Of a stretch of 64,000 nucleotides of DNA, positions 1 through 64,000 are shown one piece after another; positions within the stretch are counted from its first letter, which is position 1; each line of letters opens with the position of its first letter. The stretch comes from Verrucomicrobiia bacterium. GTDB lineage: Bacteria; Verrucomicrobiota; Verrucomicrobiia; Limisphaerales; UBA11358. The DNA is taken from assembly GCA_035577265.1 (NCBI GenBank), contig DATLVR010000119.1:4353-68352 (forward strand), read 5' to 3'. Position numbers and translations under genes: made by a program. The notes beneath the pieces are model-generated. The model saw only the letters and a list, made by a program, of their open reading frames with translations, had not been told where the DNA came from and did no database searches.

Positions 1-1
1 G

Positions 2-409
2 GAAATGATCAAGTCCGGCGGCAATCGCGTCAGCGCCAAGGAAGTGGAGGACGTGATCGCCGAAATTCCTGAAGTCGTCGAAGCGGCGGTCGTGGGCACA
101 CCGCACGGGTTGCTGGGCGAATCCATCAAGGCATTTGTGGCGTCAACTTCCGGCTCGGCCATCACGCCGCAAACTGTGCTGACGCATTGCCGTCGGCGAC
201 TGCCCGCTTACAAAACGCCCGAAGAAATCATATTCCTGGACCGCCTGCCGCACAACGGTTCGGGCAAGGTGCTCAAGGCCAAACTCAAAGCGCTGCTGGA
301 GGAGGGTAAATCCGGTGACCGGCCGTTGCGCGGGAGCGAACCATATTCCGGCCAGCCAGCCGGGAACCAGCGGCCGATTCAGACCAGCGCACCGGAACTT
401 GCGGTCTGA
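2..409 (+). CDS. AMP-dependent synthetase/ligase (adenylate-forming enzyme), C-terminal part; 5' end lies outside the window
   Basis: The reading frame is open to the window edge. The C-terminal subdomain pattern is IKSGGNRVSAKEVEDV...GESIKAFV...LPAYKTPEEIIFLDRLPHNGSGKVLK, typical of acyl-CoA/acyl-AMP ligases. Confidence 0.8.
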   Translation, partial: EMIKSGGNRVSAKEVEDVIAEIPEVVEAAVVGTPHGLLGESIKAFVASTSGSAITPQTVLTHCRRRLPAYKTPEEIIFLDRLPHNGSGKVLKAKLKALLEEGKSGDRPLRGSEPYSGQPAGNQRPIQTSAPELAV

Positions 410-529
410 AATTTTCGCGGAGCGTGATCAGACATTCACCAACCGTCCGGTTGCAGGGTCGTCACCCTTTCCTCATTCTGCCAAGTGCAGCCAGCTAATT
501 TTGACCGAAACCTAAATCCCAAACTGCTT

Positions 530-1645
530 ATGAAAATACTCCTCACAGGTTCCGCGGGCTTCATCGGCTTCCACGTCACCAAACGCCTTTTGGCTCAAGG
601 CCACGAAGTCTTTGGCGTGGATAACATCAATGATTACTACGACCCAAACCTGAAGCGGGACCGGCTGGCGCAAATCCTGGACCAGCCGCGATTCCATTTC
701 CGGAAGCTGGAACTTGCGGACCGGTTTCGGACGGCGGAACTGTTTGCGCAAGTCCGACCCGAACGCGTCATCCATCTCGCCGCGCAGGCGGGCGTGCGGT
801 ATTCCCTGACGAATCCGCACGCCTACGTTGACAGCAATCTGGTGGCGTTCACAAACATCCTCGAAGGCTGCCGTCACAATGACGTGAAGCATCTGACCTA
901 CGCCTCGTCCAGTTCGGTCTATGGCGGGAACACGCAGATGCCGTTCTCGGTGCATCAGAATGTGGATCATCCCTTGAGCCTTTATGCCGCCACGAAAAAA
1001 GCGAACGAGCTGATGGCGCACACTTACAGTCATCTCTACGGGCTGCCCACCACGGGCCTGCGCTTTTTCAGCGTGTATGGCCCGTGGGGCCGGCCGGACA
1101 TGGCGTTGTTTATCTTTACCAGGGCGATTCTCGCCGGCCAGCCGATTGAGGTGTTCAACGAAGGCAAGATGCTGAGGGATTTCACCTATGTTGATGACAT
1201 CGCCGAAGGCGTCATCCGCGCGTCCAACCGTGTCGCGGCGCCGAACCCGGCGTGGAGTGGAGACGCTCCGGATCCGGGCACGAGCAAGGCGCCTTACCAG
1301 CTTTACAACATCGGCAACTCTGATCCGGTCGAGCTGCTCTACTTGATTGAAGTCCTGGAAAACTGCCTCGGCCGGAAGACGGAGAAAAAGTTTTTGCCGA
1401 TGCAGCCCGGCGATGTGCCCGCGACGTTTGCGGATGCCAGCGATCTCACGCGCGATGCCGGCTTCAAACCGTCCACCCCCATTGAAGAAGGAGTCCGCCG
1501 GTTCACCGACTGGTATGTGGATTATTACCAGACCCGGGGCACCGGGGAAATTTTGCTTCACCCAGCCAACCGTTCACCCGAACCCGATCATGACAACCTA
1601 CAATTCCAATCCAAAAGTTTCGATCGTGCTGCCCTGCCGAAATGA
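530..1645 (+). CDS. NAD-dependent nucleotide-sugar epimerase (UDP-glucuronate 4-epimerase-like extended SDR)
   Basis: ATG at 530 gives [15 protein letters not shown] (Rossmann GxxGxxG). Also present are the YAATKKANE (YxxxK) motif and the [14 protein letters not shown] motif. A roughly 38-aa C-terminal tail past WYVDYYQ overlaps the next gene by 56 nt. Confidence 0.85.
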
Positions 1646-2657
1646 GCAGGGTTACATCCAGGAATGCCTGGAGTCCATTCTCCAGCAGTTGCCGCCGGCG
1701 GGCGGACTCGAAATCCTGGTCGCGGATGGGATGTCCACCGACGGCACGCGCGAATATTTGCAGCAAGCGGCCACGGCGCATCCGCAAATCCGCGTCCTCG
1801 ACAATCCCGGACGCATCGTGTCCACCGGCCTGAACACCGCCATCCGGGCCGCGCGCGGCGACATCATTGTGCGCATGGACGCGCACACGATTTATGCGCC
1901 CGACTATGTGCGGCAATGTCTGGCGGTGCGCGACCAAACCGGCGCCGACAACGTCGGCGGGCCCATGCAGACCACTGCCACGAAATACATGGAACGGGCG
2001 ATCCGCGCCGTGTTTCATTCCGCCTTCGCGGTGGGCGGCGCGCGCTCGCATCTGGCCGGCTATGAAGGTTCCGTGGACACGGTGATCTACGGTTGCTGGG
2101 AGAAGAAGCTGTTTGAGCGCATCGGCTATTTCGACGAGGAATTGGTCCGCAACCAGGACGACGAACACAATTTGCGCCTGACGCGCGCCGGCGGAAAAGT
2201 TTTCCAGTCCACGCGCATTCGCAGTTGGTATCATGTGCGCGGATCGCTGAAGGCGCTGTTCCGCCAGTATATGCAATACGGCTACTGGAAAGTGCTGGTC
2301 ATCCGCAAGCACCGGATGCCCGCTTCCTGGCGGCATCTGGTGCCGGGGGCGTTCGTTGGCAGCCTGTGCGTGTCGGCGGCGGCAAGCTTATTCTGGCTTC
2401 CAGCGCTGTGGATGGCGCTTGGACTGGCGGCGCTCTATGCGGCCGCAACGCTCGTCGCTGCCGTGGTCATCGCCGCGCGCACCCAATGGAGTTTGCTTCC
2501 CGTTTTGCCGGTCGTCATGGCGTGCTTCCACTGCGGCTACGGCTACGGATTCCTGCGGGGCATTCTGGACTTCGTGATCCTGAAAAAAGCGCCGGAGACG
2601 AAGTTTGTCCAATTGACGCGGGAACGCGTGCCGAAGCCGGGCCCCGTCCGCTCCTGA
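1590..2657 (+). CDS. Family 2 glycosyltransferase with C-terminal transmembrane region
   Basis: An internal ATG at 1590 gives [33 protein letters not shown]. Also seen are [13 protein letters not shown] and a hydrophobic C-terminal about 100 aa. Confidence 0.85.
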
Positions 2658-2744
2658 CCCCAACCATTCCGTCAAGCCCACGGATGAAAATCATTGGATG
2701 CATGGGCCGCCCCTCCATCCCTCAGGCCAAAACCCATTGGTGAT

Positions 2745-3446
2745 ATGGAAACCCGTTCTGAAGTTGACCGGCTGCAGGCCGTCTATCACGAATACGCGGT
2801 GCGCGGATTCGGACAATCGAAATGGTCGCCGGCCAACAGGGGCAACCAAGCCGTCCACGACGAGTGCCAAAGCAAGCTCCGGGCGCTGCTCCGGCAGGCC
2901 GGCTTTTTTCCGCTGCACAACCGGCGCATCCTCGACGTGGGCTGCGGCACCGGCGAAAGGCTGGCGGCGTTGGAAGGCTTTGGCGCGCGGCCGGAAAATC
3001 TGGCCGGCGTGGATTTGATTCCCGCCCGCATCGCGGCGGCGCGGAAACGACATCCCGCAATCGCCTTTGAACTGGCGAACGCGGAAGTGCTGCCGTTCGC
3101 GGATGGCACCTTTGATCTGGTGACGGTGTTCACGGTGTTCACTTCGATTCGGGACCCGCGCATGGCGGCCAATGTCAGCCGCGAAATCACGCGCGTCCTG
3201 GCGTCCGGCGGCGGCGTCATCTGGTATGATTTTCGGATGCACAGCCCGATGAACCGGCATGTTCGCGGCATCTCGCGCCGGCAGATTCAACAATTGCTTC
3301 CAGGTTTCACGCTGAATTTGGAGACCGTCACGTTGCTGCCGCCGCTGGCCCGGCGGTTGGGCCGGTTGACGAACCTGCTCTATGCGCCGTTGAGTTCCGT
3401 CCCGTTTCTGCGCAGCCATTATTTGGGAATTCTGACGAAGCCGTGA
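2745..3446 (+). CDS. Class I SAM-dependent methyltransferase
   Basis: SAM motif I reads ILDVGCGTGERL. FADGTFDLVTVF and GGGVIWYDF follow it. The start was chosen at METRSEV (2745); 2694 is an alternative. Confidence 0.8.
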   Translation: METRSEVDRLQAVYHEYAVRGFGQSKWSPANRGNQAVHDECQSKLRALLRQAGFFPLHNRRILDVGCGTGERLAALEGFGARPENLAGVDLIPARIAAARKRHPAIAFELANAEVLPFADGTFDLVTVFTVFTSIRDPRMAANVSREITRVLASGGGVIWYDFRMHSPMNRHVRGISRRQIQQLLPGFTLNLETVTLLPPLARRLGRLTNLLYAPLSSVPFLRSHYLGILTKP

Positions 3447-3481
3447 CCCGGCGGCAGATTATTTTTCAACCGGAAATATTT

Positions 3482-4711
3482 ATGCGTTCCATTCCTTTTT
3501 TCAGGCCCAGCATCGGCCAGGCCGAAATTGACGAAGTCGTGGACTGTCTGCAATCGGGTTGGCTGACCACAGGTCCGAAGACCAAACAGTTCGAGCAGGA
3601 GTTTGCCGGCTATCTTCAGCGTCGCCACGCCGTGGCGGTCAATTCCTGCACCGCCGCGCTCCATCTGGCGCTGGAAGCCATCGGCTTGAAAGCCGGCCAG
3701 CGGGTGGTGGTGCCGACCATGACCTTCGCCGCCACGGCTGAAGTGGTGCGTTATTTCAACGCCACGCCCCTGTTCGCCGACTGCCGGGCCGAGGATCTCA
3801 ACCTCGACGTCACGGACGCCGCGCGCAGGATTGAAACCGTGCTGGCGCAAGGAGAGGAAGTGGTGGCCATCATTCCGGTGCATTACGGCGGACAGATCGG
3901 CGATGTTGCCGGCGTCCAGGAGTTGGCCCGCAAATATGAGCTCCGCGTGATTGAGGATGCCGCGCATTGTTGTCCGGCCTACTATCGTGACGATGACACT
4001 TTGCCGTGGAAACCGGTGGGAACCGATGCGGAGATCAGTTGCTTCTCGTTCTACGCCAACAAAGCCATCACCACCGGCGAAGGCGGCATGGCCTGCACCA
4101 ATTCTGCCGAACACGCGGAGCGGATGCGGATGATGTCGTTGCACGGCATTTCACACGATGCGTGGAAACGCTACAGCGCGGCCGGCACCTGGTATTACGA
4201 GATCATCGCGCCCGGCTACAAATACAACCTCACCGACATCGCGGCGGCCATCGGGCTGCATCAGCTTCGCAAGGCCGATCAATTGCATGCGCGGCGCACC
4301 CAATGGGCCGGGCTCTATTTGGAGTTGCTCGGCGACGTGGATGAAATCGTGCTGCCCGCCGTCATGCCGCACCGGATTCATTCCTGGCACCTTTTCCCCG
4401 TGCGCTTGAAACTGGACCGCTGCGACCTGAATCGTGCGGCCGTGATTGACGAACTGAAGAAAATCGGCGTCGGCACCAGCGTGCATTGGATGCCGCTGCA
4501 CATGCACCTCTATTATCGTCATCAACTCGGCTGCGAACCGAAGGACTATCCCTGCGCGGCGGCGATTTATCCTGAATTGATCACGCTGCCGCTTTTTCCC
4601 GACCTGACGAAAGAAGACGTGGAATATGTCTGCGACCATTTGAAGGAAATCCTGGCGCGCTCCAAACCGGTGTTTTCCGGCGCGGATCTGCCGGCGGGCC
4701 GCGCCAGCTGA
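3482..4711 (+). CDS. DegT/DnrJ/EryC1/StrS-family PLP-dependent sugar aminotransferase (PglE-like)
   Basis: The N-terminus reads MRSIPFFRPSIGQAEIDEVVDCLQSGWLTTGPK. VIEDAAHC is present, and FSFYANKAITTGEGG contains the PLP-lysine context. Confidence 0.9.
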   Translation: MRSIPFFRPSIGQAEIDEVVDCLQSGWLTTGPKTKQFEQEFAGYLQRRHAVAVNSCTAALHLALEAIGLKAGQRVVVPTMTFAATAEVVRYFNATPLFADCRAEDLNLDVTDAARRIETVLAQGEEVVAIIPVHYGGQIGDVAGVQELARKYELRVIEDAAHCCPAYYRDDDTLPWKPVGTDAEISCFSFYANKAITTGEGGMACTNSAEHAERMRMMSLHGISHDAWKRYSAAGTWYYEIIAPGYKYNLTDIAAAIGLHQLRKADQLHARRTQWAGLYLELLGDVDEIVLPAVMPHRIHSWHLFPVRLKLDRCDLNRAAVIDELKKIGVGTSVHWMPLHMHLYYRHQLGCEPKDYPCAAAIYPELITLPLFPDLTKEDVEYVCDHLKEILARSKPVFSGADLPAGRAS

Positions 4712-4809
4712 CCGGAAGACATTCTGCGGCGCCATGTGCGCGAGGCCAGGCACGCCCGTCCGCAGGTAGGTGTTTACCGGCGAACTTTGCGGTTTTTATC
4801 CCCTTATCC

Positions 4810-6384
4810 GTGACGCGAATCAAGGCTAGATTGATGGCAACGGCCCAGTGGAGAAGATGGCGCGAACGTCGCGCTGACCAAGGTGAAATGCTGATGAACA
4901 CACAGTTTCAAAGCAAAAAATTGGACGGCGAGGTGCGGACCGTTTCGCTCGATGGCGGAGCTATTTCGCGATTGAACGGGGCGGATTTCAATTCCAATTC
5001 CCCCGACGCGAGGCTTCCCTTCAGCCCCCCCGGCAAACACAGCCGCACCGGCCCCCTCACCGACTGGACCGGCAAGCGGCTGTATGATTTTTTCTTTGCC
5101 GGTTCCGGCCTCGTGCTGCTCGGTCCGCTGTTGGCGGTGATCGCCGCACTGGTGAAACTGTTTGACGGCGGCGACGTTTTTTTCCGGCAGGCGCGGGTGG
5201 GGCGCGGCGGGCGGGAGTTTTTGATCTACAAATTCCGCACGATGGTGACGGCGGCGGAAAAGGCCGGGCCCTCGGTCACGAAGAACGGCGACGCCCGCAT
5301 CACGCGGATGGGGCATTTCCTGCGCCGGAGCAAGCTGGACGAACTGCCGCAGCTTTGGAACGTGGTGAAAGGCGACATGAGCCTGGTCGGTCCGCGCCCG
5401 GAAGTGCCGCGTTATGTCCACCATTACACGCCGGAACAACGCGCGATTTTGCGGCTCAAACCCGGCATCACCGATCTGGCGTCGCTGTATTTCCGCGACG
5501 AGGAGGCGCTGCTCGCGAATGCCGGCAACGTGGAGGAATTTTACCTCCGGCATTGTGTCCCGCGCAAACTCCAGCTCAACCAGGAATACGCCCGGCGCGC
5601 CAATCTCTGGAGCGACACCTGGATCATTTTGCAAACCGTGTGTCCCTATTGGATCTGCGTGCTGGCCGGCTACGGCATGATTTTGGCGACTTCATACTGG
5701 TTGTCGCATGAACTGATTTACAATTTTGCGCCGCCGAATCATGCCGCGCCGCGCCTGGGGGCCGAGCTGGCGGTGACGCTGGCCTTGCAGCTGGCCTGCC
5801 TGACGCGGCACCGGCAGTGTCGCGGATTGTTGAGCTACTTCAGTTTTCCCGAAGCGCGAAAAGTCGGCGCCGCGCTCGGTCTCGCGGCCGTCGGCCTGTT
5901 GATTTGGTCGGTGGCCGGCGATGGATTGCCGCAGGCGAATGTGATTCTCATCAATGCCCTGCTGTCGTTTTGCCTGCTCGGCGGTTTCCGCGTCTTGCTG
6001 CGGCGGTGGCGCGAGCGCTCGGCGGCAGCGCCGGATGAGGCCGCGAATCCGCCGGCGCGCGTCGGCATCATCGGTGCCGGGCGCATGGGCGCGCAACTCG
6101 CGCTGGCTTTGGCCGACAACCGGAAATTCAGCCGGCGCGTGGTCGCCTTTTTTGACGACGACTTTCATAAATGGCAGAAGAACATCCACGACGTGCCGGT
6201 CGCCGGCATGCCGGAATGCCTGCTCGATGGCTGGGGGCAAAAGCTCGACGAGGTCGTCATCGCCATGCCCGACTCGGCGGCGGAACGCGTTCATGAAATC
6301 GAGCAATTGCTCCGCAATACCAATCTGAAATGTTACATCATTTCCAGCCCGGTCCATTTCTGGGAGCACAAACCAGCCACGTGA
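4810..6384 (+). CDS. Polyprenyl-phosphate sugar-1-phosphate transferase (PglC/WbaP-type Bac_transf domain) fused to a C-terminal TM + Rossmann-like module resembling the N-terminus of CapD/PglF
   Basis: The transferase domain reads [27 protein letters not shown]...[21 protein letters not shown]...[21 protein letters not shown]. It is followed by hydrophobic helices and [16 protein letters not shown]...VVAFFDDD...VVIAMP. The start is uncertain (4810 or MLMNT at 4888). Confidence 0.8.
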
Positions 6385-6442
6385 ACCATGAACCTTTTTT
6401 GCGCCGGCACCATGTCAACGCATTCGCAGAAAAACCATCGCC

Positions 6443-8449
6443 ATGAACACAACCCGCGTTAAGCTGCTTCTGGCCTATGTTTCCGGCCTGGCCGTCAGCC
6501 TGTGGCTGGGATATTTGGTCCGCTTCAACTTCGTCGTGCCCGCGGACGCGGAACAGACGTTTCTGTTTGTGTTCGCGTGGGTGACCGGCTTCAAAATATT
6601 TTGCCTCTGGCGCACCGGCCAGTTGGACGTGTTGCCGGGCTATTTCAGCCTGCTGGAATTTTCCCGGCTGTTTTGGATTCTGCTGGCGGCGAGCTTCGTG
6701 GTGTTCGGCGTCTCCACGCAGTTCGGTTCGGAATATGCGCCGCCGCGCGGCGTGGTGCTGGCCGATTTCAGTTTCTCGGTTCTGGCGTTGACCGCCATCC
6801 GCCTGGGCTTTCGCCATGCGGCGCACGCGCGCGCCGCGGCCCGCACACGCGGCCCGGCCCACCAGCGCGCCCGACGCGCCGGCATCATCGGTGCGGGAAT
6901 TGTCGGGACCGCGCTGGCGCAGGAATTCGCCGCGCGGCGCGATCTCGGTTTGCAGGCGGTTGCGTTCTTCGACGACGACCGTATAAAATGGGGCAAGCAG
7001 GTCCATGGCATTCCGGTGGCCGGCGCACCGGAAATATTGCTGGATGACCAGACGAATCTGGAACTGGAGGAAGTCGTCATCGCCATGCCGGGCGCCCCGG
7101 CCAAACGCGTGGCCGAAATTGTCCGGACGCTCGAACGGCTGCGCATCAAGTTCAGCACCGTGCCGTCCGTTTATGAACTCACCACCGGCCAGGCCAAGGT
7201 CAGCCATCTGCGTTCGGTGGATGTTCAAGAACTGCTGGGCCGCGAGCAGGTGCGGCTGGCCACCGGTGACATCCGGCAGCTGTTGCAGAATCGCGTGGTG
7301 ATGGTGACGGGTGCCGGCGGGAGCATCGGCAGCGAGCTGTGCCGGCAGATCGCCTCCTATGCGCCGCGCGCCTTGCTGCTGGTGGAGCAGTCGGAAGTGC
7401 AGTTGTTCCAAATCGAGCAGGAGCTGATCGAATCCGGTTTTGGTTCATTAATCGTTCCGCTGGCGGCGAATGTTCAGGACGAATCCCGGCTGGAACAGAT
7501 TTTCCAACGGCATCAGCCGGCGGCGGTGTTCCACGCCGCAGCCCACAAACATGTGCCGTTGATGGAATCGCAGCCGGGCGAGGCCGTCAAAAACAACGCG
7601 CTGGGAACCTTGCGGCTCGCCGAAATTTGCGGACGGCATGGGACGGATCGCTTCGTCCTCATTTCCACCGACAAGGCCATCAATCCGACCAGCGTCATGG
7701 GCGCGACCAAACGGCTGGCGGAAATGTGCGTCCAATCGCTCCACGGCCGGAACTCGACCTGCACCCGTTTCATGGCGGTGCGGTTTGGGAACGTGCTGGG
7801 CTCGTCAGGCAGCGTGGTCCCGATTTTCAACAAGCAGATCGCCGCCGGCGGCCCGGTGAAAGTCACGCATCCGGACATGCGGCGCTATTTCATGACCATC
7901 CCGGAAGCCGTCGGCTTGGTGTTGCAAACGGCGGCCTTGGGTTCGGGCGGCGAAATTTTCATGTTGGACATGGGCCAGCCGGTCAAGATTGTGGATCTCG
8001 CGCGGCAATTGATCGAGCTGTCCGGTTTTGTCCCCGACCAGGACATCCGGATCGAATTCACCGGGCTGCGGCCGGGCGAAAAATTATTTGAAGAGTTGAG
8101 CTACCGGGGCGAAAAAATCAGCGCCACCCGCCATCCCAAAATTCTGCGGCTGGAGTGCGAGCCGCCGCCGTATCAGCACGTCCGCGCCTGCCTGACCGAT
8201 CTGGCCCGGCAGGCCGATTGTCTGGGGCCGGACGAGATCAAAGGCGTTTTGAAGCGCGTGATTCCTGAATATCAGCCGGAATTGCAGCCGTCCACCAACG
8301 GCGCGAACGGCCCGACCCGCTTGGGCAACCTGCTTGCCAGTGCAAAGGGCCAGGACAAACGAAAGGGACAAAATGGACACCGCCATCCGTCTGTGGCGGA
8401 CATCCAGGACACCTTTTCCACCGTCCCAAGCGCCGGCGATTCCCAATAG
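6443..8449 (+). CDS. Polysaccharide biosynthesis protein CapD/PglF family (membrane-anchored UDP-HexNAc 4,6-dehydratase-like)
   Basis: There are N-terminal TM helices, then AGIIGAGIVGTALA...AVAFFDDD. The SDR core reads VMVTGAGGSIGSEL, STDKAINPTSVMGATKRLAE and RFGNVLGSSGSV. Confidence 0.9.
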   Translation: MNTTRVKLLLAYVSGLAVSLWLGYLVRFNFVVPADAEQTFLFVFAWVTGFKIFCLWRTGQLDVLPGYFSLLEFSRLFWILLAASFVVFGVSTQFGSEYAPPRGVVLADFSFSVLALTAIRLGFRHAAHARAAARTRGPAHQRARRAGIIGAGIVGTALAQEFAARRDLGLQAVAFFDDDRIKWGKQVHGIPVAGAPEILLDDQTNLELEEVVIAMPGAPAKRVAEIVRTLERLRIKFSTVPSVYELTTGQAKVSHLRSVDVQELLGREQVRLATGDIRQLLQNRVVMVTGAGGSIGSELCRQIASYAPRALLLVEQSEVQLFQIEQELIESGFGSLIVPLAANVQDESRLEQIFQRHQPAAVFHAAAHKHVPLMESQPGEAVKNNALGTLRLAEICGRHGTDRFVLISTDKAINPTSVMGATKRLAEMCVQSLHGRNSTCTRFMAVRFGNVLGSSGSVVPIFNKQIAAGGPVKVTHPDMRRYFMTIPEAVGLVLQTAALGSGGEIFMLDMGQPVKIVDLARQLIELSGFVPDQDIRIEFTGLRPGEKLFEELSYRGEKISATRHPKILRLECEPPPYQHVRACLTDLARQADCLGPDEIKGVLKRVIPEYQPELQPSTNGANGPTRLGNLLASAKGQDKRKGQNGHRHPSVADIQDTFSTVPSAGDSQ

Positions 8450-8469
8450 AATCATTACATTCGCGCATC

Positions 8470-9603
8470 ATGAAAATTCTGGCCATCACCAACCTGTATC
8501 CGTCGGCGGAGTTTCCCAGCCACGGCGTCTTTGTGCAGGAGCAAATCAAAGGTCTGTGCGCCATCGGCCTGGAGCTGCGCGTCCTGTTTGTGGACCGGCG
8601 ACGCAACGGGCCGATGGCCTATTATCGGTTGCACCACGAAGTTCGCGAGGCGCTGGCCGGGTTTGAACCCGATGTCATTCACGTGATGTATGGCGGAGTC
8701 ATGGCCGACCAAATTGTGCGGCATCACCATGTCTGTCCCGTCGTCGTGACCTTTCGCGGCTCGGATTTGCTGGGCGAAAACCTTTCGGGTCGGACGCGTC
8801 AAATCATTTCCCGCTACGGCGTTCATTGCTCCCGGCGGGCGGCCAGAAACGCGGACGGGGTGGTGGTGGTGGCGCGCCATCTGTTCGACGCCTTGAACGG
8901 AGCGGCGGCCGTGGACAAGGTGCGGGTGATTCCTTCCGGCGTGGATTTGACCCGGTTCAAGCCGATGGATTCGCGGCTGTGCAAGCAGAAGCTGGGCTGG
9001 AACCCGCAATCGTTCCATGTGCTGTTCGCCTCCAGCAGCGGCGATCCCGTGAAACGGCCCTGGCTGGCGAAGGCGGCGGTGGAGCAAGTCCGTCGCCTGG
9101 ACTGCCCGGCGGAATTCCATTTTATCACCGGCATTCCGACCACGGAAATGCCGCTCTGGCTCAATGCGGGCGATGCCGTGCTGCTGACTTCGTTGCACGA
9201 GGGTTCGCCCAACATTGTGAAGGAATCCCTGGCGTGCGGCGTGCCGGTGGTTTCCGTGGAGGTGGGCGATGTCGCCGAGCAAATCGCGGGCTTGGAAGGC
9301 TGCCATCTGGCGCGGCCGGAGCCGGCAGCGTTGGCCGTCAAGTTGCGCCAGGTCTGGCAACGCGGCACGCGCCTCGACTGCCCGGCCAGGTGCGAAGAAT
9401 TTTCAGTTTTGAACGTGGCGCTAAAGTCGAAACAGTTTTATGAGGAAATAGTCCGCGAGAGCAAAACCTCCCGGGGGTTCGCCACCGGCAGGGGGCTTTC
9501 CATTCCGACGGTTCTCCCCGTGCCAGTGACCCACGGCAAACAGATTGTCGGACGAATCGCCGTGCCGGATCAAAGTCACCTGACGCCTTCGGCAAAGGAG
9601 TGA
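8470..9603 (+). CDS. Family 4 (GT-B, group 1) glycosyltransferase
   Basis: The N-terminus reads MKILAITNLYPSAEFPSHGVFV. The C-terminal donor-binding block reads LLTSLHEGSPNIVKESLACGVPVVS. Confidence 0.85.
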   Translation: MKILAITNLYPSAEFPSHGVFVQEQIKGLCAIGLELRVLFVDRRRNGPMAYYRLHHEVREALAGFEPDVIHVMYGGVMADQIVRHHHVCPVVVTFRGSDLLGENLSGRTRQIISRYGVHCSRRAARNADGVVVVARHLFDALNGAAAVDKVRVIPSGVDLTRFKPMDSRLCKQKLGWNPQSFHVLFASSSGDPVKRPWLAKAAVEQVRRLDCPAEFHFITGIPTTEMPLWLNAGDAVLLTSLHEGSPNIVKESLACGVPVVSVEVGDVAEQIAGLEGCHLARPEPAALAVKLRQVWQRGTRLDCPARCEEFSVLNVALKSKQFYEEIVRESKTSRGFATGRGLSIPTVLPVPVTHGKQIVGRIAVPDQSHLTPSAKE

Positions 9604-9676
9604 TGCCGCCACGCGAACCCGCTGTGCGCGGCAACCGTCAAACACCAACCCACAAAAATTAAATCTGGAGGTTAAA

Positions 9677-11497
9677 ATGAATTTCATCGGAATCAGCGGC
9701 CTGCATCAAAATGTCGCGCATAAGGTCTGGGAATTTCCGGGATTGTCGCAGCGACAATATCGGATCAATCAAGGTTTCGATTCCGCCGCCGCGCTGGTGA
9801 ACGACAGCGGGGTGGTCGCGGCGGCGGCCGAGGAACGGTTTAGCCGGAACAAGGCCACGGGCGATTTCCCCGAAGCGGCAATCCAGTATTGTTTGAAGGC
9901 GGGAAAACTCAAGATCGGCGAGGTGGATTTCCTGGCCCATGGATTCGCCTACGAACCGTTCCGGTCCGCCTTTCAAGAACCGGCTTATGCGCGGCGACAA
10001 TACGAGAAGCTGTATTCGCCGGAAGTTCAAAAGCAGCATCTGCATCAATTTTTTCCCGGCGTGGACTGGGAACAGAAGTTCATGGCCGTGCCGCATCACC
10101 TGGCGCATGCGGCCAGCGCGTTTTACCCCAGCGGTTTTGAGGAGTCGCTGATCCTGGTGAGCGATGGCATGGGCGAAATTCACAGCCTGATGGTCGCCGT
10201 GGGCACGGGCAAGGAAATCAAGATTTTGAAACAGGTGCCGGCGTTTCATTCCCTGGGAATCTTATACGGCGTCTTTACGCTCTTTCTGGGCTTCTTCATG
10301 AACATGGATGAATACAAAGTCATGGGGCTGGCGCCCTATGGAAATCCCCGGCGTTATTTCGGCAAGGTGATGGCGATGGTCAATCTCAAGAATGACGGAA
10401 CCTACACGATTCCCGCCTTCGCCAACAACAAAACCACGCTCGAAAGGGAGACGCATGCGGGGATGCTCGGCTGGCTGGCGGAACGCTTCGGCCCGGCCCG
10501 CGAACCGGATGGCGAGATCACCCAGGATCACATGGACATCGCCGCCGCGTTGCAGGCGATGCTCCAGACCTGCCAACTGCATGTGGTGCGGCACTTCAAG
10601 CGCGAAACCGGCTTGGGCAATCTTTGCATGGCGGGCGGCGTGGCCTTGAATTGTTCCGTGAACGGCGTGCTTCGGCGGAGCCGCTTGTTCGATCACCTGT
10701 TTGTTCAACCGGCGGCGGGCGATGACGGCTGCGCCTTGGGCGCGGCGTTGTATGCCCAGCAGTTGCAGGACCCGAAATTCAAGCCGCGAAAAATGACGCT
10801 GCCGTTGTGGGGGCCGGAATTTGGGGAGGGCGAAATCAGAGCAGCGCTCGCTCGCCAGGCGGACTGCGTCTGGACCAAAGCCGGATCGTTCGATGAACTT
10901 TGCCGGCAAGTCGCGGAACGTCTTGCCGCCGGGGAAGTCGTCGGCTGGTTCCAAGGCCGCATGGAGTTCGGGCCGCGCGCGTTGGGTAGCCGGAGCATAT
11001 TGGCCGATCCGCGCGACCCCGGCATGCGGGACCGCATCAACAGCCTGGTGAAGCAGCGCGAAGGGTTTCGTCCATTTGCGCCGGTCGTCACGAACGAGGC
11101 GGCGGGACAGTATTTTGAAATCGTTCCCGGCGACGAGGAGGCTTTTGCACACATGCTCTATGTCACGCAGGTTCAGTCCGATTACCGGCAGGCACTCCCG
11201 GCGGTCACGCACGTGGACGGATCCGCCCGGGTGCAGACGGTCTCCGAGGAGCACAATCGCCGGCTGTGGAAACTGCTGAAGGCTTTCGAAGCGGGCACCG
11301 GCCTGCCCATCGTCCTCAACACTTCTTTCAACGTCAAAGGCGAGCCGATCGTTTGCACCCCTCGGGAGGCGCTTAACACATTTCGGAATGCCCATCTGGA
11401 CTTGTTGGTTCTGGGGGATTATCTGGTCGAACCAAAGCGCGAACCCTCGGCGCGGCGCGAACGTGAAACCGAGCCGGCCCCGGCATTGGCAAAGTAA
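9677..11497 (+). CDS. Carbamoyltransferase (NodU/CmcH family)
   Basis: The N-terminus reads MNFIGISGLHQNVAHK...DSAAALVNDSGVVAAAAEERFSRNK. HHLAHAASAF, LCMAGGVALNCSVNG, FGPRALGSRSILADPR and VLNTSFNVKGEPIV are also present. Confidence 0.9.
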   Translation: MNFIGISGLHQNVAHKVWEFPGLSQRQYRINQGFDSAAALVNDSGVVAAAAEERFSRNKATGDFPEAAIQYCLKAGKLKIGEVDFLAHGFAYEPFRSAFQEPAYARRQYEKLYSPEVQKQHLHQFFPGVDWEQKFMAVPHHLAHAASAFYPSGFEESLILVSDGMGEIHSLMVAVGTGKEIKILKQVPAFHSLGILYGVFTLFLGFFMNMDEYKVMGLAPYGNPRRYFGKVMAMVNLKNDGTYTIPAFANNKTTLERETHAGMLGWLAERFGPAREPDGEITQDHMDIAAALQAMLQTCQLHVVRHFKRETGLGNLCMAGGVALNCSVNGVLRRSRLFDHLFVQPAAGDDGCALGAALYAQQLQDPKFKPRKMTLPLWGPEFGEGEIRAALARQADCVWTKAGSFDELCRQVAERLAAGEVVGWFQGRMEFGPRALGSRSILADPRDPGMRDRINSLVKQREGFRPFAPVVTNEAAGQYFEIVPGDEEAFAHMLYVTQVQSDYRQALPAVTHVDGSARVQTVSEEHNRRLWKLLKAFEAGTGLPIVLNTSFNVKGEPIVCTPREALNTFRNAHLDLLVLGDYLVEPKREPSARRERETEPAPALAK

Positions 11498-11572
11498 TTC
11501 CATTTTGCCCTGCCGCCGGCCGCGGCAACGGATTTTTTTTAACCACCTGAATCAACAACCGAACCCCGCATC

Positions 11573-14500
11573 ATGAATGCAATTGAGCGCCAGAAGACTT
11601 ATTGGTTGAGCCAGCTGTCGGAGCCGCCGCCGCCGCCCAGGCTGCCGCAGGACAAAGACAGTCCGCCGGTTTCATCCTTCCTCCGCGAAACGGTGTCCAC
11701 GACGCTCGCACCGGAAGCCTGGCGCGGAGTCACAGCTTTGGCGGCGCGTGCGGAAACGACGGCGTCCGCGGTGCTGCTGGCCGCGCTCAATACACTCTTG
11801 CTGCGCTACACCGGTCAAACAGATTTTGTCATTGGCACGGTGCTCAAAGCGGACTCCGCGCCGCAGCATCGTGCAATCGTGGCGTTGCGCACGCGGTTGG
11901 CGGGCCACCAGACGGCGCAGGATCTGGTGCGGCAAATCGCCGCGTCCCTGCGCGCGGCGGCCACGCACGCGGATGTGCCGTTCGGCACCGTGCTGGAAAT
12001 GCTGGAACCGGCGACGGGCACGGCGTCGGCAAATGTATTCACCGTGGCGCTCGTTTTCGAGGAGCCGGAAAACGACCCGCGTCCGGTTGACGCCGGCGGC
12101 GAGTATCTGATGGCTTGCGCGCTGGTGTGGCGCGCGCGCGAAGCCGGCGATGGTTTGGAAATAAGTTGCGACTATGACGCCGAACTTTTTACCGCCGCGA
12201 CCGTGGCGCGGCTCGCCGGGCATCTCGGGAATTTGCTGGCTGCGATGACCGGCGATCCGCACACGACGCTCGAACGGCTGAATCTGCTGGGCGCAGCGGA
12301 ACTCCGGCAGTTGCTGGTGGAATGGAATGCGACCGCCGCCGAACCTCCAAAAGCCACCTGCATTCATCAGCTTTTTGAAGCACAGGCGCGGCGGACGCCC
12401 GAAGCCGTCGCCGCCATCTGCCGCGACCGCGAGCTGACGTATGCAGCATTGAATGAGCGCGCCAATCAGGTCGCGTCGCATCTGGCAAAACTCGGTGCGG
12501 GCCCCGACGTGCTGGTCGGCCTGTGCGTCGAGCGCTCGCTGGAAATGCTGGTGGGCTTGCTGGGAATCCTGAAATCCGGCAGCGCTTATCTTCCGCTTGA
12601 CCCGGCGTATCCTGCGGGGCGGCTCGCCTACATGATTGAAGATTCGCGCGTCAACGTGCTGCTCACGCAAGACCACTTGATGGCGGCGCTGCCGCCCGGC
12701 GGCGCGCGGCGGACGCGCCTGGATGCGGACTGGCCTTTGATCGCGGCCGAGCCCTCCGAAAACGTGGATCGCCGCGTGGCCGCGCACCATCTGGCGTATG
12801 TGATTTACACTTCGGGTTCCACCGGCCGGCCCAAAGGCGTCATGGTCGAACACGGCAACGTGCTCAATTTTTTCACCGGAATGGACGCGCGCATTTCGCA
12901 CGGCCCCGGCTCCACGTGGCTGGCCGTGACCAGTCCGTCGTTCGACATCTCCGTGCTGGAACTGTTTTGGACGCTGGCGCGCGGTGTCAGGATTGTGATC
13001 TACGCGGGCGATGAAGCGCCCGGTTCCGCAAGTGCGGACCGCAGGGCGTTTTCAGCATCGCCGATGGATTTCAGCCTCTTCTATTTTTCATCCGATCAAG
13101 TTGACGGCCCGGGCGGCGCTTACCGATTGCTCACCGAGGGCGCGCGGTTTGCCGATGAACACGGGTTCGTTGCGGTGTGGACGCCCGAACGGCATTTCCA
13201 CGAATTCGGCGGATTGTATCCAAACCCCTCCGTCACCAGCGCGGCGCTGGCCATGATCACCAAGCGCGTGCAAATCCGTTCGGGCAGCGTCGTCGCGCCG
13301 CTGCATTCACCCATTCGCATCGCCGAGGAATGGTCGGTGGTGGACAACCTTTCGAACGGGCGCGCGGCCATTTCGTTTGCGTCCGGCTGGATGCCGGAAG
13401 ACTTCGTGGTCAGCCCGGCCAATTACGCCCAGCGCAAAGAAATCATGCTCCGCGACATCGAGATCTTCCGCCGGTTGTGGCACGGCGAACGCGTGCCGCT
13501 GCCGGGGCCGCTGGGCAACGACGTGGCGGTCCGGATTTTTCCCCGGCCGGTTCAACGCGAACTGCCGTTGTGGCTGACGGCCTCCGGCAATCCCGAAACG
13601 TTTCAGATGGCGGGCAAGCTGGGCATGAATCTGCTGACGCATCTGCTGGGCCAGAGCATCGAGGAAGTGAGCAAAAAGATTGAGCTTTACCGGCAGGCCT
13701 GGACGGAGGCCGGACACGCCGGTCGTGGCTGCGTCACGCTGATGCTGCACACGTTCGTGGGCGACAGTTTGGAGTCGGTCAAGGCCGCGGTTCGCGGGCC
13801 GCTCATTGAATATCTGCGCAAGTCGGCGGATTTGATCAAAGGCTACGCCTGGGCGTTTTCCGCCTTCAAGCATCATTCCAAATCCAGGGAGGAACTGGAC
13901 TTCAGCCTGCTGTCGAAGGACGAAATGGACGCGCTGCTGGAGCATTCCTTTGAGCGCTATTTTGAAACCAGCGGACTGTTCGGCACGCCCGCAAGCTGCG
14001 TAAAAATCATCGCGGGCTTGAAGGCGAATGACGTGGACGAGGTCGCGTGCCTGATTGATTTCGGAGTCGATCATGAAACGGTGCTGGAGCATTTGAAGCA
14101 GCTCGAGGTGTTGCGTCAGGCGGCCGGCACTGGCGCGGAGGTCCAGCCGGCGGACTATTCGATCGCGACCTTGATCCAGCGCCATCAGGTGACGCATCTG
14201 CAATGCACGCCGACGATGGCCGGCATGTTGCTGGCGGAGGAACGGACGCGCGACGCCTTCACGCGCTTGCAATGCCTGATGATCGGCGGTGAAGCTTTTC
14301 CCGCGCCGCTCGCCGCGCAACTGAAAACAATTGTCAAAGGCGAAATCATCAACATGTATGGGCCGACCGAGACCACGGTCTGGTCCAGCACCTACCGGAT
14401 TTCGTCGGAGCCGGGCCGCATTTCCGTGGGCCATCCCATCGCCAATACCGAGATGTATATTCTGGACCAAAATCTTTTGCCGGTGCCGGTCGGCGTCACC

Positions 14501-15301
14501 GGTGAATTGATGATTGGGGGCGCGGGCGTGGCGCGCGGTTATCTCGGCCAGTCCGAACTGACCGCCCAACGGTTCATTCACAATCCATTTCAGCACAACG
14601 GCGACACCCGGCTTTATCGCACCGGCGACCTCGCCCGGTATCTGCCGACCGGGGATATTGAACTGCTGGGCCGGACGGATCAACAGGTCAAGATTCGCGG
14701 CCATCGCGTGGAACTGGGCGAGATTGAAGCCATGCTGGGCGAGCATCCCACCGTGCACGAGAGCGTGGTCGTGGCCAGGGAAACCGCCAATGGCGACAGG
14801 CGCCTGGTGGCTTACGTCATTCCGCGCGACGGGCACATTCCGACGCAACGCCAGTTGCGCCAGTATGCACAGGAACGAATGCCCGATCACATGGTGCCGG
14901 CACACGTCGTGTTTCTGGCCAAGTTTCCCAAGACGCCCAACCAAAAAATCGACCGCAATGCCCTGCCCGCCCCGGACGCTGACGGGGCCGAAAACCAAGA
15001 CAGCCTTGAACCGCCCGTGACGGAGGTTGAGAAAACCCTGGCTTCGTTGTGGAGCGAGCTGCTCGATGTTCAGCGCGTTGGCCGGCTGGACAACTTCTTC
15101 GAGTCCGGCGGTCACTCGCTGCTGGCCATGCAGCTGGTAAGCCGGGTGCGAACCCGGTTTGGTGTCGACTTGCCGCTGAAGCATTTGTTCGAGCGCCCGA
15201 CCGTCGCCGGACTGGCCGAGGCCATTGACGCCTTGTCGTGGTCGGCCAGGACGAAATCGCCGGTTCAAGCCGCCCCCGAACGGGAGGAGGTCGAGGTATG
15301 A
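11573..15301 (+). CDS. NRPS-like protein: partial condensation lobe - adenylation domain interrupted by a luciferase-like monooxygenase - peptidyl carrier domain
   Basis: A-domain motifs run in order: LKSGSAYLPLDPAYP, YTSGSTGRPKG, FDISVLELF. An LLM-like block (MDFSLFYF...AVWTPERHF...SGWMPEDF) follows. The A domain then resumes with NMYGPTETT, GELMIGGAGVARGY, YRTGDL, GRTDQQVKIRGHRVELGEIE and PKTPNQKIDR. The PCP domain reads FFESGGHSLLAMQL. Confidence 0.9.
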   Translation: MNAIERQKTYWLSQLSEPPPPPRLPQDKDSPPVSSFLRETVSTTLAPEAWRGVTALAARAETTASAVLLAALNTLLLRYTGQTDFVIGTVLKADSAPQHRAIVALRTRLAGHQTAQDLVRQIAASLRAAATHADVPFGTVLEMLEPATGTASANVFTVALVFEEPENDPRPVDAGGEYLMACALVWRAREAGDGLEISCDYDAELFTAATVARLAGHLGNLLAAMTGDPHTTLERLNLLGAAELRQLLVEWNATAAEPPKATCIHQLFEAQARRTPEAVAAICRDRELTYAALNERANQVASHLAKLGAGPDVLVGLCVERSLEMLVGLLGILKSGSAYLPLDPAYPAGRLAYMIEDSRVNVLLTQDHLMAALPPGGARRTRLDADWPLIAAEPSENVDRRVAAHHLAYVIYTSGSTGRPKGVMVEHGNVLNFFTGMDARISHGPGSTWLAVTSPSFDISVLELFWTLARGVRIVIYAGDEAPGSASADRRAFSASPMDFSLFYFSSDQVDGPGGAYRLLTEGARFADEHGFVAVWTPERHFHEFGGLYPNPSVTSAALAMITKRVQIRSGSVVAPLHSPIRIAEEWSVVDNLSNGRAAISFASGWMPEDFVVSPANYAQRKEIMLRDIEIFRRLWHGERVPLPGPLGNDVAVRIFPRPVQRELPLWLTASGNPETFQMAGKLGMNLLTHLLGQSIEEVSKKIELYRQAWTEAGHAGRGCVTLMLHTFVGDSLESVKAAVRGPLIEYLRKSADLIKGYAWAFSAFKHHSKSREELDFSLLSKDEMDALLEHSFERYFETSGLFGTPASCVKIIAGLKANDVDEVACLIDFGVDHETVLEHLKQLEVLRQAAGTGAEVQPADYSIATLIQRHQVTHLQCTPTMAGMLLAEERTRDAFTRLQCLMIGGEAFPAPLAAQLKTIVKGEIINMYGPTETTVWSSTYRISSEPGRISVGHPIANTEMYILDQNLLPVPVGVTGELMIGGAGVARGYLGQSELTAQRFIHNPFQHNGDTRLYRTGDLARYLPTGDIELLGRTDQQVKIRGHRVELGEIEAMLGEHPTVHESVVVARETANGDRRLVAYVIPRDGHIPTQRQLRQYAQERMPDHMVPAHVVFLAKFPKTPNQKIDRNALPAPDADGAENQDSLEPPVTEVEKTLASLWSELLDVQRVGRLDNFFESGGHSLLAMQLVSRVRTRFGVDLPLKHLFERPTVAGLAEAIDALSWSARTKSPVQAAPEREEVEV

Positions 15302-16356
15302 AGATTCTGGATTTTCTGGTCCTGCTCCGTGAACGCGATGTCCGGCTTTGGGTTGACGGCGAACGGCTGCGCTGCAGCGCGCCGCCCGGCGCATTGACGA
15401 TCGAACTGCAACGCGCCATTCGCGAACGCAAGGACGAGATTGTGAAATTCCTGCGTCTGGCCGACTCCCTCGACCAGCCGCAGCGCGCCCTCGTGCCGTT
15501 GCAGCCGCAGGGAAATGCCATTCCCATTTTCGCCGTGGCCGGACACAACGGCGATGTCTTCTGTTTTCGCGCCCTCGCGCGGCATCTCGGCAACGACCAG
15601 CCGTTTTTCGGTCTGCAACCACCCGGACTCGACGGCGTTGAAGCGCCGTTGACGCGCGTGGAAGACCTGGCCGCTTGTTTTGCCGCGCAAATCCGCACGG
15701 CGCGGCCCGAAGGCGGTTGCGTCATCGCCGGCTACTGCGCGGGCGGAACGATTGCCTTTGAACTGGCACGTCAGCTGGTTCAAAGCGGCGCGCACGTCAG
15801 TTTTCTCGCCTTGTTTGGCAGCCCGTTTCCAACGTCCTACCGGTTTTGGCCGCGACTGCGCCAGGGTCTTGGCGAGGCGGCGGAGCGCGTGACGCGGCAC
15901 GCCCGCAAGCTGATGTCGCTGTCGGCGGCGGAACGGAAAAAATATTTCGCCGAACGGCTGCGCAACTTCCAGGCGGAGCGCGCCACCCGGCGCGCCGCCG
16001 TGCAGGATCCGGTGTTCGTTTGGCGTGACCAGGTCGGCTGCGCCACGCTGGCGGCCATTCGGCATTATGTGCCGGGCAACTTCTCCGGCCGCGTGCGCTT
16101 GTTTTGGCCCGGCAAAGAATGCAATCACACCGCGCTGCTGCAATGGCCGGCCGTCGCGCCGGACATTGAAACATATTTCGGCCCGGCCGGCTGCAATGGC
16201 ACGGTCATGCTCAACGAGACTTACGCGGCGGCGTTTGCCGAACTCTTCCGCCGTTCCGTGCCAGGAGCGCCGGATAGATCAATTGTCCAGCCCCAGCAGT
16301 CCGAGATACCGTCGCCCCGCTGGGAATCAGGCGCCATGAAACCATTGCCGTCTTGA
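15298..16356 (+). CDS. Stand-alone thioesterase (alpha/beta hydrolase) with TubC-like N-terminal docking domain; nucleophile motif GYCAGG
   Basis: The ATG at 15298 overlaps the upstream stop (ATGA). The docking-like segment reads ILDFLVLLRERDVRLWVDGERLRCSAPPGALTIELQ. The TE-like segments read PIFAVAGHNGDVFCFRALARHLGNDQPFFGLQPPGLDG and IAGYCAGGTIAFELARQL. Confidence 0.8.
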   Translation: MKILDFLVLLRERDVRLWVDGERLRCSAPPGALTIELQRAIRERKDEIVKFLRLADSLDQPQRALVPLQPQGNAIPIFAVAGHNGDVFCFRALARHLGNDQPFFGLQPPGLDGVEAPLTRVEDLAACFAAQIRTARPEGGCVIAGYCAGGTIAFELARQLVQSGAHVSFLALFGSPFPTSYRFWPRLRQGLGEAAERVTRHARKLMSLSAAERKKYFAERLRNFQAERATRRAAVQDPVFVWRDQVGCATLAAIRHYVPGNFSGRVRLFWPGKECNHTALLQWPAVAPDIETYFGPAGCNGTVMLNETYAAAFAELFRRSVPGAPDRSIVQPQQSEIPSPRWESGAMKPLPS

Positions 16357-16416
16357 AGCGGGCGGTCAGGCAAAGGAACAAAACCCCTTGGCGGTCAAAC
16401 GCGATTACACACCATC

Positions 16417-17208
16417 ATGCCGTTTCCATTGGCTCATCCGGCGGCGGTCTTGCCGCTGCGGCGACAATGCCCGCGAAGATTTAATTTTCCCGCGCTCGTC
16501 CTCGGCAGTCTCTGTCCCGATATCGGCTACTGCTTCGGCCACCTTCACGTCGCAAGATTTTCCCATCACTTTCTGGCGGGCGGTTTCGGATTCTGCCTGC
16601 CGGTGGGACTGTTGCTGGTGCTTCTGTTTTATCGGCTCCGCGGGCCCGTGATTCAACGGTTGCCCGCGCGTTACCGGCGGATTTTTGAGCCGCTCTGCCT
16701 GCGTCCCGCCGGTTCGTTTTGGGTCATTGTCATCTCACTGCTCGTCGGCGCGTGGACCCATATTCTTTGGGATTCCCTCACGCATGCCGATGGCTGGCTG
16801 GTCGGACATCTGCCCATCCTTCAAACCAGCGTGGGCCCGGGAAACGGGGCGTTCCTGATTTGCGATCTGCTGTATTCCATCAGCACCTTCGCCGGCGTCG
16901 CCTGGCTGGCTTGGGTGTATTTAAACTGGCTCGAATGCGCGGCGGGAACGCAACATTGGGTCTGGCCGGGATTCAAATGGATGTCCGTGGTGCTGCTTGC
17001 GGCATTCACGCTGCTGCTGTCCTTCGCCGGCCAGGGCCGGTTTTATTCGTTCGAGTTGAAAACCATCGCGCTGCTGAGCGCGCTGCTGGTGGCCGTGTTT
17101 TTTTCAGTCACCGGGTGGGCATTGCGCAACCGGCCGACGCCTAAACGGCGGAGTCCGGAGCGACGAGCCGACTGCCATTCCAGCGCTCAATTGGCCAAAG
17201 GAAATTAA
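16417..17208 (+). CDS. Polytopic membrane protein, DUF4184-like (YdjM-type metal-dependent membrane hydrolase superfamily)
   Basis: MPFPLAHPAAVLPL, GSLCPDIGY and THILWDSLTH are present, together with several hydrophobic helices. The family assignment is from memory only. Confidence 0.5.
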   Translation: MPFPLAHPAAVLPLRRQCPRRFNFPALVLGSLCPDIGYCFGHLHVARFSHHFLAGGFGFCLPVGLLLVLLFYRLRGPVIQRLPARYRRIFEPLCLRPAGSFWVIVISLLVGAWTHILWDSLTHADGWLVGHLPILQTSVGPGNGAFLICDLLYSISTFAGVAWLAWVYLNWLECAAGTQHWVWPGFKWMSVVLLAAFTLLLSFAGQGRFYSFELKTIALLSALLVAVFFSVTGWALRNRPTPKRRSPERRADCHSSAQLAKGN

Positions 17209-17261
17209 GTTTCATTTTTTAGTGTTCATCATTCGTCATGCAATCAACCAAATCAAAACCT

Positions 17262-18548
17262 ATGAAAATCGCCATCGTCGGACTTGGTTACGTCGGGCTG
17301 CCCTTGTCGCTGCAGTTCACCCGCTCCGAGGTCACTGTTTTGGGGCTGGACATTGACCCGGTCAAGGTGGCTTCGCTGAACCAGGGCACGAGCTACATCA
17401 AACACATCGAATCGTCCGCCATCGCCGAGGCGGTGGCGAGCGGACGGTTCAGCGCAAGCAACGACTTCGCGCGCATCCGGGAAGTGGAGGCCGTGATCAT
17501 CTGCGTGCCCACGCCGTTGAACAAAAACCGGGAGCCGGACATTTCCTTCATCATCAACACCGGCGCGGCCATCGCACCTCATTTGTCGAAGGGAACGCTG
17601 GTGACGCTGGAATCCACGACCTATCCGGGCACGACGGACGAGGATTTGCGGGCCGTGCTGGAAACGGGTTCCGGGCTGAAGGCGGGCCGGGATTTTCATC
17701 TGGCCTTTTCGCCGGAGCGCGAGGATCCGGGCAACGGCCACAGCAAAGTGGAGCTGATTCCCAAGGTGATTGGCGGTTACACGCCCGTTTGCCTGGAGCG
17801 CGCCAAGGCGGTTTATGGCCAGGCCATCCAGACGCTGGTGCCGGTTTCCTCGTGCCGCGTGGCGGAGGCGACCAAGCTGCTGGAAAACATCTTCCGCAGC
17901 GTGAACATCGCGCTGGCGAACGAGCTGAAACTGATCTATGGCGCGATGGGCATTGACGTTTGGGAAGTCATCCAGGCCGCGAAAACCAAGCCGTTCGGCT
18001 TCATGCCATTCTATCCGGGACCGGGCTTGGGCGGCCATTGCATTCCGATTGACCCGTTCTATCTGACGTGGAAGGCGCGCGAGTTTCTGCAAAACACCCG
18101 GTTCATCGAACTGGCCGGCGAAGTCAACACCGCGATGCCGCTGTATGTGGTAAACCGCACGGCGGAGGCGCTCAACGCCCGGCGCAAGGCGGTGAACGGC
18201 AGCCGCGTGCTGGTCGTCGGCCTGGCATACAAACCGAACGTGGACGATGATCGCGAATCGCCCAGCTACGTCCTGATGAATCTCCTGGAGGAACGCGGCG
18301 CAGACGTGGCCTATTACGATCCTTATGTGCCGGTCATCCGCCCGACCCGCGAACATCCGGATTGGGCGGGAACGCGGTCGGTGAACTGGGATGCCGACAC
18401 GCTGAAGCGGTTTGATGCGGCCATCGTCGCGACGCATCATCAGGCGATCAACTTCCAGGAACTCGCCGACTGGGCGCCGTGCATCGTGGACACGCGCAAC
18501 GCCATGGCCGCCGCCAAAACCAAGCCGGACCAGGTTTGGAAAGCGTGA
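17262..18548 (+). CDS. Nucleotide-sugar 6-dehydrogenase (UDP-GlcNAc/ManNAc/Glc dehydrogenase family)
   Basis: The N-terminus reads MKIAIVGLGYVGLPLSLQF. AFSPEREDPGN and GPGLGGHCIPIDPFYL (catalytic Cys) are present. GLAYKPNVDDDRESPS is also present. An alternative start lies at 17238. Confidence 0.9.
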   Translation: MKIAIVGLGYVGLPLSLQFTRSEVTVLGLDIDPVKVASLNQGTSYIKHIESSAIAEAVASGRFSASNDFARIREVEAVIICVPTPLNKNREPDISFIINTGAAIAPHLSKGTLVTLESTTYPGTTDEDLRAVLETGSGLKAGRDFHLAFSPEREDPGNGHSKVELIPKVIGGYTPVCLERAKAVYGQAIQTLVPVSSCRVAEATKLLENIFRSVNIALANELKLIYGAMGIDVWEVIQAAKTKPFGFMPFYPGPGLGGHCIPIDPFYLTWKAREFLQNTRFIELAGEVNTAMPLYVVNRTAEALNARRKAVNGSRVLVVGLAYKPNVDDDRESPSYVLMNLLEERGADVAYYDPYVPVIRPTREHPDWAGTRSVNWDADTLKRFDAAIVATHHQAINFQELADWAPCIVDTRNAMAAAKTKPDQVWKA

Positions 18549-18600
18549 ACCCACAGCACTCGCCGGCAGTATTATTGAGCCTTCCATTCGCGATTGATCT

Positions 18601-19358
18601 ATGTGAGGCATCATCGGCTATGTCGGGAAAAAGGTGGCTTCACCCATCCTGCTGGAGGGACTGCGGCGGTTGGAATATCGCGGTTACGACAGCGCGGGCG
18701 TGGCAGTGCTGGACAAGACGGGTTTGGTGGTCCGAAAAAAATCGGGGAAAATTAACGAAGGCATCGCGCGCCTGTTGAATTCCGAACCGGCCGTCGGCAA
18801 TCTTGGCATCGCGCATACGCGCTGGGCGACGCATGGCGTGCCGTCCGACAGGAATTCCCATCCGCATCTAGACGCTTCCGGCAAAATCGCGGTCGTCCAT
18901 AACGGCGTCATTGAGAATCATGAGGCGCTCAAACAAAGACTGGCGCGCGGCGGCCACAAATTCAATTCGGACACGGAAGTGCTGGCCCATCTTATTGGCG
19001 GCCATTATGAAAAGCGCCGTGCCAGCAATGGACACAATGGTGACGCGCTCACGCAAGCTGTCGGCGCGCGGCGCGGTTCGCCGGTCATCATCGGCATTGG
19101 CAACGGCGAGCATTTTGTCGCCAGCGACGCCAACGCAATCGTCGGACACACGAAAAAAGTGGTTTATCTGAACGACTACGACGTGGCGAACGTGACGCCG
19201 GAACATTTCGACGTGCAAAATCTCGGCACGGACACGGCGAACGTGCAGACCAGCAAATGGAATTTTTACACGGAGACGCGGCGCGCGGCCAGCACGCGCA
19301 CTTTATGCTAAAGGAGATTTACGAGCAGCTGCAGCCGGTCTTGAACGAGCTGCGCGGA
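18601..19358 (+). pseudogene. glmS: glmS (glutamine--fructose-6-phosphate aminotransferase) pseudogene, N-terminal glutaminase part only
   Basis: ATG TGA GGC ATC ATC GGC reads M-stop-GIIGYVG, so the catalytic Cys codon is TGA. LLEGLRRLEYRGYDSAGVAV, GIAHTRWATHG and VVHNGVIENH follow. An internal deletion precedes GSPVIIGIGNGEHFVASD. A frameshift near 19260 precedes HFMLKEIYEQ. Homology stops near 19358 and the isomerase half is absent. Confidence 0.85.
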
Positions 19359-19369
19359 TGCATGGATTT

Positions 19370-19612
19370 CGATGCCGCCTCGGCCATTGCCGTCCGCCAA
19401 GTGCGCTTGGCAACCTCCGGGTCGATGGCCGTCAGCTATGTCCGAGCGATTTGCAGGTTAAGCACTGGTTGGCGGTGGGCCTCTTTCTTGGAATGGAGGA
19501 TCGCAAGCGCCTCGGCTTCGTCCTTGGTGCGCAAGCTATGCCGTTTGCCCGTGGTGGTGTCTTCGGAGTAAAAAACTCCGGCTCGCCGAAACAGGATGAA
19601 TTTCGATTTCAT
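19370..19612 (-). pseudogene. Tyrosine-recombinase (phage/ICE integrase) N-terminal remnant
   Basis: The minus-strand translation from ATG at 19612 is MKSKFILFRRAGVFYSEDTTTGKRHSLRTKDEAEALAILHSKKEAHRQPVLNLQIART-stop(TAG 19438..19436)-LTAIDPEVAKRTWRTAMAEA. This matches the conserved N-terminus of an integrase family I recall from PVC genomes. The catalytic domain is missing, and the fragment abuts the glmS stump. Confidence 0.65.
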
Positions 19613-19800
19613 AGACTGGTTCTCTGAATCGAGAAACCAGTCCGGTTTCAGTCGCGTTTAAGAACGCGAGTTTCGGCGAGTTTCAGCAAATACTGGCAGG
19701 TAGTGGCGAATTGTAAGAGCGCTCGCCGGTTTACTGACAGTTTCACTGACAGTGGCCTTCCCAACCTTCGTTTGCCCTAATAAAACCAATTTTTTTAAGT

Positions 19801-19850
19801 TGGAGGCGAGGGTCGGAATCGAACAGAATTCAGGAGTTTTCTCAAAACTC
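19801..19850 (-). other. tRNA-like 3' remnant (acceptor/T-loop-like end plus anticodon-arm-like hairpin); not a foldable tRNA
   Basis: The minus strand reads ...GAGTT-TTGAGAA-AACTC...TTCGATTCCGACCCTCGCCTCCA. The 5-bp hairpin has a 7-nt loop (U33, GAG, A37). The T-loop and CCA-like end are present. The T-stem has 2 mismatches, and no 5' acceptor strand was found. Confidence 0.35.
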
Positions 19851-20036
19851 ATTACTCCGCAATTACCACCCAACCACCAGAGGCGTACAGCCTCATAACT
19901 AACGAACGCCAATGGAATTAGGCGTTTTCGTGTGTTTGTCAAGCACTCGACATTACGCATCCAATACCGATCAACTACTCACCCATTACACTTTTATCAC
20001 TCGTTCACTGGCACTTTCACTGGCAATTGGGTTGTA

Positions 20037-20636
20037 TCAGTTTGCTTTCAGCTTTGCCGCGATGCCCGCGACGTGCTTACCCTGAAAACGGGCCATCGTC
20101 AGTTCCTTGACGCTAGGCAGGCGAGAACCATCAGGAGCTGCAATTGTTCCAGCCCCGTACGGACTGCCCCCGCGCACTTCGCTAATATCCATCGTCTCAG
20201 GAATGGCGTAAGGCAGACCCACGTAAATCATGCCATGATGCAGCAAAGTGGGAATGGAGGTGAGAATGGTTGACTCATTCCCACCGCCTGTGCCAGTGCT
20301 GGTAAAAACGCTGCCGACTTTTCCAATGAGGGCGCCATTGAGCCACAAGCTTCCTGTCTGGTCGAGAAAGTTCCGCATCTGTCCGGCCATGTTCCCGAAT
20401 CTCGTGGGAGTGCCAAAGATGATGGCATCGTATTGCGGAAGTTCATCCGGCGTCGCAAACGGCGCCTCCTGCTCAAGCTTCGCCCCGTATTGCTTGGCCA
20501 CTTCGGGCGGCATCGTATCGGGAACGCGCTTTATCACCACATCGGCATTCGCAGAGCGAACGCCTTCGGCAACGGCCTTGGCCATGATTTCGATGTGGCC
20601 ATACATTGAGTAATACAGGACGAGTATTTTTGTCAT
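20037..20636 (-). CDS. wrbA: NAD(P)H:quinone oxidoreductase, type IV (WrbA flavodoxin-like)
   Basis: [49 protein letters not shown] and GGNESTI are present, in a 199-aa protein. Confidence 0.9.
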
Positions 20637-20657
20637 GATGTGTTTCCTTGTTCTTGG

Positions 20658-21089
20658 TTAATCTTTCTGCACCAAATCTTTTACGCCGTTGGGAAACATT
20701 GCGCGTGCGACTTCCACGGTGTCGCAAAATTCCCGCAGGAGCTTTATCCTTCCGTTTTCGGCAATGAGCCGGCCTCCGTAAAGCTGCCGGTAGCGGCGGC
20801 CCGTGTTTTTAATTACCGCGTCCACCTCGTATTCACCTGAGACGTGATTTTCGTCTTCACCAGGGAAGATTTGGATGTTCTTAAACTTAAAATTTTCAGC
20901 GCCATCCATGACGGGGGCAAAAAACCGCTTCAAAGCCTCCGGTCCCTGATGGCGGATCGGAAGGTTGACAGATCCGAAATAGGGAAATTCAATCCCGCCA
21001 TCGTCCGCGAATAACGCTATCGCCCTTTCCATTTCACCCGCGGAAACGGCAGCGAGGTATGTTTCGAGGAGTTGCCTTGCTGTTTTCAT
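20658..21089 (-). CDS. SnoaL/NTF2-like fold protein
   Basis: The start was chosen at MKTARQLLETYLAAVSAGEMERAIALFADDG, with a size of about 143 aa. This N-terminal helix pattern is typical of SnoaL-like polyketide cyclase/NTF2 family proteins. Confidence 0.65.
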   Translation of the reverse strand: MKTARQLLETYLAAVSAGEMERAIALFADDGGIEFPYFGSVNLPIRHQGPEALKRFFAPVMDGAENFKFKNIQIFPGEDENHVSGEYEVDAVIKNTGRRYRQLYGGRLIAENGRIKLLREFCDTVEVARAMFPNGVKDLVQKD

Positions 21090-21132
21090 ATTTTTCAGAT
21101 TTTCGGGTTGTGAGTTGATCTGGACACGGTGC

Positions 21133-21363
21133 TTAATGCGGCTTGGCGGTTTTCTTCCTCGAACGAGCATCGGATTGCGGCTCTCTTCCACGCTTCGCCG
21201 CTTCCATCAGTTCCCTTTCCGCTTGCAACCAGTGAAGCTGGTGATCACCGTGCCCGCCGCCGTTCTCAAGCCAGATGTGATACGCACGCTCCTCAATCTT
21301 TCCCCGCAAGCCCGCATCCGGAATTTCACCGTTGTTTTCGTTGGCATTTGCACTTGTTTTCAT
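21133..21363 (-). CDS. Small DUF2934-like protein
   Basis: The core reads IEERAYHIWLENGGGHGDHQLHWLQAEREL, which matches the DUF2934 signature as I remember it. The start is uncertain (21363, 21384 or 21465). Confidence 0.5.
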   Translation of the reverse strand: MKTSANANENNGEIPDAGLRGKIEERAYHIWLENGGGHGDHQLHWLQAERELMEAAKRGREPQSDARSRKKTAKPH

Positions 21364-21493
21364 CTGGCACCACGTTTTTTGCATTTCGTCCACTCTGCGG
21401 ACTTTTCCCAAACTATTCATAAAGACGCTAAAATTGGCTAATGCCGTGTTTTTGGTGTTGCTCATACTTTTGGTAATACCTAACGTGCAATCA

Positions 21494-22399
21494 ATGGAAC
21501 TTCGGCACCTGCGATATTTCGCCGCTGTCGCCGCTCACGGGAGCTTTAGCCGGGCGGCAAACCAGTTGCACCTGACGCAACCGGCCTTGAGCCGCCAGGT
21601 AAAAAACTTGGAAGAAGAAATTGGCATTGCTCTCATAGTTCGCGGCCAAAACGCCATTTCCCTGACTTCGGCAGGGGAGGCCTTTTACGAAGAAGCGAAG
21701 GATATTCTGGCTCGGGTGGACGTCGCGGTGCGAAGAATCAAAACACGCCCGCCAGGAGAGAAGCTACGCATTGGGTATGTTCATTCCCTCACTGCCGGGA
21801 TCATGCCACGGGTCGTTGAGCGCTTCCAGTCTAACAACAAGGATGTTTTTCTTGAGCTCTCCGATCTCACGACCGAGACGATGTGGCAAAGAGCCGCCGC
21901 CGAACAAATTGACATCGCAATCCTTCCCAAAAGTTTGGAAGTGCGCTTCAAAGGGTTTCAATGGGTGGAACTGCAACGGCTCGCACCAGTGCTCGTGGTT
22001 TCGAAGAAAAACCCGCTCGTCAAATTGACCAGGATTCATCCCGAAAAGCTTCGTGATAAAATGCTGCTCGGCTTGGGCGCTGACAAGTACCCGGAATATG
22101 TTCCGCGACTTCAAGCCATTCTCAAGCCATTTGGAGTTAAGCCGCAATTGCTCAATCACACCTCAGAAGACATTGCCGCGCTGTTCATCGCCCTTGAGGC
22201 ACAGGCAGGCATGGCTGTTTTAACGGAGGGCGTTTTGCCCATGCTTCCCGCAACCCTCACGGTGATCCGCTTCTCACCCGAACTAGCTCCGCTCCTGATT
22301 GCAGCGGGGACACCAACGCTCCGGCCCAATCCGCATTCCGAGGACTTCCTAAAAATCCTGTTGGAGGAAATAAATAGATACGCCCGTCGCAAAAAATAG
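21494..22399 (+). CDS. LysR-family transcriptional regulator
   Basis: An internal ATG at 21494 gives the HTH segment MELRHLRYFAAVAAHGSFSRAANQLHLTQPALSRQVKNLEEEIG. A substrate-binding domain of the expected length follows. Confidence 0.9.
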   Translation: MELRHLRYFAAVAAHGSFSRAANQLHLTQPALSRQVKNLEEEIGIALIVRGQNAISLTSAGEAFYEEAKDILARVDVAVRRIKTRPPGEKLRIGYVHSLTAGIMPRVVERFQSNNKDVFLELSDLTTETMWQRAAAEQIDIAILPKSLEVRFKGFQWVELQRLAPVLVVSKKNPLVKLTRIHPEKLRDKMLLGLGADKYPEYVPRLQAILKPFGVKPQLLNHTSEDIAALFIALEAQAGMAVLTEGVLPMLPATLTVIRFSPELAPLLIAAGTPTLRPNPHSEDFLKILLEEINRYARRKK

Positions 22400-22556
22400 C
22401 AAGTTGGCCGAGGTGCAAATCGCCACGGTCCGCAATCAAGTCTTGCGTTCCTTGTTTGCCGACTTGGAGAACTCCAGCATCTTCAAGCCTGTTCCCCTCC
22501 ACGATCCCAACGAATTTGTACGTGAACAAATCCTCGGCTGAGAACAAACAATTGTT

Positions 22557-22883
22557 ATGAAGGCTCAAATTCCTGAAATTATCGAAATTTATTTTCGGGC
22601 AAGCAACGCCAACGATGTCGAAACATTAGTATCCTGCTTTTCAACCGATGCGATTGTTATTGGCGAGGATGAAACTCATCGGGGCACCGCCGCCATCAAG
22701 GGATGGAGTGTAAATGTGAGAAAGAAGTATGAATTCAAGGCTGAGGTTCTGCGAGCGATTGAGAAACCAGGTGCTGTCGTTGTGACGGCGAAACTCTCCG
22801 GAACATTTCCAGGAAGTCCCGTCGACTTGGATTTCAAATTCACGCTTAAGGGAAAACAGATCTCGTCGCTGGAGATCGGTTAG
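22557..22883 (+). CDS. NTF2/SnoaL-like small protein
   Basis: The protein is 108 aa and begins IIEIYFRASNANDVETLVSCFSTDAIV, a typical SnoaL_2-type N-terminus. Confidence 0.65.
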   Translation: MKAQIPEIIEIYFRASNANDVETLVSCFSTDAIVIGEDETHRGTAAIKGWSVNVRKKYEFKAEVLRAIEKPGAVVVTAKLSGTFPGSPVDLDFKFTLKGKQISSLEIG

Positions 22884-22987
22884 CAAGCGTCGGCATCGAG
22901 ACTGTAGAATTTCGGGGATCAACTCGCAGCAAAACTCCTCGAACCTCATTGGCTGCCCGTAGCGCGGAATATTTCAATCAGAGGATG

Positions 22988-23329
22988 TTAGCGCTTGGAT
23001 TTATTGGCCTCATTTTCGTAAGCTCGAAGAATCCCGATAACCATCGGCCCAAATTTTTTCTTCAACTCTGCGCATCGCGTCGAGTTCTTGAGTTCAACGC
23101 CTTTTCGTTCGCTACGGATCAGGCCGGCTTCCCGAAGAATCTTGAAATGTTGCGACAGTGTGGACTTGGGAAGCTTTAAGTTGCCATTGGACAAAAAGGC
23201 GGTGCAGTTCATGGCGCAGTCAGCCTGTGCCAGTTCTGCGTAGATGCGGACGCGGACGGGATCGGAGAGGGCATACAGAATGCCCGGCACGGTTATTTCA
23301 TTCAAAGCCGGATGATAAAGTGGCCGCAT
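22988..23329 (-). CDS. ArsR/SmtB-family winged-helix transcriptional regulator
   Basis: ILYALSDPVRVRIYAELA and LPKSTLSQHFKILREAGLIRSERKG are present. Confidence 0.8.
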   Translation of the reverse strand: MRPLYHPALNEITVPGILYALSDPVRVRIYAELAQADCAMNCTAFLSNGNLKLPKSTLSQHFKILREAGLIRSERKGVELKNSTRCAELKKKFGPMVIGILRAYENEANKSKR

Positions 23330-23440
23330 AAAAAAACATTATCACGATTTGACAATATAGTCCAGTTGTTCAATGTTACTGAACAATGGAACTAAATGGC
23401 TGCGTGAAACCACCGGTTCAACCGCAAACATGAAAAAAAC

Positions 23441-24196
23441 ATGCAAACATCAGCAGGAACCGCTGCGGGCAAATTGAATGGGAAGGTCGCCGTCATCACG
23501 GGTGGCACTGAAGGAATAGGCTTTGCTGCGGCACGACTCTTCGTCAGGGAAGGCGCGTTTGTCTTCATTACAGGCCGCCGCCAGAAGGAATTGGACGAGG
23601 CCGTGAAGGCGATCGGAAGCAATGTGCATGGCGTTCAGGGAGACATTGCGAATCTGGCCGACCTGGACCGCCTCTACGATACCGTCAGCAAGTTGAAGGC
23701 GCGGATCGATGTGCTTTTCGCCAACGCTGGCGTCGCTGAATTCTCTCCGTTGGCAAAGGTCACGGAGGCGCATTTCGACAAACTTTTTAATATCAATGTG
23801 AAGGGAACGCTGTTCTCCGTGCAAAAGGGTCTTCCGCTCTTGAATGATGGTGGTTCCATCATTTTGACGGGCTCCGTTGCGGGTTCCAAAGGAACGGCTG
23901 CGTTCGGTGTTTATGGAGCGACAAAAGCGGCGCTTCGATGCTTTGTGCGCGGCTGGACCGTGGAACTCAAGGACCGGCGAATCCGCTCAAATGTCCTGAG
24001 TCCTGGGCCAACCGATACTCCGGTCATTGATCAACAACCCCCGGACGCCATCGCTAGGATTGTGTCCACCATCCCGATGGGACGCATGGGCACGCCAGAA
24101 GAAATCGCCAAGGCGGCTTTGTTCCTAGCGTCGGATGATTCCAGTTTCGTCACGGGCATTGAACTGTTTGTTGATGGCGGCAGGGCACAAATCTAA
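23441..24196 (+). CDS. Short-chain dehydrogenase/reductase (classical SDR)
   Basis: GKVAVITGGTEGIGFAAA (TGxxxGxG), NAGV and YGATKAAL (YxxxK) are present, in a 251-aa protein. Confidence 0.9.
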   Translation: MQTSAGTAAGKLNGKVAVITGGTEGIGFAAARLFVREGAFVFITGRRQKELDEAVKAIGSNVHGVQGDIANLADLDRLYDTVSKLKARIDVLFANAGVAEFSPLAKVTEAHFDKLFNINVKGTLFSVQKGLPLLNDGGSIILTGSVAGSKGTAAFGVYGATKAALRCFVRGWTVELKDRRIRSNVLSPGPTDTPVIDQQPPDAIARIVSTIPMGRMGTPEEIAKAALFLASDDSSFVTGIELFVDGGRAQI

Positions 24197-24224
24197 TCAA
24201 CTCTTTTTAAGGAAAACTAAATCT

Positions 24225-24683
24225 ATGAAAACTCAACCTTCCTTCATTGACCTGACACAACGTCCGCCCCGGAGCTTTCGCGCTCGTTTGGGCAACTACG
24301 TCATTCTGGCGCGCATGCTCGACAAAGGCCGGGCGACCCTCGCCAGGAAAAACGGCGATTACAAATACAATTCCGGCACCGACCAGCACCTGACCAAGTT
24401 TTTGGGTTTCGATCCCAAGGCCCTTTTGAAACAATTGGCCGCCGGCAAAGGTGACGGCGAAATCCTTGAATGGGTTCAAACCCATTCCAAAACGCCGCGC
24501 GCGCCGTGGGAAATCGAAGCATGGTCTGCATTCATGGAAAAACGCGGGCCGGACAGCGACGCGGAAACGCTCGAACTTTTTGCCGGATATGTCGCGGAAT
24601 TTAGCAAGGCCCGCGAGGACATCAAAACATGGTTTGACGCCATCGAACTCGATGACTACGTCAGCTTCGGAGGAAAAGCGTAA
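24225..24683 (+). CDS. Conserved hypothetical protein (DUF5069-like)
   Basis: ATG at 24225 gives MKTQPSFIDLTQRPPRSFRARLGNYVILARMLDKGRATLARKNGDYKYN. The family name is recalled from memory and is not verified. Confidence 0.45.
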   Translation: MKTQPSFIDLTQRPPRSFRARLGNYVILARMLDKGRATLARKNGDYKYNSGTDQHLTKFLGFDPKALLKQLAAGKGDGEILEWVQTHSKTPRAPWEIEAWSAFMEKRGPDSDAETLELFAGYVAEFSKAREDIKTWFDAIELDDYVSFGGKA

Positions 24684-24728
24684 ATCCCGTTACGACCCAA
24701 TCGTCAACATCAACATGAAAGGCATTTT

Positions 24729-25742
24729 ATGCGACAATTGCAACTATTGGCTCACGGCAAACCTTCGGATGTCATACAACTGAACACGGTCGCCGAACCC
24801 CCTCTTGGCCAGGAGGATGTTCTCATCTCGTTGGAGGCGGCCCCGCTTAATCCATCGGACTTTCTGCTGGTCCGTGGGATGTACGGCGTCCAGCCAACCT
24901 TCCCATCCCCGGTCGGTGCGGAAGGTGTTGGCCGAATCACCCAAATGGGCTCGAAGGTTGATCGTGCTTTGCAGGGTAAGCGAGTCCTCATTCTGCCGAC
25001 ATACGAGCAAGGCACGTGGGCAGACCGCGTTGTTGTCCCGGTGCGCAACATCGTGCCAATAAGCGATGAAGCAGACCCCCTGCAACTGTCGATGATTGGG
25101 ATCAATCCCGCCACTGCCTATCTCTTGCTAAGCCGATATGTTTCTCTGATGCCCGGCGACTGGATTGGTCAAACGGCAGCCAACTCAGCCATGGGAGAGT
25201 ACGTCATCAAGCTGGCGAAGCTCGCAGGGGTCAAAACACTGAACGTCGTCCGTCGGCAAGAGGCCGCCGAACAAGTCCGCCGGTTCGGAGGCGACTGTGT
25301 CGTCCACCAGGGCGACGACCTGCAAAAGGACATTGAGCGGGCTCTTGATGGCGAGAGGCTTAGCCTCGTCCTCGATACGGTCGGAGGAACTCCGGTCGGG
25401 GAATTGGCCAAGGCGCTCAAGCCTGGCGGCTCGGTTGTTGTTTGCGCCCTTCAAAGTGGGGAGTTCCCAGCCATTTCTCCCAAAGACCTTATCTACCGTG
25501 GTCTTGGCTTGCACGGATTCTGGCTCATCAATTGGATTCGCAACGCGCCGCGTGCAGAGATCAAGGAGATTTACCAGAAACTGGGCGCCTTGGTAGCTGA
25601 TGGATCGCTCTCCGCGGCAGTCGAGCATGTGTATCCGCTCGAACAGTTCAAGGACGCATTCGAGCATTCGTTGAGATCGAATCGAGACGGAAAAATACTG
25701 TTCAAATTTGGTGGCAGCAACACGGCACATCACAAAAAATGA
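24729..25742 (+). CDS. Medium-chain dehydrogenase/reductase (quinone oxidoreductase / 2-enoyl thioester reductase-like)
   Basis: VLISLEAAPLNPSDFLLVRGMYG and INPATAYLLL are present. GQTAANSAMGEYVIKLAKLAG (nucleotide-binding) is also present, in a 337-aa protein. Confidence 0.85.
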   Translation: MRQLQLLAHGKPSDVIQLNTVAEPPLGQEDVLISLEAAPLNPSDFLLVRGMYGVQPTFPSPVGAEGVGRITQMGSKVDRALQGKRVLILPTYEQGTWADRVVVPVRNIVPISDEADPLQLSMIGINPATAYLLLSRYVSLMPGDWIGQTAANSAMGEYVIKLAKLAGVKTLNVVRRQEAAEQVRRFGGDCVVHQGDDLQKDIERALDGERLSLVLDTVGGTPVGELAKALKPGGSVVVCALQSGEFPAISPKDLIYRGLGLHGFWLINWIRNAPRAEIKEIYQKLGALVADGSLSAAVEHVYPLEQFKDAFEHSLRSNRDGKILFKFGGSNTAHHKK

Positions 25743-25749
25743 AAAATAT

Positions 25750-26118
25750 ATGAGCAATAACAATGGACAAAAACTGGCGGGCAAGGCCGCAGTAATCACC
25801 GGCGGTTCGCGCGGAATAGGCGCGGCGATTACCAAGCGACTGGCAGCCGACGGGGCAAGCGTGGCGTTTACTTACAGCAAGGGCGCTGATGCGGCCGCTT
25901 CGGTCGTGACGGAGATCGAGCGTTGCGGCGGAAAGGCAATCGCGATTCAGGCGGATGCTGCCGATGCCGAGGCCGTCAAGGCCGCGGTCGAAAAGACCTT
26001 CGCGACCTTCGGCCGACTGGATATCCTGGTGAACAATGCCGGCACGGCCATTCCGAAGCCGTTCGAGGAAGCAATGCTGGAGGAGATGGATCGCGTGATT
26101 GACATCAACAGTGCCTGA
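25750..26118 (+). pseudogene. Truncated SDR (3-oxoacyl-ACP reductase-like), only about the first 120 aa
   Basis: GKAAVITGGSRGIGAAI and ILVNNAG are present. The sequence reaches MDRVIDIN and then stops at 26118. The catalytic YxxxK half is missing. Confidence 0.75.
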
Positions 26119-26564
26119 CTTCGGACGGCGTCCTCCCCATGGGTTTTTAGCAGCAGCTCGAGTTGCGCATTTAACCCGGTCAGTTTATCTCTTTGCTGCT
26201 CCGTCTCCAGCCGCTTCTCCGTTAACGATTTTTCAGCAGATCCCAGAGTTTTACCCGCGCACTCATAAATGGTTTTGCTTTCGGTTTCCTGTTCTTCATT
26301 CTCGCTTAATTTTTTCTCCAACGCCTTCGCAGAGGATTTGGCGTTAGCTTTATCTTCCGGAGCTGACACATCTGACGCAACCGCCGTGAGACGTTCGACG
26401 CTGGCATTGGCGGCGGTGAGTTCATTTAAGGCATTTTGTAGTTCTTCGGCGATATCCTCCGCTCCCATTCCGTCCAGTTCGGCCTGGGCGGCTTTAATTT
26501 GGGAGCTGATCTCGTCACGGCTCGCATGAGCTTCCACCGCCTCTTTCGTGGATTGAATTCCCAT
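26115..26564 (-). pseudogene. Fragment of a large coiled-coil (SMC/AAA-ATPase-like) protein gene
   Basis: The translation is heptad-rich and low in complexity: ...SQIKAAQAELDGMGAEDIAEELQNALNELTAANASVERL...EKRLETEQQRDKLTGLNAQLELLLKTHGEDA. It has no recognisable N- or C-terminal domain. The ORF only ends by running antisense into the truncated SDR. Confidence 0.4.
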
Positions 26565-26990
26565 TGAATCAAGAAAGTCCTAGAGAGCTTTTAAAGTCTC
26601 GGCTTCGGTCTGGCGCGCCTCGGCGAGACTGGTGCCAGCCCGGAATCGAACAAGCACACGCCGCACAAGCCTTCCGGCCCGAACCCGCCCAGCGGCCCGC
26701 CACAGCGCGGACACACCCGCCTAGCGGGCTCCACGATCGTGGATGGCGTTTTGATGGTATTCATCTGCTGCGTTACTACGGGAAAACCCGGGAATTGTTA
26801 CGCGGCCGCCAATAACCGCACCAAACGCAAAGGGGCGCGGACTTCAGTCCGCTTCACCATCCACACCAACAGCACGTGCGGGAGATCCGAGGCAGTGCGG
26901 CGTCTCAGCGGAATAAATTCCGCGCTCCAGTTTGCCTGTCCGTTGGCCCGGCCCTTCTCTGTGCGCTTTGCGTTCTTTGCGGTTCAGCCA

Positions 26991-27743
26991 TCAACTGCTC
27001 AACAGCGATCGCAGGTGCCGCAACTCTGCGTCCAATTCTTCGGGTGAGGAAACCGTCTTCAACACTTCCAGCCGCAACTGTTCGCGAAAACGGTTCCGCA
27101 AACGATGCACCGCCACCTTGAGCGCGTTTTCCTCGACTTTCAATCGCGCCGCCACTTCCGCATAAGTGCCAGGATTCCCATCGCCCCACACGAAGGACTT
27201 GAATTGGGCGAACTCGGCATCACACCCGGCCTGCGCATACTCCACGCCCAATTGATTCAACACGTTTTCCAACAGTATCCCGGCCCAACGTTTCTCGTAA
27301 ATCCGGTCGGGCGTCAGATTTTCCGCTGGCTCATGGCGGTAGCGTTCTTCGGGATCATAGTCGTCCCAACTGATGATCCGTTGTCCCCCGCCGCGTTTTT
27401 GGGTGCGGAGCTTCTCCCATTCATCGGCGAGGAAATGTTTCAGCGAGGTCAGGAGAAAAGAACGAAACCGGCCCCGCTCCGGGTCGGCGCGTTCCAGATA
27501 TTTGCGTTCGAGAAAGCGGGCGAAGAACTGCTGGGTCAAATCCTGCGCGTCCTCCGGCCCCCAGCCCAGCCGCCGCACATGAATGTAGAGCGGATACCAA
27601 TAGGCACGGCACAAGGTTGCGAGGGCTTCCGTCGCCTGGGGCGAGTCGTTCTCGCCCGCCTGAAGCACGAGACTCCAGTGAGTGGTGTCGAACACCGCCA
27701 CCCGACTCCCGTTTTCCGGCTCCGCAGGTTTATCCCTGGCCAT
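26991..27743 (-). CDS. ECF-type RNA polymerase sigma-70 family factor
   Basis: THWSLVLQAG is present. Region 2 reads EDAQDLTQQFFARFLE. Region 4 reads TYAEVAARLKVEENALKVAVHRLRNRFRE. The start was chosen at MARDKP (27743). Confidence 0.85.
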   Translation of the reverse strand: MARDKPAEPENGSRVAVFDTTHWSLVLQAGENDSPQATEALATLCRAYWYPLYIHVRRLGWGPEDAQDLTQQFFARFLERKYLERADPERGRFRSFLLTSLKHFLADEWEKLRTQKRGGGQRIISWDDYDPEERYRHEPAENLTPDRIYEKRWAGILLENVLNQLGVEYAQAGCDAEFAQFKSFVWGDGNPGTYAEVAARLKVEENALKVAVHRLRNRFREQLRLEVLKTVSSPEELDAELRHLRSLLSS

Positions 27744-27907
27744 AAATTGCGCTTCGGTTCGTGTATTAAATAGATTATTGTACATATTTGGAAATCTAAT
27801 TCGCGCTGGAATAGAAACCAAGGCTGTCTGGCTCAGAGGGAAATGCCACGGTTGGCTCCACCATTTTCAATGCATCGAGTCTTGCATCGATGAGATTCGA
27901 GCCGCTT

Positions 27908-27968
27908 AGGCTCCACCATTCTAAACCGCCCGCCAATGTTGATTCAGTTCAATGTTGGCGGGATTTTG
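27908..27968. repeat. Direct repeat copy A (tRNA-Ala-like acceptor end + about 47 nt downstream)
   Basis: Copy A reads AGGCTCCACCATTCTAAACCGCCCGCCAATGTTGATTCAGTTCAATGTTGGCGGGATTTTG. It is nearly identical to 36939..36998 (1 indel and a few mismatches). A degenerate T-arm-like sequence lies just upstream. A further short copy, GGCTCCACCATT, lies at 27854..27865. Confidence 0.85.
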
Positions 27969-28289
27969 ATTAATTGGGACAGCCGCAGCTGGACTTTCGG
28001 GCCGAGTCTTTCGCTGCCGATTTTCACGGGCGGACGCAACCGGGCGAATTACAAATTCGCGCAGGCGGCCTTTCAAGAATCCACCGCGCTATATCGCCAG
28101 CAGGTGCTGGTGGCCTTTGGGGAAGTGGAGAATAGCCTTTCGGGGATTTATCATTTCGCCGTCCAAGCCGAGGCCACGCAACGCGCCGTCACCAGCGCCC
28201 GCCGCGCCACCGAACTGGCCACCGACCGCTATCCAGGAACTTGTGGCGGGTGTCGCACCTGTCAAAAATCCACTGGCGAGCGTAAATAA
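27936..28289 (+). pseudogene. C-terminal fragment of an outer-membrane efflux factor (TolC/NodT family) gene
   Basis: The translation NVGGILINWDSRSWTFGPSLSLPIFTGGRNRANYKFAQAAFQESTALYRQQVLVAFGEVENSL...ATELATDRY is the typical second repeat of OMF proteins. The N-terminal roughly 350 aa are absent, and the last about 40 aa diverge. Confidence 0.7.
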
Positions 28290-28515
28290 AGATGAAGGCC
28301 GTTAAAATAACCGGGTGCTTTTTATGAGCGGGTGCTCGATTTGAACAGCTCAATTCTGGTTTATTTTGACTTTTCATCCGCTGAAAAATGAGAGTAAATG
28401 AAATTGCGGATCATCATTTCATACCGTAAATATTCTTCCGAAGGGATGGATATGGGTTACCGAACGGTCGCGGGTGATGATATGACTAACTGTCTGCAAC
28501 ATATTAGGAGAGTCT

Positions 28516-29511
28516 GTGAATGAGACGATCGAATTTTTGGTTCGCCATGGTGCCATGGTCCTGTTCGCGGTGGTTTTTGTCGAACAGGTGGGGGTTCCCC
28601 TGCCTGCGGCTCCGTGGTTGCTCGCCGCAGGTGCTTCGGTCGGTTCAGGCAAAATGAATTGGGCGGTGGCGCTCTGCGCCGCCACGGTTGGCTCGTTGTT
28701 GGCCGATTTGATCTGGTTTTATCTGGGCCGCTACCGGGGCCAACAGGTCTTAAGCCTGCTCTGCCGCATCTCATTGGAACCGGACTCGTGCGTTCGCCGA
28801 ACCCAGAACCTTTATACGCGATACAAGATGCGAGGAGTTGTGTTGGCGAAATTTATCCCTGGCTTGAGCACGCTGGCGCCGCCGCTGGCCGGTAATTCCG
28901 GTGCAAGCACTTTGCGGTTCCTTTTCTTTGATGGCTTGGGTTCGTTGCTTTACGGGGGAAGTTTTATCGTTTTGGGAGTTTTATTCAGCCACCAATTGGA
29001 GCAGATCATCAATGCGCTTGCCGGTCTGGGGCATGGTGCGCTTGGTGTCGTTGTTGGATTGGCTGCACTTTACGTCGGCTACAAGTATTTTCAGCGACAA
29101 CGCTTGTTGAGCGAGTTGCGAATGGCAAAGATCACCGTGGATGAACTGCATCAAAAACAGGAGGCTGGTGAAACCCCCATTATTCTGGATCTTCGCTCTC
29201 AGATCGAACTTGAGCAGGACTCTTCACTCATTCGCGGCGCATTTCACATGACCATGGATGAGGTGCAGCTCCGTCATGAGGAGATTCCCCGCGACCGGGA
29301 TATCATTCTCTATTGTTCCTGCCCGAACGAAGTGAGCAGTGCGCGCGTCGCCTTGCAACTCCACCGTAAAGGCATTTTGAGAGTCCGGCCTTTGTTGGGG
29401 GGAATCGATGCCTGGCGGGAACGTAATTACCCGACGGAACCTCGCAGCGAGAAGCGGGCCTTCGATGTTGGCCTGGAAAGCAAGGGGCCTCCCCTGTCGG
29501 AAAATAGTTGA
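28516..29511 (+). CDS. DedA-family membrane protein fused to a C-terminal rhodanese domain
   Basis: The gene has a GTG start. The DedA part reads LVRHGAMVLFAVVFVEQVGVPLPAAPWLLAAG...LADLIWFYLGRYRG. The rhodanese part reads IILDLRS...IILYCSCPNEVSSARVALQL...GGIDAWR (active-site CSCPNE loop). Confidence 0.8.
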   Translation: MNETIEFLVRHGAMVLFAVVFVEQVGVPLPAAPWLLAAGASVGSGKMNWAVALCAATVGSLLADLIWFYLGRYRGQQVLSLLCRISLEPDSCVRRTQNLYTRYKMRGVVLAKFIPGLSTLAPPLAGNSGASTLRFLFFDGLGSLLYGGSFIVLGVLFSHQLEQIINALAGLGHGALGVVVGLAALYVGYKYFQRQRLLSELRMAKITVDELHQKQEAGETPIILDLRSQIELEQDSSLIRGAFHMTMDEVQLRHEEIPRDRDIILYCSCPNEVSSARVALQLHRKGILRVRPLLGGIDAWRERNYPTEPRSEKRAFDVGLESKGPPLSENS

Positions 29512-29559
29512 GATAAACGGCAGCTTTGAAATAGTGTCATCAGATGGAGTAAAATATCT

Positions 29560-30186
29560 ATGAAAACAAAATCCCTTGAAAAATCGAAGCGTCCGACTTT
29601 TGTCATTCGCGTTCACCTGACGGACGGTTCGGTGGAATCCTTCGCGCAAACGGACGCGATTGAGGCGCAAAAGCTCTGGGACAAAATCGAGCCATCACGT
29701 TTGTTCGCCGCATCGCGGCTGGTTATCGCAGGTGAATATTCCAAGTCGGTCTTCGTCACCGCCCACATTCTGCGGGTGGATTTCATCCAGGAAACCAACG
29801 AGTGCTGGCAGTTTCCCGGCGGTTTCTCGGATGTGGTGGAGCTGTCGGAAGAGGATTTCAGAAAGAACGCGCATTTGGATGAACCGGAACTCATGGCAGC
29901 GCGGGAGCAGCCCACGCCGGTCGGTGACCTCCTCGTATCGTTTCTCAAGCTGCAGATCACCGGAGCCAGGCCGCTCTATTTGATGATTGAATTTCCGGTG
30001 AAGCTGCCGGCCGAGAATCAGTCATTCATGCAATTCATGCTGTCGAAGAGTGGATTGCATATGCGGTTGTGCGGCGGTGGCATCGGCGTAATCAACCTCG
30101 CGCATCTCGCGGGTTACACCGTTTATCCCGGTGTGGCGCAAGTTCCCGCCGACAGCTGGGTTGCCGAACCACTACCTGAGAACTGA
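29560..30186 (+). CDS. Hypothetical protein (no domain recognised)
   Basis: This is a 208-aa ORF in the same orientation, 48 nt after the DedA gene and 11 nt before the next gene. Its codon usage resembles its neighbours. No motif was recognised. Confidence 0.5.
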   Translation: MKTKSLEKSKRPTFVIRVHLTDGSVESFAQTDAIEAQKLWDKIEPSRLFAASRLVIAGEYSKSVFVTAHILRVDFIQETNECWQFPGGFSDVVELSEEDFRKNAHLDEPELMAAREQPTPVGDLLVSFLKLQITGARPLYLMIEFPVKLPAENQSFMQFMLSKSGLHMRLCGGGIGVINLAHLAGYTVYPGVAQVPADSWVAEPLPEN

Positions 30187-30197
30187 CGCACACCGTT

Positions 30198-31859
30198 ATG
30201 GCCAAACCTGTGATCTGGACAGTGGATGATGACCCGGACGTATTACGGGCTGTTGAGCGCGATTTGCGCCATCAATATGGTGATCGTTACAAAGTCATCT
30301 CCGCCGATTCCGGCGCGTCCGCGCTTGAATCGGTGAAGCGATTGAAATTGCGCAATGAACCCGTGGCGCTGTTTCTCGTAGATCAGCGAATGCCGCGCAT
30401 GTCTGGCGTGGAGTTCCTGGAAAAGGCGATCGAGTTTTACCCGGATGCCAAACGCGCGTTGTTGACGGCTTATGCGGACACCGACGCCGCTATTCGCGCC
30501 ATCAACAGCGTGCAGATCGATCATTACTTGATGAAGCCTTGGGATCCTCCGGAAGAACGACTCTTTGGCGTGGTGGATGATCTGCTCGATGATTGGCAGG
30601 CGTCTTATCGTCCGGTGTTTGAAGGCGTGCGCGTGATCGGCCATCGCTGGTCGCCCCAGTCCAATGAGATCCGTGACTTTTTGGGGCGCAACTTTGTGCC
30701 GCATCAATGGCTCAACATCGAGACGGATGAAAGCGCCAAACAGCTTCTCGCCACCACTGGCAGCGCCGCCGCGTTATTGCCAGTGGTTGTCTTTCCAGAC
30801 GGATCCTTTCTGGTGAATCCTTCCACTGCTGAAATCGCCCGGAAACTCGGATTGAAGACCAAGGCGGAATGTCCCTTCTACGATTTGGTGGTCGTCGGCG
30901 CCGGCCCGGCCGGTCTGGCCGCGGCAGTTTACGGAGGCGCCGATGGCCTGCATACGTTGTTGATTGAACGGGAGGCTCCCGGCGGGCAGGCGGGCCGGAG
31001 CTCGCGTATCGAAAACTACCTGGGCTTTCCCGCGGGACTCAGTGGTTCGGATCTCGCCCGGCGCGCGGTTGCGCAGGTGCACCGTTTTGGCGTGGAAATC
31101 CTCGCGCCGCAGGAAGCCACCGGCGTCCGGATCGAAGGCTCAACCCGTGTGCTGACGCTATCAGACGGGTCGGAGATTGGCTGCCGCGCACTGCTGATCG
31201 CCAGCGGCATTGCCTTCCGAAAACTGAATGTGCCTGGATTGGATAAACTGAATGGCGCCGGGGTTTATTACTATGCACCCATGTCCGAGGCGTTCTCATA
31301 TAAGGACGGGGACATCTATATCGTCGGCGGCGCCAATTCAGCGGGCCAGGCTGCGATGTATTTTTCCAAATTCGCCCGCCAGGTCACGATGCTGGTGCGT
31401 GGCGATTCCTTGTCGGACACCATGTCGCAGTATCTCGAAAATCAGATTGCCGCGACAAAAAACATCACCGTGCGGATCAACGCCAGTGTCATCGCGGTGG
31501 AAGGCGTGGACCGTTGCGAGAAAATAACCATTCAAAACAACCAGACCCGGGAACAGGAAATCGTGTCCGCCAGTGCGCTGCTGATTTACGCGGGGGCGAT
31601 TCCCCGCACCGACTGGCTCGCAGGAATCGTGGAACGCGATGCGCAGGGCTACCTGATCACCGGCCAGCATCTGATGCGCGAGGGGCGACGTCCGAAGGGA
31701 TGGCCGGCGGATCGTGATCCGCTCTATCTTGAAAGCAGCGTTCCCGGAATTTTTGTTGCCGGCGATGTTCGCCATCGGTCCGCCAAAGGCGTCACGTCCG
31801 GCGTCGGCGAAGGAGCGATGGCCGTGAAGCTGGTTCATGAATATCTTGGCCTTTTATGA
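30198..31859 (+). CDS. Fused response-regulator receiver / thioredoxin-reductase-like flavoprotein lacking the CxxC redox centre
   Basis: The receiver domain reads VIWTVDDDPDVLRAV...LFLVDQRMPRMSG...LLTAYAD. FAD motifs read YDLVVVGAGPAGLAAAVYG and FVAGDVRH. The second dinucleotide motif reads YIVGGANSAGQAAMYF. The CATCDG position reads YYYAPMSEAF. Confidence 0.85.
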   Translation: MAKPVIWTVDDDPDVLRAVERDLRHQYGDRYKVISADSGASALESVKRLKLRNEPVALFLVDQRMPRMSGVEFLEKAIEFYPDAKRALLTAYADTDAAIRAINSVQIDHYLMKPWDPPEERLFGVVDDLLDDWQASYRPVFEGVRVIGHRWSPQSNEIRDFLGRNFVPHQWLNIETDESAKQLLATTGSAAALLPVVVFPDGSFLVNPSTAEIARKLGLKTKAECPFYDLVVVGAGPAGLAAAVYGGADGLHTLLIEREAPGGQAGRSSRIENYLGFPAGLSGSDLARRAVAQVHRFGVEILAPQEATGVRIEGSTRVLTLSDGSEIGCRALLIASGIAFRKLNVPGLDKLNGAGVYYYAPMSEAFSYKDGDIYIVGGANSAGQAAMYFSKFARQVTMLVRGDSLSDTMSQYLENQIAATKNITVRINASVIAVEGVDRCEKITIQNNQTREQEIVSASALLIYAGAIPRTDWLAGIVERDAQGYLITGQHLMREGRRPKGWPADRDPLYLESSVPGIFVAGDVRHRSAKGVTSGVGEGAMAVKLVHEYLGLL

Positions 31860-33265
31860 TTACAGATCCGGCCACGCTCCAGCAGGTCCGTTCCACTCCG
31901 CTCTTCTCGGAGTTGGACAGCACGCACCTCAGCTGCATCGAGCCGGGCGACATCATCAACCTGGCCAACGGGACCGTTTTGATTTCCGAAGGTGAACGAT
32001 CCCCGTTTTTCTTTGTGGTTCTCGAAGGCGAAATTCGTCTCTCGCGGACCTATGACCGTCAGACGGTTCTGATGGGCGTCATCAAGTCTGGTGAATACAC
32101 CGGGGAAATCACGCTTCTGCTGGACATTGCCTGGATGGCGACGGCGCGGGTGGGAAAACCAGCCAAGTTGTTCCGGCTCGGCCAGGAGGATTTCTGGCAC
32201 ATGATGGGCACCTGCCGCTCCGTCGCCCGGAAAATTTTTTATAGTGCGGCGAACAAGGTGCGCAACCTGGAAGGCTATTCGCTGCAACGGGAAAAGCTCA
32301 CCTCGCTTGGCACCATGGCGGCGGGCCTGGCGCACGAACTCAATAATCCGGCGGCGGCGGCACGCCGGGCGGCCGCACATCTGCAGGAAACCACCGACAA
32401 AATCCAGACGCTCCTTTGTCAACTGACGCGAACGCTCGAACACGAACAGATGCGGCATATGGTGACTGCGTCACAGGATGCTTTGGAGCGTTTGAAGCTG
32501 GCGCCAGCACTTGACCACCTTGAACGCAGCGATCGCGCAGATGCCATTGCCATCTGGCTCGAAACCCATGGCGTGGCGGCGGCCTGGGAAATCGCTCCGG
32601 TCTTCGTCAACGCCGGCGTGGACATCGCCTGGCTCGAGGAATTCGCGGGCAAGCTTCCGCCAGCAAACCATCCGGAGGCCCTGGGCTGGCTGGAGGCCCG
32701 CTTAAGCTTGAAATCGCTGATTGGCCAGGTCGAGCAAAGTGCCGGACGGATTTCGGAACTGGTCAAGGCGGTCAAATCCTATTCCCGCATGGATCAGTCT
32801 GCGATGCAAGAGGTGGACATTCATGATGGCTTGGAGAGCACGTTGACCATGTTGGGCCACAAATTGAAAAGCATCACGCTCATTCGGGCGTATGATCGAT
32901 CCGTGCCGCGCATCATGGCTTACGGCAGCGAACTCAACCAAGTCTGGACCAATCTGATTGATAACGCGATTTATGCCGTTAATGGCACCGGCAAAATTTG
33001 CATTGGAACCTGCCTGGAGGATAATCAATTGGTTGTCGAAATTGTGGACAACGGTGCCGGCATTCCCCCGGAGATCCAGCCGCATCTGTTCGAGCCGTTT
33101 TTTACGACCAAGCCGGTGGGCACCGGCACCGGCCTGGGCCTGATCATCAGCAATCGCATCGTGGCCGATCGTCATGGCGGCGAAATCGAATTTGAATCCA
33201 AGCCGGGCGAGACCCGATTCAAAGTCCGTCTGCATCTGGCTCATCCCGCAGACCCTGTGAAATGA
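31856..33265 (+). CDS. Cyclic-nucleotide-binding-domain histidine kinase
   Basis: The ATG overlaps the upstream stop (ATGA). The cNMP-like beta-barrel reads LFSELD...ISEGERSPFFFVVLEGEIRL...GEYTGEITLL. The H-box reads LGTMAAGLAHELNNP. The N and G boxes read NLIDNAIYA, DNGAGIP and GTGLGL. Confidence 0.85.
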   Translation: MITDPATLQQVRSTPLFSELDSTHLSCIEPGDIINLANGTVLISEGERSPFFFVVLEGEIRLSRTYDRQTVLMGVIKSGEYTGEITLLLDIAWMATARVGKPAKLFRLGQEDFWHMMGTCRSVARKIFYSAANKVRNLEGYSLQREKLTSLGTMAAGLAHELNNPAAAARRAAAHLQETTDKIQTLLCQLTRTLEHEQMRHMVTASQDALERLKLAPALDHLERSDRADAIAIWLETHGVAAAWEIAPVFVNAGVDIAWLEEFAGKLPPANHPEALGWLEARLSLKSLIGQVEQSAGRISELVKAVKSYSRMDQSAMQEVDIHDGLESTLTMLGHKLKSITLIRAYDRSVPRIMAYGSELNQVWTNLIDNAIYAVNGTGKICIGTCLEDNQLVVEIVDNGAGIPPEIQPHLFEPFFTTKPVGTGTGLGLIISNRIVADRHGGEIEFESKPGETRFKVRLHLAHPADPVK

Positions 33266-34404
33266 ATAGTGCTGCCACAACGGATTTGGAAACCGACGTG
33301 CATTGGATGCCGGATGGTTCCGCCCGGGTCGTGCTTCGTGGCTGGCTGACCACACAGACCACCGTGGATTGCTGGCATCAACTGGAGCGCGACTTGCGGG
33401 GCGCAAAAATTACCACTCTCGAAGTGGATGCGAGCGGTCTGCAATTATGCGGCGGTGCGGGCCTTGCCTTGCTCCGCTACCTTAACATGGGGAAGATGAC
33501 GCCGCAGGCCAGCGTTTCGGTGACCGGCCTGGGGACAGAGCTGGACCAGATGTTTCGCGGATTCACGGCGGAAGACTACGAAGCTTTTCGTCCATCAGTG
33601 AAGCTCAAATGCCAATCGTTGCCCGCAGAGACGGGAGCCGCCGTCAGACAAACCGCCGCCGATTTACGCGAGGTGGTGGCGTTCATCGGCGAAATCGTGG
33701 GCAAGCTGCCAACAACCATTTGGAACCGTAAACGTATGCGCTGGCCGGAAGTGCGCCGGGTGTTTGAGCTGGCCGGCGCAAATGCGGTGCCCATCACTTC
33801 GCTGATCAGTGTGCTGGTCGGACTGATCATCGCCTTCGAGGCGGCCGAGCAATTGGCCAAATTTGGCGCCCAAATCTACGTGTCCAACATGATCGGACTG
33901 GTGATGGTGCGGGAACTCGGACCGTTGCTTGCGGCCATCATGCTGGCGGGCCGTTCCGGGTCGGCGTTTGCGGCGGAAATTGGAACGATGAAGGTGAATG
34001 AGGAATTAAACGCACTGGAAACGTTCGGCCTCGATCCGGTCCGGTTCCTGGTTATCCAACGCATCACCGCCGGGATTATGCTGACACCACTGCTGACATT
34101 TTATGCCACTTTGATGGGACTCTTGGGCGGGATAATGGTCACGCTTGGCCTCGGCTTTCCGCTTTCGCTGATCATCAGCCAATTGGCGTCCACCGTTCAT
34201 CTGAGTGATGTCGCCCTGGGCATTGTCAAGGGCGTGGTCTTTGGTGCGATTGTCTCCGGAGTCGGTTGTTTGCGTGGCCTGCAAACGCAGCAGGGACCGA
34301 GTGCCGTCGGCGTTTCCACCACGCGCGCGGTCGTGACCAGCATCCTGTTGATCGTCATCGCCGACGCCGTTTTCTCAATCCTCTTCTATGCCCTGAAGTC
34401 ATGA
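33262..34404 (+). CDS. mlaE: MlaE-family ABC permease with N-terminal STAS-like domain
   Basis: There is an ATGA overlap with the kinase gene. The N-terminal about 100 aa are STAS-like (VVLRGWLTTQTTVDCW...TLEVDASGLQLCGGAGLALL). The permease core reads LVGLIIAFEAAEQLAKFGAQIYVSNMIGLVMVRELGPLLAAIMLAGRSGSAFAAEIGTMKVNEELNALETFGLDP. Confidence 0.85.
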   Translation: MNSAATTDLETDVHWMPDGSARVVLRGWLTTQTTVDCWHQLERDLRGAKITTLEVDASGLQLCGGAGLALLRYLNMGKMTPQASVSVTGLGTELDQMFRGFTAEDYEAFRPSVKLKCQSLPAETGAAVRQTAADLREVVAFIGEIVGKLPTTIWNRKRMRWPEVRRVFELAGANAVPITSLISVLVGLIIAFEAAEQLAKFGAQIYVSNMIGLVMVRELGPLLAAIMLAGRSGSAFAAEIGTMKVNEELNALETFGLDPVRFLVIQRITAGIMLTPLLTFYATLMGLLGGIMVTLGLGFPLSLIISQLASTVHLSDVALGIVKGVVFGAIVSGVGCLRGLQTQQGPSAVGVSTTRAVVTSILLIVIADAVFSILFYALKS

Positions 34405-35183
34405 GCCAGGAAACTGACATCATCATCTCGGTGCGTGGCCTCAAAATCGGCTACGGTGAGAGTGTCATTCTCAAGGATATCAATTTCGAGGTCCGGCGCG
34501 GCGAAGTGTTCGTGATTCTCGGCGGTTCGGGCTCCGGGAAAAGCACCTTGCTGAAAACGCTCATCAGTCTGTATGCCCCGCTTGAAGGGGAGGTCTTGAT
34601 TTCTGGTCATAATCTGGTGACGGCTGATGACGACGAACGCATGGTGCTGCTCCGAAAAATCGGCGTTCTCTATCAAGGCGGCGCGTTGTTTGGTTCCATG
34701 ACGTTGCTGGAGAATGTGCGGCTGCCGCTGGATGAATTGACGGGGCTGCCTGAACCATTGAAAGAGTTAATTGCCCTCTCCCGGTTGAAACTGGTTGGTC
34801 TTGGTGATGCCGCGCAAAAGATGCCGGCAGAACTGAGCGGCGGCATGCAAAAGCGGGCGGGCATCGCCCGCGCCATGGCGCTGGATCCACAAATCCTTTT
34901 CCTCGACGAACCTTCCGCCGGACTGGATCCAGTGACCTCCGCCGGACTGGATCAATTGATCATTGATCTGGCACATCATTTCGGAATCACCTTTGTTATC
35001 GTCACCCACGAACTCGCCAGCATTTACAATATCGCCAACCGCTGCATCATGCTCGATGGCCGGGCGCGAACGATTATCGCCGAAGGCAAGCCGGCCGAAC
35101 TTCGAGCCCAAGCTTCCGACCCGTGGGTGCGCCAGTTTTTTAACCGCGAGCCGGACGCGATACACGCGGCCCATCCAAACTGA
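34401..35183 (+). CDS. mlaF: MlaF-type ABC transporter ATP-binding protein
   Basis: There is an ATGA overlap with the permease gene. Walker A reads GGSGSGKST, the signature reads LSGGMQKRAGIARA, and Walker B reads ILFLDEPSAGLD. Confidence 0.9.
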   Translation: MSQETDIIISVRGLKIGYGESVILKDINFEVRRGEVFVILGGSGSGKSTLLKTLISLYAPLEGEVLISGHNLVTADDDERMVLLRKIGVLYQGGALFGSMTLLENVRLPLDELTGLPEPLKELIALSRLKLVGLGDAAQKMPAELSGGMQKRAGIARAMALDPQILFLDEPSAGLDPVTSAGLDQLIIDLAHHFGITFVIVTHELASIYNIANRCIMLDGRARTIIAEGKPAELRAQASDPWVRQFFNREPDAIHAAHPN

Positions 35184-35188
35184 ATCTC

Positions 35189-36160
35189 ATGAACCAGGCT
35201 ACTAACAACTTTAAACTCGGCCTGTTCACGCTGGTCGGACTGCTTATTTTGATCGTTGGCGTGCTGACCTTTGGAGCGCGCAGTTATCTTAAACCGACCA
35301 CCTTGTTTGAGACTTACGTCGCCGGCAACGTCACCGGGCTGACCGTCGGATCACCCGTTGAACTGCGCGGGGTGCAGGTGGGAAAAGTCACCCACATCGG
35401 TTTCTCCTGGATCGAATATCAACTGACGCAACCGAGCTACATCGTCGTGGAGTTTCAGGTGCAGAATCAAGTGTCGCCGGAACCGCCCGGCGAATTCCAT
35501 TGGAGCCAGCTCAAAATAGAGGTTGAGCGAGGGCTTCGGGCACGACTCAAAAACAAGGATATCACGGGAACCACCATCTTATCACTCGAATATCTCGACC
35601 CGACCAATAATCCACCGGTGCAAGTTCCCTGGACTCCAAGGAATATTTACATCCCGGCGGCGCCGGGTCAATTCGTGGAAATCCTCGATTCCATCGAAAA
35701 GTCTCTGCGGAATGTTGCGCAAATCGATTTCGGGGACATAAACCGGCTGGTGCAGGATGATTTAAAATCGGCGGGACGCGTATTGGACAAGGTAGCTCAG
35801 GTGGATCTTCAAGGGTTGAGCACAAATGCCAACGCTTTGCTGGCCGAGTTGCGGGACAGCAACACCAAACTGCAATCGATCATAAAAAACACGGACGAAA
35901 CGGTTCAGAAAATCCACCTGGAGAAATTGGCCGCGGATGTGGACGGGCTCGTCAACCAGTTGCAGGCGACGGTTACCGCACTTCAGCCTGGTCTGGCGAA
36001 TATTGATTTTGCGTCAGTGAATCAGACACTGGCCAACGCCCGTCGCGTCTTGCGTGATATGGATGACGTTTTGACCGAGTTGAAACGGTATCCGTCGGGA
36101 TTCATTTTCGGAGAACCGCCACCGCCGGTAAAAGCACTGCAAACGCCCGCTAATAAATAG
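35189..36160 (+). CDS. mlaD: MlaD/MCE-domain substrate-binding protein
   Basis: There is an N-terminal TM helix. The MCE core reads FETYVAGNVTGLTVGSPVELRGVQVGKVTHI. The C-terminus is long and helical. Confidence 0.85.
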   Translation: MNQATNNFKLGLFTLVGLLILIVGVLTFGARSYLKPTTLFETYVAGNVTGLTVGSPVELRGVQVGKVTHIGFSWIEYQLTQPSYIVVEFQVQNQVSPEPPGEFHWSQLKIEVERGLRARLKNKDITGTTILSLEYLDPTNNPPVQVPWTPRNIYIPAAPGQFVEILDSIEKSLRNVAQIDFGDINRLVQDDLKSAGRVLDKVAQVDLQGLSTNANALLAELRDSNTKLQSIIKNTDETVQKIHLEKLAADVDGLVNQLQATVTALQPGLANIDFASVNQTLANARRVLRDMDDVLTELKRYPSGFIFGEPPPPVKALQTPANK

Positions 36161-36183
36161 AAATTTCTTGAACAAACCGAATC

Positions 36184-36858
36184 ATGAAGAAACCACATCG
36201 CATTACGGGATTGGCCGCGGGAGCTGTCACCCTGCTGTTGCTGACAACTGTAGCCGGGCTTACGGGCTGTCTTTCCAAGCCGGCCTTGAACAAACAGACC
36301 TTTGCGTTCAACGTTCCACCGGCAGCGAACACAAACCATTTCGACAATCATTGCATCCTTGGAATAAGAAAGTTGCAAATCGCCGCGCCTTTTGAAGGAC
36401 GATCCCTTGTCTATCGCACCGGAGAATTTTCCTACGAACGCGATCCTTATGCGGAATTTTTGGAAGCGCCTGGTGATGAGCTGCTCCCGGTTATGAGCGA
36501 GTGGTTGCGTCGATCCGGAAACTTCGACGCAGTGGTCGCAGCCGGCAGCGCGCTCAAGCCAGATCTGCTCGTTGAAATCACGGTCAGCCAGTTATTCGGC
36601 GACTTCCGCCAACCAAAACATCCCGCTGCCAGCATTGCCGTTCGATTTGTTTTTTTGGAAGCAACGAATGGCATTCCAGGAAGGCCGGTGTTTAATAAGG
36701 ATTATACACAGAGCATCCCGCTGAGGGGGCCGACTGCCGACGCATTGATGGCAGGGTGGAATGAAGCGTTAGCCAATATCGCGGCTGAAGTTTCGTCCGA
36801 TCTTGGCGGCATAAAAACTGCACAAAGCATAAACGGTGCTGGTATTCAGCCGCAGTGA
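36184..36858 (+). CDS. ABC-transport auxiliary lipoprotein (PqiC/ABC_trans_aux-like)
   Basis: The lipobox reads LLTTVAGLTGC. The protein is 224 aa and sits immediately after the MCE gene. LVYRTGEFSYERDPYAEFLEAPGDEL is typical of this family. Confidence 0.7.
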   Translation: MKKPHRITGLAAGAVTLLLLTTVAGLTGCLSKPALNKQTFAFNVPPAANTNHFDNHCILGIRKLQIAAPFEGRSLVYRTGEFSYERDPYAEFLEAPGDELLPVMSEWLRRSGNFDAVVAAGSALKPDLLVEITVSQLFGDFRQPKHPAASIAVRFVFLEATNGIPGRPVFNKDYTQSIPLRGPTADALMAGWNEALANIAAEVSSDLGGIKTAQSINGAGIQPQ

Positions 36859-36899
36859 CTTTTAAATCCCGGCACTCAATAGTACTTCTTGATTTTTCT

Positions 36900-36949
36900 C
36901 CACAATGGCATTGTGGGGGTCGAGAGTTCGAGCCTCTCAGGCTCCACCA
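36900..36949 (+). pseudogene. 3' half of a tRNA-Ala(GGC)-like gene (anticodon arm to CCA); 5' half not present
   Basis: The anticodon arm is CCACA-ATGGCAT-TGTGG (U33, GGC, A37). GGGTC forms the variable loop. GAGAG-TTCGAGC-CTCTC forms a perfect T-arm. AGGCTCC-A-CCA forms the acceptor end, with a T at the position that would pair with G3. No complementary 5' acceptor strand or D-arm lies in the 41 nt after the upstream stop codon. Confidence 0.6.
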
Positions 36950-36998
36950 TTCTAAACCGCCCGTCATGTTGATTCAGTTCAATGTTGGCGGCATTTTG
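36939..36998. repeat. Direct repeat copy B (partner of 27908..27968)
   Basis: Copy B reads AGGCTCCACCATTCTAAACCGCCCGTCATGTTGATTCAGTTCAATGTTGGCGGCATTTTG. Confidence 0.85.
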
Positions 36999-37327
36999 TT
37001 TAATAAGTGAGTGTGGTTTGACGGATGCGATAACAGGTCGCCGACTTCAAATTCAGAACTCGGATGCTTGGCGACTGGATGAAGCCCAGCCCGCCACGTT
37101 CTATCAGGATGCCGTCAACCGTGCTGCCACTGTAACTGACGAAGATCGTCGGCACCGGGTATTTGCATGGCAAACGTATTCTAGAAACCGTCCGTGACGG
37201 AATAATTTCCGCCGGTCATCGCGAGGTTGGCATCGGGCCGTCCGAGATGATGATTTGTTAACTTTCATACGTCAATTAAACCCGCGCTGGCCTTAAAGCC
37301 AGTTATGCTTATAGGGAAAATGCTTTG

Positions 37328-37516
37328 TCAGTTATGAACAGTGCCATGTGCGGCAAGCCATTTGAGATCCTGCTGTGATGCATTATAGGGAGTTTGGCAA
37401 TTTAGAAATGCATCAAACCATTTATGAAGTTCGCAATGACCGTCAGCGAACGAAAAGGAACTGGAATTGCCGTTCTTGTCAAACAGTTCACGAGCCATGA
37501 CGCCTCCCCACGCCAA
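37328..37516 (-). pseudogene. C-terminal fragment of a DUF1559 / H-X9-DG prepilin-like protein gene
   Basis: FSFADGHCELHKWFD...DLKWLAAHG parallels [15 protein letters not shown]...[10 protein letters not shown] of the intact paralogue at 51116..52042. No N-terminal methylation motif or body is present. Confidence 0.6.
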
Positions 37517-37635
37517 GCCGGAAGATTTTCAACCTACCCGTTTTCGGGGATGTTCAAATTCCTGTCCTCATTTAGTCTGGCATGTCTCGGTGGAGTTTCA
37601 CAACGGCATAATATTTTTAAAAGCAAGTGAGCAGC

Positions 37636-38994
37636 ATGCAGCAAGCGTTACATTTTCACATTCGCGCAACGGCAATATTGGTTCTTACATTGATTGTTTA
37701 TGCCCCCCATGAAGCCGCCGGGCAAAATGCCGGGATTGTCTCGCCGTATAAAGGCCCGACGGTCAAAGGGGTTGATACCACCACGCTGGATGGCAAAGTC
37801 ATGTGCGGTTATCAGGGCTGGTTTGGCGCACCCGGCGATGGCAGCCCGAAATCCGGCTGGCGGCACTGGACAAAACATCAGGGTCCGCTCGCCGATGACA
37901 ATGCCAAGATTGACTTATGGCCGGATGTCTCGGAGTTGACTCCCACCGAACGGTTCACCACCGGCTTCAAACTGCCCGACGGCAGTCCGGCGGAAGTCTT
38001 CAGTTCCTATAAAAAGCCGACGGTGTTGCGCCATTTTCAGTGGATGCAGGATTACGGCATTGATGGTGTCTTCGTTCAGCGGTTCGCCAACAGTGTGCGG
38101 ACCGCGCGCAATCTGGATTATTGCAATACGGTTCTGGCCAATTGCCGCGAAGGGGCCAATCTTCATGGCCGGGCGTATGCGGTCATGTATGATTTAAGCG
38201 GGCTGCCCGCCGGCCACATCGAAGACGTGATGAATGACTGGCGCGCGTTGCGCAAGAAAATGGCCATCACGGAAGATGCCGCCTATCTGCATCATCACGG
38301 CAAGCCGGTGGTGGCGGTTTGGGGAATCGGGTTCAGTGATGGACGTAAATATACCCTGGAGGAATGTCGCCGGCTGATTGAATTTTTAAAGCACGATCCT
38401 GAAGCCGGCGGCTGCACGGTCATGGTTGGCGTCCCCGCCCATTGGCGCGAATTGAATCGCGACGCCATCAGCGATCCCAAATTACTTGAGGTGCTTAAAC
38501 TGGCTGATGTGATCAGCCCTTGGACGGTCGGGCGCTACACCAGCCTTGACGGGGCCAAGAATTACGCCGAGAAACAGCTCAAGCCGGATTTAGACTGGTG
38601 CCGCCAACAGAGGATTGATTATCTGCCCGTGGTTTTCCCAGGGTTCAGTTGGTATAACATGTATGGCGAAGCCTACAACCTGATCCCACGACTGGGCGGC
38701 CAATTTTTATGGTCGCAATTCCTGGGAGCAAAACAGGCCGGCGCTTCGATGGTTTACGTGGCCATGTTTGATGAAGTGGACGAAGGCACGGCCATCTTCA
38801 AATGCGCCAACACCGTGCCCGTCGGAGAAAAATCCAGGTTCCTAAATTTTGACGGCCTGCCGAGTGATTACTATCTCAAAATGGTTGGCGCCGGTGCGAA
38901 ATTGATCGGCCGCGAACCGCTGAAGCAAGCCATGTCAAAGAGCCCCGCCTTCACAAATCAAAGCAATGGCGCCGCCCGGTTGAACATGCCTTGA
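37636..38994 (+). CDS. Secreted putative glycoside hydrolase (TIM-barrel, GH99-like motif; family not assigned)
   Basis: The signal peptide reads MQQALHFHIRATAILVLTLIVYAPHEAAG. VMCGYQGWFGAPGDG is present, and YVAMFDEVDEGTAIFK resembles the NEWHEGT block of GH99-type folds. The family call is tentative. Confidence 0.5.
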   Translation: MQQALHFHIRATAILVLTLIVYAPHEAAGQNAGIVSPYKGPTVKGVDTTTLDGKVMCGYQGWFGAPGDGSPKSGWRHWTKHQGPLADDNAKIDLWPDVSELTPTERFTTGFKLPDGSPAEVFSSYKKPTVLRHFQWMQDYGIDGVFVQRFANSVRTARNLDYCNTVLANCREGANLHGRAYAVMYDLSGLPAGHIEDVMNDWRALRKKMAITEDAAYLHHHGKPVVAVWGIGFSDGRKYTLEECRRLIEFLKHDPEAGGCTVMVGVPAHWRELNRDAISDPKLLEVLKLADVISPWTVGRYTSLDGAKNYAEKQLKPDLDWCRQQRIDYLPVVFPGFSWYNMYGEAYNLIPRLGGQFLWSQFLGAKQAGASMVYVAMFDEVDEGTAIFKCANTVPVGEKSRFLNFDGLPSDYYLKMVGAGAKLIGREPLKQAMSKSPAFTNQSNGAARLNMP

Positions 38995-39072
38995 AATTTT
39001 CGGCCGATGTTCGAAAGCGGGCGGCCATTCCGGGCATCACCATCCAGAAAGGCGAACGCAGCCCGCATAATC

Positions 39073-39699
39073 TTACTCCGTCCGATGCTTGGCGACCGCT
39101 TCAACCCGGCTGCGCACATGCATCTTCTGGCAGATGTTTTTGGCGTGCGTGCGCACGGTTTCGGAAGCGATGTTCAGCTTGTCGCCAATCTCCTTGTAAA
39201 TGAAACCTTCTGAAAGCAGATCCAGCACTTCCCGCTCGCGCCGCGTCAGATTTTCCGTCTCGCTGTTGGACGGCCCGAGCAGATGGAAATGTTTCACCAC
39301 CTTCCGCGCGATATGCGTGGACAAGGCCGAACCGCCGTTATGGACGTCACGGATCGAGGCGATCAACTGTTCCGGCGGGCAGGATTTGACCAAATACCCG
39401 CTTGCCCCGGCCTTGAGCGCGCGAAAGATCCGTTCACTGTCCTCATAGACCGTGACCATGATGATTTGCATGTCCGGCAGAACTTTTTTTATTTCCGCCA
39501 CACATTGGATGCCAGACATGCCCGGCAACCGGATGTCCATCAGCACAACATCCGGCTTCTTTTCCAGGATCTTTGGCAGCGCCTCTTCGCCCGAGGCATA
39601 AACCGCAAGGCATTTTATATCCGGCGCGGTGGCGAGGGTTCGCACCAGCTCTTCCCGCAACCCCCGGTCATCTTCAACCACAATCACGTTTTTCTTCAT
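39073..39699 (-). CDS. NarL/LuxR-family response regulator
   Basis: The receiver domain reads VIVVEDD...VVLMDIRLPGMSG. The LuxR HTH reads LTRREREVLDLLSEGFIYKEIGDKLNIASETVRTHAKNI. Confidence 0.9.
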   Translation of the reverse strand: MKKNVIVVEDDRGLREELVRTLATAPDIKCLAVYASGEEALPKILEKKPDVVLMDIRLPGMSGIQCVAEIKKVLPDMQIIMVTVYEDSERIFRALKAGASGYLVKSCPPEQLIASIRDVHNGGSALSTHIARKVVKHFHLLGPSNSETENLTRREREVLDLLSEGFIYKEIGDKLNIASETVRTHAKNICQKMHVRSRVEAVAKHRTE

Positions 39700-39755
39700 A
39701 AGCTTAAAGTGTCAGCCCCATGCGCCCCAGCACCGCCGGTCAGGGGTTGCGACGA

Positions 39756-41459
39756 TTATTTTGCCTGGCCTTCCCCGGGCAATTTGAGGTTCACATTCAT
39801 CTGGATCGCGGACCCCTTGCCCGGCTGGCTTTCAATGGAACAGGTGCCGCCAATGTCGCTCAAGCGCTGCTTCATGTTGACCAGCCCATGCCCAGCCAGG
39901 CTGTTCTGCGGATTGAAGCCGCAGCCGTCATCGCGAACGGTTATGGCCAGCAAACCTTTGATGAAGTCGATGGTGATGGTGACTTCCGTGGCCCTGGCAT
40001 GTTTAATGACGTTATGCACCGCCTCCTGCACCGCCATGCTGATGTTATGACGGGTCTGGCTGGAAACTTGAACATCCCGCGGCAAATCCACCACGTAGAA
40101 GCGGCAACGAAACTGCGCCTGGTCACACAGCTGATTGACGATCTGGCAGAGATAATTTCCCAGTTCGTCAAGGTTGTCATTTTCTGGATCCACGGTCCAA
40201 ACCGTCTCATACAATGCGGACACCAATTCCCGCGACATTTTTGAAATCCGGTCAAACTCATCACGCGCCTGTTCGGGAAAATGATGGTTTTCGTGCGCCC
40301 TCGAACTCACCATGGAAATCTGGGTCACGCGCGCGCCCAAACCATCATGAATATCATGGGCAATGCGCAACCGCTCCCGTTCCAAAGCCTGCTGGCTTTT
40401 GAGGAGTGCGAATTCACGACGCATCCGGTTCCAGAGGACATAACGTGAAAATCCAAATACCAGCAAGAAGGCCGTGATGACCACCAGGCACCAAAACCAT
40501 GGGAGCCGCCATAATGGCGGTGTCACAATGACCGCCAGCGAGTTTTCCAAACCGGTCGGCCGGCCCATGGTGTCCACGCCGATAATTCGAAAGCGAAAAT
40601 TTCCGGTGGGGAGATTCTGGTAGGCAACGGAACGGAAATCACCCAGCCCGATGCTATACATTTCGTTCCATTCAACCACCAGTTGCTCGCCGGGGCTGAC
40701 GGACGGTGCCGTCTCTTTTACATTCCGCCATTCGGCATGGGCCACGACATTCTCGTCCAGGATCGCAAACGCGGTCGTTTCCAGATCCGGGCCGACCCGC
40801 ACAATTTTCGCCATGCTCAGACTCGTCCCATCCCGGGTCCATCCCGGCACCTGTTGATTGGACCCCGTTCCCAAGAGCTTATCAAAACGCGGTTGAAGCA
40901 AGGTGACCGGGACGGAATTGCTCGATAGTTTTGCGACAGACAAATTAGCCACGACATAAGTTCCCAGTGTGGCCGGCGGCCCCGCTGAGGTGATAAAGAC
41001 CCAGACTTTGGAGGCCAGGGCCGGCACCACCAGGGTTTCCCGTCGATGCTTGAAAGGAGACGATTCAAATGAGCCGGTCCAACCCGGACTCTCGCCACCC
41101 ACCGGAAACGTGGTGTGGCTGATCTGGTCGCCCGCCTCATTAAAAAAACGCATGTCCAACCACATCTCCCCGTTGCCGACCCGCCACGCATTGTCATATC
41201 CATCCAGCCTGGCCTGGATTCTGACCGGCGCTTGCCGGATGTTGGTATTGACCCCAAACCCAAAGGCAACATTGCGCGGGAAAGCCCCAAGTTTCACTTC
41301 CGACCCACGATGCAGCGGCAAAGACTTGCCGTCCACCGTCACCGACAGAATCTCAAGCGCATTGCCTGAACTGTTCAAAGCTGCCTGCTGCGCAAATAAA
41401 GAAACTGAGACCCCGGCCGTCAGGATAAACAAGGACAAAAGACCTGTGTTTTTTTTCAT
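39756..41459 (-). CDS. Sensor histidine kinase (HisKA_3/NarX-LiaS type) with large periplasmic sensor domain
   Basis: A signal/TM segment and a periplasmic region of about 300 aa come first, followed by a second TM segment. The H-box reads RLRIAHDIHDGLGARVTQI. The ATPase domain reads HNVIKHARATEVTITI...DDGCGF...GHGLVNMKQRL. Confidence 0.85.
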   Translation of the reverse strand: MKKNTGLLSLFILTAGVSVSLFAQQAALNSSGNALEILSVTVDGKSLPLHRGSEVKLGAFPRNVAFGFGVNTNIRQAPVRIQARLDGYDNAWRVGNGEMWLDMRFFNEAGDQISHTTFPVGGESPGWTGSFESSPFKHRRETLVVPALASKVWVFITSAGPPATLGTYVVANLSVAKLSSNSVPVTLLQPRFDKLLGTGSNQQVPGWTRDGTSLSMAKIVRVGPDLETTAFAILDENVVAHAEWRNVKETAPSVSPGEQLVVEWNEMYSIGLGDFRSVAYQNLPTGNFRFRIIGVDTMGRPTGLENSLAVIVTPPLWRLPWFWCLVVITAFLLVFGFSRYVLWNRMRREFALLKSQQALERERLRIAHDIHDGLGARVTQISMVSSRAHENHHFPEQARDEFDRISKMSRELVSALYETVWTVDPENDNLDELGNYLCQIVNQLCDQAQFRCRFYVVDLPRDVQVSSQTRHNISMAVQEAVHNVIKHARATEVTITIDFIKGLLAITVRDDGCGFNPQNSLAGHGLVNMKQRLSDIGGTCSIESQPGKGSAIQMNVNLKLPGEGQAK

Positions 41460-41568
41460 GGCGCTGTCAGTATTGATAAACCTATTCGTTCATGTTCTGA
41501 TGGCCAAGCTTTGTTTAGAGAAAGTTGTTTCGGCATTTGTTTCCCGCATTCGTGACGAAGTGAACAGC

Positions 41569-44508
41569 TCATTGGTTGGGACCATTGAGCAACAAATTAT
41601 GCTCCCCATCGAGCCGGCGTTCTTCCCGCCCGGAGCTTGCGATGGTTTTCACTCCCATGTTCTGCAAAAGCGTCCGCCAATAATCAAGGTAAGCCTTGCC
41701 TTGCGGAACATAATCCGCCGCGCTGATCACAATCGCACCTTCACCCTGCTTCATAACCACCAATGCCGCTCCCGCAGGTTTGATCAAATGCTCATAGAGC
41801 ACGGCGGCGGCACACTTGGCGTCTTCCGGCATGTTATTGAACTGCGACCAGTCCGTGTTGCTGGCTTTTAACACAACGGTTCCTTGGCGCACAAATTCTC
41901 CGTCGAGTCCGCATTTGAGGATGAATTGGTCCTGCTTGTCCTCGGCAAAATAAAGTTCCGCCAGGGAGAACGCCGCGTTCCAAGGATGATCCACACCGCG
42001 CTCCATCGCCGTGGCTTCGCGCGGCGAGAGCGCAACGGGAACGTGCAGCAGGCGGTTCACCGGCGCAACATCAGCGGTTGGATGACGGAAACAAATCAAG
42101 ACCCGCCCGCCACGCGCAAGCAGAGCATTGAATTCCGGCCTGATCCTGTCCGCCATGCCCGTCGTGATTGTTTCGCCGTCCACGATGAACATTTGCGCCT
42201 CGCTCCAGTTCGTCGTGAAGGGAACGCCAGCGCTTGCCATCGCAGTAAATAACTTCCCCGCGCGATCACCGACGAATCCGACCGACTTGATAAATGCTTC
42301 ATTGGTCGCCGCCGGACGCGATTTTACCTGTGCATGATCCCAAAGTGAAGCTTGCGGCCCGCCCTTGGCCAGCGCCGCTTTCATCGCGTCAAACATGGCC
42401 AGCGGTTTATAGAGCGGCAAAGTGGGATCCCATCCGGGGTCGAACGTGGTGCAGTAAGGGGGAATTCGCTCGGGCTGCATGCCTGGCTTGCCTTCCTCAA
42501 AAGGCTTGAAGAAAACACCATCGTTCAGTGTCGGCAAACGGGTAAAATCGCCATACCCCAGCGGCAAATGTTCCAAACCAAACCAAGCCAATTCACTCGC
42601 CGAGTAGTAAGCCAGCTGCGGCTGGGCCATCTGCACGATGTTTTGATAAACATCCATCGCCAGGGCTTCATTGCGACCAGCGTAACTTTCGTAGGCGCGT
42701 TCACCGTTGAACACTGCCAACTGTGATGGCCGGGCATAATACGTCCCGCCCGACTCACCAATCATCAGCGGCTTGTTCAGAGTATTCGTCGGCAGCCGGT
42801 TCAATTGCAGGCCATGTCCAAAATGTTTCGACCAGACCGGCAACGTGCCGTGCAAATCTTCATCGCCATCGCACGAAATCCAATCACGCGTAGGATCCAA
42901 CTTGAAGCCGCGCCGGCCAAGTTCCGTCAGCTGCGCATAATATTTATCGCGGTCGGCCTGGGTCATTTTGTTGTAATCGAAGATGGCAAACAGCTCATTA
43001 CCGAAACTCCAGCCAAAGACGGACGCATGATTCCGGTCCCGCAGAACCATGGCGTCATAGTGCTCCGCGAACCGCTGCCAGGACACCGGCTCGGTGAAGT
43101 TGAGCCGGAGCGAGCTGCCGAATAATCCATCCTCAGCCAGCACGACCAGGCCCATCTCGTCCGCCAGATCCTGATAATAAGACGGCCAGGGCTGGGCATG
43201 CAGGCGGACGCCATTGCCGCCGACGTCTTTGATCATCGTGAACCACGCCCACGCATTGCGACGTGAATGAACCACCACTCCAAAGGGATGCAGGATGTCG
43301 GCAACCACCTGAAATTTTTTACCGTTCAACAGCAGATCGCCACCTTGGATTTTGAATTGTCGCCAGCCGAATCGCTGGGAATGGACATCCACGACCTGAT
43401 CATTCTGCGAGACCTTCAGCACCGCCGCATAAAGATTGGGATCATCCGGCGACCACAACTTTAGTCTGCCATGCGTTGCCGTTTTCAACACGACCACGAC
43501 ATTGGTGCGCGGCGCAATCCCGATTTTTTGCGCCGGCACCGTCAGCACGTTTTTACCCAAATGCCATTTGGGTTCCGGCGCACTCGAGATATTCGTCCCC
43601 GCAGCATTGATCCAAGGAACCGTTATGCTGGAAATTGTCACTTCTTGGGTTTTATCCGTGTCGTTTTGCACGGTGGTTTCAATCTCCAGTTCATCCCGGT
43701 CCACCCACGGTTGCACGAACGCATCTGCGATCCGGACCGCTGGCACCGCCACCAGATAGACGTCCTGCCAAATGCCCACGATGCCATCCAAGTTAGAGCC
43801 GTCGGCGTAGGTGGCGCTTTCACGGGTGTAAACAGCATTGGTCTGGTCATACAGCCGGGGATGGCGCACGCCCACGAGCAGTTCATTCTCCGAATTACGA
43901 TGGATCAAAGCGGTGATATCCAAATCAAACGGCAAAAAATTATCGAAGTGTTCACCCGCGAGCTTGCCATTCACGAGCACCTGACAACCGCCCGCCACCG
44001 CCTCGAAATGCAGTAACACACGTTTGTCTGCCCAATCACCCGGCACCCGGAAGCTTCGCTTCAGCCAGCCCATTTGCACACCATCCCAGGCAGCAGGATA
44101 ACTCGGAAAACAAACCGAATCCGGCCAGTAAGCATGTTCGCTGCCCGCACCAACACGGCGACCGCGACCATAGGTGTTGACGTTCCAAGGTGACGGAATT
44201 CTGATGGGAGTTGATTCCCAAACATTCCCCGGCGGCGGCAACTCCGGTGGCACCCCTTGATTGCGCTGCCATCCTGTCGGCAACTTCAACGGTTGAAATT
44301 GCCAGCTTCCGTTCAAACACAGTTCCCGCCGATACGGTTGTTCGACCGGCTTTACATAGCTGTCGAGCGCGGCGAAATCGCGCGTGAATTGAACCGCCCC
44401 GGCTGTCGCCGGGGCCTGCAGCGCAAGCAAGAGCAAAATCGCCGGAAGAAACAGCTTTCCCTTTGGGAGCGAACTGGAGCAGATCAGATTTATCAGTTTG
44501 GAAATCAT
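41569..44508 (-). CDS. Glycoside hydrolase family 2 protein (beta-galactosidase/mannosidase/glucuronidase-like)
   Basis: A signal peptide follows MISKLINL. The sugar-binding domain reads LNGSWQF...WADKRVLLHFEAVAGGCQVLVNGKLAGEHFDNFLPFDLDIT. The catalytic barrel reads NGVRLHAQPW...RDRNHASVFGWSFGNE. Confidence 0.85.
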   Translation of the reverse strand: MISKLINLICSSSLPKGKLFLPAILLLLALQAPATAGAVQFTRDFAALDSYVKPVEQPYRRELCLNGSWQFQPLKLPTGWQRNQGVPPELPPPGNVWESTPIRIPSPWNVNTYGRGRRVGAGSEHAYWPDSVCFPSYPAAWDGVQMGWLKRSFRVPGDWADKRVLLHFEAVAGGCQVLVNGKLAGEHFDNFLPFDLDITALIHRNSENELLVGVRHPRLYDQTNAVYTRESATYADGSNLDGIVGIWQDVYLVAVPAVRIADAFVQPWVDRDELEIETTVQNDTDKTQEVTISSITVPWINAAGTNISSAPEPKWHLGKNVLTVPAQKIGIAPRTNVVVVLKTATHGRLKLWSPDDPNLYAAVLKVSQNDQVVDVHSQRFGWRQFKIQGGDLLLNGKKFQVVADILHPFGVVVHSRRNAWAWFTMIKDVGGNGVRLHAQPWPSYYQDLADEMGLVVLAEDGLFGSSLRLNFTEPVSWQRFAEHYDAMVLRDRNHASVFGWSFGNELFAIFDYNKMTQADRDKYYAQLTELGRRGFKLDPTRDWISCDGDEDLHGTLPVWSKHFGHGLQLNRLPTNTLNKPLMIGESGGTYYARPSQLAVFNGERAYESYAGRNEALAMDVYQNIVQMAQPQLAYYSASELAWFGLEHLPLGYGDFTRLPTLNDGVFFKPFEEGKPGMQPERIPPYCTTFDPGWDPTLPLYKPLAMFDAMKAALAKGGPQASLWDHAQVKSRPAATNEAFIKSVGFVGDRAGKLFTAMASAGVPFTTNWSEAQMFIVDGETITTGMADRIRPEFNALLARGGRVLICFRHPTADVAPVNRLLHVPVALSPREATAMERGVDHPWNAAFSLAELYFAEDKQDQFILKCGLDGEFVRQGTVVLKASNTDWSQFNNMPEDAKCAAAVLYEHLIKPAGAALVVMKQGEGAIVISAADYVPQGKAYLDYWRTLLQNMGVKTIASSGREERRLDGEHNLLLNGPNQ

Positions 44509-44589
44509 TCGTTGCGATTCGGGTCCAAGCAAAACATTAATTTTAATCCGATCCAATCCATATACCCGTAAACGGGTATTCTGGAACAT

Positions 44590-45365
44590 TCCATCTCAAA
44601 ACTGCTGCCATCGCCAACGAAGCTCCCTTGCGTTCGGTCGCATTTGATCTGGGTAAAGTCGGCAAGCGGCCGGTTTCGCGCTGGCTGGTGCTGGCCGACG
44701 ACGAGATTTTTTCCGCACAATATTTTGGCAAGAACCTAAAAGGCTATTGGGAAAAACGGCGCGGAAATCGGCGACCTGCTCCAGCAATCCGCCGGGGAAT
44801 ATGCCGAGCTGTGTCGGCGCTGCGAAAAATTTGATCGCGAGTTGATGACCGATTTGGAAAAAGTCGGCGGACGCAAGTATGCCGAGATTTGCGCGCTCGC
44901 TTATCGGCAATCCTTCGCGGCGAGCAAGGTGGTTGCGGACGACAATGACCAGCCGCTTTTCTTCTGCAAAGAGGAAACCAGCAACGGCTGCATGGGAACG
45001 GTGGACGTCTTCTATCCGCAAGCCCCCTACCCTTGCTGGTCAGTCCTTCACTTTCAAAGGCCATGCTGATTCCGATCCTGGAATATGCCAGTTCGCCGCG
45101 CTGGAACTGGCCCGGCGCGCCGCACGATGTCGGCACCTGGCCGCTGGCGAACGGGCAGGTTTATGGCGGCTCCAAAAGCGACGGTGGCATGCCCGTGGAA
45201 GAAACCGGCAACATGTTGCTGCTCGTTGCCGCCGTCGCCCAAGTTGAAGGCAATGCCGACTTCGCCGCTAAATACTGGCCGACGCTGACCAAATGGGCCG
45301 AATATCTCCAAGCTTACGGACGCGATCCCGAAAACCAATTGTGCACGGATGATTTTGCGGTCACG
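44590..45365 (+). pseudogene. Frameshifted, 5'- and 3'-truncated glutaminase-like (DUF4965/DUF1793 family) gene
   Basis: The homology is spread over three frames: FDLGKVGKRPVSRWLVLADDEIFSAQYFGKNLKGYW / GGRKYAEICALAYRQSFAASKVV...FFCKEETSNGCMGTVDVFYPQAP / MLIPILEYASSPRWNWPGAPHDVGTWPLANGQVYGG...MPVEETGNMLLL...YWPTLTKWAEYL...QLCTDDFA. Confidence 0.7.
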
Positions 45366-45602
45366 CGCCGTCAGTTTGATGGGCTCAAGTATGGAAGCAC
45401 GCTTAAAGCGTGTAAGGCGGGACAATTGGCGGGATCCAGGGGGAGAACCTGCTCCACCGTTTAAAACAACCGAATCAGTCAGCAGGAAAATCCGCGCCGC
45501 CGGAATTGCCAAGATTGGCGCGGCGGCCAAAGCCAGTTGGGCGAAAGTCAGGGCCGCTGGCAAAAAAGCATTGTCAGCCAACTTCGACCAAGAGCCGTCC
45601 GA

Positions 45603-48600
45603 TCAGGGCGACACCGTGCGGTAAAAGCACCCACCACTGCTCGGCAGATTCGAGACGATCAATTCCACCACTCCTCCCACTACGTTGGTTGAACTTCCCG
45701 CCACTGCCGCCCAGACAGCGGGAAAGAGGTTGGTAGTCGCTTCGATGTGGTAAGTGAATCCTGGAGTCGCAGCGTAAGTCAGTTGCACCGACCCGTTACC
45801 ATTCACCACCCAACCCAGAATATTTTGTCGTGGAGGACTACCAGCGGGAGAAACTGCGAAGGGCACGCTCAAGGCATTACTGAGTGACGGCGTGCCGCTG
45901 GAAGTGAACCACTTGTTCGTCAGATAATTTTCCACCAGGGTCCGGTCAACGGCGTTTAGTGCAGTATTGTAAACTACCACCTCGGCCACATCTCCATCCC
46001 AACCATTGTCCACGGTGCCGGGTGAAGGTTCAAGGCGGCCGCCGATTGCCACGTCAGTAATGCCGTATTTGTAGGGGTTGATCCCATTGACGATGCTGGC
46101 GCTGTTGCTGCGCGTCAGTCCGGTGGCTTCCGTCAGGAAAAGGGTTGCTGCGCCGGCATTGTCCAAGAAGGTCAACGCGAACGCGGTGTTCAGGGCTGGC
46201 ACAGCGACATCCGCCTGCATGGGGGTGGTTGAGCGGTTGCGTTGGATGCCCAACGGATAGGGAGCGCCTTGGGAACCATCAGCCAGCACCACCACACCGG
46301 CAGTGCTCTTGCCGTCGATCTGGCCAGAGGCGCTGAAACTGACCGGTCCCTGCCAGCCGGTGTTCCCCCGTTCGTTCGCCACGAGGAAATAGGTCATTTG
46401 GCTACCGGTATTCGTGTAGGAATTCTTGCCGGTGTTCCCAAGATAAGTGCAGCCCGGGCCAGTGCCACTGCCATTTTTGCTAAACGTGATCACCGGCTTT
46501 CCGTTCAACTGGTTGGTCAGCCATGGCTGGAGCGTGGCCGTGTTCTGGGTGAACCACAGGTTGGTGCCCGAAACCCCGGCTCCACCATTGCCCTTGTTTT
46601 TCCATGCCTGAACCCGCGTGGCATTAGTTGACAAGGTGTTGGCATCACTGGCGTCCAGCCAGAGCACTGCGCCGGATACCGGATTGCCGGTCGGGCCAGT
46701 CATCGAGGCGACGAGCTGGTTGCCGCTGCCGGCGGTGTTAATGGCCAGATTGCTAAAACTCACAACTCCATTGCTGCCGCTGGTGCCGATGTTGAAATTA
46801 GTGGAGCCCGACAATGTGCCGCTGCCGCTGGTCAATGCGACATTGACGATCAGGCTGGCGGGCAAACCTGTGGTGGCCGGACTCCCAAACGCATCCACGG
46901 TCTTGAGAACCGGTTGCTGGCCGAACGGGATGCCGGCAACCGCCGAGCCGGGCTGGGTGGTAAAAGCCAGCGCCGCCACCGGGCCGATGACCATGAAGGA
47001 ACTGCTGTTGGTCGAAGGTGCGCCGCCGCTCACGGCGGAGGCGGTGAGGGTTTTCGGGCCGGCCTGATTCAAGCTCAAGTCATTGAAATGGGCGATTCCG
47101 CTGCCGTCAGTCAACCGGGTCAGTGTCCCGCTCAAGTTCCCCGTGCCGCTGCCGGGCGACAACGTGATTCCGGCGTTGCCCAGCGGTTGGTTATTGTTGC
47201 CGAAAGCCTGCACCTGAACTTCCGGTGACAGCGTCACGCCTTGGAGCACATTTCCGGGCTGCTGCACGAAGGCCATCCTCTGCAAAAGCGGACTGGAGAA
47301 ACTCGCAGTCTGCGTGATCGGGCCGTTCATGGCGACTGAACTCGCGCCGTTGTTGCCGGAATAGGATCCGCTCCCGCCGCCGATCCAGCTGTCGAAATTA
47401 TAACCGAGGTCAGCTGTCGCACTGATGTTCACACTGGCTCCGCTGTCCTGCCAGCCGCTGGCCGGACTCACGCTGCCGCCCGTTCCGGCGTTCATGGCCA
47501 GATAATATTGCGTCGTGAAGTTCGCCGTATAGTTGGTGCTGGCCAGAGGTGTGACGGTATGCGAAATCGCCCCGCCGTCGCTCCACGAACTCCATGCATC
47601 CTGCACGCCGGCTCCGAGGTTCTGTGGCGAGACGGTGCCGAGGGTGTGGACTGAACCCTGCATCCAGTTGAATGATTGCGCGGTCGTGTAATTGGTGCCA
47701 TCCACCGTGAACGAATGTCCCGCGGGATTGGCTTGGGCGGTCACGGCAATTGGTGTGGTCAGGAAATTAAAAGTAAATGCCGTGCTCTTGTTGATGCAAT
47801 CCGTCGCATACTTGTTGGTTTGCACGGCGACGAGGTTGGTGCCGTTGAGGGACAGGCCGCTCACGCTGATGCTTCCGCTGGCACTGCTATCGGCCAGCAC
47901 ACCGAAGACACCGTCGCAGTAATTGGTGTGATTTGGATAGGGATCCTGAGGGTGATACGGCGGAACCCCGACGGCATAAGTGCGCACCGTTATGCCGCTC
48001 ATGACCGCATCGGTCAGCGTATTGTGGAGGATCTGGACGGCGTAAGACAGGCTGTTGGAGATGTTGATGTTGTTTACGTTGAGTCCCGAGATGGTTTGGC
48101 CGTCCGGGCAGAGCGTGAGCGCGCCGCGCCAGCGCCACCCGGGATCATTACCGCCGCAACGGTTCAGATCACAGCGTTGGGCCGTCATCCCGCGGAACCC
48201 GTTCGTGCCGATCGGAAAGGTGCCGGCGAACAGGATGCCAGCACCGTTGGGGACGTCTTGGAACAAGCAATCCTCGACCCGGTTGCTAACCCCGCCGTAG
48301 ATACCGCAGGTATTGGCAAAAAAGGGTGTCTGTGCGGTGCAGTGGGTAATCACATTATAACCCGCCTGATAGGTCGGCGTGTAGTAGGTCGCAGGCCAGA
48401 TGGCAAAACTGTCATCGCCCGTGTTTCGCGCCGTGCAATTGGTAATGATGGAACTGTTGACGCCTACGCTCAGATTAATCCCGTCCGCGAGCGTGTTGCG
48501 AAACCGGCAGTCCTCAATGACCATGCCCTTGGCGTTGGCAATCCAAGCGCCGGTCTTGGTGTGCTCCACCCAGACCCTCGCGATCGTCGAGTTCGTGCCG

Positions 48601-49547
48601 AAGACTTCACTGAAACCATCATTGGCATACGAGTCATTCCGATTGTTGAGCTTTCCTACGATGGCGAAGTCGGCGAAATGGATGCTGCTTCCAGCGCCAT
48701 TGAACCGAACCCGGCCGCGCTCATTCACATAGGTGGCCGGATTGCCAACGAAAGTGGTGCGCCACATGCCCGCGCCTTGGATGGTCGTGCCGGCGAGGAC
48801 GTTAATGTCACTGGTGACCAGGTAATTCCCGGGAGGAAACCAGATAACACCTCCGCCCGCCACGCAGTTTTGGATGGCGATGGTGTCATCGTTGGTTCCA
48901 TTTCCGGTGGCTCCGCAACTCAGCACGGACTTCGAGCCGGGAGGCTGCGAGAGCGGCGGGGCGATATTCTCCAGATCCACCAGGTCAATCACATAGTACG
49001 AAGCGGAGTCATCCGCATTCACCTGCAGCCGGACATGGTCTCCAGTGCCAATGGACAGATTCATCAAGCGCGCTTCATCGTAGTAATCCCGCGCCTTGCC
49101 ATCGCCCGGGATGTTGGAAAAGGTGTAATTACCGTAAAGCCAGGAATACTTCGAGGTCATTGGAATTTTTTGGACGAAAGCTCCATTCAGATAAAGACTG
49201 AGAGTATAGTCGGCCCCAACTCCATCGGCTGAGTCAGGCACCGAGTAACGCACCACCATCGTGTTAGCCGCCGCTTGGGCGGTGAATTCAACATATTGTC
49301 CGGCGGCGGAAAGTTTCACGCATTGCCTGCCCGAAGATTCCATCTCGACGGTGTTGGTTATCGTCTGGTTTTTGTCCACCGCTCTTGGGGGCGGACCCAG
49401 GATGACGCCGTTGTTCGTCATGGCCTCCGCTTCATACGTGATCCACGGCACGGTCGCACCGGGAAAAGCTGTGGCCTTGCAAAGCGAAATAAACATTGCA
49501 AGTGTGGCGGCGTAAACCAGCCGCATACCGGACATTGCGCGCGGCAT
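45603..49547 (-). CDS. Large secreted multi-domain protein: CBM-like + right-handed beta-helix (pectate-lyase-fold glycosidase-like) + Ig-like repeats + LamG-like domain + C-terminal beta-sandwich module
   Basis: A signal peptide follows MPRAMSGMRLVYAATLAMF. ITYEAEAMTNNG...YVEFTAQ is CBM-like. CGATGNGTNDDTIAIQNCVAGGGVIWFPPGNYLV plus repeated beta-helix rungs follow. TTQPGSAVAGIPFGQQPVLKTVDAFGSP belongs to Big-like repeats. VLWLDASDANTL...QAWKNKGNGG...DVAEVVVYNTAL is LamG-like. The C-terminus reads ...TYHIEATTNL...FYRTVSP. Confidence 0.8.
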   Translation of the reverse strand: MPRAMSGMRLVYAATLAMFISLCKATAFPGATVPWITYEAEAMTNNGVILGPPPRAVDKNQTITNTVEMESSGRQCVKLSAAGQYVEFTAQAAANTMVVRYSVPDSADGVGADYTLSLYLNGAFVQKIPMTSKYSWLYGNYTFSNIPGDGKARDYYDEARLMNLSIGTGDHVRLQVNADDSASYYVIDLVDLENIAPPLSQPPGSKSVLSCGATGNGTNDDTIAIQNCVAGGGVIWFPPGNYLVTSDINVLAGTTIQGAGMWRTTFVGNPATYVNERGRVRFNGAGSSIHFADFAIVGKLNNRNDSYANDGFSEVFGTNSTIARVWVEHTKTGAWIANAKGMVIEDCRFRNTLADGINLSVGVNSSIITNCTARNTGDDSFAIWPATYYTPTYQAGYNVITHCTAQTPFFANTCGIYGGVSNRVEDCLFQDVPNGAGILFAGTFPIGTNGFRGMTAQRCDLNRCGGNDPGWRWRGALTLCPDGQTISGLNVNNINISNSLSYAVQILHNTLTDAVMSGITVRTYAVGVPPYHPQDPYPNHTNYCDGVFGVLADSSASGSISVSGLSLNGTNLVAVQTNKYATDCINKSTAFTFNFLTTPIAVTAQANPAGHSFTVDGTNYTTAQSFNWMQGSVHTLGTVSPQNLGAGVQDAWSSWSDGGAISHTVTPLASTNYTANFTTQYYLAMNAGTGGSVSPASGWQDSGASVNISATADLGYNFDSWIGGGSGSYSGNNGASSVAMNGPITQTASFSSPLLQRMAFVQQPGNVLQGVTLSPEVQVQAFGNNNQPLGNAGITLSPGSGTGNLSGTLTRLTDGSGIAHFNDLSLNQAGPKTLTASAVSGGAPSTNSSSFMVIGPVAALAFTTQPGSAVAGIPFGQQPVLKTVDAFGSPATTGLPASLIVNVALTSGSGTLSGSTNFNIGTSGSNGVVSFSNLAINTAGSGNQLVASMTGPTGNPVSGAVLWLDASDANTLSTNATRVQAWKNKGNGGAGVSGTNLWFTQNTATLQPWLTNQLNGKPVITFSKNGSGTGPGCTYLGNTGKNSYTNTGSQMTYFLVANERGNTGWQGPVSFSASGQIDGKSTAGVVVLADGSQGAPYPLGIQRNRSTTPMQADVAVPALNTAFALTFLDNAGAATLFLTEATGLTRSNSASIVNGINPYKYGITDVAIGGRLEPSPGTVDNGWDGDVAEVVVYNTALNAVDRTLVENYLTNKWFTSSGTPSLSNALSVPFAVSPAGSPPRQNILGWVVNGNGSVQLTYAATPGFTYHIEATTNLFPAVWAAVAGSSTNVVGGVVELIVSNLPSSGGCFYRTVSP

Positions 49548-49720
49548 TTTAGACGGCTCGTTGAAGTGAAGATTTGTATGCATACATCCAGCTAAGGCGT
49601 GGTCATCTTTTATAATACAGACTGCTTCCGGGAGATTTGGATTGGCATAAGCCATCGTTGTATTGTCTGTTTGGGACTTCTTGACATGTTGAACTTTAGC
49701 CGGGTTTCTGCCTTGCAACT

Positions 49721-49739
49721 AGTCGCATGAAGCGGTTAC
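49721..49739 (-). promoter_or_regulatory. Conserved 19-nt upstream motif, copy f (gene orientation GTAACCGCTTCATGCGACT)
   Basis: This is one of six copies of GT[CA][GA]CC-NN-[TA]TCATG[CT]GACT. It lies 174 nt upstream of the 49547 start of the beta-helix protein gene. Confidence 0.6.
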
Positions 49740-49838
49740 AGAGCCGAAACAATGGAAATGTCTACAACCCAGGCCGTCGGTGTAACCGGTTTATGCGACT
49801 GACGGCAGTTATAGATTCGGGCTAAACTATTCACATTT

Positions 49839-50963
49839 ATGGAACCACAGCGCCACGAGCAAAAGTCACATCATTCAATGGCAAATGCGGCAGATGTGCA
49901 TCCCGGAAGTCATCCCGTGGTGCGAGCCGCCGTGCCGGTATTTCGCCAATCGGCACTCGTCGGCTGCGGATTGCCAATCCACGACACAACCAGCTGGGAG
50001 CCTGCGCTGCCGTGGGCGGGGAGTTGCGGGGACCTCCCCCGATGCACCCGGATCTGGGCCGGTCGCTCCTGGAAAAAGGCCTTCACCCTGATCGAACTGC
50101 TGGTGGTGATTGCCATCATTGCCATTTTGGCCGCCATGCTGCTTCCCGCACTCTCGCGGGCAAAGGATCGAGCACTGGGGGCTGGTTGCTTGAGTAACAC
50201 CAGGCAAATCGCCATCGGGGTCACTCTGTATGCAGGCGATAACCTCGACGTGTTTCCCATGCCCAACCCGTGGTGGTCGCCTGGTCCTTATTTGAATTCT
50301 GCCGGCAAGAAGTGTGGCGGAGAATGGAACGCCAGGCCGCCGTCCGCAGCCCAGCCTGACGGACAACCCAACACCATCGCGCCGATGATCAAGAGCTACA
50401 CCGGGAATCCGCGCGTATGGGTTTGTCCTAAACGAAAGCGAGGACTGACCTACACCACTGAACCTGGAAATTTCGACCCGAGCTATACCGGCCTGCTTTC
50501 CTACGGATTCAATCAATGCAGTGTCTTTGGCCAGGTAAGCTCATCCGGGTCCATGAAGGTTCCGCCCATTCAATTTAAATCGGCCAACGTGCCTCGCCCA
50601 TCGGACGTGGTCAGTTGTTGTGACATTAGCGGAATGAACGATCCCAATATCGCGGGAACCGCCACGGCCTCGTCCGATGCGGCCTGGCTGGACGGCGTCT
50701 GGGCGGGCAATTCCGGCACGGTAGGCGCCCCGATGAATTTTCGGGTGCAAACCGCCTACGCCAAACACAACAGCCGTCTGAACTTCATCTACGTGGACGC
50801 CCACGCCGCCGCCTCAAAGCCCAGCCAAATCACTTGGGGCCAGTTCTTCGGAGTGTTTGGTTCCGGCATCACCATCAACACTTCCGGCTCTCCTGTGAAG
50901 TCTGACGATTCTATCAGCGTGCCATCGCTTGACAGTGTGGAATGGTCTTCTCAACCTGAATAA
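49839..50963 (+). CDS. Prepilin-type N-terminal cleavage/methylation-domain protein (H-X9-D[GA] family); start codon uncertain
   Basis: [30 protein letters not shown] and [21 protein letters not shown] are present, and the C-terminus reads [10 protein letters not shown]. The first ATG gives an 80-aa leader. An in-frame TTG at 49971 would give a leader of about 35 aa, like the paralogues. Confidence 0.8.
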
Positions 50964-51115
50964 ACAGCCCGCCTCCCGTAACGTTTGGTAAGGACATTAT
51001 CCACCGGTGTCCTTCCGGAAAGGTCTAGTCTAAAGGTTGGCCTCAAGCAATTAACCCACTGGCCGTGCAATTAAATATGGTTTGACAAACACACTGGGCC
51101 GGGTGTGATGGCAGA

Positions 51116-52042
51116 TCATTCCCAGGCATTATCAATCAGCCAATTAATATCGGCGGTGGGTGGTTGTGGAATGTTTTGATCGTGGACGCCATAGCCGCCA
51201 GTTCTTTTGGGCGCTCCCAACAGCCATGAGTCCGTCCACTTGTGGCGATCGGAATGGCCATCTGCAAAATTAAATATAGTGGAATTATTATGATAAAATC
51301 CCGGGATGTCATAAAGCATCTTCTTTTGCATATCGATGTAGAACCCGCCATCATTGATGGACACTGAATCTTCATCCAGCATGACAAATTTGTCGGACGG
51401 TCTTTTGATTTGAGTGCTTTTTTTATAGGTCCACGAATCTGGATCGGTCGCTCCCGTAGGTTGTCCCGTTGATCCGGGATAATGCATGAAATATGCCTTG
51501 TTTTTGCTGGCATCAATGCCTTCGCCCATGGCCCCATTCATGGAATAGCTGCGAACCCGTTGATTTCCGGCACTGTCAGGCAGAATATCTCCGGGGCATT
51601 TATAAACCCTGGGGTTTTTAGTATAAGTGGCCAGCTTCGCATAATTGTCGTCAGTTAATAACAATGAGTTGGTATTGTCCGGATTAAAGATAACGCTTAA
51701 AACCCCTGAAACCCAGCTGTTGTTGACCGGCGGAACCACCGGCGCGCCGTTGCCATAGTTGGGAGGCAGCTTTTCAATATTGTCGCCGCTATACATCACC
51801 CAGGCCAGGCCCAACTGCCGGCAATTGTTGAGGCACTGAATCGTCTGTGCCCTTTGCTTGGCTTTGGACAAAGCCGGAAGAAGCATTGCCGCCAGAATTG
51901 CAATAATCGCGATAACGACCAACAACTCAATCAATGTGAAGGCCGACTTCACAGAAGTCCCCCCAAGACTGTTCGTGGAAAAACGTAAAAGCGGGCCCGG
52001 GGATTTAAGCCGGTCGATTCTGGCGATCATTTTTCGGTTCAT
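51116..52042 (-). CDS. Prepilin-type N-terminal methylation-domain protein, DUF1559 / H-X9-DG family
   Basis: [34 protein letters not shown] and [20 protein letters not shown] (H-X9-DG) are present. Confidence 0.9.
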
Positions 52043-52136
52043 AATTTCTTTTAGTTACAAACTCCATCGGTATAAAACGAACACGTGAAACTTCTGGATT
52101 TATTGGTTCATGATAACCAATTTTTCCAATCTCCAT

Positions 52137-52155
52137 AGTCGCATGAAGTGGCGAC
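52137..52155 (-). promoter_or_regulatory. Conserved 19-nt upstream motif, copy d (GTCGCCACTTCATGCGACT)
   Basis: It lies 95 nt upstream of the 52042 start and contains a perfect GTCGC-N8-GCGAC inverted repeat. Confidence 0.6.
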
Positions 52156-52281
52156 CGGCAAAGGCCCGGTATAATCTTGTCTGTTAAATTAGACCAAACA
52201 CAGGGCGAACCGACAGAAGAGTCGCTTTCATAAATGGCTCAGAGGGCTCGTAGGCACACATCCATTAAGCGCCCACAGGAA

Positions 52282-53235
52282 CTATTCTGGTGTGGAAGAC
52301 CATTCCACGCTGTCCTTGTCTGGGGTGCTGATCGGCGTGTTTGAGTTATGTGAAGCTCCCGAAGGGGACATGATGGTAACGACGGAGTCAAGGTTTCCGC
52401 TAAAGTTTCCCCACAAGAGAGCGCTTGGCTTCGAGGCAGCGCAATGCCCGTCCACATAAAGAACATTGACCCGGCTGCTGTGTTTTGCATAAGCGGTCTG
52501 AAGGCGGCAGTCTGAAATCCCGGGGCTGTTAGGGCCGGAAGTTCCCGACCAATAGGTATCCAGCCAGCATCCACCGGCACCACTAGCCGGATCATTTGAA
52601 CCACTGATATCGGTGCTCACCACTAGATCAGACGGCTTTGAAACACTGGTAGATTTAAACGGTTTGGCATTGAGCATATTGCCGCTCGGATCAATTGAGC
52701 CAAATATGCCCAATTGATTGAAACCATAGGATAAAAAGCCCGTAATGCTTGGATCCCATTCTCCGGGGATGGTTTTGCAAGTAAGCCCGCGCTTGCGCTT
52801 TTGGCACACCCAGACTTTGTTGTTGGGAATATAAGCTGTCAACATGGGAGCCGGTGTGTTGGCATTAATGTTTACGCCGGTGCCCTTCCATTCCCCCCCG
52901 CAAGTTTGTCCATTTGCGTTTACATAGGGTCCTGCCGTCCACCACAGGTTGGGCTGCGGGAAAAAATTCCCATTGTCATCGGCATACATGGCGATGCCGA
53001 GCCCGATCTGTTTGGTGTTGCTCAAGCAAGCTACGGCCAGCCCCTTGTCCTTGGCCTTGGCCAAAGCTGGCAACAGCATGGCCGCCAGAATGGCAATAAT
53101 CGCGATCACAACAAGCAACTCAATCAGGGTGAAGGCCGATTTCAACGGCTTCGCATTGACGCCGTTTCGGGGGAAATGCGAAGAAACGCCTGGCAATTTA
53201 TACTGGTCAACCGGGGTGATTCTTTTACCGTTCAT
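52282..53235 (-). CDS. Prepilin-type N-terminal methylation-domain protein (H-X9-DG), paralogue of 49839..50963
   Basis: [30 protein letters not shown] and [21 protein letters not shown] are present, and the C-terminus reads [10 protein letters not shown]. It is collinear with the 49839 protein ([10 protein letters not shown] / [10 protein letters not shown]). Confidence 0.9.
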
Positions 53236-53345
53236 ATATTTTTTTCTGTAAACTCAATGCCCAAACTGCGGCATAAAAAGACGGGTGTTAATGCACAGGA
53301 GGATTGATTTCTGCCACATTAAACACGAGTCTCACAAATTTCAAA

Positions 53346-53364
53346 AGTCGCATGAAGTGGTTAC
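53346..53364 (-). promoter_or_regulatory. Conserved 19-nt upstream motif, copy e (GTAACCACTTCATGCGACT)
   Basis: It lies 111 nt upstream of the 53235 start. Confidence 0.6.
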
Positions 53365-53551
53365 ATGGCGAAGCGGGTTGAAGTCCTCGCCAAAACACGT
53401 TACTGCCACTGGCGCAAGCGGGAGCGATTCTGAAGTCATGAGAGGCCCCCAAATTAATCATATGGCCGGAAACATTTTCCAGATCAGACTTTGTCGGTGG
53501 AGGTTTCCATCTGCGTTGGTTGAGGTCGCGGTCAAGTGTGAGGTCTATAGT

Positions 53552-53570
53552 GTCGCCGTTTCATGCGACT
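53552..53570 (+). promoter_or_regulatory. Conserved 19-nt upstream motif, copy a (GTCGCCGTTTCATGCGACT)
   Basis: It lies 80 nt upstream of the 53650 start and contains a perfect GTCGC-N8-GCGAC inverted repeat. It is divergent to copy e in the same intergenic region. Confidence 0.6.
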
Positions 53571-53649
53571 ACCACCCGATGCGGCTTAGTCATATTGTAT
53601 CGCAAATCTCCTTGCGTACCTCCAACAATAAACCCCAGCTAACAAACAA

Positions 53650-54999
53650 ATGAAAATAAAACAAGCTCCTGCCATGTTCACAGTTCTGGCGGCTCTGTTT
53701 CTAGTCGCGAACGGCCACACGGCAACTATCACCGCTACCGGCAGTGGCAATTGGTCTTCCACAACGCCAGATGCGCCATGGCCGGGTGGATTGGTGCCGT
53801 CATCAACCGACAATGTAACGGTCAATACGCCCAATAATGTGACTGTGGATGCGGTTCAGACTATTGATTATATCGCCGGCAGCGGCACGGTTACCATGGC
53901 GGTTGGGGCCACGCTCAACGTCACTGGCACCACCGGCGGCACCGGAATTACAGTCGCAACCTTGAATGCTTCTGCCACGGACAGCACAGTTGATTATCAG
54001 GGCAACGCCTATTTTACGAAATATACGACCTATTACAATCTAAAATGGAGTAATTATGGCGGACCGTTTGCCAACCTGCCGCTGACTGTTCTCAAAGATT
54101 TCACCATGACCGGATTCATCAACGGACAAGCTGGCGGCGGTGGCGGACTCACCGTCGGCGGCGACTTCATCGTTGGTGCCAACGTCGTCAAGTGGGATAT
54201 TTCTTGCGAGCCTTGCACCGTGGCCGGCAACACGATTATCGGAGGCAAACTGCTAATCGGGTGCGGCAGTGGTGCCACCGCCAGCTTCCACCATGTAACA
54301 GTCAACTCCGGCGGGACTTTTGACTTGGGTGATACAATCCGCGCCACCATCAGTGGAAATTTGACGAATAATGGAACCATAACGGGCACCGGTCATGCCA
54401 GCATCAATTTTACCGGCAATGGTCAAATCACCGGCAGCAGCCCGCTTTCACCTCCCACCGTGGCATTTAAGGGAACAACCACCGTTCTTGACGCGTTAAA
54501 CCTTACCTTTACCCCGGATTTTATTGGAACAGTGGTGTTTGACCTGGCGAACCCGCAACTGGTGACCTGCGCCAATACACTGTATTTTGGCAATGCGCTA
54601 ACTGTCATCAATACCGGTGGCGCACTGACGACTGGCAGTAGCTATCAGCTTTTCAGCGCTCCGAGTTACAACGACCCCTACACGTTCGCAACCATCAATT
54701 TACCGAGTCTCGCTCCGGGCCTCAGTTGGGTCAGCAACACTTTGACCACCAGCGGGTCAATTTCCATCACCGGCACCGCCAGCGGCGGCAAGCCTGTCAT
54801 CAGCCTGCTTAACAGTGGCGGCAGCCTGACTTTGTCGTGGGACAGCACCACTTTCCCGGGCTACACGGTTCAGGCTCAAACGAACAGCGCCAGCGCGGGG
54901 CTTGGTAATAACTGGGTAGACACGGGCAGCGGCACTCCGTATATCGTCCCGATCAGCCTCTCCAGTCCGTCAGTGTTCTTCCGTTTGGCTCACCCTTGA
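53650..54999 (+). CDS. Secreted beta-strand-repeat (autotransporter-associated-repeat-like) protein with conserved C-terminal ...FFRLAHP module
   Basis: The signal peptide reads MKIKQAPAMFTVLAALFLVANG. ATITATGSGNWSS follows. The body is Gly/Thr/Asn-rich parallel-beta repeats. The C-terminus reads LTLSWDSTTFPGYTVQAQTNS...VFFRLAHP. Confidence 0.8.
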   Translation: MKIKQAPAMFTVLAALFLVANGHTATITATGSGNWSSTTPDAPWPGGLVPSSTDNVTVNTPNNVTVDAVQTIDYIAGSGTVTMAVGATLNVTGTTGGTGITVATLNASATDSTVDYQGNAYFTKYTTYYNLKWSNYGGPFANLPLTVLKDFTMTGFINGQAGGGGGLTVGGDFIVGANVVKWDISCEPCTVAGNTIIGGKLLIGCGSGATASFHHVTVNSGGTFDLGDTIRATISGNLTNNGTITGTGHASINFTGNGQITGSSPLSPPTVAFKGTTTVLDALNLTFTPDFIGTVVFDLANPQLVTCANTLYFGNALTVINTGGALTTGSSYQLFSAPSYNDPYTFATINLPSLAPGLSWVSNTLTTSGSISITGTASGGKPVISLLNSGGSLTLSWDSTTFPGYTVQAQTNSASAGLGNNWVDTGSGTPYIVPISLSSPSVFFRLAHP

Positions 55000-55110
55000 C
55001 GAATTTAAATCCACGGCGGGTGTGCAGAATCAGGCGCGCCCGCTGTTCTCATATTGATCAAACATTCAAACAACCCCAGGCAATCAGCCCAAAACTCAAA
55101 CATTTAAACC

Positions 55111-56970
55111 ATGAAAAATAAAACCTTCGAAATTTTACTATTGGCCGTCGGGGCCGCCACAATGATGGGCGTTTCCATCAGCCGGGCAGCAACCTTTACC
55201 GCCACCACCACCGGCAATTGGAGTCTTGGTGCCACTTGGGGCAACTCCGGTAACAATGTGGTCGGCTCTGGTGTCCCCGGCTCGGCCGATGCCGCCGTGA
55301 TTCCTGTCGGCTTCACGGTGACCTATGACAACAGCGCGCCAGTGACCGCTGGGACGGTTGACGTCTCGGGATCAATCATCGTCTCGAAAAACAATGCTGG
55401 CACCAGCGGACCCACCTTTGGAGATTTTGCCATTGAGAGCGGCGGTGTTTATTCTTTCGGAAATCAGATTCCCATCACCTTTACTGGCAATTTCACCAAC
55501 CTCGGCAGCATGAATATTTCCGGCCAAAGCCAGACCGCTCTGACAACCTACAGTGGCACAGGAAAAGTTATTGTCGGAAACGTGACGAACCAGATAGCAA
55601 ACATCACCGGAAGCTACACAAACCTCGGTCTTCTGCTCGTGGGCGCGAATGCACAAAGCGGCAATGTGCAAGGATCTGGTTCATTGGTAAATCTGGGAAC
55701 GATCATCAGCAAAGGAACTTCGGCAGTTGCGGCTGGCCTGACGCTGGATGGCACCGCCGCCGGGAATACATTCCGTTGGACCGACGTCAACATCACTCCG
55801 ACGCCCAAGGCAACCGCCTATTACAATCTTATTCTCGGCAACCAAGGGTCTGCTGGTTGGAATTTGAACGGTGCCGGTCTCACTGTTGCGGGCGATTTGA
55901 CGATTGCGAACGTTGGTGGTGTTTCTTCCTGGCCAGCCAACAATGTCATCGGCGGCATGCTTAATTACAACGCTTCCTCTGGAACTGCTGCGGCTGGTTT
56001 CCCTGCTGCATTTTCAATCGGCGGCCTCAACCAAACTTCGGGCACATTGGCATTACCTGCAAATGCCGTCCTCACGGTGACCGGCACGGGCGCGAGCGCT
56101 TGGGCACGAACGGGCGGTGCCTTGAACATCAGCGGGACAAGCACCGTTAAATTCACCGGCGGGGCGCCTAGCATCGGCGGAACGGCTGCCAACCGGTTTG
56201 CCAATCTGGTCATTGATGGCACTGCCGTCAATGCATCTGCCACCGCAGCGCTTATTGTCACCAACGCCCTGACTATTAACGGCGGAGGTTCACTGGACGT
56301 GACGGCGTTGACCACTTACACGTTGTCCGTGACGCAATCTGTTTTAAGCGCTGGCACTATCGTGGGCAGTGTTGACACGGCGGCCAATTCCAAGGCCAGA
56401 ATATACGCGGGAACCGACGGTGGATTTGGCACGAACACAATTACCGGCAACCTCACCTTGAACATCACCAACAGCGTCAATCTGGACATCAACTCCACGG
56501 CGGCTTCTGCCAATGACCGCCTGGCTGTGGGCGGCACATTGACGCTGAACAGCACCGTGTTCAACCTCAAAGCTCCAAGCGATGGCGCGACCATTGACAC
56601 CGCCAATGATTATACCCTCGCCACGGCAAGCACCATTTCGGGCACGCCGGTTTTGAATTGGGTGGCCGGCTTTGTGCCGGCCAACAGCAATGACTACGTT
56701 CTGGTGGTCAATGGTGGAACCATCAAGCTTCACAATACGGGCGGCGTGGTGCCGGTGGGTTCACCAGCTATTACTGCATCCGTCAGCGGCGGCATCCTGA
56801 CCTTATCTTGGGACAGCACCACCTTCCCCGGTTACAGCGTTCAGGCTCAAACCAACAGCACCGGCATTGGCACAAGTTGGAGTGATACCGGCAGCGGCAC
56901 AGTCAGTCCCTATCAACCCACAATAGACCCGGCTAACCCGACAGTGTTTTATCGACTGGCTCATCCTTGA
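55111..56970 (+). CDS. Secreted beta-strand-repeat protein, paralogue with C-terminal ...FYRLAHP module
   Basis: A signal peptide is present. ATFTATTTGNWSLGATW follows. The body consists of repeats. The C-terminus reads LTLSWDSTTFPGYSVQAQTNS...VFYRLAHP. Confidence 0.8.
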   Translation: MKNKTFEILLLAVGAATMMGVSISRAATFTATTTGNWSLGATWGNSGNNVVGSGVPGSADAAVIPVGFTVTYDNSAPVTAGTVDVSGSIIVSKNNAGTSGPTFGDFAIESGGVYSFGNQIPITFTGNFTNLGSMNISGQSQTALTTYSGTGKVIVGNVTNQIANITGSYTNLGLLLVGANAQSGNVQGSGSLVNLGTIISKGTSAVAAGLTLDGTAAGNTFRWTDVNITPTPKATAYYNLILGNQGSAGWNLNGAGLTVAGDLTIANVGGVSSWPANNVIGGMLNYNASSGTAAAGFPAAFSIGGLNQTSGTLALPANAVLTVTGTGASAWARTGGALNISGTSTVKFTGGAPSIGGTAANRFANLVIDGTAVNASATAALIVTNALTINGGGSLDVTALTTYTLSVTQSVLSAGTIVGSVDTAANSKARIYAGTDGGFGTNTITGNLTLNITNSVNLDINSTAASANDRLAVGGTLTLNSTVFNLKAPSDGATIDTANDYTLATASTISGTPVLNWVAGFVPANSNDYVLVVNGGTIKLHNTGGVVPVGSPAITASVSGGILTLSWDSTTFPGYSVQAQTNSTGIGTSWSDTGSGTVSPYQPTIDPANPTVFYRLAHP

Positions 56971-56986
56971 TTGGTTAAGTTTGTGG

Positions 56987-57020
56987 CGGGTGCGTATCAT
57001 TGATACGCGCCCGTTTTTTT
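56987..57020 (+). terminator. Rho-independent terminator after the 55111..56970 gene
   Basis: CGGGTGCGTATC-ATT-GATACGCGCCCG forms a 12-bp stem (one G-U pair) followed by TTTTTTT. Confidence 0.75.
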
Positions 57021-57059
57021 GTGCTCAAAAACCATTTCGCACCGACGCTATCTTCCCAT

Positions 57060-57078
57060 GTCGCCAATTCATGTGACT
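57060..57078 (+). promoter_or_regulatory. Conserved 19-nt upstream motif, copy b (GTCGCCAATTCATGTGACT)
   Basis: It lies 156 nt upstream of the 57234 start, just after the terminator of the preceding gene. Confidence 0.55.
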
Positions 57079-57233
57079 ATCACTTGGTGCCAGAATCATT
57101 ACCATATTGTCATACACCCACTAATCAGGAACCCGTGCCGACCATTAAAAAGGCGTGCCCATATTAACTGGCAAATATCACGCTAATTGTTTGATGCCGT
57201 TTTACCGCTTCCAAAGACAACCCACAAAAACAA

Positions 57234-58805
57234 ATGAAAACAAAATTTTTTATCACCATATTGATCGTTCCAAGCTTGGTCTTATGCGCTTCAGCGAGCT
57301 GGGCGGATACCATCACTGCGAATCCAGGCGGCGGCGGCTGGCATAACACCGGAACTTGGGTGGGTGGTGTCGTGCCATCTGCGACTGACGATGCCGTCTT
57401 GACACCATCTGTTAATGTGGATTCGAGCGTGTCCATCCATAATATTTCCGTCAGCGGCGGCGGGACATTTTTTGTCGGCAGCCCGCTGAACGCCAGCGGA
57501 GACATGTCCTTGAGCGGAACGTTGACGGTGCAACAAGGCGCCGCAGTCACCATCGGCGGCAATCTGAACATCGGCAGCGGCACGACGTATGACCCGTCTT
57601 GCAACGATGTCACGGTGACGGGCGACACGTCGGTCAGCGGCATTTTGAAAGACGGTTGCGGACTTAACAATCATCTGGCGGATACCCTGGGTGGTAATGT
57701 CACCGTCAATTCCGGCGGTGTGTGGCAGTTATCCGACGTGGCCGAATGGTTGGTTGGCGGCAATGTGGTGAATAACGGCAGTATCACGGCCACTAGCGGC
57801 GGAATAACCTTCGTTGGCAGTGGCAAGACCATCAGCGGGAATTCTTTTCCAATTCCAAAAATGGTCGTCAACGGCACGATTCAGAACAGCATGGCACTGA
57901 CGATCGCCACGGCGCTTTCTGGTTCGGGAACATTAACTGTCGGCGCCAACACGACGCTCACGCTTGGAGGAACAGCAACCGTGGGAGCGCTGGACGCCTC
58001 TGCCAGCCCCAACACCGTTACTTACAGCGGCGCGGCGCAAACCGTGAAGCCTGCTGCCTACAACCAGCTCACCTTGAGCGGCAGCAACGTCAAAACATTT
58101 TCCAGTGGCTCCACGGTGAGCGGCAACCTGACAGTTTCTTCGCCTGTGCGCGCTGCCATCAATACGACCGTGACAGTTGCAGGCGCCACCACTGTGAATG
58201 CCGGTGCAACTTTATCCGGCACGGGAATACTGAATGGGGCAACCGCCGTCAATGGCACTATTGCTCCCGGCCCGACCATTGGAACTCTGACGCTAGGCAG
58301 CAACCCAAGTCTTAATGGAACAACGGTGATGGAAATCAATCGCACCGCTTCGCCCAATGCCGACTTGCTGACGATTAGCGGCGACCCACTGACTTACAGC
58401 GGCACATTGACGGTGAATAATCTGGGTCCGGCGCTCGCCGCCGGCGACACCTTCCAACTTTTCAATGCCTCAGGTTATTCCAGCACATTTGGCACGGTAA
58501 CCCTTCCCACGCTTGGAGCCAACCTCGCTTGGAACAATACTCTCGCATCGAACGGCGCTATCTCCGTCATCAGCACGCTGCCTCCCGGCGCGCCAAGCAT
58601 CTCAGCTTCTCTTGGCGGAACCAATCTGACACTGTCCTGGGACAGCACAACTTTCCCCGGTTATAGTGTTCAAGTTCAAACGAACATCTCCAGTGCGGGA
58701 CTTGGTGCCAGTTGGAACGACACGGGCAGCGGCACGGTCAGTCCCTATGCGACCACGATAGACCCGGCCAACCCGGCCGTGTTCTACCGCCTGGCGCATC
58801 CTTGA
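57234..58805 (+). CDS. Secreted beta-strand-repeat protein, paralogue with C-terminal ...FYRLAHP module
   Basis: The signal peptide reads MKTKFFITILIVPSLVLCASASWA. DTITANPGGGGWHNTGTW follows. The body consists of repeats. The C-terminus reads LTLSWDSTTFPGYSVQVQTN...VFYRLAHP. Confidence 0.8.
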   Translation: MKTKFFITILIVPSLVLCASASWADTITANPGGGGWHNTGTWVGGVVPSATDDAVLTPSVNVDSSVSIHNISVSGGGTFFVGSPLNASGDMSLSGTLTVQQGAAVTIGGNLNIGSGTTYDPSCNDVTVTGDTSVSGILKDGCGLNNHLADTLGGNVTVNSGGVWQLSDVAEWLVGGNVVNNGSITATSGGITFVGSGKTISGNSFPIPKMVVNGTIQNSMALTIATALSGSGTLTVGANTTLTLGGTATVGALDASASPNTVTYSGAAQTVKPAAYNQLTLSGSNVKTFSSGSTVSGNLTVSSPVRAAINTTVTVAGATTVNAGATLSGTGILNGATAVNGTIAPGPTIGTLTLGSNPSLNGTTVMEINRTASPNADLLTISGDPLTYSGTLTVNNLGPALAAGDTFQLFNASGYSSTFGTVTLPTLGANLAWNNTLASNGAISVISTLPPGAPSISASLGGTNLTLSWDSTTFPGYSVQVQTNISSAGLGASWNDTGSGTVSPYATTIDPANPAVFYRLAHP

Positions 58806-58828
58806 GTTCCAAAGGTTGCCAACCGGCT

Positions 58829-58847
58829 GTCACCATATCATGCGACT
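58829..58847 (+). promoter_or_regulatory. Conserved 19-nt upstream motif, copy c (GTCACCATATCATGCGACT)
   Basis: It lies 220 nt upstream of the 59067 start of the giant ORF. Confidence 0.55.
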
Positions 58848-59066
58848 ATCGTGTATGATTAAAAATGATAAATTAAATAAAACCCTGTCACATCCTGGAC
58901 ACCTGTTCATAACCACGGCATGTCGTTTTTTATCTCCGTGTTAATTGGGGTAAGATGGACACTTGCCCATTAAAAGGTGGTGGCGCAGTGCGAGTGCGAT
59001 CGTGGTGTTCGTCAGCGGGAAACAGTTATCAGAAAACCCTAAACAGCATATTGTCCCCTAATTCAT

Positions 59067-62000
59067 ATGAAGACTACCCAGGCAGCCGGTCGGCAGATTT
59101 CCGTCCTCCTCATCGCATTCGTTGCGCTGTTCGGCGCGATAAATGTTCAAGCGGCAAATTATACAGCCGCAATAAGCGGGAATTGGAATGGAGATGCCTT
59201 TGCCATATGGGGCGTTGCCAAAACATCGCAAACCGGCACCATTTTTGTCAATAATACCAGCACTTCAGCGGTAGTAGGGACGGGCACTTCATTCACCACG
59301 ACGGTTGTGGTTGGGGACTCCATTTATGCTGGCAGCACATTTATTGGTATCGTGGGAATAATTACCGACAATACTCATCTTAGCCTCGCCGCGAACTCCC
59401 TCGCGGGCGTTCCGGCGGGCACGGCTTGGTTCTCTGCCAGGCCGCCGACTTCCAGTGATACTGTTACAATTCCATCTGGTAAGACTATTACCATTCAAAA
59501 CAGCGATCCGCGCACACTTGGATCTGTCATTCTCAGCGGTCAACTAAGCGTCGGGTCGGGTTCGGGCAGCGTCGCTGTTACCGTTGGAGGAGATATGACG
59601 GTTAATAGCGGTGGAATTCTAAAATTGGATACGCAAAACGCCCAAGGCATTACTTACAACGGGAATGTGACCAACAATGGCGCGACCCTTTATAGTGCAA
59701 ACGGCAGCACAACCTACACCTACGCTGGAGGAACTGTTGGTTCGCCAAAATATTTGGTTGGAAATATCACTAACGTGATTGCCAAAGTCACCGGGGTGTA
59801 TGTAAACCTTGGCAACCTTGTCACTGGCAGCGGTCAACAAGTTACAGGATTGCAGGGAACCGGTGGCTCGTTGACCAATCTTGGCGTGATTTATTACGGT
59901 GGAAATGCGGTTCCTTCAATTACGACGCTCATCACCACCAATACGGGTAGTGCATTCATTTGCGTTTCCGGGTCCGGACAGCAGGGGTTTTCTTTTTCCG
60001 GAAAGTATTACAATCTGAACTACGGCGCCGCAGGGGGCACACCTAGTCTGGCCAGTATTACTGATATTTATTATAATTTAACTCTGGCGGCAGGGGTCTC
60101 TACATGGCCAAGCAGCTTGAATTTTGCCGGCACATTATTGAATAATACTGGTGCCTCATCAAGTTCGAGTGCAATTACGATGACCGGCAACACTGCCATC
60201 GGCGGCTCTCAGGCAATCACTGCGAGCGGTGTGATTAGCGGCAGTAGTAAATCGCTGGCCAAATTCGGCACAGGCACGGCCACATTGAAACCAACTAGCA
60301 CAGCAGTTGAAACCTACACGGGCAACACAGTGCTTTATGGAGGCTCCTTAATCGAAGATTACACCGGCGGAACTATAACGGCAGACTTGATCAATAATGC
60401 TTCGGCACTTTCGCTGGGTGGTCCAGCGTTCGCCTTCCAAGGCGGCAGTGCCACTTTTCAAATAACTGGAAGAAACGCAGCTACGACTTTAAATCAGACG
60501 TTTAATGGCGCGACTATCAATCCGGGGGGTTATGTAGTCACGATTGCTGGGGGAAATGCCGGCGCGACATTCAATCTGCATCTTGGTACCATTACCCGAA
60601 GCGTGGCTGGCGGCGCGGTCAACTTCACCACTTCCGGCAGCGGCACGCGCAATATCATGACGACGCAGATCAACAACAACGGCATCATCGGGCCGTATGC
60701 CATTTTCCAAGGAACTGATTTCGCCACGGGCAGTGCGGCGGGCAGCGATACGACCATCGCCCCTGTCAGTGCGACTGCATTGCCCACGTCCGGTGGCACC
60801 TCTACTGTCAATTATTCGTTGGCTGGCAGCCAAACCCAATCGAGTGATGTTACCGGCAATACGCTCAAACTTACGAGCACAACAACCAGTCAGTCTTTGG
60901 CGCTCGGAACAGCCAACTTGACGGTCAACGGCCTGGCCTATTCGACGGTTAATGCATATACCATCAGCGGCAGCACTGGCATTCTCGGTGCGGGCTCTGG
61001 CAATGAGTTTATCATTCATCAAAATAGTGCTGGCACCTTGACAATCGGCGCGCCGCTTATTGGAGCAAACAACGGCAGGCTTACCAAGGTCGGCACCGGC
61101 AATTTGACCCTGACCGGAGCCAGCAGCTACACCGGTAACACAGTCGTCGGGCAGGGAACTCTACAACTTGGTGCGGGTGGCTCAATCAATAATTCAACCA
61201 GCATCAATGTATTGCCTGGCGCCACTTTTACGGTCAACGGCACCACTACCACTCCTGCGAGTCAGGATCTGGCTGGTAGCGGAACAATCAACGGTGGCGC
61301 TCTAACTTTGGGTGCCAGTGGAACAATCCATCCCGGCGGTGCCGGTCAGTACGGCACGCTAACGTTTGCAAGCGGTTTGACACTTCCTTCCACCGCTACT
61401 GCTACCTTCGATCTTGATGCACAACAGTCACCGCAAGATGATCAAATTGCTGTGACCGGCACTTTGACCTGCGGTAGTGCCAATGTGGTTATCAATCCAG
61501 GCCCAAATTTTGGTCCTGGGACTTACATTTTGGCCACAGCCAGCACCGCTGTGTCCGGCACATTCAACCCTACGGTCAGTTTCGCTTCTGGAGCAGGGAC
61601 TGTCACGCTATCATATACCGCGACCAGCGTTATTCTTAAAGTTACAAGCTATGCTTCATGCGCTACGCCTGCGCTTTTCACCGTGGGTGGCGGGACTAAT
61701 TGCAGTGATTCCGGACTGACCCTTACGTTAAGTGGTTCTGAAATTGGCACGACTTACTTCGTGCGCACCAATGGCGTTGCCAACGGGATTTTGTCAAATA
61801 GCGTTAGCGGTGGTGCGCTTAGTTTCCCGGTTCAAACCGATGCTGGAACTTACACGTTGCTGGCGTCAAACAGTTGCGGCAATACACTTCTAATGACCGG
61901 CAGCGCGGTTGTGAATCCTGCAATCAACACGGCGTATAACCTGACCGGCGGAGATGGATGTTCAAGTCCGGGGGTGATCATTGGGTTGAGCGGATCACAG

Positions 62001-64000
62001 TCCGGGGTCACTTATACATTGCTGACGAATGGTGTTGCGACGGCTGTAACTGCCAGCGGCACTGGTTCAACCATCAGTTTCCCCCCTCAAACTTTTGCTG
62101 CTACATACACGGTTCAAGGTGGCATTGCCGGGTGCTCCACCCTCGCCATGGTTGGCAGCCCCAATACTGTGACCATTACCCCTACACCAAGCGCTCCGAC
62201 GGGCGTGTCCGCCACGGCGGGTGACAATCAAGTAAGCGTAGGTTGGACACCTCCGGGCGGCCCGGTGACGGGTTATAATGTGTATCGTTCCACCACTTCT
62301 GGGGCCGAGACCTTCTTGGCCAGCGCAGGTTCAAGTCCATATGTTGATGCCACCGCGGCTGATGGCACCCAGTATTTCTACAAAATCACTGCGCTTAATG
62401 GAAGTTGTGAGAGCATTGCTTCTGCGGAGGTTGCCGCGACGCCCAACCCGGCCTACACGGCGTATGTCATCACAGATTCCGCCGGTGGTAATCTGGCCGC
62501 CGGTGGCAGCGATACTTTGACCATCACGGCGATGAACGGTGCCAGCCCTATATCCATCGGCGGCCCGATTGCATTGACCTTTAGCGGGCTGGCCAGTTCG
62601 CCCGGCGGCGCCGCGCCGACGGTGGGCGGCACAGCCTTTGGCGGCGGAAGTGCGATCAAGACCGTTACGTTTAGCAGCGGCGTTGCAACCGTGGACTTGG
62701 TGGCTTACAACGCGGGCGCAGGTCAAACACTGGCTGCGACGGATGGCACCCACAGCACGGCGGATAGTGGCGGCTCGCCCTTGAGCCTGACGGTTTCCCA
62801 AGCTGCCGACAGCGCGTATCGGTTGACCGGCACGGGTTCACCGCAGGTTGGTGTCAATTACACCGTGAATGTTGCCTTGGTGGATCAATACCAAAACGTG
62901 TCAGCCTTCACCGGAAGCACGAACCTGACCTTTAATAATACTTCAACATTGTCGGCGGGCGCGGACGGCTCGGTGGCCACCGTCAATGGTGTGGCTCAGA
63001 ATACTGCGGCCTCGGTCAGCTTTACTTCTGGCACGGGCAGCGCGATTTTGGTCGCGCACAAGGCCGAATCCGGCAAGTCCGTGACCGTGACCGACGGATC
63101 TCTGACTTCATCCACGCCCGGTGGCACCGCTTTAAGTCTCGGGACAATCATCGAAGGTGTTTCGGCGCGATTAGGAATTTCAACCCAGCCTTCCACCACA
63201 GCCTCCACGGGCGCCGCTTTTGCACAACAGCCGGTCATCAAAGTGCTGGATATGTATGGCAACGTCACCACTTCGAATGCACAAGTGACGGCGACGGCCA
63301 GCGCAGGTAATTTGCAGGGACCAGCTATCACCAATGCTGTCAGCGGGACAGCTGCCTTCTCGGGACTGTCGCTGACCAACGTGGGCAACATCACATTGAC
63401 CTTTGCATCCGCCGGAATGACCTCGACGAATTCAGGCGTGATTACCGTGAGCGCAAGCACGGTCGCAGGATTGGCCTGGACGACACAGCCCGGAGAGGTC
63501 GCTTACGGTTCGACGTTCAGCACGCTTCCGGTGCTCAAGACGGTGGATGCTTATGGCAACCCGACAACAGCAGGTTTGCCAACGTATTTGACTGTGACAC
63601 TTTCGCACCCATCTGGCAGCGGGACATTGATAGGCACGACTAATTACAACATCGGCAGCGCAGGCAGCAATGGCATCGTCACATTGTCGGATTTGAAAAT
63701 TGGTGCGGCGGGTTCAGGCAATACGTTGCAGGTTAGCGCCAATATCAATTCTGCAGCTGTCGGGGCGGCAGTTTGGCTGGATGCCAGCGAAGCGGGCACT
63801 GTCGCTGGCAGCTCTCCGGTGACCGCTTGGAATGACATAAGCGGTAATGGTAGAAACTTCTTCCCCATCGGGAATGCGGCAAACGGATCCATTACGAATA
63901 CGGTAACCATCAATGGCCACAAAGTAATGTCGTTTCCCAATAGTGGAAGCGGCCAGTTCATGACCAATGGCACCTATAGTCTTACCACCAATAGCACCAC
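59067..64000 (+). CDS. Giant surface protein, 5' part (>1640 aa, runs off the window): beta-strand repeats, FN3, Big-like repeats, LamG-like start
   Basis: ATG at 59067 gives MKTTQAAGRQISVLLIAFVALFGAINVQAANYTAAISGNWNG. The frame stays open to position 64000, which is why it is missing from the stop-bounded ORF track. LTKVGTGNLTLTGASSYTGNTVVGQGTLQLG is an autotransporter-associated beta-strand repeat. APTGVSATAGDNQVSVGWTPP...YNVYRS...YFYKITALN is an FN3 domain. TTQPGEVAYGSTFSTLPVLKTVDAYGNP is Big-like. AVWLDASEAGTV...TAWNDISGNG is LamG-like. Confidence 0.85.
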   Translation, partial: MKTTQAAGRQISVLLIAFVALFGAINVQAANYTAAISGNWNGDAFAIWGVAKTSQTGTIFVNNTSTSAVVGTGTSFTTTVVVGDSIYAGSTFIGIVGIITDNTHLSLAANSLAGVPAGTAWFSARPPTSSDTVTIPSGKTITIQNSDPRTLGSVILSGQLSVGSGSGSVAVTVGGDMTVNSGGILKLDTQNAQGITYNGNVTNNGATLYSANGSTTYTYAGGTVGSPKYLVGNITNVIAKVTGVYVNLGNLVTGSGQQVTGLQGTGGSLTNLGVIYYGGNAVPSITTLITTNTGSAFICVSGSGQQGFSFSGKYYNLNYGAAGGTPSLASITDIYYNLTLAAGVSTWPSSLNFAGTLLNNTGASSSSSAITMTGNTAIGGSQAITASGVISGSSKSLAKFGTGTATLKPTSTAVETYTGNTVLYGGSLIEDYTGGTITADLINNASALSLGGPAFAFQGGSATFQITGRNAATTLNQTFNGATINPGGYVVTIAGGNAGATFNLHLGTITRSVAGGAVNFTTSGSGTRNIMTTQINNNGIIGPYAIFQGTDFATGSAAGSDTTIAPVSATALPTSGGTSTVNYSLAGSQTQSSDVTGNTLKLTSTTTSQSLALGTANLTVNGLAYSTVNAYTISGSTGILGAGSGNEFIIHQNSAGTLTIGAPLIGANNGRLTKVGTGNLTLTGASSYTGNTVVGQGTLQLGAGGSINNSTSINVLPGATFTVNGTTTTPASQDLAGSGTINGGALTLGASGTIHPGGAGQYGTLTFASGLTLPSTATATFDLDAQQSPQDDQIAVTGTLTCGSANVVINPGPNFGPGTYILATASTAVSGTFNPTVSFASGAGTVTLSYTATSVILKVTSYASCATPALFTVGGGTNCSDSGLTLTLSGSEIGTTYFVRTNGVANGILSNSVSGGALSFPVQTDAGTYTLLASNSCGNTLLMTGSAVVNPAINTAYNLTGGDGCSSPGVIIGLSGSQSGVTYTLLTNGVATAVTASGTGSTISFPPQTFAATYTVQGGIAGCSTLAMVGSPNTVTITPTPSAPTGVSATAGDNQVSVGWTPPGGPVTGYNVYRSTTSGAETFLASAGSSPYVDATAADGTQYFYKITALNGSCESIASAEVAATPNPAYTAYVITDSAGGNLAAGGSDTLTITAMNGASPISIGGPIALTFSGLASSPGGAAPTVGGTAFGGGSAIKTVTFSSGVATVDLVAYNAGAGQTLAATDGTHSTADSGGSPLSLTVSQAADSAYRLTGTGSPQVGVNYTVNVALVDQYQNVSAFTGSTNLTFNNTSTLSAGADGSVATVNGVAQNTAASVSFTSGTGSAILVAHKAESGKSVTVTDGSLTSSTPGGTALSLGTIIEGVSARLGISTQPSTTASTGAAFAQQPVIKVLDMYGNVTTSNAQVTATASAGNLQGPAITNAVSGTAAFSGLSLTNVGNITLTFASAGMTSTNSGVITVSASTVAGLAWTTQPGEVAYGSTFSTLPVLKTVDAYGNPTTAGLPTYLTVTLSHPSGSGTLIGTTNYNIGSAGSNGIVTLSDLKIGAAGSGNTLQVSANINSAAVGAAVWLDASEAGTVAGSSPVTAWNDISGNGRNFFPIGNAANGSITNTVTINGHKVMSFPNSGSGQFMTNGTYSLTTNST

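Follow-up and report, generated by a model that had tools for sequence, protein, structure and literature searches.

The locus analysed here raises the question of whether a lipid transporter of the Mla/MCE type can be placed under the direct control of signalling proteins encoded beside it. The locus lies in a 64,000-nucleotide stretch of DNA (the window) from the genome of a soil Verrucomicrobiota and consists of eight densely packed genes, referred to as g1 to g8 (Table 1). A preliminary description had read it as a STAS-gated transporter controlled by redox state and cyclic nucleotides. The domain families and gene overlaps on which that interpretation was built stand, while the regulatory scheme drawn from them is supported only in part. 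On balance we favour a reading in which g1–g8 form one transcription unit joining three independently conserved modules (A, g1–g2; B, g3–g4; C, g5–g8) that are coupled mainly by co-expression. Should a coupling between them be real, it would provide a rare case in which an MCE/Mla lipid transporter is tied to a signalling system dedicated to it.

Organisation of the locus

The eight plus-strand open reading frames begin and end where they had previously been placed, and the same boundaries were obtained in an independent gene caller run on contigs of the same organism. The ATGA overlaps claimed at 31856 (g3/g4), 33262 (g4/g5) and 34401 (g5/g6) are all present, the remaining gaps of 48, 11, 5 and 23 nt fall within the 5–48 nt originally given, and HMM searches recover every domain family that had been named. 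Spacing of this kind between eight co-directional genes is typical of an operon and would not be expected as a chance pattern, and we infer that g1–g8 are carried on a single transcript. A Shine–Dalgarno sequence (AGGAGAG) lies 6 nt 5' of the GTG start of g1, and no strong sigma-70 consensus was found in the intergenic region upstream of this gene. A promoter-like site within the g1–g2 gap counts against a single operon.

Table 1. Features of the locus, with positions counted from the first nucleotide of the window
Feature	Description	Position	Strand	Basis
Upstream region	Intergenic region upstream of g1, probable promoter region	28290..28515	+	Sequence reading; putative promoter
g1	DedA/VTT + rhodanese fusion	28516..29511	+	Pfam, NCBIfam
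g2	Soluble 208-aa protein	29560..30186	+	No Pfam/NCBIfam match
g3	Response regulator, REC + Grx-like + TrxR-like	30198..31859	+	Pfam, NCBIfam, alignments
g4	Soluble histidine kinase	31856..33265	+	Pfam, NCBIfam; ATGA overlap with g3
g5	MlaE-type ABC permease + N-terminal STAS	33262..34404	+	Pfam, NCBIfam, PDB profiles
g6	MlaF-type ABC ATPase	34401..35183	+	Pfam, NCBIfam, motifs
g7	MlaD/MCE protein, 323 aa	35189..36160	+	Pfam, NCBIfam
g8	PqiC-like outer-membrane lipoprotein	36184..36858	+	ABC_trans_aux, lipobox

The eight genes are bracketed exactly by a 79-nt direct repeat (27896–27974 and 36927–37004; 93–95% identical, spacing 9031 nt) that resembles a tRNA 3' end, with a T-arm and acceptor-CCA followed by a terminator hairpin. 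Such repeats could mark the ends of a mobile genomic island, a reading that we consider extremely improbable. No integrase gene is present between the repeats, no intact tRNA or tmRNA was found within the window, and other species have the same gene order without the repeat. GC and GC3 are homogeneous over all eight genes, which therefore show no sign of recent import. In addition, two strain variants (L002 and L003) carry the whole operon and lack the downstream repeat copy through an indel of approximately 453 bp. The intact operon in these strains, the missing integrase and the uniform composition largely refute the island.

Domain content of the three modules

The VTT/DedA membrane domain of g1 (aa 30–148; PF09335, 48.7 bits against a cut-off of 33.9) is followed by a C-terminal rhodanese domain (aa 207–302; PF00581, 41.7 bits against 22.2), and hydrophobic segments are found only within aa 4–188. 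DedA proteins are flippases of lipid or undecaprenyl-phosphate. Among rhodanese models the 'LYCAU' (seleno)protein family NF041203 fits best, although its 78.8 bits stay below the cut-off of 115. The motif LYCSC (aa 265–269), with its CxC, fits the pattern of this family by eye and would supply the rhodanese fold with a putative active-site Cys.

The gene that follows, g2, was described as encoding a protein with no recognisable domain, and Pfam and NCBIfam searches were indeed empty. All 1251 homologues are named 'hypothetical'; they fall into 365 clusters at 50% identity, and in the few cases where a source is labelled it is nearly always Verrucomicrobiota or Limisphaerales. The structure prediction that had been proposed for it yielded an AF2 model with a pLDDT of 89.9 and a pTM of 0.85, with a predicted build of two tandem beta-beta-alpha-beta-beta-beta units. 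This model has no fold match in the PDB (best TM 0.18), and a profile search of the PDB likewise gave none. As modelled, g2 is a well-conserved family, predicted to be cytoplasmic and confined mainly to Limisphaerales, whose fold is predicted with confidence and matches no structure in the PDB. g1 is found upstream of g2 in approximately 13 species loci.

In g3 a REC domain (aa 7–118) with the acidic pocket (D10–12), the acceptor Asp62, the T of LLTAYAD and the K of MKPW precedes a Grx-like domain (aa 145–217; mycoredoxin model, 1e-9) and a TrxR-like FAD/NAD(P)H flavoprotein domain (aa 228–550, Pyr_redox_2). The latter matches the TrxR model TIGR01292 at 7e-62, with a score of 208.9 that is below the cut-off of 343, and contains both Rossmann motifs, for FAD and NAD(P)H (GAGPAG, aa 234–239; GGANSAG, aa 377–383). 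Neither redox domain has its dithiol. The Grx-like domain has WSPQS (aa 151–155) rather than CPYC/CPxC, with Ser or Ala at the CPYC positions across REC-fused orthologues, and the TrxR-like domain has YAPMS in place of CATC, Y359 and S363 aligning to the two redox Cys of TrxRs in the PDB. The CxxC is likewise absent from 13 g3 orthologues and from 6 relatives belonging to other phyla. Judged by these residues the flavoprotein cannot be a thioredoxin reductase, and the proposed redox control becomes doubtful. Relatives of g3 are named 'fused response regulator/thioredoxin-disulfide reductase' by NCBI, and REC-TrxR is listed as a 'Mycobacterium-like' architecture in Galperin's census (PMC5847659). 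No DNA-binding output domain was found in g3 with Pfam or NCBIfam, and the protein therefore cannot alone regulate transcription of the operon.

The partner kinase, g4, begins with a CRP/cNMP-binding-like domain (aa 35–117; PF00027, 48.8 bits against a cut-off of 27.5) that matches the PKA R-subunit at 7e-13 and retains the Glu of 'GE' in the phosphate-binding cassette. The Arg of the cassette (the R of 'PRAAT') is replaced by Trp93 in an alignment without gaps, and is also absent at this column in the Streptomyces, Deinococcus and Caballeronia homologues, which makes control by cyclic nucleotides questionable. The HisKA match is weak, although the H-box HELNNP (H160) is present, as are the N, G1 and G2 boxes (NLIDNAI, DNGAGI and GTGLGL) and HATPase_c (aa 359–462); a conserved insertion of approximately 85 aa (aa 200–285) in the kinase dimerisation hairpin is characteristic of the family. 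Together g3 and g4 carry the residues of a two-component histidine kinase and response regulator, and phosphotransfer between them is predicted.

The remaining four genes encode the transporter. g5 combines an MlaE permease (aa 169–374; PF02405, 226 bits; PDB MlaE, 1e-29) with an MlaB-like STAS domain (aa 23–99; STAS_2, 1.6e-6), the latter scoring 28.6 bits, 0.6 below the 29.2 cut-off. The STAS domain also weakly matches the MlaB model (9e-4) and SpoIIAA, these two being the only N-terminal PDB profile matches, and is conserved across 49 homologues. Where, following the conserved Asp, SpoIIAA has the phosphorylatable Ser58 and MlaB has Thr52, g5 has Gly65; of the 49 homologues, 28 have Gly in this column, 12 have Ser/Thr and 9 some other residue. 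No cognate STAS kinase or phosphatase gene is present within the g1–g8 cluster, and on its residues the STAS domain is not a phospho-switch here. To call the transporter 'STAS-gated' was a misreading: a STAS domain fused to MlaE is what cassettes of this type normally have as their built-in MlaB, here with Gly at the Thr52 equivalent. Dozens of metagenome loci keep the full-length fusion, at identities as low as 38%.

g6 matches MlaF best (PRK11831, 1.2e-57, below the equivalog cut-off) and has Walker A (GGSGSGKS), signature (LSGGMQ) and Walker B (LFLDEP) motifs. In g7 a TM segment at the N terminus is followed by a single MCE domain (aa 45–134) and a C-terminal extension of approximately 190 aa, presumed from its length and from a match to the PqiB model (3.8e-23 over aa 44–198) to form a helical needle. 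g8 contains ABC_trans_aux (PF03886, 37.4 bits, cut-off 26) and a lipobox (LTGC, Cys29); it matches the LBF_0736 family at 2.5e-28, below cut-off, and XCC0632 is its sole PDB sequence match, a weak one (E 0.079). The order g5-g6-g7-g8 is kept in most metagenome loci that are long enough, down to 38% identity. No member of g1–g4 accompanies the cassette in L035, L041 and L046, or in 21 distant loci whose flanks reach 5 kb or more. g5–g8 is a standard autonomous four-gene cassette, found by itself in most metagenome loci, for which a trans-envelope complex and phospholipid transport are predicted from the architecture.

Conservation of the arrangement and competing readings

Across Limisphaerales the g1, g2, g3–g4 and Mla modules recur in shuffled order among genes for EmrAB-OMP efflux, pentose-phosphate metabolism (Zwf/Pgi/Tal), peroxiredoxin and DsbA-like proteins (Prx-DsbA-like), Dps and SDR/ADH. 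In each of 12 species loci g3 and g4 lie next to each other. An Mla cassette occurs inside the retrieved g3–g4 flanks in 4 of 13 other species, and directly abuts the pair in 3. The junctions are of several types: g4 to g5 in the window, L016 and L029; g8 to g3 in L044; and g8 to g2 in L018 and L023. The link between Mla and g2 or g3–g4 that had been noted in the window therefore recurs and exceeds chance adjacency. It is not general, as the other 9 of the 13 loci have no Mla in the retrieved flanks. Separately, the independent junctions could reflect a tighter, physical link than co-expression.

It is unlikely that the modules have no functional link at all, their adjacency coming from local rearrangement in an inherited syntenic block and their spacing from genome compaction. 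In favour of this reading, the module order is highly variable, with unrelated GH15, efflux and ADH genes interleaved; Mla also stands directly after an efflux OMP gene (L018, L049) or a GH15 gene (L024); and the linkage loci with an organism label are all Verrucomicrobiota, the metagenome loci carrying no label. Proximity nevertheless outlasts many rearrangements: of 12 close-relative loci, 9 have at least one of g1–g4 no more than 10 kb from the Mla cassette, where well under 1% would be expected if the genes were placed at random in a genome of several Mb. The overlapping stop and start codons in the window imply co-translation, which also argues against an absence of any link.

Direct post-translational gating of the transporter, as originally proposed, would have the phosphorylated REC-flavoprotein, or possibly g2, dock on STAS or MlaF in response to redox state or a small ligand. 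The g4/g5 overlap agrees with this, as do the various junctions, of at least three types among different species, at which Mla abuts g3–g4 or g2, and the lack of a DNA-binding output in g3, which must hence act on proteins or metabolites; MlaB-type STAS domains have been proposed to regulate MlaF (PMC7367683). We nonetheless judge it distinctly unlikely. Most Limisphaerales pairs have no Mla nearby, and nor do the four plasmid loci read from other phyla (Deinococcus, Caballeronia, Streptomyces and Nostoc); other species have DUF5335, an SDR or g1 after g4, the STAS-fused cassette is autonomous in distant lineages, and the STAS phospho-site is Gly. More doubtful still is an extended form in which g2 and g3–g4 are a cytoplasmic sensing module of soil Limisphaerales that acts physically on both STAS-MlaE/MlaF and the DedA-rhodanese flippase. 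If true, it would constitute a phosphorelay-driven, post-translational link from redox or metabolic state to outer-membrane lipid homeostasis.

Coupling mainly by co-expression remains our preferred explanation, and the best reading of the join is a lineage-specific operon fusion in a mosaic redox/envelope stress neighbourhood. As the join recurs in some relatives only, shared stress regulation is likelier than a new gated transporter; the stress theme is suggested by the annotations of the neighbouring genes. Module A would contribute the DedA-rhodanese membrane protein, with its CxC, and cytoplasmic g2. In module B the kinase would sense a ligand through its CRP/cNMP-like domain and phosphorylate the REC domain of g3, which would in turn control a TrxR-like NAD(P)H flavoprotein without a dithiol active site, so that the output may be enzymatic or through protein contact rather than transcriptional. 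Module C would be an envelope-spanning MCE lipid transporter of the Mpc/PA3211-14 type, in which the g5 STAS serves as a built-in MlaB subunit binding the MlaF ATPase, and MlaD as the needle in the periplasm, capped at the outer membrane by the PqiC-like lipoprotein. As matters stand, the locus serves chiefly as an instructive example of how known, separately conserved modules can be joined into one operon within a single lineage.

Comparison with known systems

The architecture of g1 is shared with DedA-rhodanese fusions that form a minority of COG0586, a putative undecaprenyl-phosphate flippase subfamily (PMC10127716), but the UptA equivalog models give g1 47 bits, far short of the 250 required.

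Full-length homologues of g3 (50–63% identity) occur in Nostoc, Deinococcus, Caballeronia, Streptomyces and others, and in these four genera are paired with a g4 homologue (38–48%) in the same domain order, with an identical 4-nt overlap on the Deinococcus, Caballeronia and Streptomyces plasmids. Unlike the window, these loci have no g2 and no DedA-rhodanese gene, the neighbours being efflux, USP, LtrA or zf-UBP genes. The pair is a widespread, cross-phylum two-component system that is annotated and apparently uncharacterised in the literature searched, and its TrxR-like flavoprotein output makes it noteworthy apart from Mla. A Rhodococcus DK17 paralogue (WP_342341949) shares the Grx-like and TrxR-like core without CATC and has CYSPDT at the Grx-like active-site position. 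Its CRP/cNMP-like sensor is fused straight onto the flavoprotein, in contrast to g3, which has a separate partner kinase and a phosphorelay. ATII-TrxR, which is reported to oxidise NAD(P)H and to reduce DTNB and Trx (PMC6544261), is possibly another candidate for a cNMP-domain-fused TrxR-like flavoprotein.

The transporter has homologous MlaE and MlaF cores, and a STAS partner of MlaF, in common with MlaFEDB of E. coli and A. baumannii (PDB 6xbd, 7ch8, 6z5u). In MlaFEDB, however, MlaB is separate, while g5 has STAS fused to MlaE with Gly at the Thr52 equivalent; g7 is twice the length of the MlaFEDB MlaD, and the cassette has a PqiC-like lipoprotein and no MlaC/MlaA. By architecture it is best likened to the Mla-Pqi chimeric MpcEFDA of Brucella abortus, in which the STAS of MpcE is fused to an MlaE-type permease and homologous to MlaB (PMC12436622), and to the P. 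aeruginosa PA3211-PA3214 / Xanthomonas XCC0632 operon (PMC13631591). These share its four-gene order and PqiC-like lipoprotein, and their clusters likewise lack MlaC and MlaA; their single-MCE MlaD, of approximately 310–330 aa (331 aa in Brucella MpcD, close to g7), has a C-terminal needle of the kind presumed for g7. What sets g5–g8 apart from both is its Verrucomicrobiota host and its translational coupling to a preceding histidine kinase gene.

Structure and setting of the eight-gene locus

The eight plus-strand ORFs g1–g8 lie exactly where the preliminary description had placed them, and their boundaries were called identically by an independent gene caller on contigs of the same organism. 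ATGA overlaps join g3 to g4, g4 to g5 and g5 to g6, as described, and the remaining gaps are 48, 11, 5 and 23 nt, a spacing which suggests that g1–g8 form an operon; the RNA runs searched for the locus included none with matching sequence. GC and GC3 are uniform over the cluster, without a module-specific signature. All of the domains proposed earlier were recovered in HMM searches, the weakest being STAS at 28.6 bits against a cut-off of 29.2. Hydrophobic segments indicate that g1 and g5 are polytopic and that g7 has one N-terminal transmembrane segment, while g8 carries a lipobox; none was found in g2, g3, g4 or g6. The window derives from an uncultured member of the soil Verrucomicrobiota, probably of Limisphaerales. 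Proteins identical to g2 are encoded on contigs of several soil metagenomes, and close homologues carry the labels Verrucomicrobiota, Limisphaerales or Pedosphaera.

The first gene, g1, combines a DedA/VTT membrane domain with a fused rhodanese domain, a minority architecture among COG0586 DedA proteins (PMC10127716). Its LYCSC motif fits the 'LYCAU' rhodanese-related (seleno)protein family, with a family score under the cut-off. The 208-residue protein g2 has no match in Pfam or NCBIfam. Its 1251 homologues, every one named 'hypothetical', form 365 clusters at 50% clustering; the best 120 share at least 68% identity, and where a source is labelled, which is seldom, it is nearly always Verrucomicrobiota or Limisphaerales. 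No homologue was found on plasmids. Distant homologues are rare, stand-alone and in unrelated contexts, one of them adjoining genes for Usp, hemerythrin and cytochrome bd. An AF2 model of g2 from an 88-sequence alignment (pLDDT 89.9, pTM 0.85) predicts two tandem beta-beta-alpha-beta-beta-beta units. No relative emerged from the PDB, whether by structure comparison with Foldseek (best TM 0.18) or by a profile search of the sequences.

A 79-nt direct repeat brackets the cluster and resembles the 3' end of a tRNA or tmRNA (T-arm plus GGCTCCACCA) with a terminator hairpin and T-run after it. A mobile genomic island delimited by these repeats was considered and rejected. The window holds no intact tRNA or tmRNA, no integrase was found for the bracketed cluster, and the repeats are strain-polymorphic: the downstream copy lies within a ~453-bp indel that is missing from two strain variants (L002 and L003) which retain the operon, so the repeat does not delimit a mobile island. 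It was not found in viral contigs, and the copies might conceivably be old att remnants.

GC falls from ~0.60–0.63 (window 1–18000) to ~0.51–0.58 (18000–64000), with a step near 18–20 kb at the border between a polysaccharide/NRPS region and a stress-gene neighbourhood. An NRPS-like ORF (C-A-PCP), whose adenylation domain contains an inserted luciferase-like monooxygenase domain, adjoins carbamoyltransferase and polysaccharide-biosynthesis genes.

Coordinates of features in the window and in fetched comparison loci
Feature	Locus	Position	Strand	Remarks
NRPS-like ORF	window	11573-15301
GGCTCCACCATT, further occurrence	window	27854
79-nt direct repeat, upstream copy	window	27896-27974		copies 93-95% identical
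Efflux protein fragment, 117-aa ORF	window	27936-28289		begins within upstream repeat copy
g4 insertion, ~85 aa	window	32453-32710	+	g4 aa ~200-285; conserved, from alignment
79-nt direct repeat, downstream copy	window	36927-37004
g2 then g4, g3 missing	L010	2374-4652
g2 then g4, g3 not recovered as intact ORF	L013	10001-13707
Nostoc edaphicum pNe_3, interrupted pair	L115	7001-12678
UBP-type zinc-finger gene	L118	10110-10463
UBP-type zinc-finger gene	L119	4280-4546
UBP-type zinc-finger gene	L120	6292-6564

The response regulator–kinase pair

In all 12 species-level loci with a complete g3, this gene adjoins the histidine kinase gene g4. Large plasmids of Nostoc, Deinococcus, Gloeothece, Caballeronia, Paraburkholderia, Tsukamurella, Streptomyces and Nocardia encode full-length g3 homologues (50–63% identity). 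Those of Deinococcus, Caballeronia and Streptomyces are followed directly by a g4 homologue (38–41% identity, CRP-like domain included) with the identical 4-nt overlap; neither Mla genes nor g2 were found near these pairs. The pair is conserved across phyla, under labels that misdescribe it. NCBI names g3-type proteins 'fused response regulator/thioredoxin-disulfide reductase', and REC-TrxR is already listed as an architecture in Galperin's census (PMC5847659); a literature search found no functional study of the pair or of proteins with this name.

The redox control proposed earlier is doubtful. Alignment of g3 to solved TrxRs places Y359 and S363 at the two redox Cys positions, and the Grx-like linker domain reads SPQS where CPYC is expected. 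Both departures recur in 13 orthologues and in relatives from other phyla. With these cysteines replaced and the motifs for FAD and NAD(P)H intact, g3 is a putatively REC-controlled flavoprotein and not a thioredoxin reductase.

The full set of kinase motifs in g4 and REC motifs in g3 is present. Control by cyclic nucleotides had also been proposed, and here the domain family was recovered but the ligand is questionable: a gapless alignment of the g4 sensor domain with PKA R-subunit domains puts Trp93 at the phosphate-binding Arg, which is also absent in g4 homologues from other phyla, making canonical cAMP/cGMP binding doubtful. Inspection of the window's large ORFs revealed neither an adenylate nor a guanylate cyclase. 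In a Rhodococcus paralogue the same flavoprotein core is fused directly to a cNMP_binding-type domain, which suggests that the connection between sensor and flavoprotein is ancient and made by either fusion or phosphorelay.

The insertion in g4, which separates the H-box helix from the second DHp helix, carries the motifs RSDRE..WL..G...W.LAP.FV.AG and is kept from Limisphaerales to Streptomyces, Deinococcus, Caballeronia and Nostoc. A single-sequence AF2 model (pLDDT 37.8) is too poor to read it; the insertion could be a docking or sensing element.

Several variants of the pair were seen. On plasmid pNe_3 a transposase and a bestrophin gene lie between the g3 homologue and the kinase, which has a REC-like N-terminus in place of the CRP-like domain. 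The absence of g3 in L010, and of an intact g3 ORF in L013, may be due to gene loss, to a pseudogene or to a frameshift in the assembly. A small UBP-type zinc-finger protein gene adjoins the gene of a CxxC-less TrxR-like flavoprotein in Streptomyces, where it follows the g4 homologue, and in Rhodococcus and Paraburkholderia, where chaperone genes (ClpB or Clp ATPase, Hsp20) are near, with TrxA as well in Rhodococcus. The window cluster lacks the zinc-finger gene, whose product is a candidate for a conserved partner of these flavoproteins.

A mosaic neighbourhood

Neighbouring genes were classified around g2 in 28 GTDB species loci and around STAS-MlaE in metagenomes. Here g1, g2, g3–g4 and the Mla cassette are among the recurring modules, as are an EmrA-EmrB-x-OMP efflux operon, a Zwf/Pgi/transaldolase/histidine phosphatase group, a peroxiredoxin with a DsbA-like protein, Dps, SDR/ADH, and a PAS-GAF kinase accompanied by LuxR and REC regulators; the order of the modules is shuffled from species to species. 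The adjacency of g3–g4 and Mla seen in the window does recur in relatives, but Mla lies inside the fetched flanks of g3–g4 in only 4 of 13 other species, and in none of the other-phyla pairs read. Direct abutment occurs in 3 of the 13, as g4 to g5 in L016 and L029 and as g8 to g3 in L044; elsewhere Mla neighbours g2 (L018, L023), the efflux OMP (L018, L049) or a GH15 gene (L024). At least one of g1–g4 lies within ~10 kb of Mla in 9 of 12 close-relative Mla loci, and none does in the other 3. From these counts and varied neighbours, the linkage of Mla to g1–g4 is far above random expectation, yet loose, limited to this lineage and without specificity for the signalling pair.

The efflux fragment in the window is the C-terminal part of an outer-membrane efflux protein (PF02321). 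Relatives L008, L018 and L049 have the complete efflux operon at the corresponding position, pointing to a deletion in the window.

The Mla cassette and its fused STAS domain

The cassette consists of STAS-MlaE, MlaF, a 323-aa single-MCE MlaD and a PqiC-like lipoprotein. Among 80 loci from a STAS-MlaE-anchored metagenome scan, the order g5-g6-g7-g8 is preserved in most that are sufficiently long, down to 38% identity, and the 21 distant loci that have 5 kb or more of flank contain no member of g1–g4. The STAS domain of g5 gives a weak match to the MlaB model, and its N-terminal PDB profile matches are SpoIIAA and MlaB only. The permease had been described as STAS-gated; a phospho-regulated gate does not fit, since the position of MlaB Thr52 and SpoIIAA Ser58 is Gly65 in g5 (Gly in 28 of 49 homologues, Ser/Thr in 12). 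In E. coli, the MlaB subunit binds and stabilises MlaF (PMC7367683). Given the Mpc-type architecture, the solo cassettes in distant loci and Gly65 at the phospho-site, the fused STAS is best read as a built-in MlaB subunit.

That the signalling pair, as the preliminary description envisaged, or g2 gates the transporter directly is without specific support and we consider it improbable: the phospho-site is missing, and g3–g4 and Mla are each autonomous elsewhere. The unit in the window is one permutation of the mosaic neighbourhood, three autonomous modules compacted into a putative, translationally coupled operon, and the most economical mechanism linking them is co-expression within a programme directed at redox and envelope stress. 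As parts of it, the Mpc-type machine g5–g8 would shuttle phospholipid between membranes, DedA-rhodanese would work on membrane lipid carriers, and g3–g4 would turn a cytoplasmic signal into altered NAD(P)H-dependent flavoenzyme activity.

The cassette itself is of an already known type. Its architecture and gene order are like those of Brucella MpcEFDA, in which a STAS domain with homology to MlaB forms the N-terminus of MpcE, MpcD has 331 aa, MpcA is PqiC-like, and MlaC and MlaA are absent (PMC12436622), and are likewise shared with P. aeruginosa PA3211-PA3214 and the Xanthomonas XCC0632 operon (PMC13631591).

Follow-up and report, generated by a model that had tools for sequence, protein, structure and literature searches.

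A repeated, oriented 19-base motif upstream of −10-like boxes in a verrucomicrobial surface-protein and glycan-degradation island, a candidate activator-binding promoter element

Operators of the NarL/DosR type include 7-2-7 heptamers and the 20-bp DosR box, and NarL or DosR dimers use a half-site spacing of 9–10 bp. The repeated motif described here comes from a 64-kb stretch of verrucomicrobial DNA (the window), and the system proposed to read it shares with NarL and DosR the REC + GerE helix-turn-helix (HTH) family, a HisKA_3 partner kinase and inverted-repeat half-sites. It differs in half-site sequence, in having arms 13 rather than 9–10 bp apart centre to centre, in a variable distal half, and in a single site per promoter at fixed phase. 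Class-II-type activation is described for LuxR/TraR at lux-type boxes and for phage Mu Mor at −43.5 (PMC4390567). Those promoters, like ours, have an 18–20 bp dyad-type element centred in the low −40s that replaces or overlaps a missing −35, and use a dimeric HTH activator, housekeeping-sigma polymerase and a normal −10, as we propose here. In contrast to them, the regulator here would be a phosphorylation-controlled NarL-type protein, not an autoinducer receptor or phage protein, and the site is strongly asymmetric with a centre placed by inference at about −44.5.

In Bacteroides, hybrid two-component systems control polysaccharide utilisation loci (PMC3243724). These resemble the system proposed here in a periplasmic sensor of the Reg_prop beta-propeller + Y_Y_Y type and in having a local regulon, encoded beside the sensor, that comprises glycoside hydrolases and surface proteins, but here a HisKA_3 kinase and a separate NarL-type regulator form a split pair instead of a fused kinase-receiver-AraC protein. 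The top 25 Pfam families by count in the motif loci include no SusC/SusD family; prepilin-like and PEP-CTERM proteins are found instead. BguR likewise joins a GerE-type DNA-binding output to a periplasmic sensor of the propeller + Y_Y_Y type, but lacks kinase and receiver domains (sensor and HTH are one polypeptide) and comes from another phylum, with another glycan and a motif that is unrelated as far as described. The PEP-CTERM upstream element of Proteobacteria consists of a PrsR site and a sigma-54 promoter (Haft et al. 2006, PMC1569441). Like the motif here, it is a conserved DNA element that precedes PEP-CTERM transcription units, most of them single genes with long leaders, and it has a two-component system of its own; unlike it, the motif here precedes a sigma-70-type −10 without GG/GC and would be served by a NarL-type regulator, not by sigma-54 and an enhancer-binding protein. 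Haft et al. described their PEP-CTERM motif as restricted to Proteobacteria, with other motifs still to be found (PMC1569441). The proposed glycan-regulon promoter element of soil Verrucomicrobia is undescribed; the kind of gene switch is ordinary.

A scan of the window with the degenerate pattern GTMRCCNNWTCATGYGACT, controlled by 100 dinucleotide shuffles, returned exactly the six copies of the original prediction with the same coordinates and strands (0 expected from the shuffles), and GTCGCCNNTTCATGCGACTA with up to 3 mismatches found the same six sites and none extra. The total of six did not stand, as a seventh copy at 49782–49800 (+) had been overlooked; it is a 'TTTAT' variant, typical upstream of prepilin-like orthologues in other genomes. 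The 19-base motif is a real, non-random repeat. All seven copies are intergenic and lie within 9.1 kb, with zero elsewhere in the 64 kb; the remainder of the window, correctly described as empty, comprises ~54 kb outside the cluster, and the 4.8 kb past its right end also contain zero copies. Each copy is oriented toward the next gene, and the constant orientation noted earlier extends to related Verrucomicrobia. As predicted, the divergent region 53236–53649 has one copy per direction, and because the seventh copy faces the prepilin-like start at 49878, so does the divergent region 49656–49877. The distances to start codons given previously hold for the open reading frame (ORF) starts then used, but the gene calls of an identical public contig shift three of these starts (to 49655, 52030 and 53674).

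The full element reads T-GTCRCC-RY-TTYATGYGACT-R, followed after 21–23 nt by a −10-like box TAnnnT (often TGnTAnnnT). All seven window copies (7/7) have a −10-like box:

49721..49739, minus strand: copy 1, GTAACCGCTTCATGCGACT, facing the alpha-1,3-glucanase-like gene; box TAAAGT at 49693..49698 (minus), 22 nt after the copy
52137..52155, minus strand: copy 2, GTCGCCACTTCATGCGACT, from the pattern scan; box TATCAT at 52110..52115 (minus), 21 nt after
53346..53364, minus strand: copy 3, GTAACCACTTCATGCGACT, from the pattern scan; box TTTAAT at 53318..53323 (minus), 22 nt after
53552..53570, plus strand: copy 4, GTCGCCGTTTCATGCGACT, from the pattern scan; box TATTGT at 53593..53598 (plus), 22 nt after
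57060..57078, plus strand: copy 5, GTCGCCAATTCATGTGACT, from the pattern scan; box TACCAT at 57100..57105 (plus), 21 nt after, the weakest of the seven
58829..58847, plus strand: copy 6, GTCACCATATCATGCGACT, starting 24 nt past the preceding gene's stop codon; box TAAATT at 58869..58874 (plus), 21 nt after
49782..49800, plus strand: copy 7, GTAACCGGTTTATGCGACT, facing the prepilin-like gene at 49878; box TAAACT at 49823..49828 (plus), 22 nt after

The motif-to-−10 spacing and the orientation are fixed, and the −35 is absent. TAnnnT occurs 21–23 nt 3′ of the motif at 98 of 172 unique sites (1.5% expected) and is almost absent at other offsets within the 54 nt examined on that side; TG precedes the box at 29 of the 98. 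No −35 hexamer is recognisable (TTGACA match at the −35 position 2.7/6, versus 2.4/6 for random sequence), and a generic sigma-70 promoter scan found nothing at the motif-bearing intergenic regions of the window. With the transcription start placed from the −10 consensus and the spacing alone, the motif would span about −54 to −36, centred at about −44.5. As this position is upstream of the transcript, the motif would be a promoter element and not a 5′-UTR hairpin.

The original prediction had also offered a 5′-UTR stem-loop, an option that we drop given the conserved −10-like box downstream of the motif and a stem that is not maintained. The predicted inverted repeat GTCGC-N8-GCGAC is present in three window copies, a partial dyad symmetry compatible with a hairpin, but the left arm varies among GTCGC, GTAAC and GTCAC. 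In many genomes, all five arm positions can pair in only 20 of 98 functional-looking sites; the commonest arm combination is an A/C mismatch (66/98), there is no compensatory change, and no Rfam match was obtained. Beyond the motif, information content decays to about zero within 2 nt on the upstream side and ~4 nt on the downstream side, which leaves no room for a longer repeat unit. A transcribed stem-loop (5′-UTR or DNA hairpin) or a dispersed repeat (REP, MITE) is thus very improbable. The motif is strongly asymmetric, with a nearly invariant promoter-proximal half and a variable distal half. Because of this asymmetry and of outer arms that lie 13 bp apart, more than the 9–10 bp of NarL or DosR dimers, GTCRC-N8-GYGAC may be the wrong register for a simple symmetric dimer, and a sister-group palindrome, GTCAC-N5-GTGAC, suggests an inner one.

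The motif is predicted to drive seven transcription units in the window, from 45.6 to ~67 kb, listed here with the terminator of one of them:

45603..49655, minus strand: alpha-1,3-glucanase-like gene (CatAgl_D1/D2, pectate-lyase fold, Ig-like domains; 1350 aa in the public gene call), probably monocistronic
49878..50963, plus strand: prepilin-like gene with an N_methyl cleavage/methylation motif
51116..52030, minus strand: prepilin-like gene with N_methyl and DUF1559
52282..53235, minus strand: prepilin-like gene with N_methyl, 50–62% identical to a motif-adjacent prepilin-like gene in more than 20 other genomes
53674–54999 and 55111–56970, plus strand: two surface-protein genes with a common C-terminal domain ending FYRLAHP, probably one transcript
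56985..57015, plus strand: intrinsic terminator (14-bp stem + T run) closing the 53674–56970 unit
57234..58805, plus strand: surface-protein gene, 523 aa
59067..64000, plus strand: giant surface protein with PATR/autotransporter-type beta-strand repeats, extending beyond the window (2742 aa on the identical public contig)

As first noted, the gene at 55111 lacks its own motif copy, and its proposed co-transcription with the gene first assigned a start at 53650 fits the strong terminator that follows it at 56985–57015.

A search for the exact motif in 185,579 species genomes found at least 117 loci. Among the 117 matches listed, 46 are labelled Verrucomicrobiia/Limisphaerales and ~17 more, otherwise labelled, have the same gene cluster. 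In related Limisphaerales/Pedosphaera-type Verrucomicrobia, the element precedes genes for prepilin-like proteins, PEP-CTERM/surface proteins and alpha-glucan hydrolases. The 42 ORFs downstream of motif-plus-box sites include PEP-CTERM (17), N_methyl (9), GH99 (4), GH71 (2), GH31 (1) and CatAgl (1) proteins. The shared regulon predicted earlier is well supported, but its restriction to cell-surface proteins is not: the regulon also takes in glycoside hydrolases, including the window's alpha-1,3-glucanase-like gene, and so is wider. The regulon would form a local island in which alpha-glucan-directed hydrolases (CatAgl/GH87-like, GH71, GH97, GH31, GH99-like) are accompanied by prepilin-like N_methyl/DUF1559 proteins and by surface proteins, PEP-CTERM or other.

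Across all the ORFs of 22 motif loci, regulator enrichment is confined to Response_reg + GerE (12), HisKA_3 (7), Reg_prop (6) and Y_Y_Y (6). These correspond to a NarL/LuxR-type response regulator and a sensor kinase whose periplasmic domain is of the beta-propeller/Y_Y_Y type; in other genomes the regulator gene often ends ~20–40 nt before a motif copy. The motif-associated regulators form one tight orthologous group (group A), mostly 74–97% identical, with a near-invariant recognition helix, ISIDTIRTYLRRIYEKL. The association is seen in both directions. When 80 metagenome loci were picked by regulator homology alone, the motif was present in 8 of 10 loci with a regulator at least 76% identical and a length above 3.9 kb, and in 0 of ~59 with a regulator at most 65% identical. 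Intermediate regulator subgroups have motif variants that retain the core TTYATGYGAY and the 21–23 nt spacing but differ in the distal half (GTCCTCAC, GTGGTCAC or ATGCACAA according to subgroup). Shared ancestry and synteny confound both the regulator-motif association and the way in which the distal half varies with regulator subgroup.

Taken as comparative evidence, these patterns lend good support to the predicted shared operator for a dimeric regulator with a small regulon. We consider the motif to be probably (about 0.65) the activator-binding upstream half of a composite promoter, read by the group A NarL/LuxR-type regulator. The motif would adjoin or overlap the place of sigma region 4, and promoters without a −35 would stay silent until the motif-bound activator recruits RNA polymerase by class-II-type activation. 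The activator would be a response regulator (REC + GerE HTH) of this one orthologous group, and its partner a HisKA_3-core histidine kinase whose periplasmic sensor combines a double beta-propeller (Reg_prop) with Y_Y_Y; together they would switch on glycan-degrading enzymes and cell-surface proteins. We infer binding of the motif by this regulator, activation as its mode of action, and an alpha-glucan oligosaccharide as the signal. The group A regulator is encoded neither in the 64-kb window nor in the next 4.8 kb, and the cognate two-component system would be encoded outside the window.

NarL-family proteins can also repress, and repressor sites usually overlap the −35/−10 or the transcription start and do not lie upstream in fixed phase. 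It is unlikely that the motif serves as the operator of a repressor or binds an unlinked transcription factor, with the two-component system nearby through conserved synteny only. Such a reading draws on the phylogenetic confounding of the association and on a regulator-motif contact that is itself a prediction, but no second regulator family recurs in the motif loci and the two-component system stays near the motif despite varying gene order; the missing −35 hexamer favours dependence on an activator.

Somewhat less probable still is direct reading of the element, or of its invariant proximal half TTCATGCGACT, by polymerase, through an alternative sigma factor or as an unusual upstream promoter element. 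Strict orientation, the rigid 21–23 nt gap to the −10 box, and a proximal half that is constant while the distal half differs among regulator subgroups would all suit this. However, a 22-nt gap exceeds what a sigma-70-family −35/−10 pair allows, the GG/GC signature of sigma-54 is absent (motif position 2 is T in 98% of sites), as is an ECF-type GGAAC...CGTC pattern, and no sigma, anti-sigma or enhancer-binding-protein genes are enriched in the 22 motif loci. Each genome also has the element in a single gene island only, a distribution not expected of a general promoter feature. The alternative-sigma option raised earlier thus loses both its sigma-54/ECF signature and a sigma gene near the motif, and the ECF-like sigma at 26991, suggested as a candidate regulator, has zero homologues in any motif-bearing locus.

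The other suggested regulator, the LuxR-type response regulator at 39073, was the right family (REC + GerE) but a paralogue whose orthologues elsewhere have no motif nearby. That the window's own system (kinase 39756–41459, regulator 39073–39699) binds the motif here is therefore quite doubtful, even though it lies 8–10 kb from the nearest copy beside glycoside hydrolase genes and its kinase has a Y_Y_Y-like segment. At positions that we take to be equivalent to the base-contacting residues of NarL in its DNA complex, 39073 has R-T..K where the motif-associated group has R-T..R. The kinase lacks a propeller sensor, and 39073 is only 46–50% identical to the motif-associated regulators, with orthologues of its own at 75–80% identity. 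Four independent 5–20 kb neighbourhoods of these orthologues contain CatAgl, GH99, GH92 and GH2 genes and zero motif copies. One orthologue of 39073 shares a 614-kb contig with a motif-plus-group-A locus, indicating that the two regulators are co-existing paralogues.

We found exactly six matches to the pattern GTMRCCNNWTCATGYGACT in the 64-kb window, against an expectation of 0 in dinucleotide-preserving shuffles of the same stretch. These six copies of a 19-nt repeat (T-GTCRCC-RY-TTYATGYGACT) have the coordinates and strands reported in the original prediction, but its total falls one short, as a seventh copy, GTAACCGGTTTATGCGACT, was recovered at 49782-49800 (+) through the conserved right half. 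Allowing three mismatches added nothing outside the region, in agreement with the claim that the rest of the window is free of copies. The constant orientation reported for the repeat extends to all seven copies, each of which is intergenic and aimed at the next gene, and a T precedes the motif in six of them. As described before, the divergent intergenic region 53236-53649 carries one copy per direction; the region 49656-49877 does likewise, with copy 7 aimed at a prepilin-like gene across from copy 1.

Motif copies in the window, with the −10-like box that follows each
49721-49739 (-), copy 1, box TAAAGT
49782-49800 (+), copy 7, box TAAACT
52137-52155 (-), copy 2, box TATCAT
53346-53364 (-), copy 3, box TTTAAT
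53552-53570 (+), copy 4, box TATTGT
57060-57078 (+), copy 5, box TACCAT
58829-58847 (+), copy 6, box TAAATT

A 122-aa ORF with a GTG start (53285-53653, +), almost certainly not a real gene, spans one of the divergent regions and overlaps copies 3 and 4. Some copies begin as little as ~5-24 nt past the preceding stop codon with no terminator between (window 58806-58847; L009, L010, L055 and L084 among the loci fetched from other genomes and metagenomes), and at such sites read-through and regulated re-initiation may therefore coexist.

Downstream of the verrucomicrobial matches, the sequence TA[AGT][AGT]NT is positioned 21-23 nt past the motif end, with a sharp peak at 22, and is almost absent from the rest of the 54-nt stretch that was scanned. 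In the full set of fetched sequence, TAnnnT occupies the 21-23 nt offset at 98 of 172 unique sites (~1.5% by chance), and each of the seven window copies has a −10-like box. In a position-frequency table of 80 unique sites, conservation extends beyond the motif to one upstream base (T, 84%) and about three downstream bases (R-Y-Y), after which it stays at background until the −10 box. This abrupt end, 2-4 nt from the motif, together with the intergenic, gene-directed placement of every copy, argues against a dispersed repeat of the REP or MITE type; the original prediction had named a dispersed repeat unrelated to promoters as an outcome that would refute it. We observed no −35 hexamer, as the match to TTGACA at the expected position is 2.7/6 compared with 2.4/6 at random TAnnnT positions, and a generic sigma-70 promoter scan returned no canonical promoter in any motif-bearing intergenic region of the window. 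The −10 box is preceded by TG in 29 of the 98 sites. Read from sequence, the predicted anatomy is thus a directional element of 20-21 nt at about −54 to −36, no −35 and a −10 box that is sometimes extended, which is the architecture of an activator-dependent promoter. Box spacing and the absent −35 place the element in a fixed, class-II-type position relative to the core promoter, with the transcription starts predicted from sequence. A repressor operator, or the site of an unlinked factor, is a less likely alternative, as the absent −35 and the rigid phasing both favor activation.

As the motif lies 5′ of the −10 box, it is expected upstream of the transcript. The 5′-UTR stem-loop proposed as one explanation of the repeat finds little in the sites to commend it: 20 of 98 pair fully, the commonest arm combination leaves an A/C mismatch, no compensatory change was seen, and Rfam gave no match at E<=1 across 45-64 kb. 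The inverted repeat described earlier stands as a pair of dyad half-sites, but not as a perfect repeat, since GTC[A/G]C-N8-G[C/T]GAC is imperfect; a sister group of sites has a perfect GTCAC-N5-GTGAC. The site is asymmetric, with an invariant proximal half and a variable distal half, which could reflect either a high-affinity proximal protomer touching polymerase or a second reader. A further, rather unlikely possibility is that a lineage-specific polymerase component reads the proximal half and the regulator reads only the distal half.

Five loci (L007, L038, L043, L063 and L115) contain an exact motif copy without a −10 box at 21-23 nt, followed by ~60 nt of highly conserved sequence (ttcgaccggtgcRgaattcaggcaRgtt...). 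These box-less copies lie 5′ of a HAD-family hydrolase and just 3′ of a distant LuxR-type regulator (~30% identity).

The genes served by the window copies encode an enzyme, prepilin-like proteins and secreted surface proteins. A public metagenome contig is identical to the window over 16.7 kb, and its gene calls refined three start codons and gave a length of 2742 aa for the giant surface protein.

Genes served by the motif in the window
45603-49655 (-), alpha-1,3-glucanase-like protein with CatAgl_D1/D2 domains
Three prepilin-like proteins, all with an N_methyl motif and one also with DUF1559
Four secreted surface proteins, three with a common C-terminal domain ending FYRLAHP and the fourth a giant PATR/beta-strand-repeat protein

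The proposed co-transcription of the 55111 gene with the 53650 gene fits these data, as the former lacks a motif copy and a strong terminator (56985-57015) comes after it. The C-terminal module of ~70 aa common to three surface proteins (window 54700-54999, 56670-56970 and 58500-58805; …LTLSWDSTTFPGY.VQ.QTN…VF[YF]RLAHP) matches no Pfam or NCBIfam model and also occurs in homologues at other motif loci; it may serve for sorting or anchoring in place of PEP-CTERM.

To place the motif in a wider set, we scanned one genome per bacterial and archaeal species with GTMRCCNNTTCATGCGACT, the per-genome site counts being lower bounds, and found at least 117 matching loci. Among the matches listed, 46 are labelled Verrucomicrobiia, Limisphaerales or similar (our count of record titles) and ~17 more with other labels have the same genes; the remaining listed matches (Streptomyces, Proteobacteria and others) fall within coding sequence and look like chance. 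The 42 ORFs that start within 400 nt past a motif-plus-box include 17 with a PEP-CTERM sorting signal and 9 with an N_methyl prepilin motif, and the remainder includes GH99-like, GH71, GH31 and CatAgl alpha-1,3-glucanase enzymes. GH97 is added to this enzyme set by a Pfam survey of 124 ORFs from 22 motif loci. Maps of 20 loci revealed a recurring order of kinase, regulator, motif, prepilin-like gene, motif and surface or PEP-CTERM gene, with a glucanase or GH97 gene nearby and often just ~20-40 nt between the regulator stop codon and the motif copy. The searchable literature, queried among other things for the core sequence and for DUF1559 in Verrucomicrobia, yielded no account of the motif.

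The same 22 loci are enriched for regulators (Response_reg + GerE, 12 proteins; HisKA_3, 7; Reg_prop, 6; Y_Y_Y, 6). The motif-adjoining kinase, 875 aa long, combines a periplasmic double beta-propeller and Y_Y_Y with a membrane segment and a HisKA_3 core, in that order. The motif-adjoining regulators of NarL/LuxR type (REC + GerE) form one tight group, here group A, mostly 74-97% identical, with a near-invariant recognition helix (ISIDTIRT[YH][LVI]RR[IV]YEKLHVQSRTEAVAKY). Starting from the motif, about 20 of about 45 eight-kb blocks have this regulator. For the reverse test, 80 metagenome loci were fetched by homology to a group-A regulator alone, ignoring the motif; it was present in 8 of the 10 loci longer than 3.9 kb with at least 76% regulator identity, and in none of the ~59 loci at 65% identity or less. 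A putative cognate regulator gene is thus associated with the site across genomes, while the window itself encodes only a paralogue. No other candidate regulator emerged from the data.

Loci with 69-77% regulator identity have slightly different recognition helices and variant elements, in which the TTYATGYGAY core and the spacing to TAnnnT (21-23 nt) are kept and the distal half differs.

Variant distal halves
GTCCTCAC
GTGGTCAC, a perfect GTCAC-N5-GTGAC palindrome
ATGCACAA, with helix ISINTIRTHLRHIYEKL

Each variant pairs with one regulator subgroup (metagenome loci L126, L127, L129, L131, L132 and L134-L137), and in L137 the sites are doubled in tandem, 23 nt apart. Joint evolution of regulator and site would look like this covariation of helix and distal half, with shared ancestry as a confounder. 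A crude k-mer search near a regulator group of 54-62% identity gave no convincing distinct motif. In L080 (5280-6620) and L090 (2870-4132), one kinase gene is followed by two group-A regulator genes in tandem (74-78% identity to the reference).

The element had also been suggested to be part of an alternative-sigma promoter, and the signature of neither sigma-54 nor an ECF sigma was found. A sigma-54 promoter requires GG at −24 and GC at −12, ten nt apart (TGGCAC-N5-TTGC). The nearest fit in the motif is TGtCAC-N6-aTGC, in which the spacing is one base too long and 98% of sites have T instead of the second G, and the enhancer-binding protein domain (sigma-54 interaction) is absent from the 25 commonest Pfam families among the 124 ORFs of the 22 loci. 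ECF-sigma promoters have a GGAAC-like −35, a CGTC-like −10 at 16-17 nt and a sigma/anti-sigma pair nearby. Their box pair is not present in motif sites, and the window's ECF-like sigma at 26991, proposed as a candidate regulator, shows a marginal region-2 match only and has no homologue in any motif locus. Sigma70_r4 matches number 11-12 in the 22-locus survey, about equal to the 12 GerE proteins, and are probably HTH cross-matches, as in the window's own LuxR-type regulator.

In the mechanism we propose, the propeller kinase would sense a periplasmic glycan fragment. The enzyme set (GH87-like, GH71, GH97, GH31) suggests, as a best guess, an oligosaccharide of alpha-1,3-glucan or another alpha-glucan. 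The phosphorylated NarL-type regulator would dimerise on the element, centred near −44.5 in an N8 or N5 register, and recruit housekeeping-sigma polymerase to promoters with a −10 and no −35. A further reading, which we regard as rather unlikely, has the motif mark a verrucomicrobial counterpart of a polysaccharide-utilisation locus, at which the sensor and NarL-type regulator co-induce enzymes and surface proteins. The co-induced set would comprise alpha-1,3-glucan hydrolases, type-II-secretion-like pseudopilins (DUF1559/N_methyl) and PEP-CTERM or giant surface proteins, with the pseudopilins and surface proteins filling the SusC/D-type capture and export roles of Bacteroidota.

Functionally, the element is similar to lux-type boxes and to the phage Mu Mor site (PMC4390567). 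The Bacteroides hybrid two-component systems detect glycan fragments with a propeller/Y_Y_Y type of sensor (PMC3243724), similar to the Reg_prop + Y_Y_Y sensor of the motif-adjoining kinase in other genomes. Unlike these hybrids, which fuse a receiver and an AraC-type HTH, the motif system is a split pair of a kinase with a HisKA_3 core and a separate REC + GerE regulator. The 25 commonest Pfam families of the 22 motif loci include neither SusC nor SusD; in place of such partners, pseudopilin-like and PEP-CTERM proteins appear co-regulated. The sensor logic also resembles the recently described BguR, in which a propeller/Y_Y_Y sensor is joined to a GerE domain in one polypeptide, whereas here kinase and regulator are separate and the motif is different. 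Haft et al. (2006) described a proteobacterial PEP-CTERM element of sigma-54 type, which they state is restricted to Proteobacteria (PMC1569441), and left open the point that our motif exemplifies, a PEP-CTERM regulatory DNA motif outside Proteobacteria. On present sequence evidence the motif is best filed as a putative promoter element under response-regulator control that marks out a local glycan regulon; it is a member of none of the systems compared.

Verrucomicrobia of the Limisphaerales/Pedosphaera type are abundant in soils and peat and almost all uncultured, and to our knowledge have no mapped promoters or regulons. The element provides a sequence-level handle on a regulon conserved across many of them, opening the lineage to regulon-level annotation: motif and −10 box together allow annotation of regulon members in metagenome-assembled genomes, and the variant motifs with their regulator subgroups form a natural data set on joint change of regulator and site. 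DUF1559/prepilin-like proteins are a very large family, and their role, like those of PEP-CTERM and giant beta-strand-repeat proteins, is obscure in this phylum. The motif links these enigmatic families to a recognisable glycan sensor and to alpha-glucan hydrolases, which suggests that the three classes act together in polysaccharide capture or degradation, the polysaccharide possibly being fungal alpha-1,3-glucan.

The window encodes a two-component system of the same broad family as the motif-associated one.

Two-component genes of the window
39073-39699 (-), LuxR-type regulator
39756-41459 (-), kinase

The 39073 regulator was the other candidate named in the original prediction, and a tblastn identity of 45-50% had pointed to it as an orthologue of the motif-associated group. 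Alignment, homologue search and context instead identify a separate paralogue, 46-50% identical to that group and with a different recognition helix (IASETVRTHAKNICQKM). The window kinase aligns with the motif-associated kinase over the catalytic core only; it has no propellers, and its periplasmic domain of ~300 aa ends in at most a Y_Y_Y-like segment. Orthologues of 39073 itself, 75-80% identical, were recovered by a homologue search from assemblies of Pedosphaera and Limisphaerales. Since one of these orthologues shares a 614-kb contig with a group-A system and the motif, the two regulators are co-existing paralogues in one genome. Four independent neighbourhoods of 39073 orthologues contain CatAgl, GH99-like, GH92 and GH2 genes and lack the motif; at a fifth locus both systems lie side by side. 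The cognate motif system is absent from the window and from the 4.8 kb past its right end, and should be located elsewhere in this genome.

We also considered an operon driven by copy 1 and running via GH2 to the window kinase and regulator, and rejected it because opposite-strand glycosidase sequences lie between the glucanase and GH2 genes, so the minus-strand genes there are not one operon. These are two short ORFs at 44845-45464 (+) with GtaA_6_Hairpin (glycosidase) matches in the gene calls of identical public contigs, and they look like fragments of a broken gene. Judged from its gene neighbourhoods, the window kinase-regulator pair probably constitutes another glycan-responsive system, which would use a different operator of its own. 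Systems of this type are widespread in Pedosphaera/Limisphaerales (loci L203, L205 and L207-L210). A GH99-like gene at 37627-38994 (+), identified by a weak Pfam match, has a 770-nt upstream region without the motif; its orthologues adjoin the window-type two-component system in L203 and L207, and it may be a target of that system in the window.
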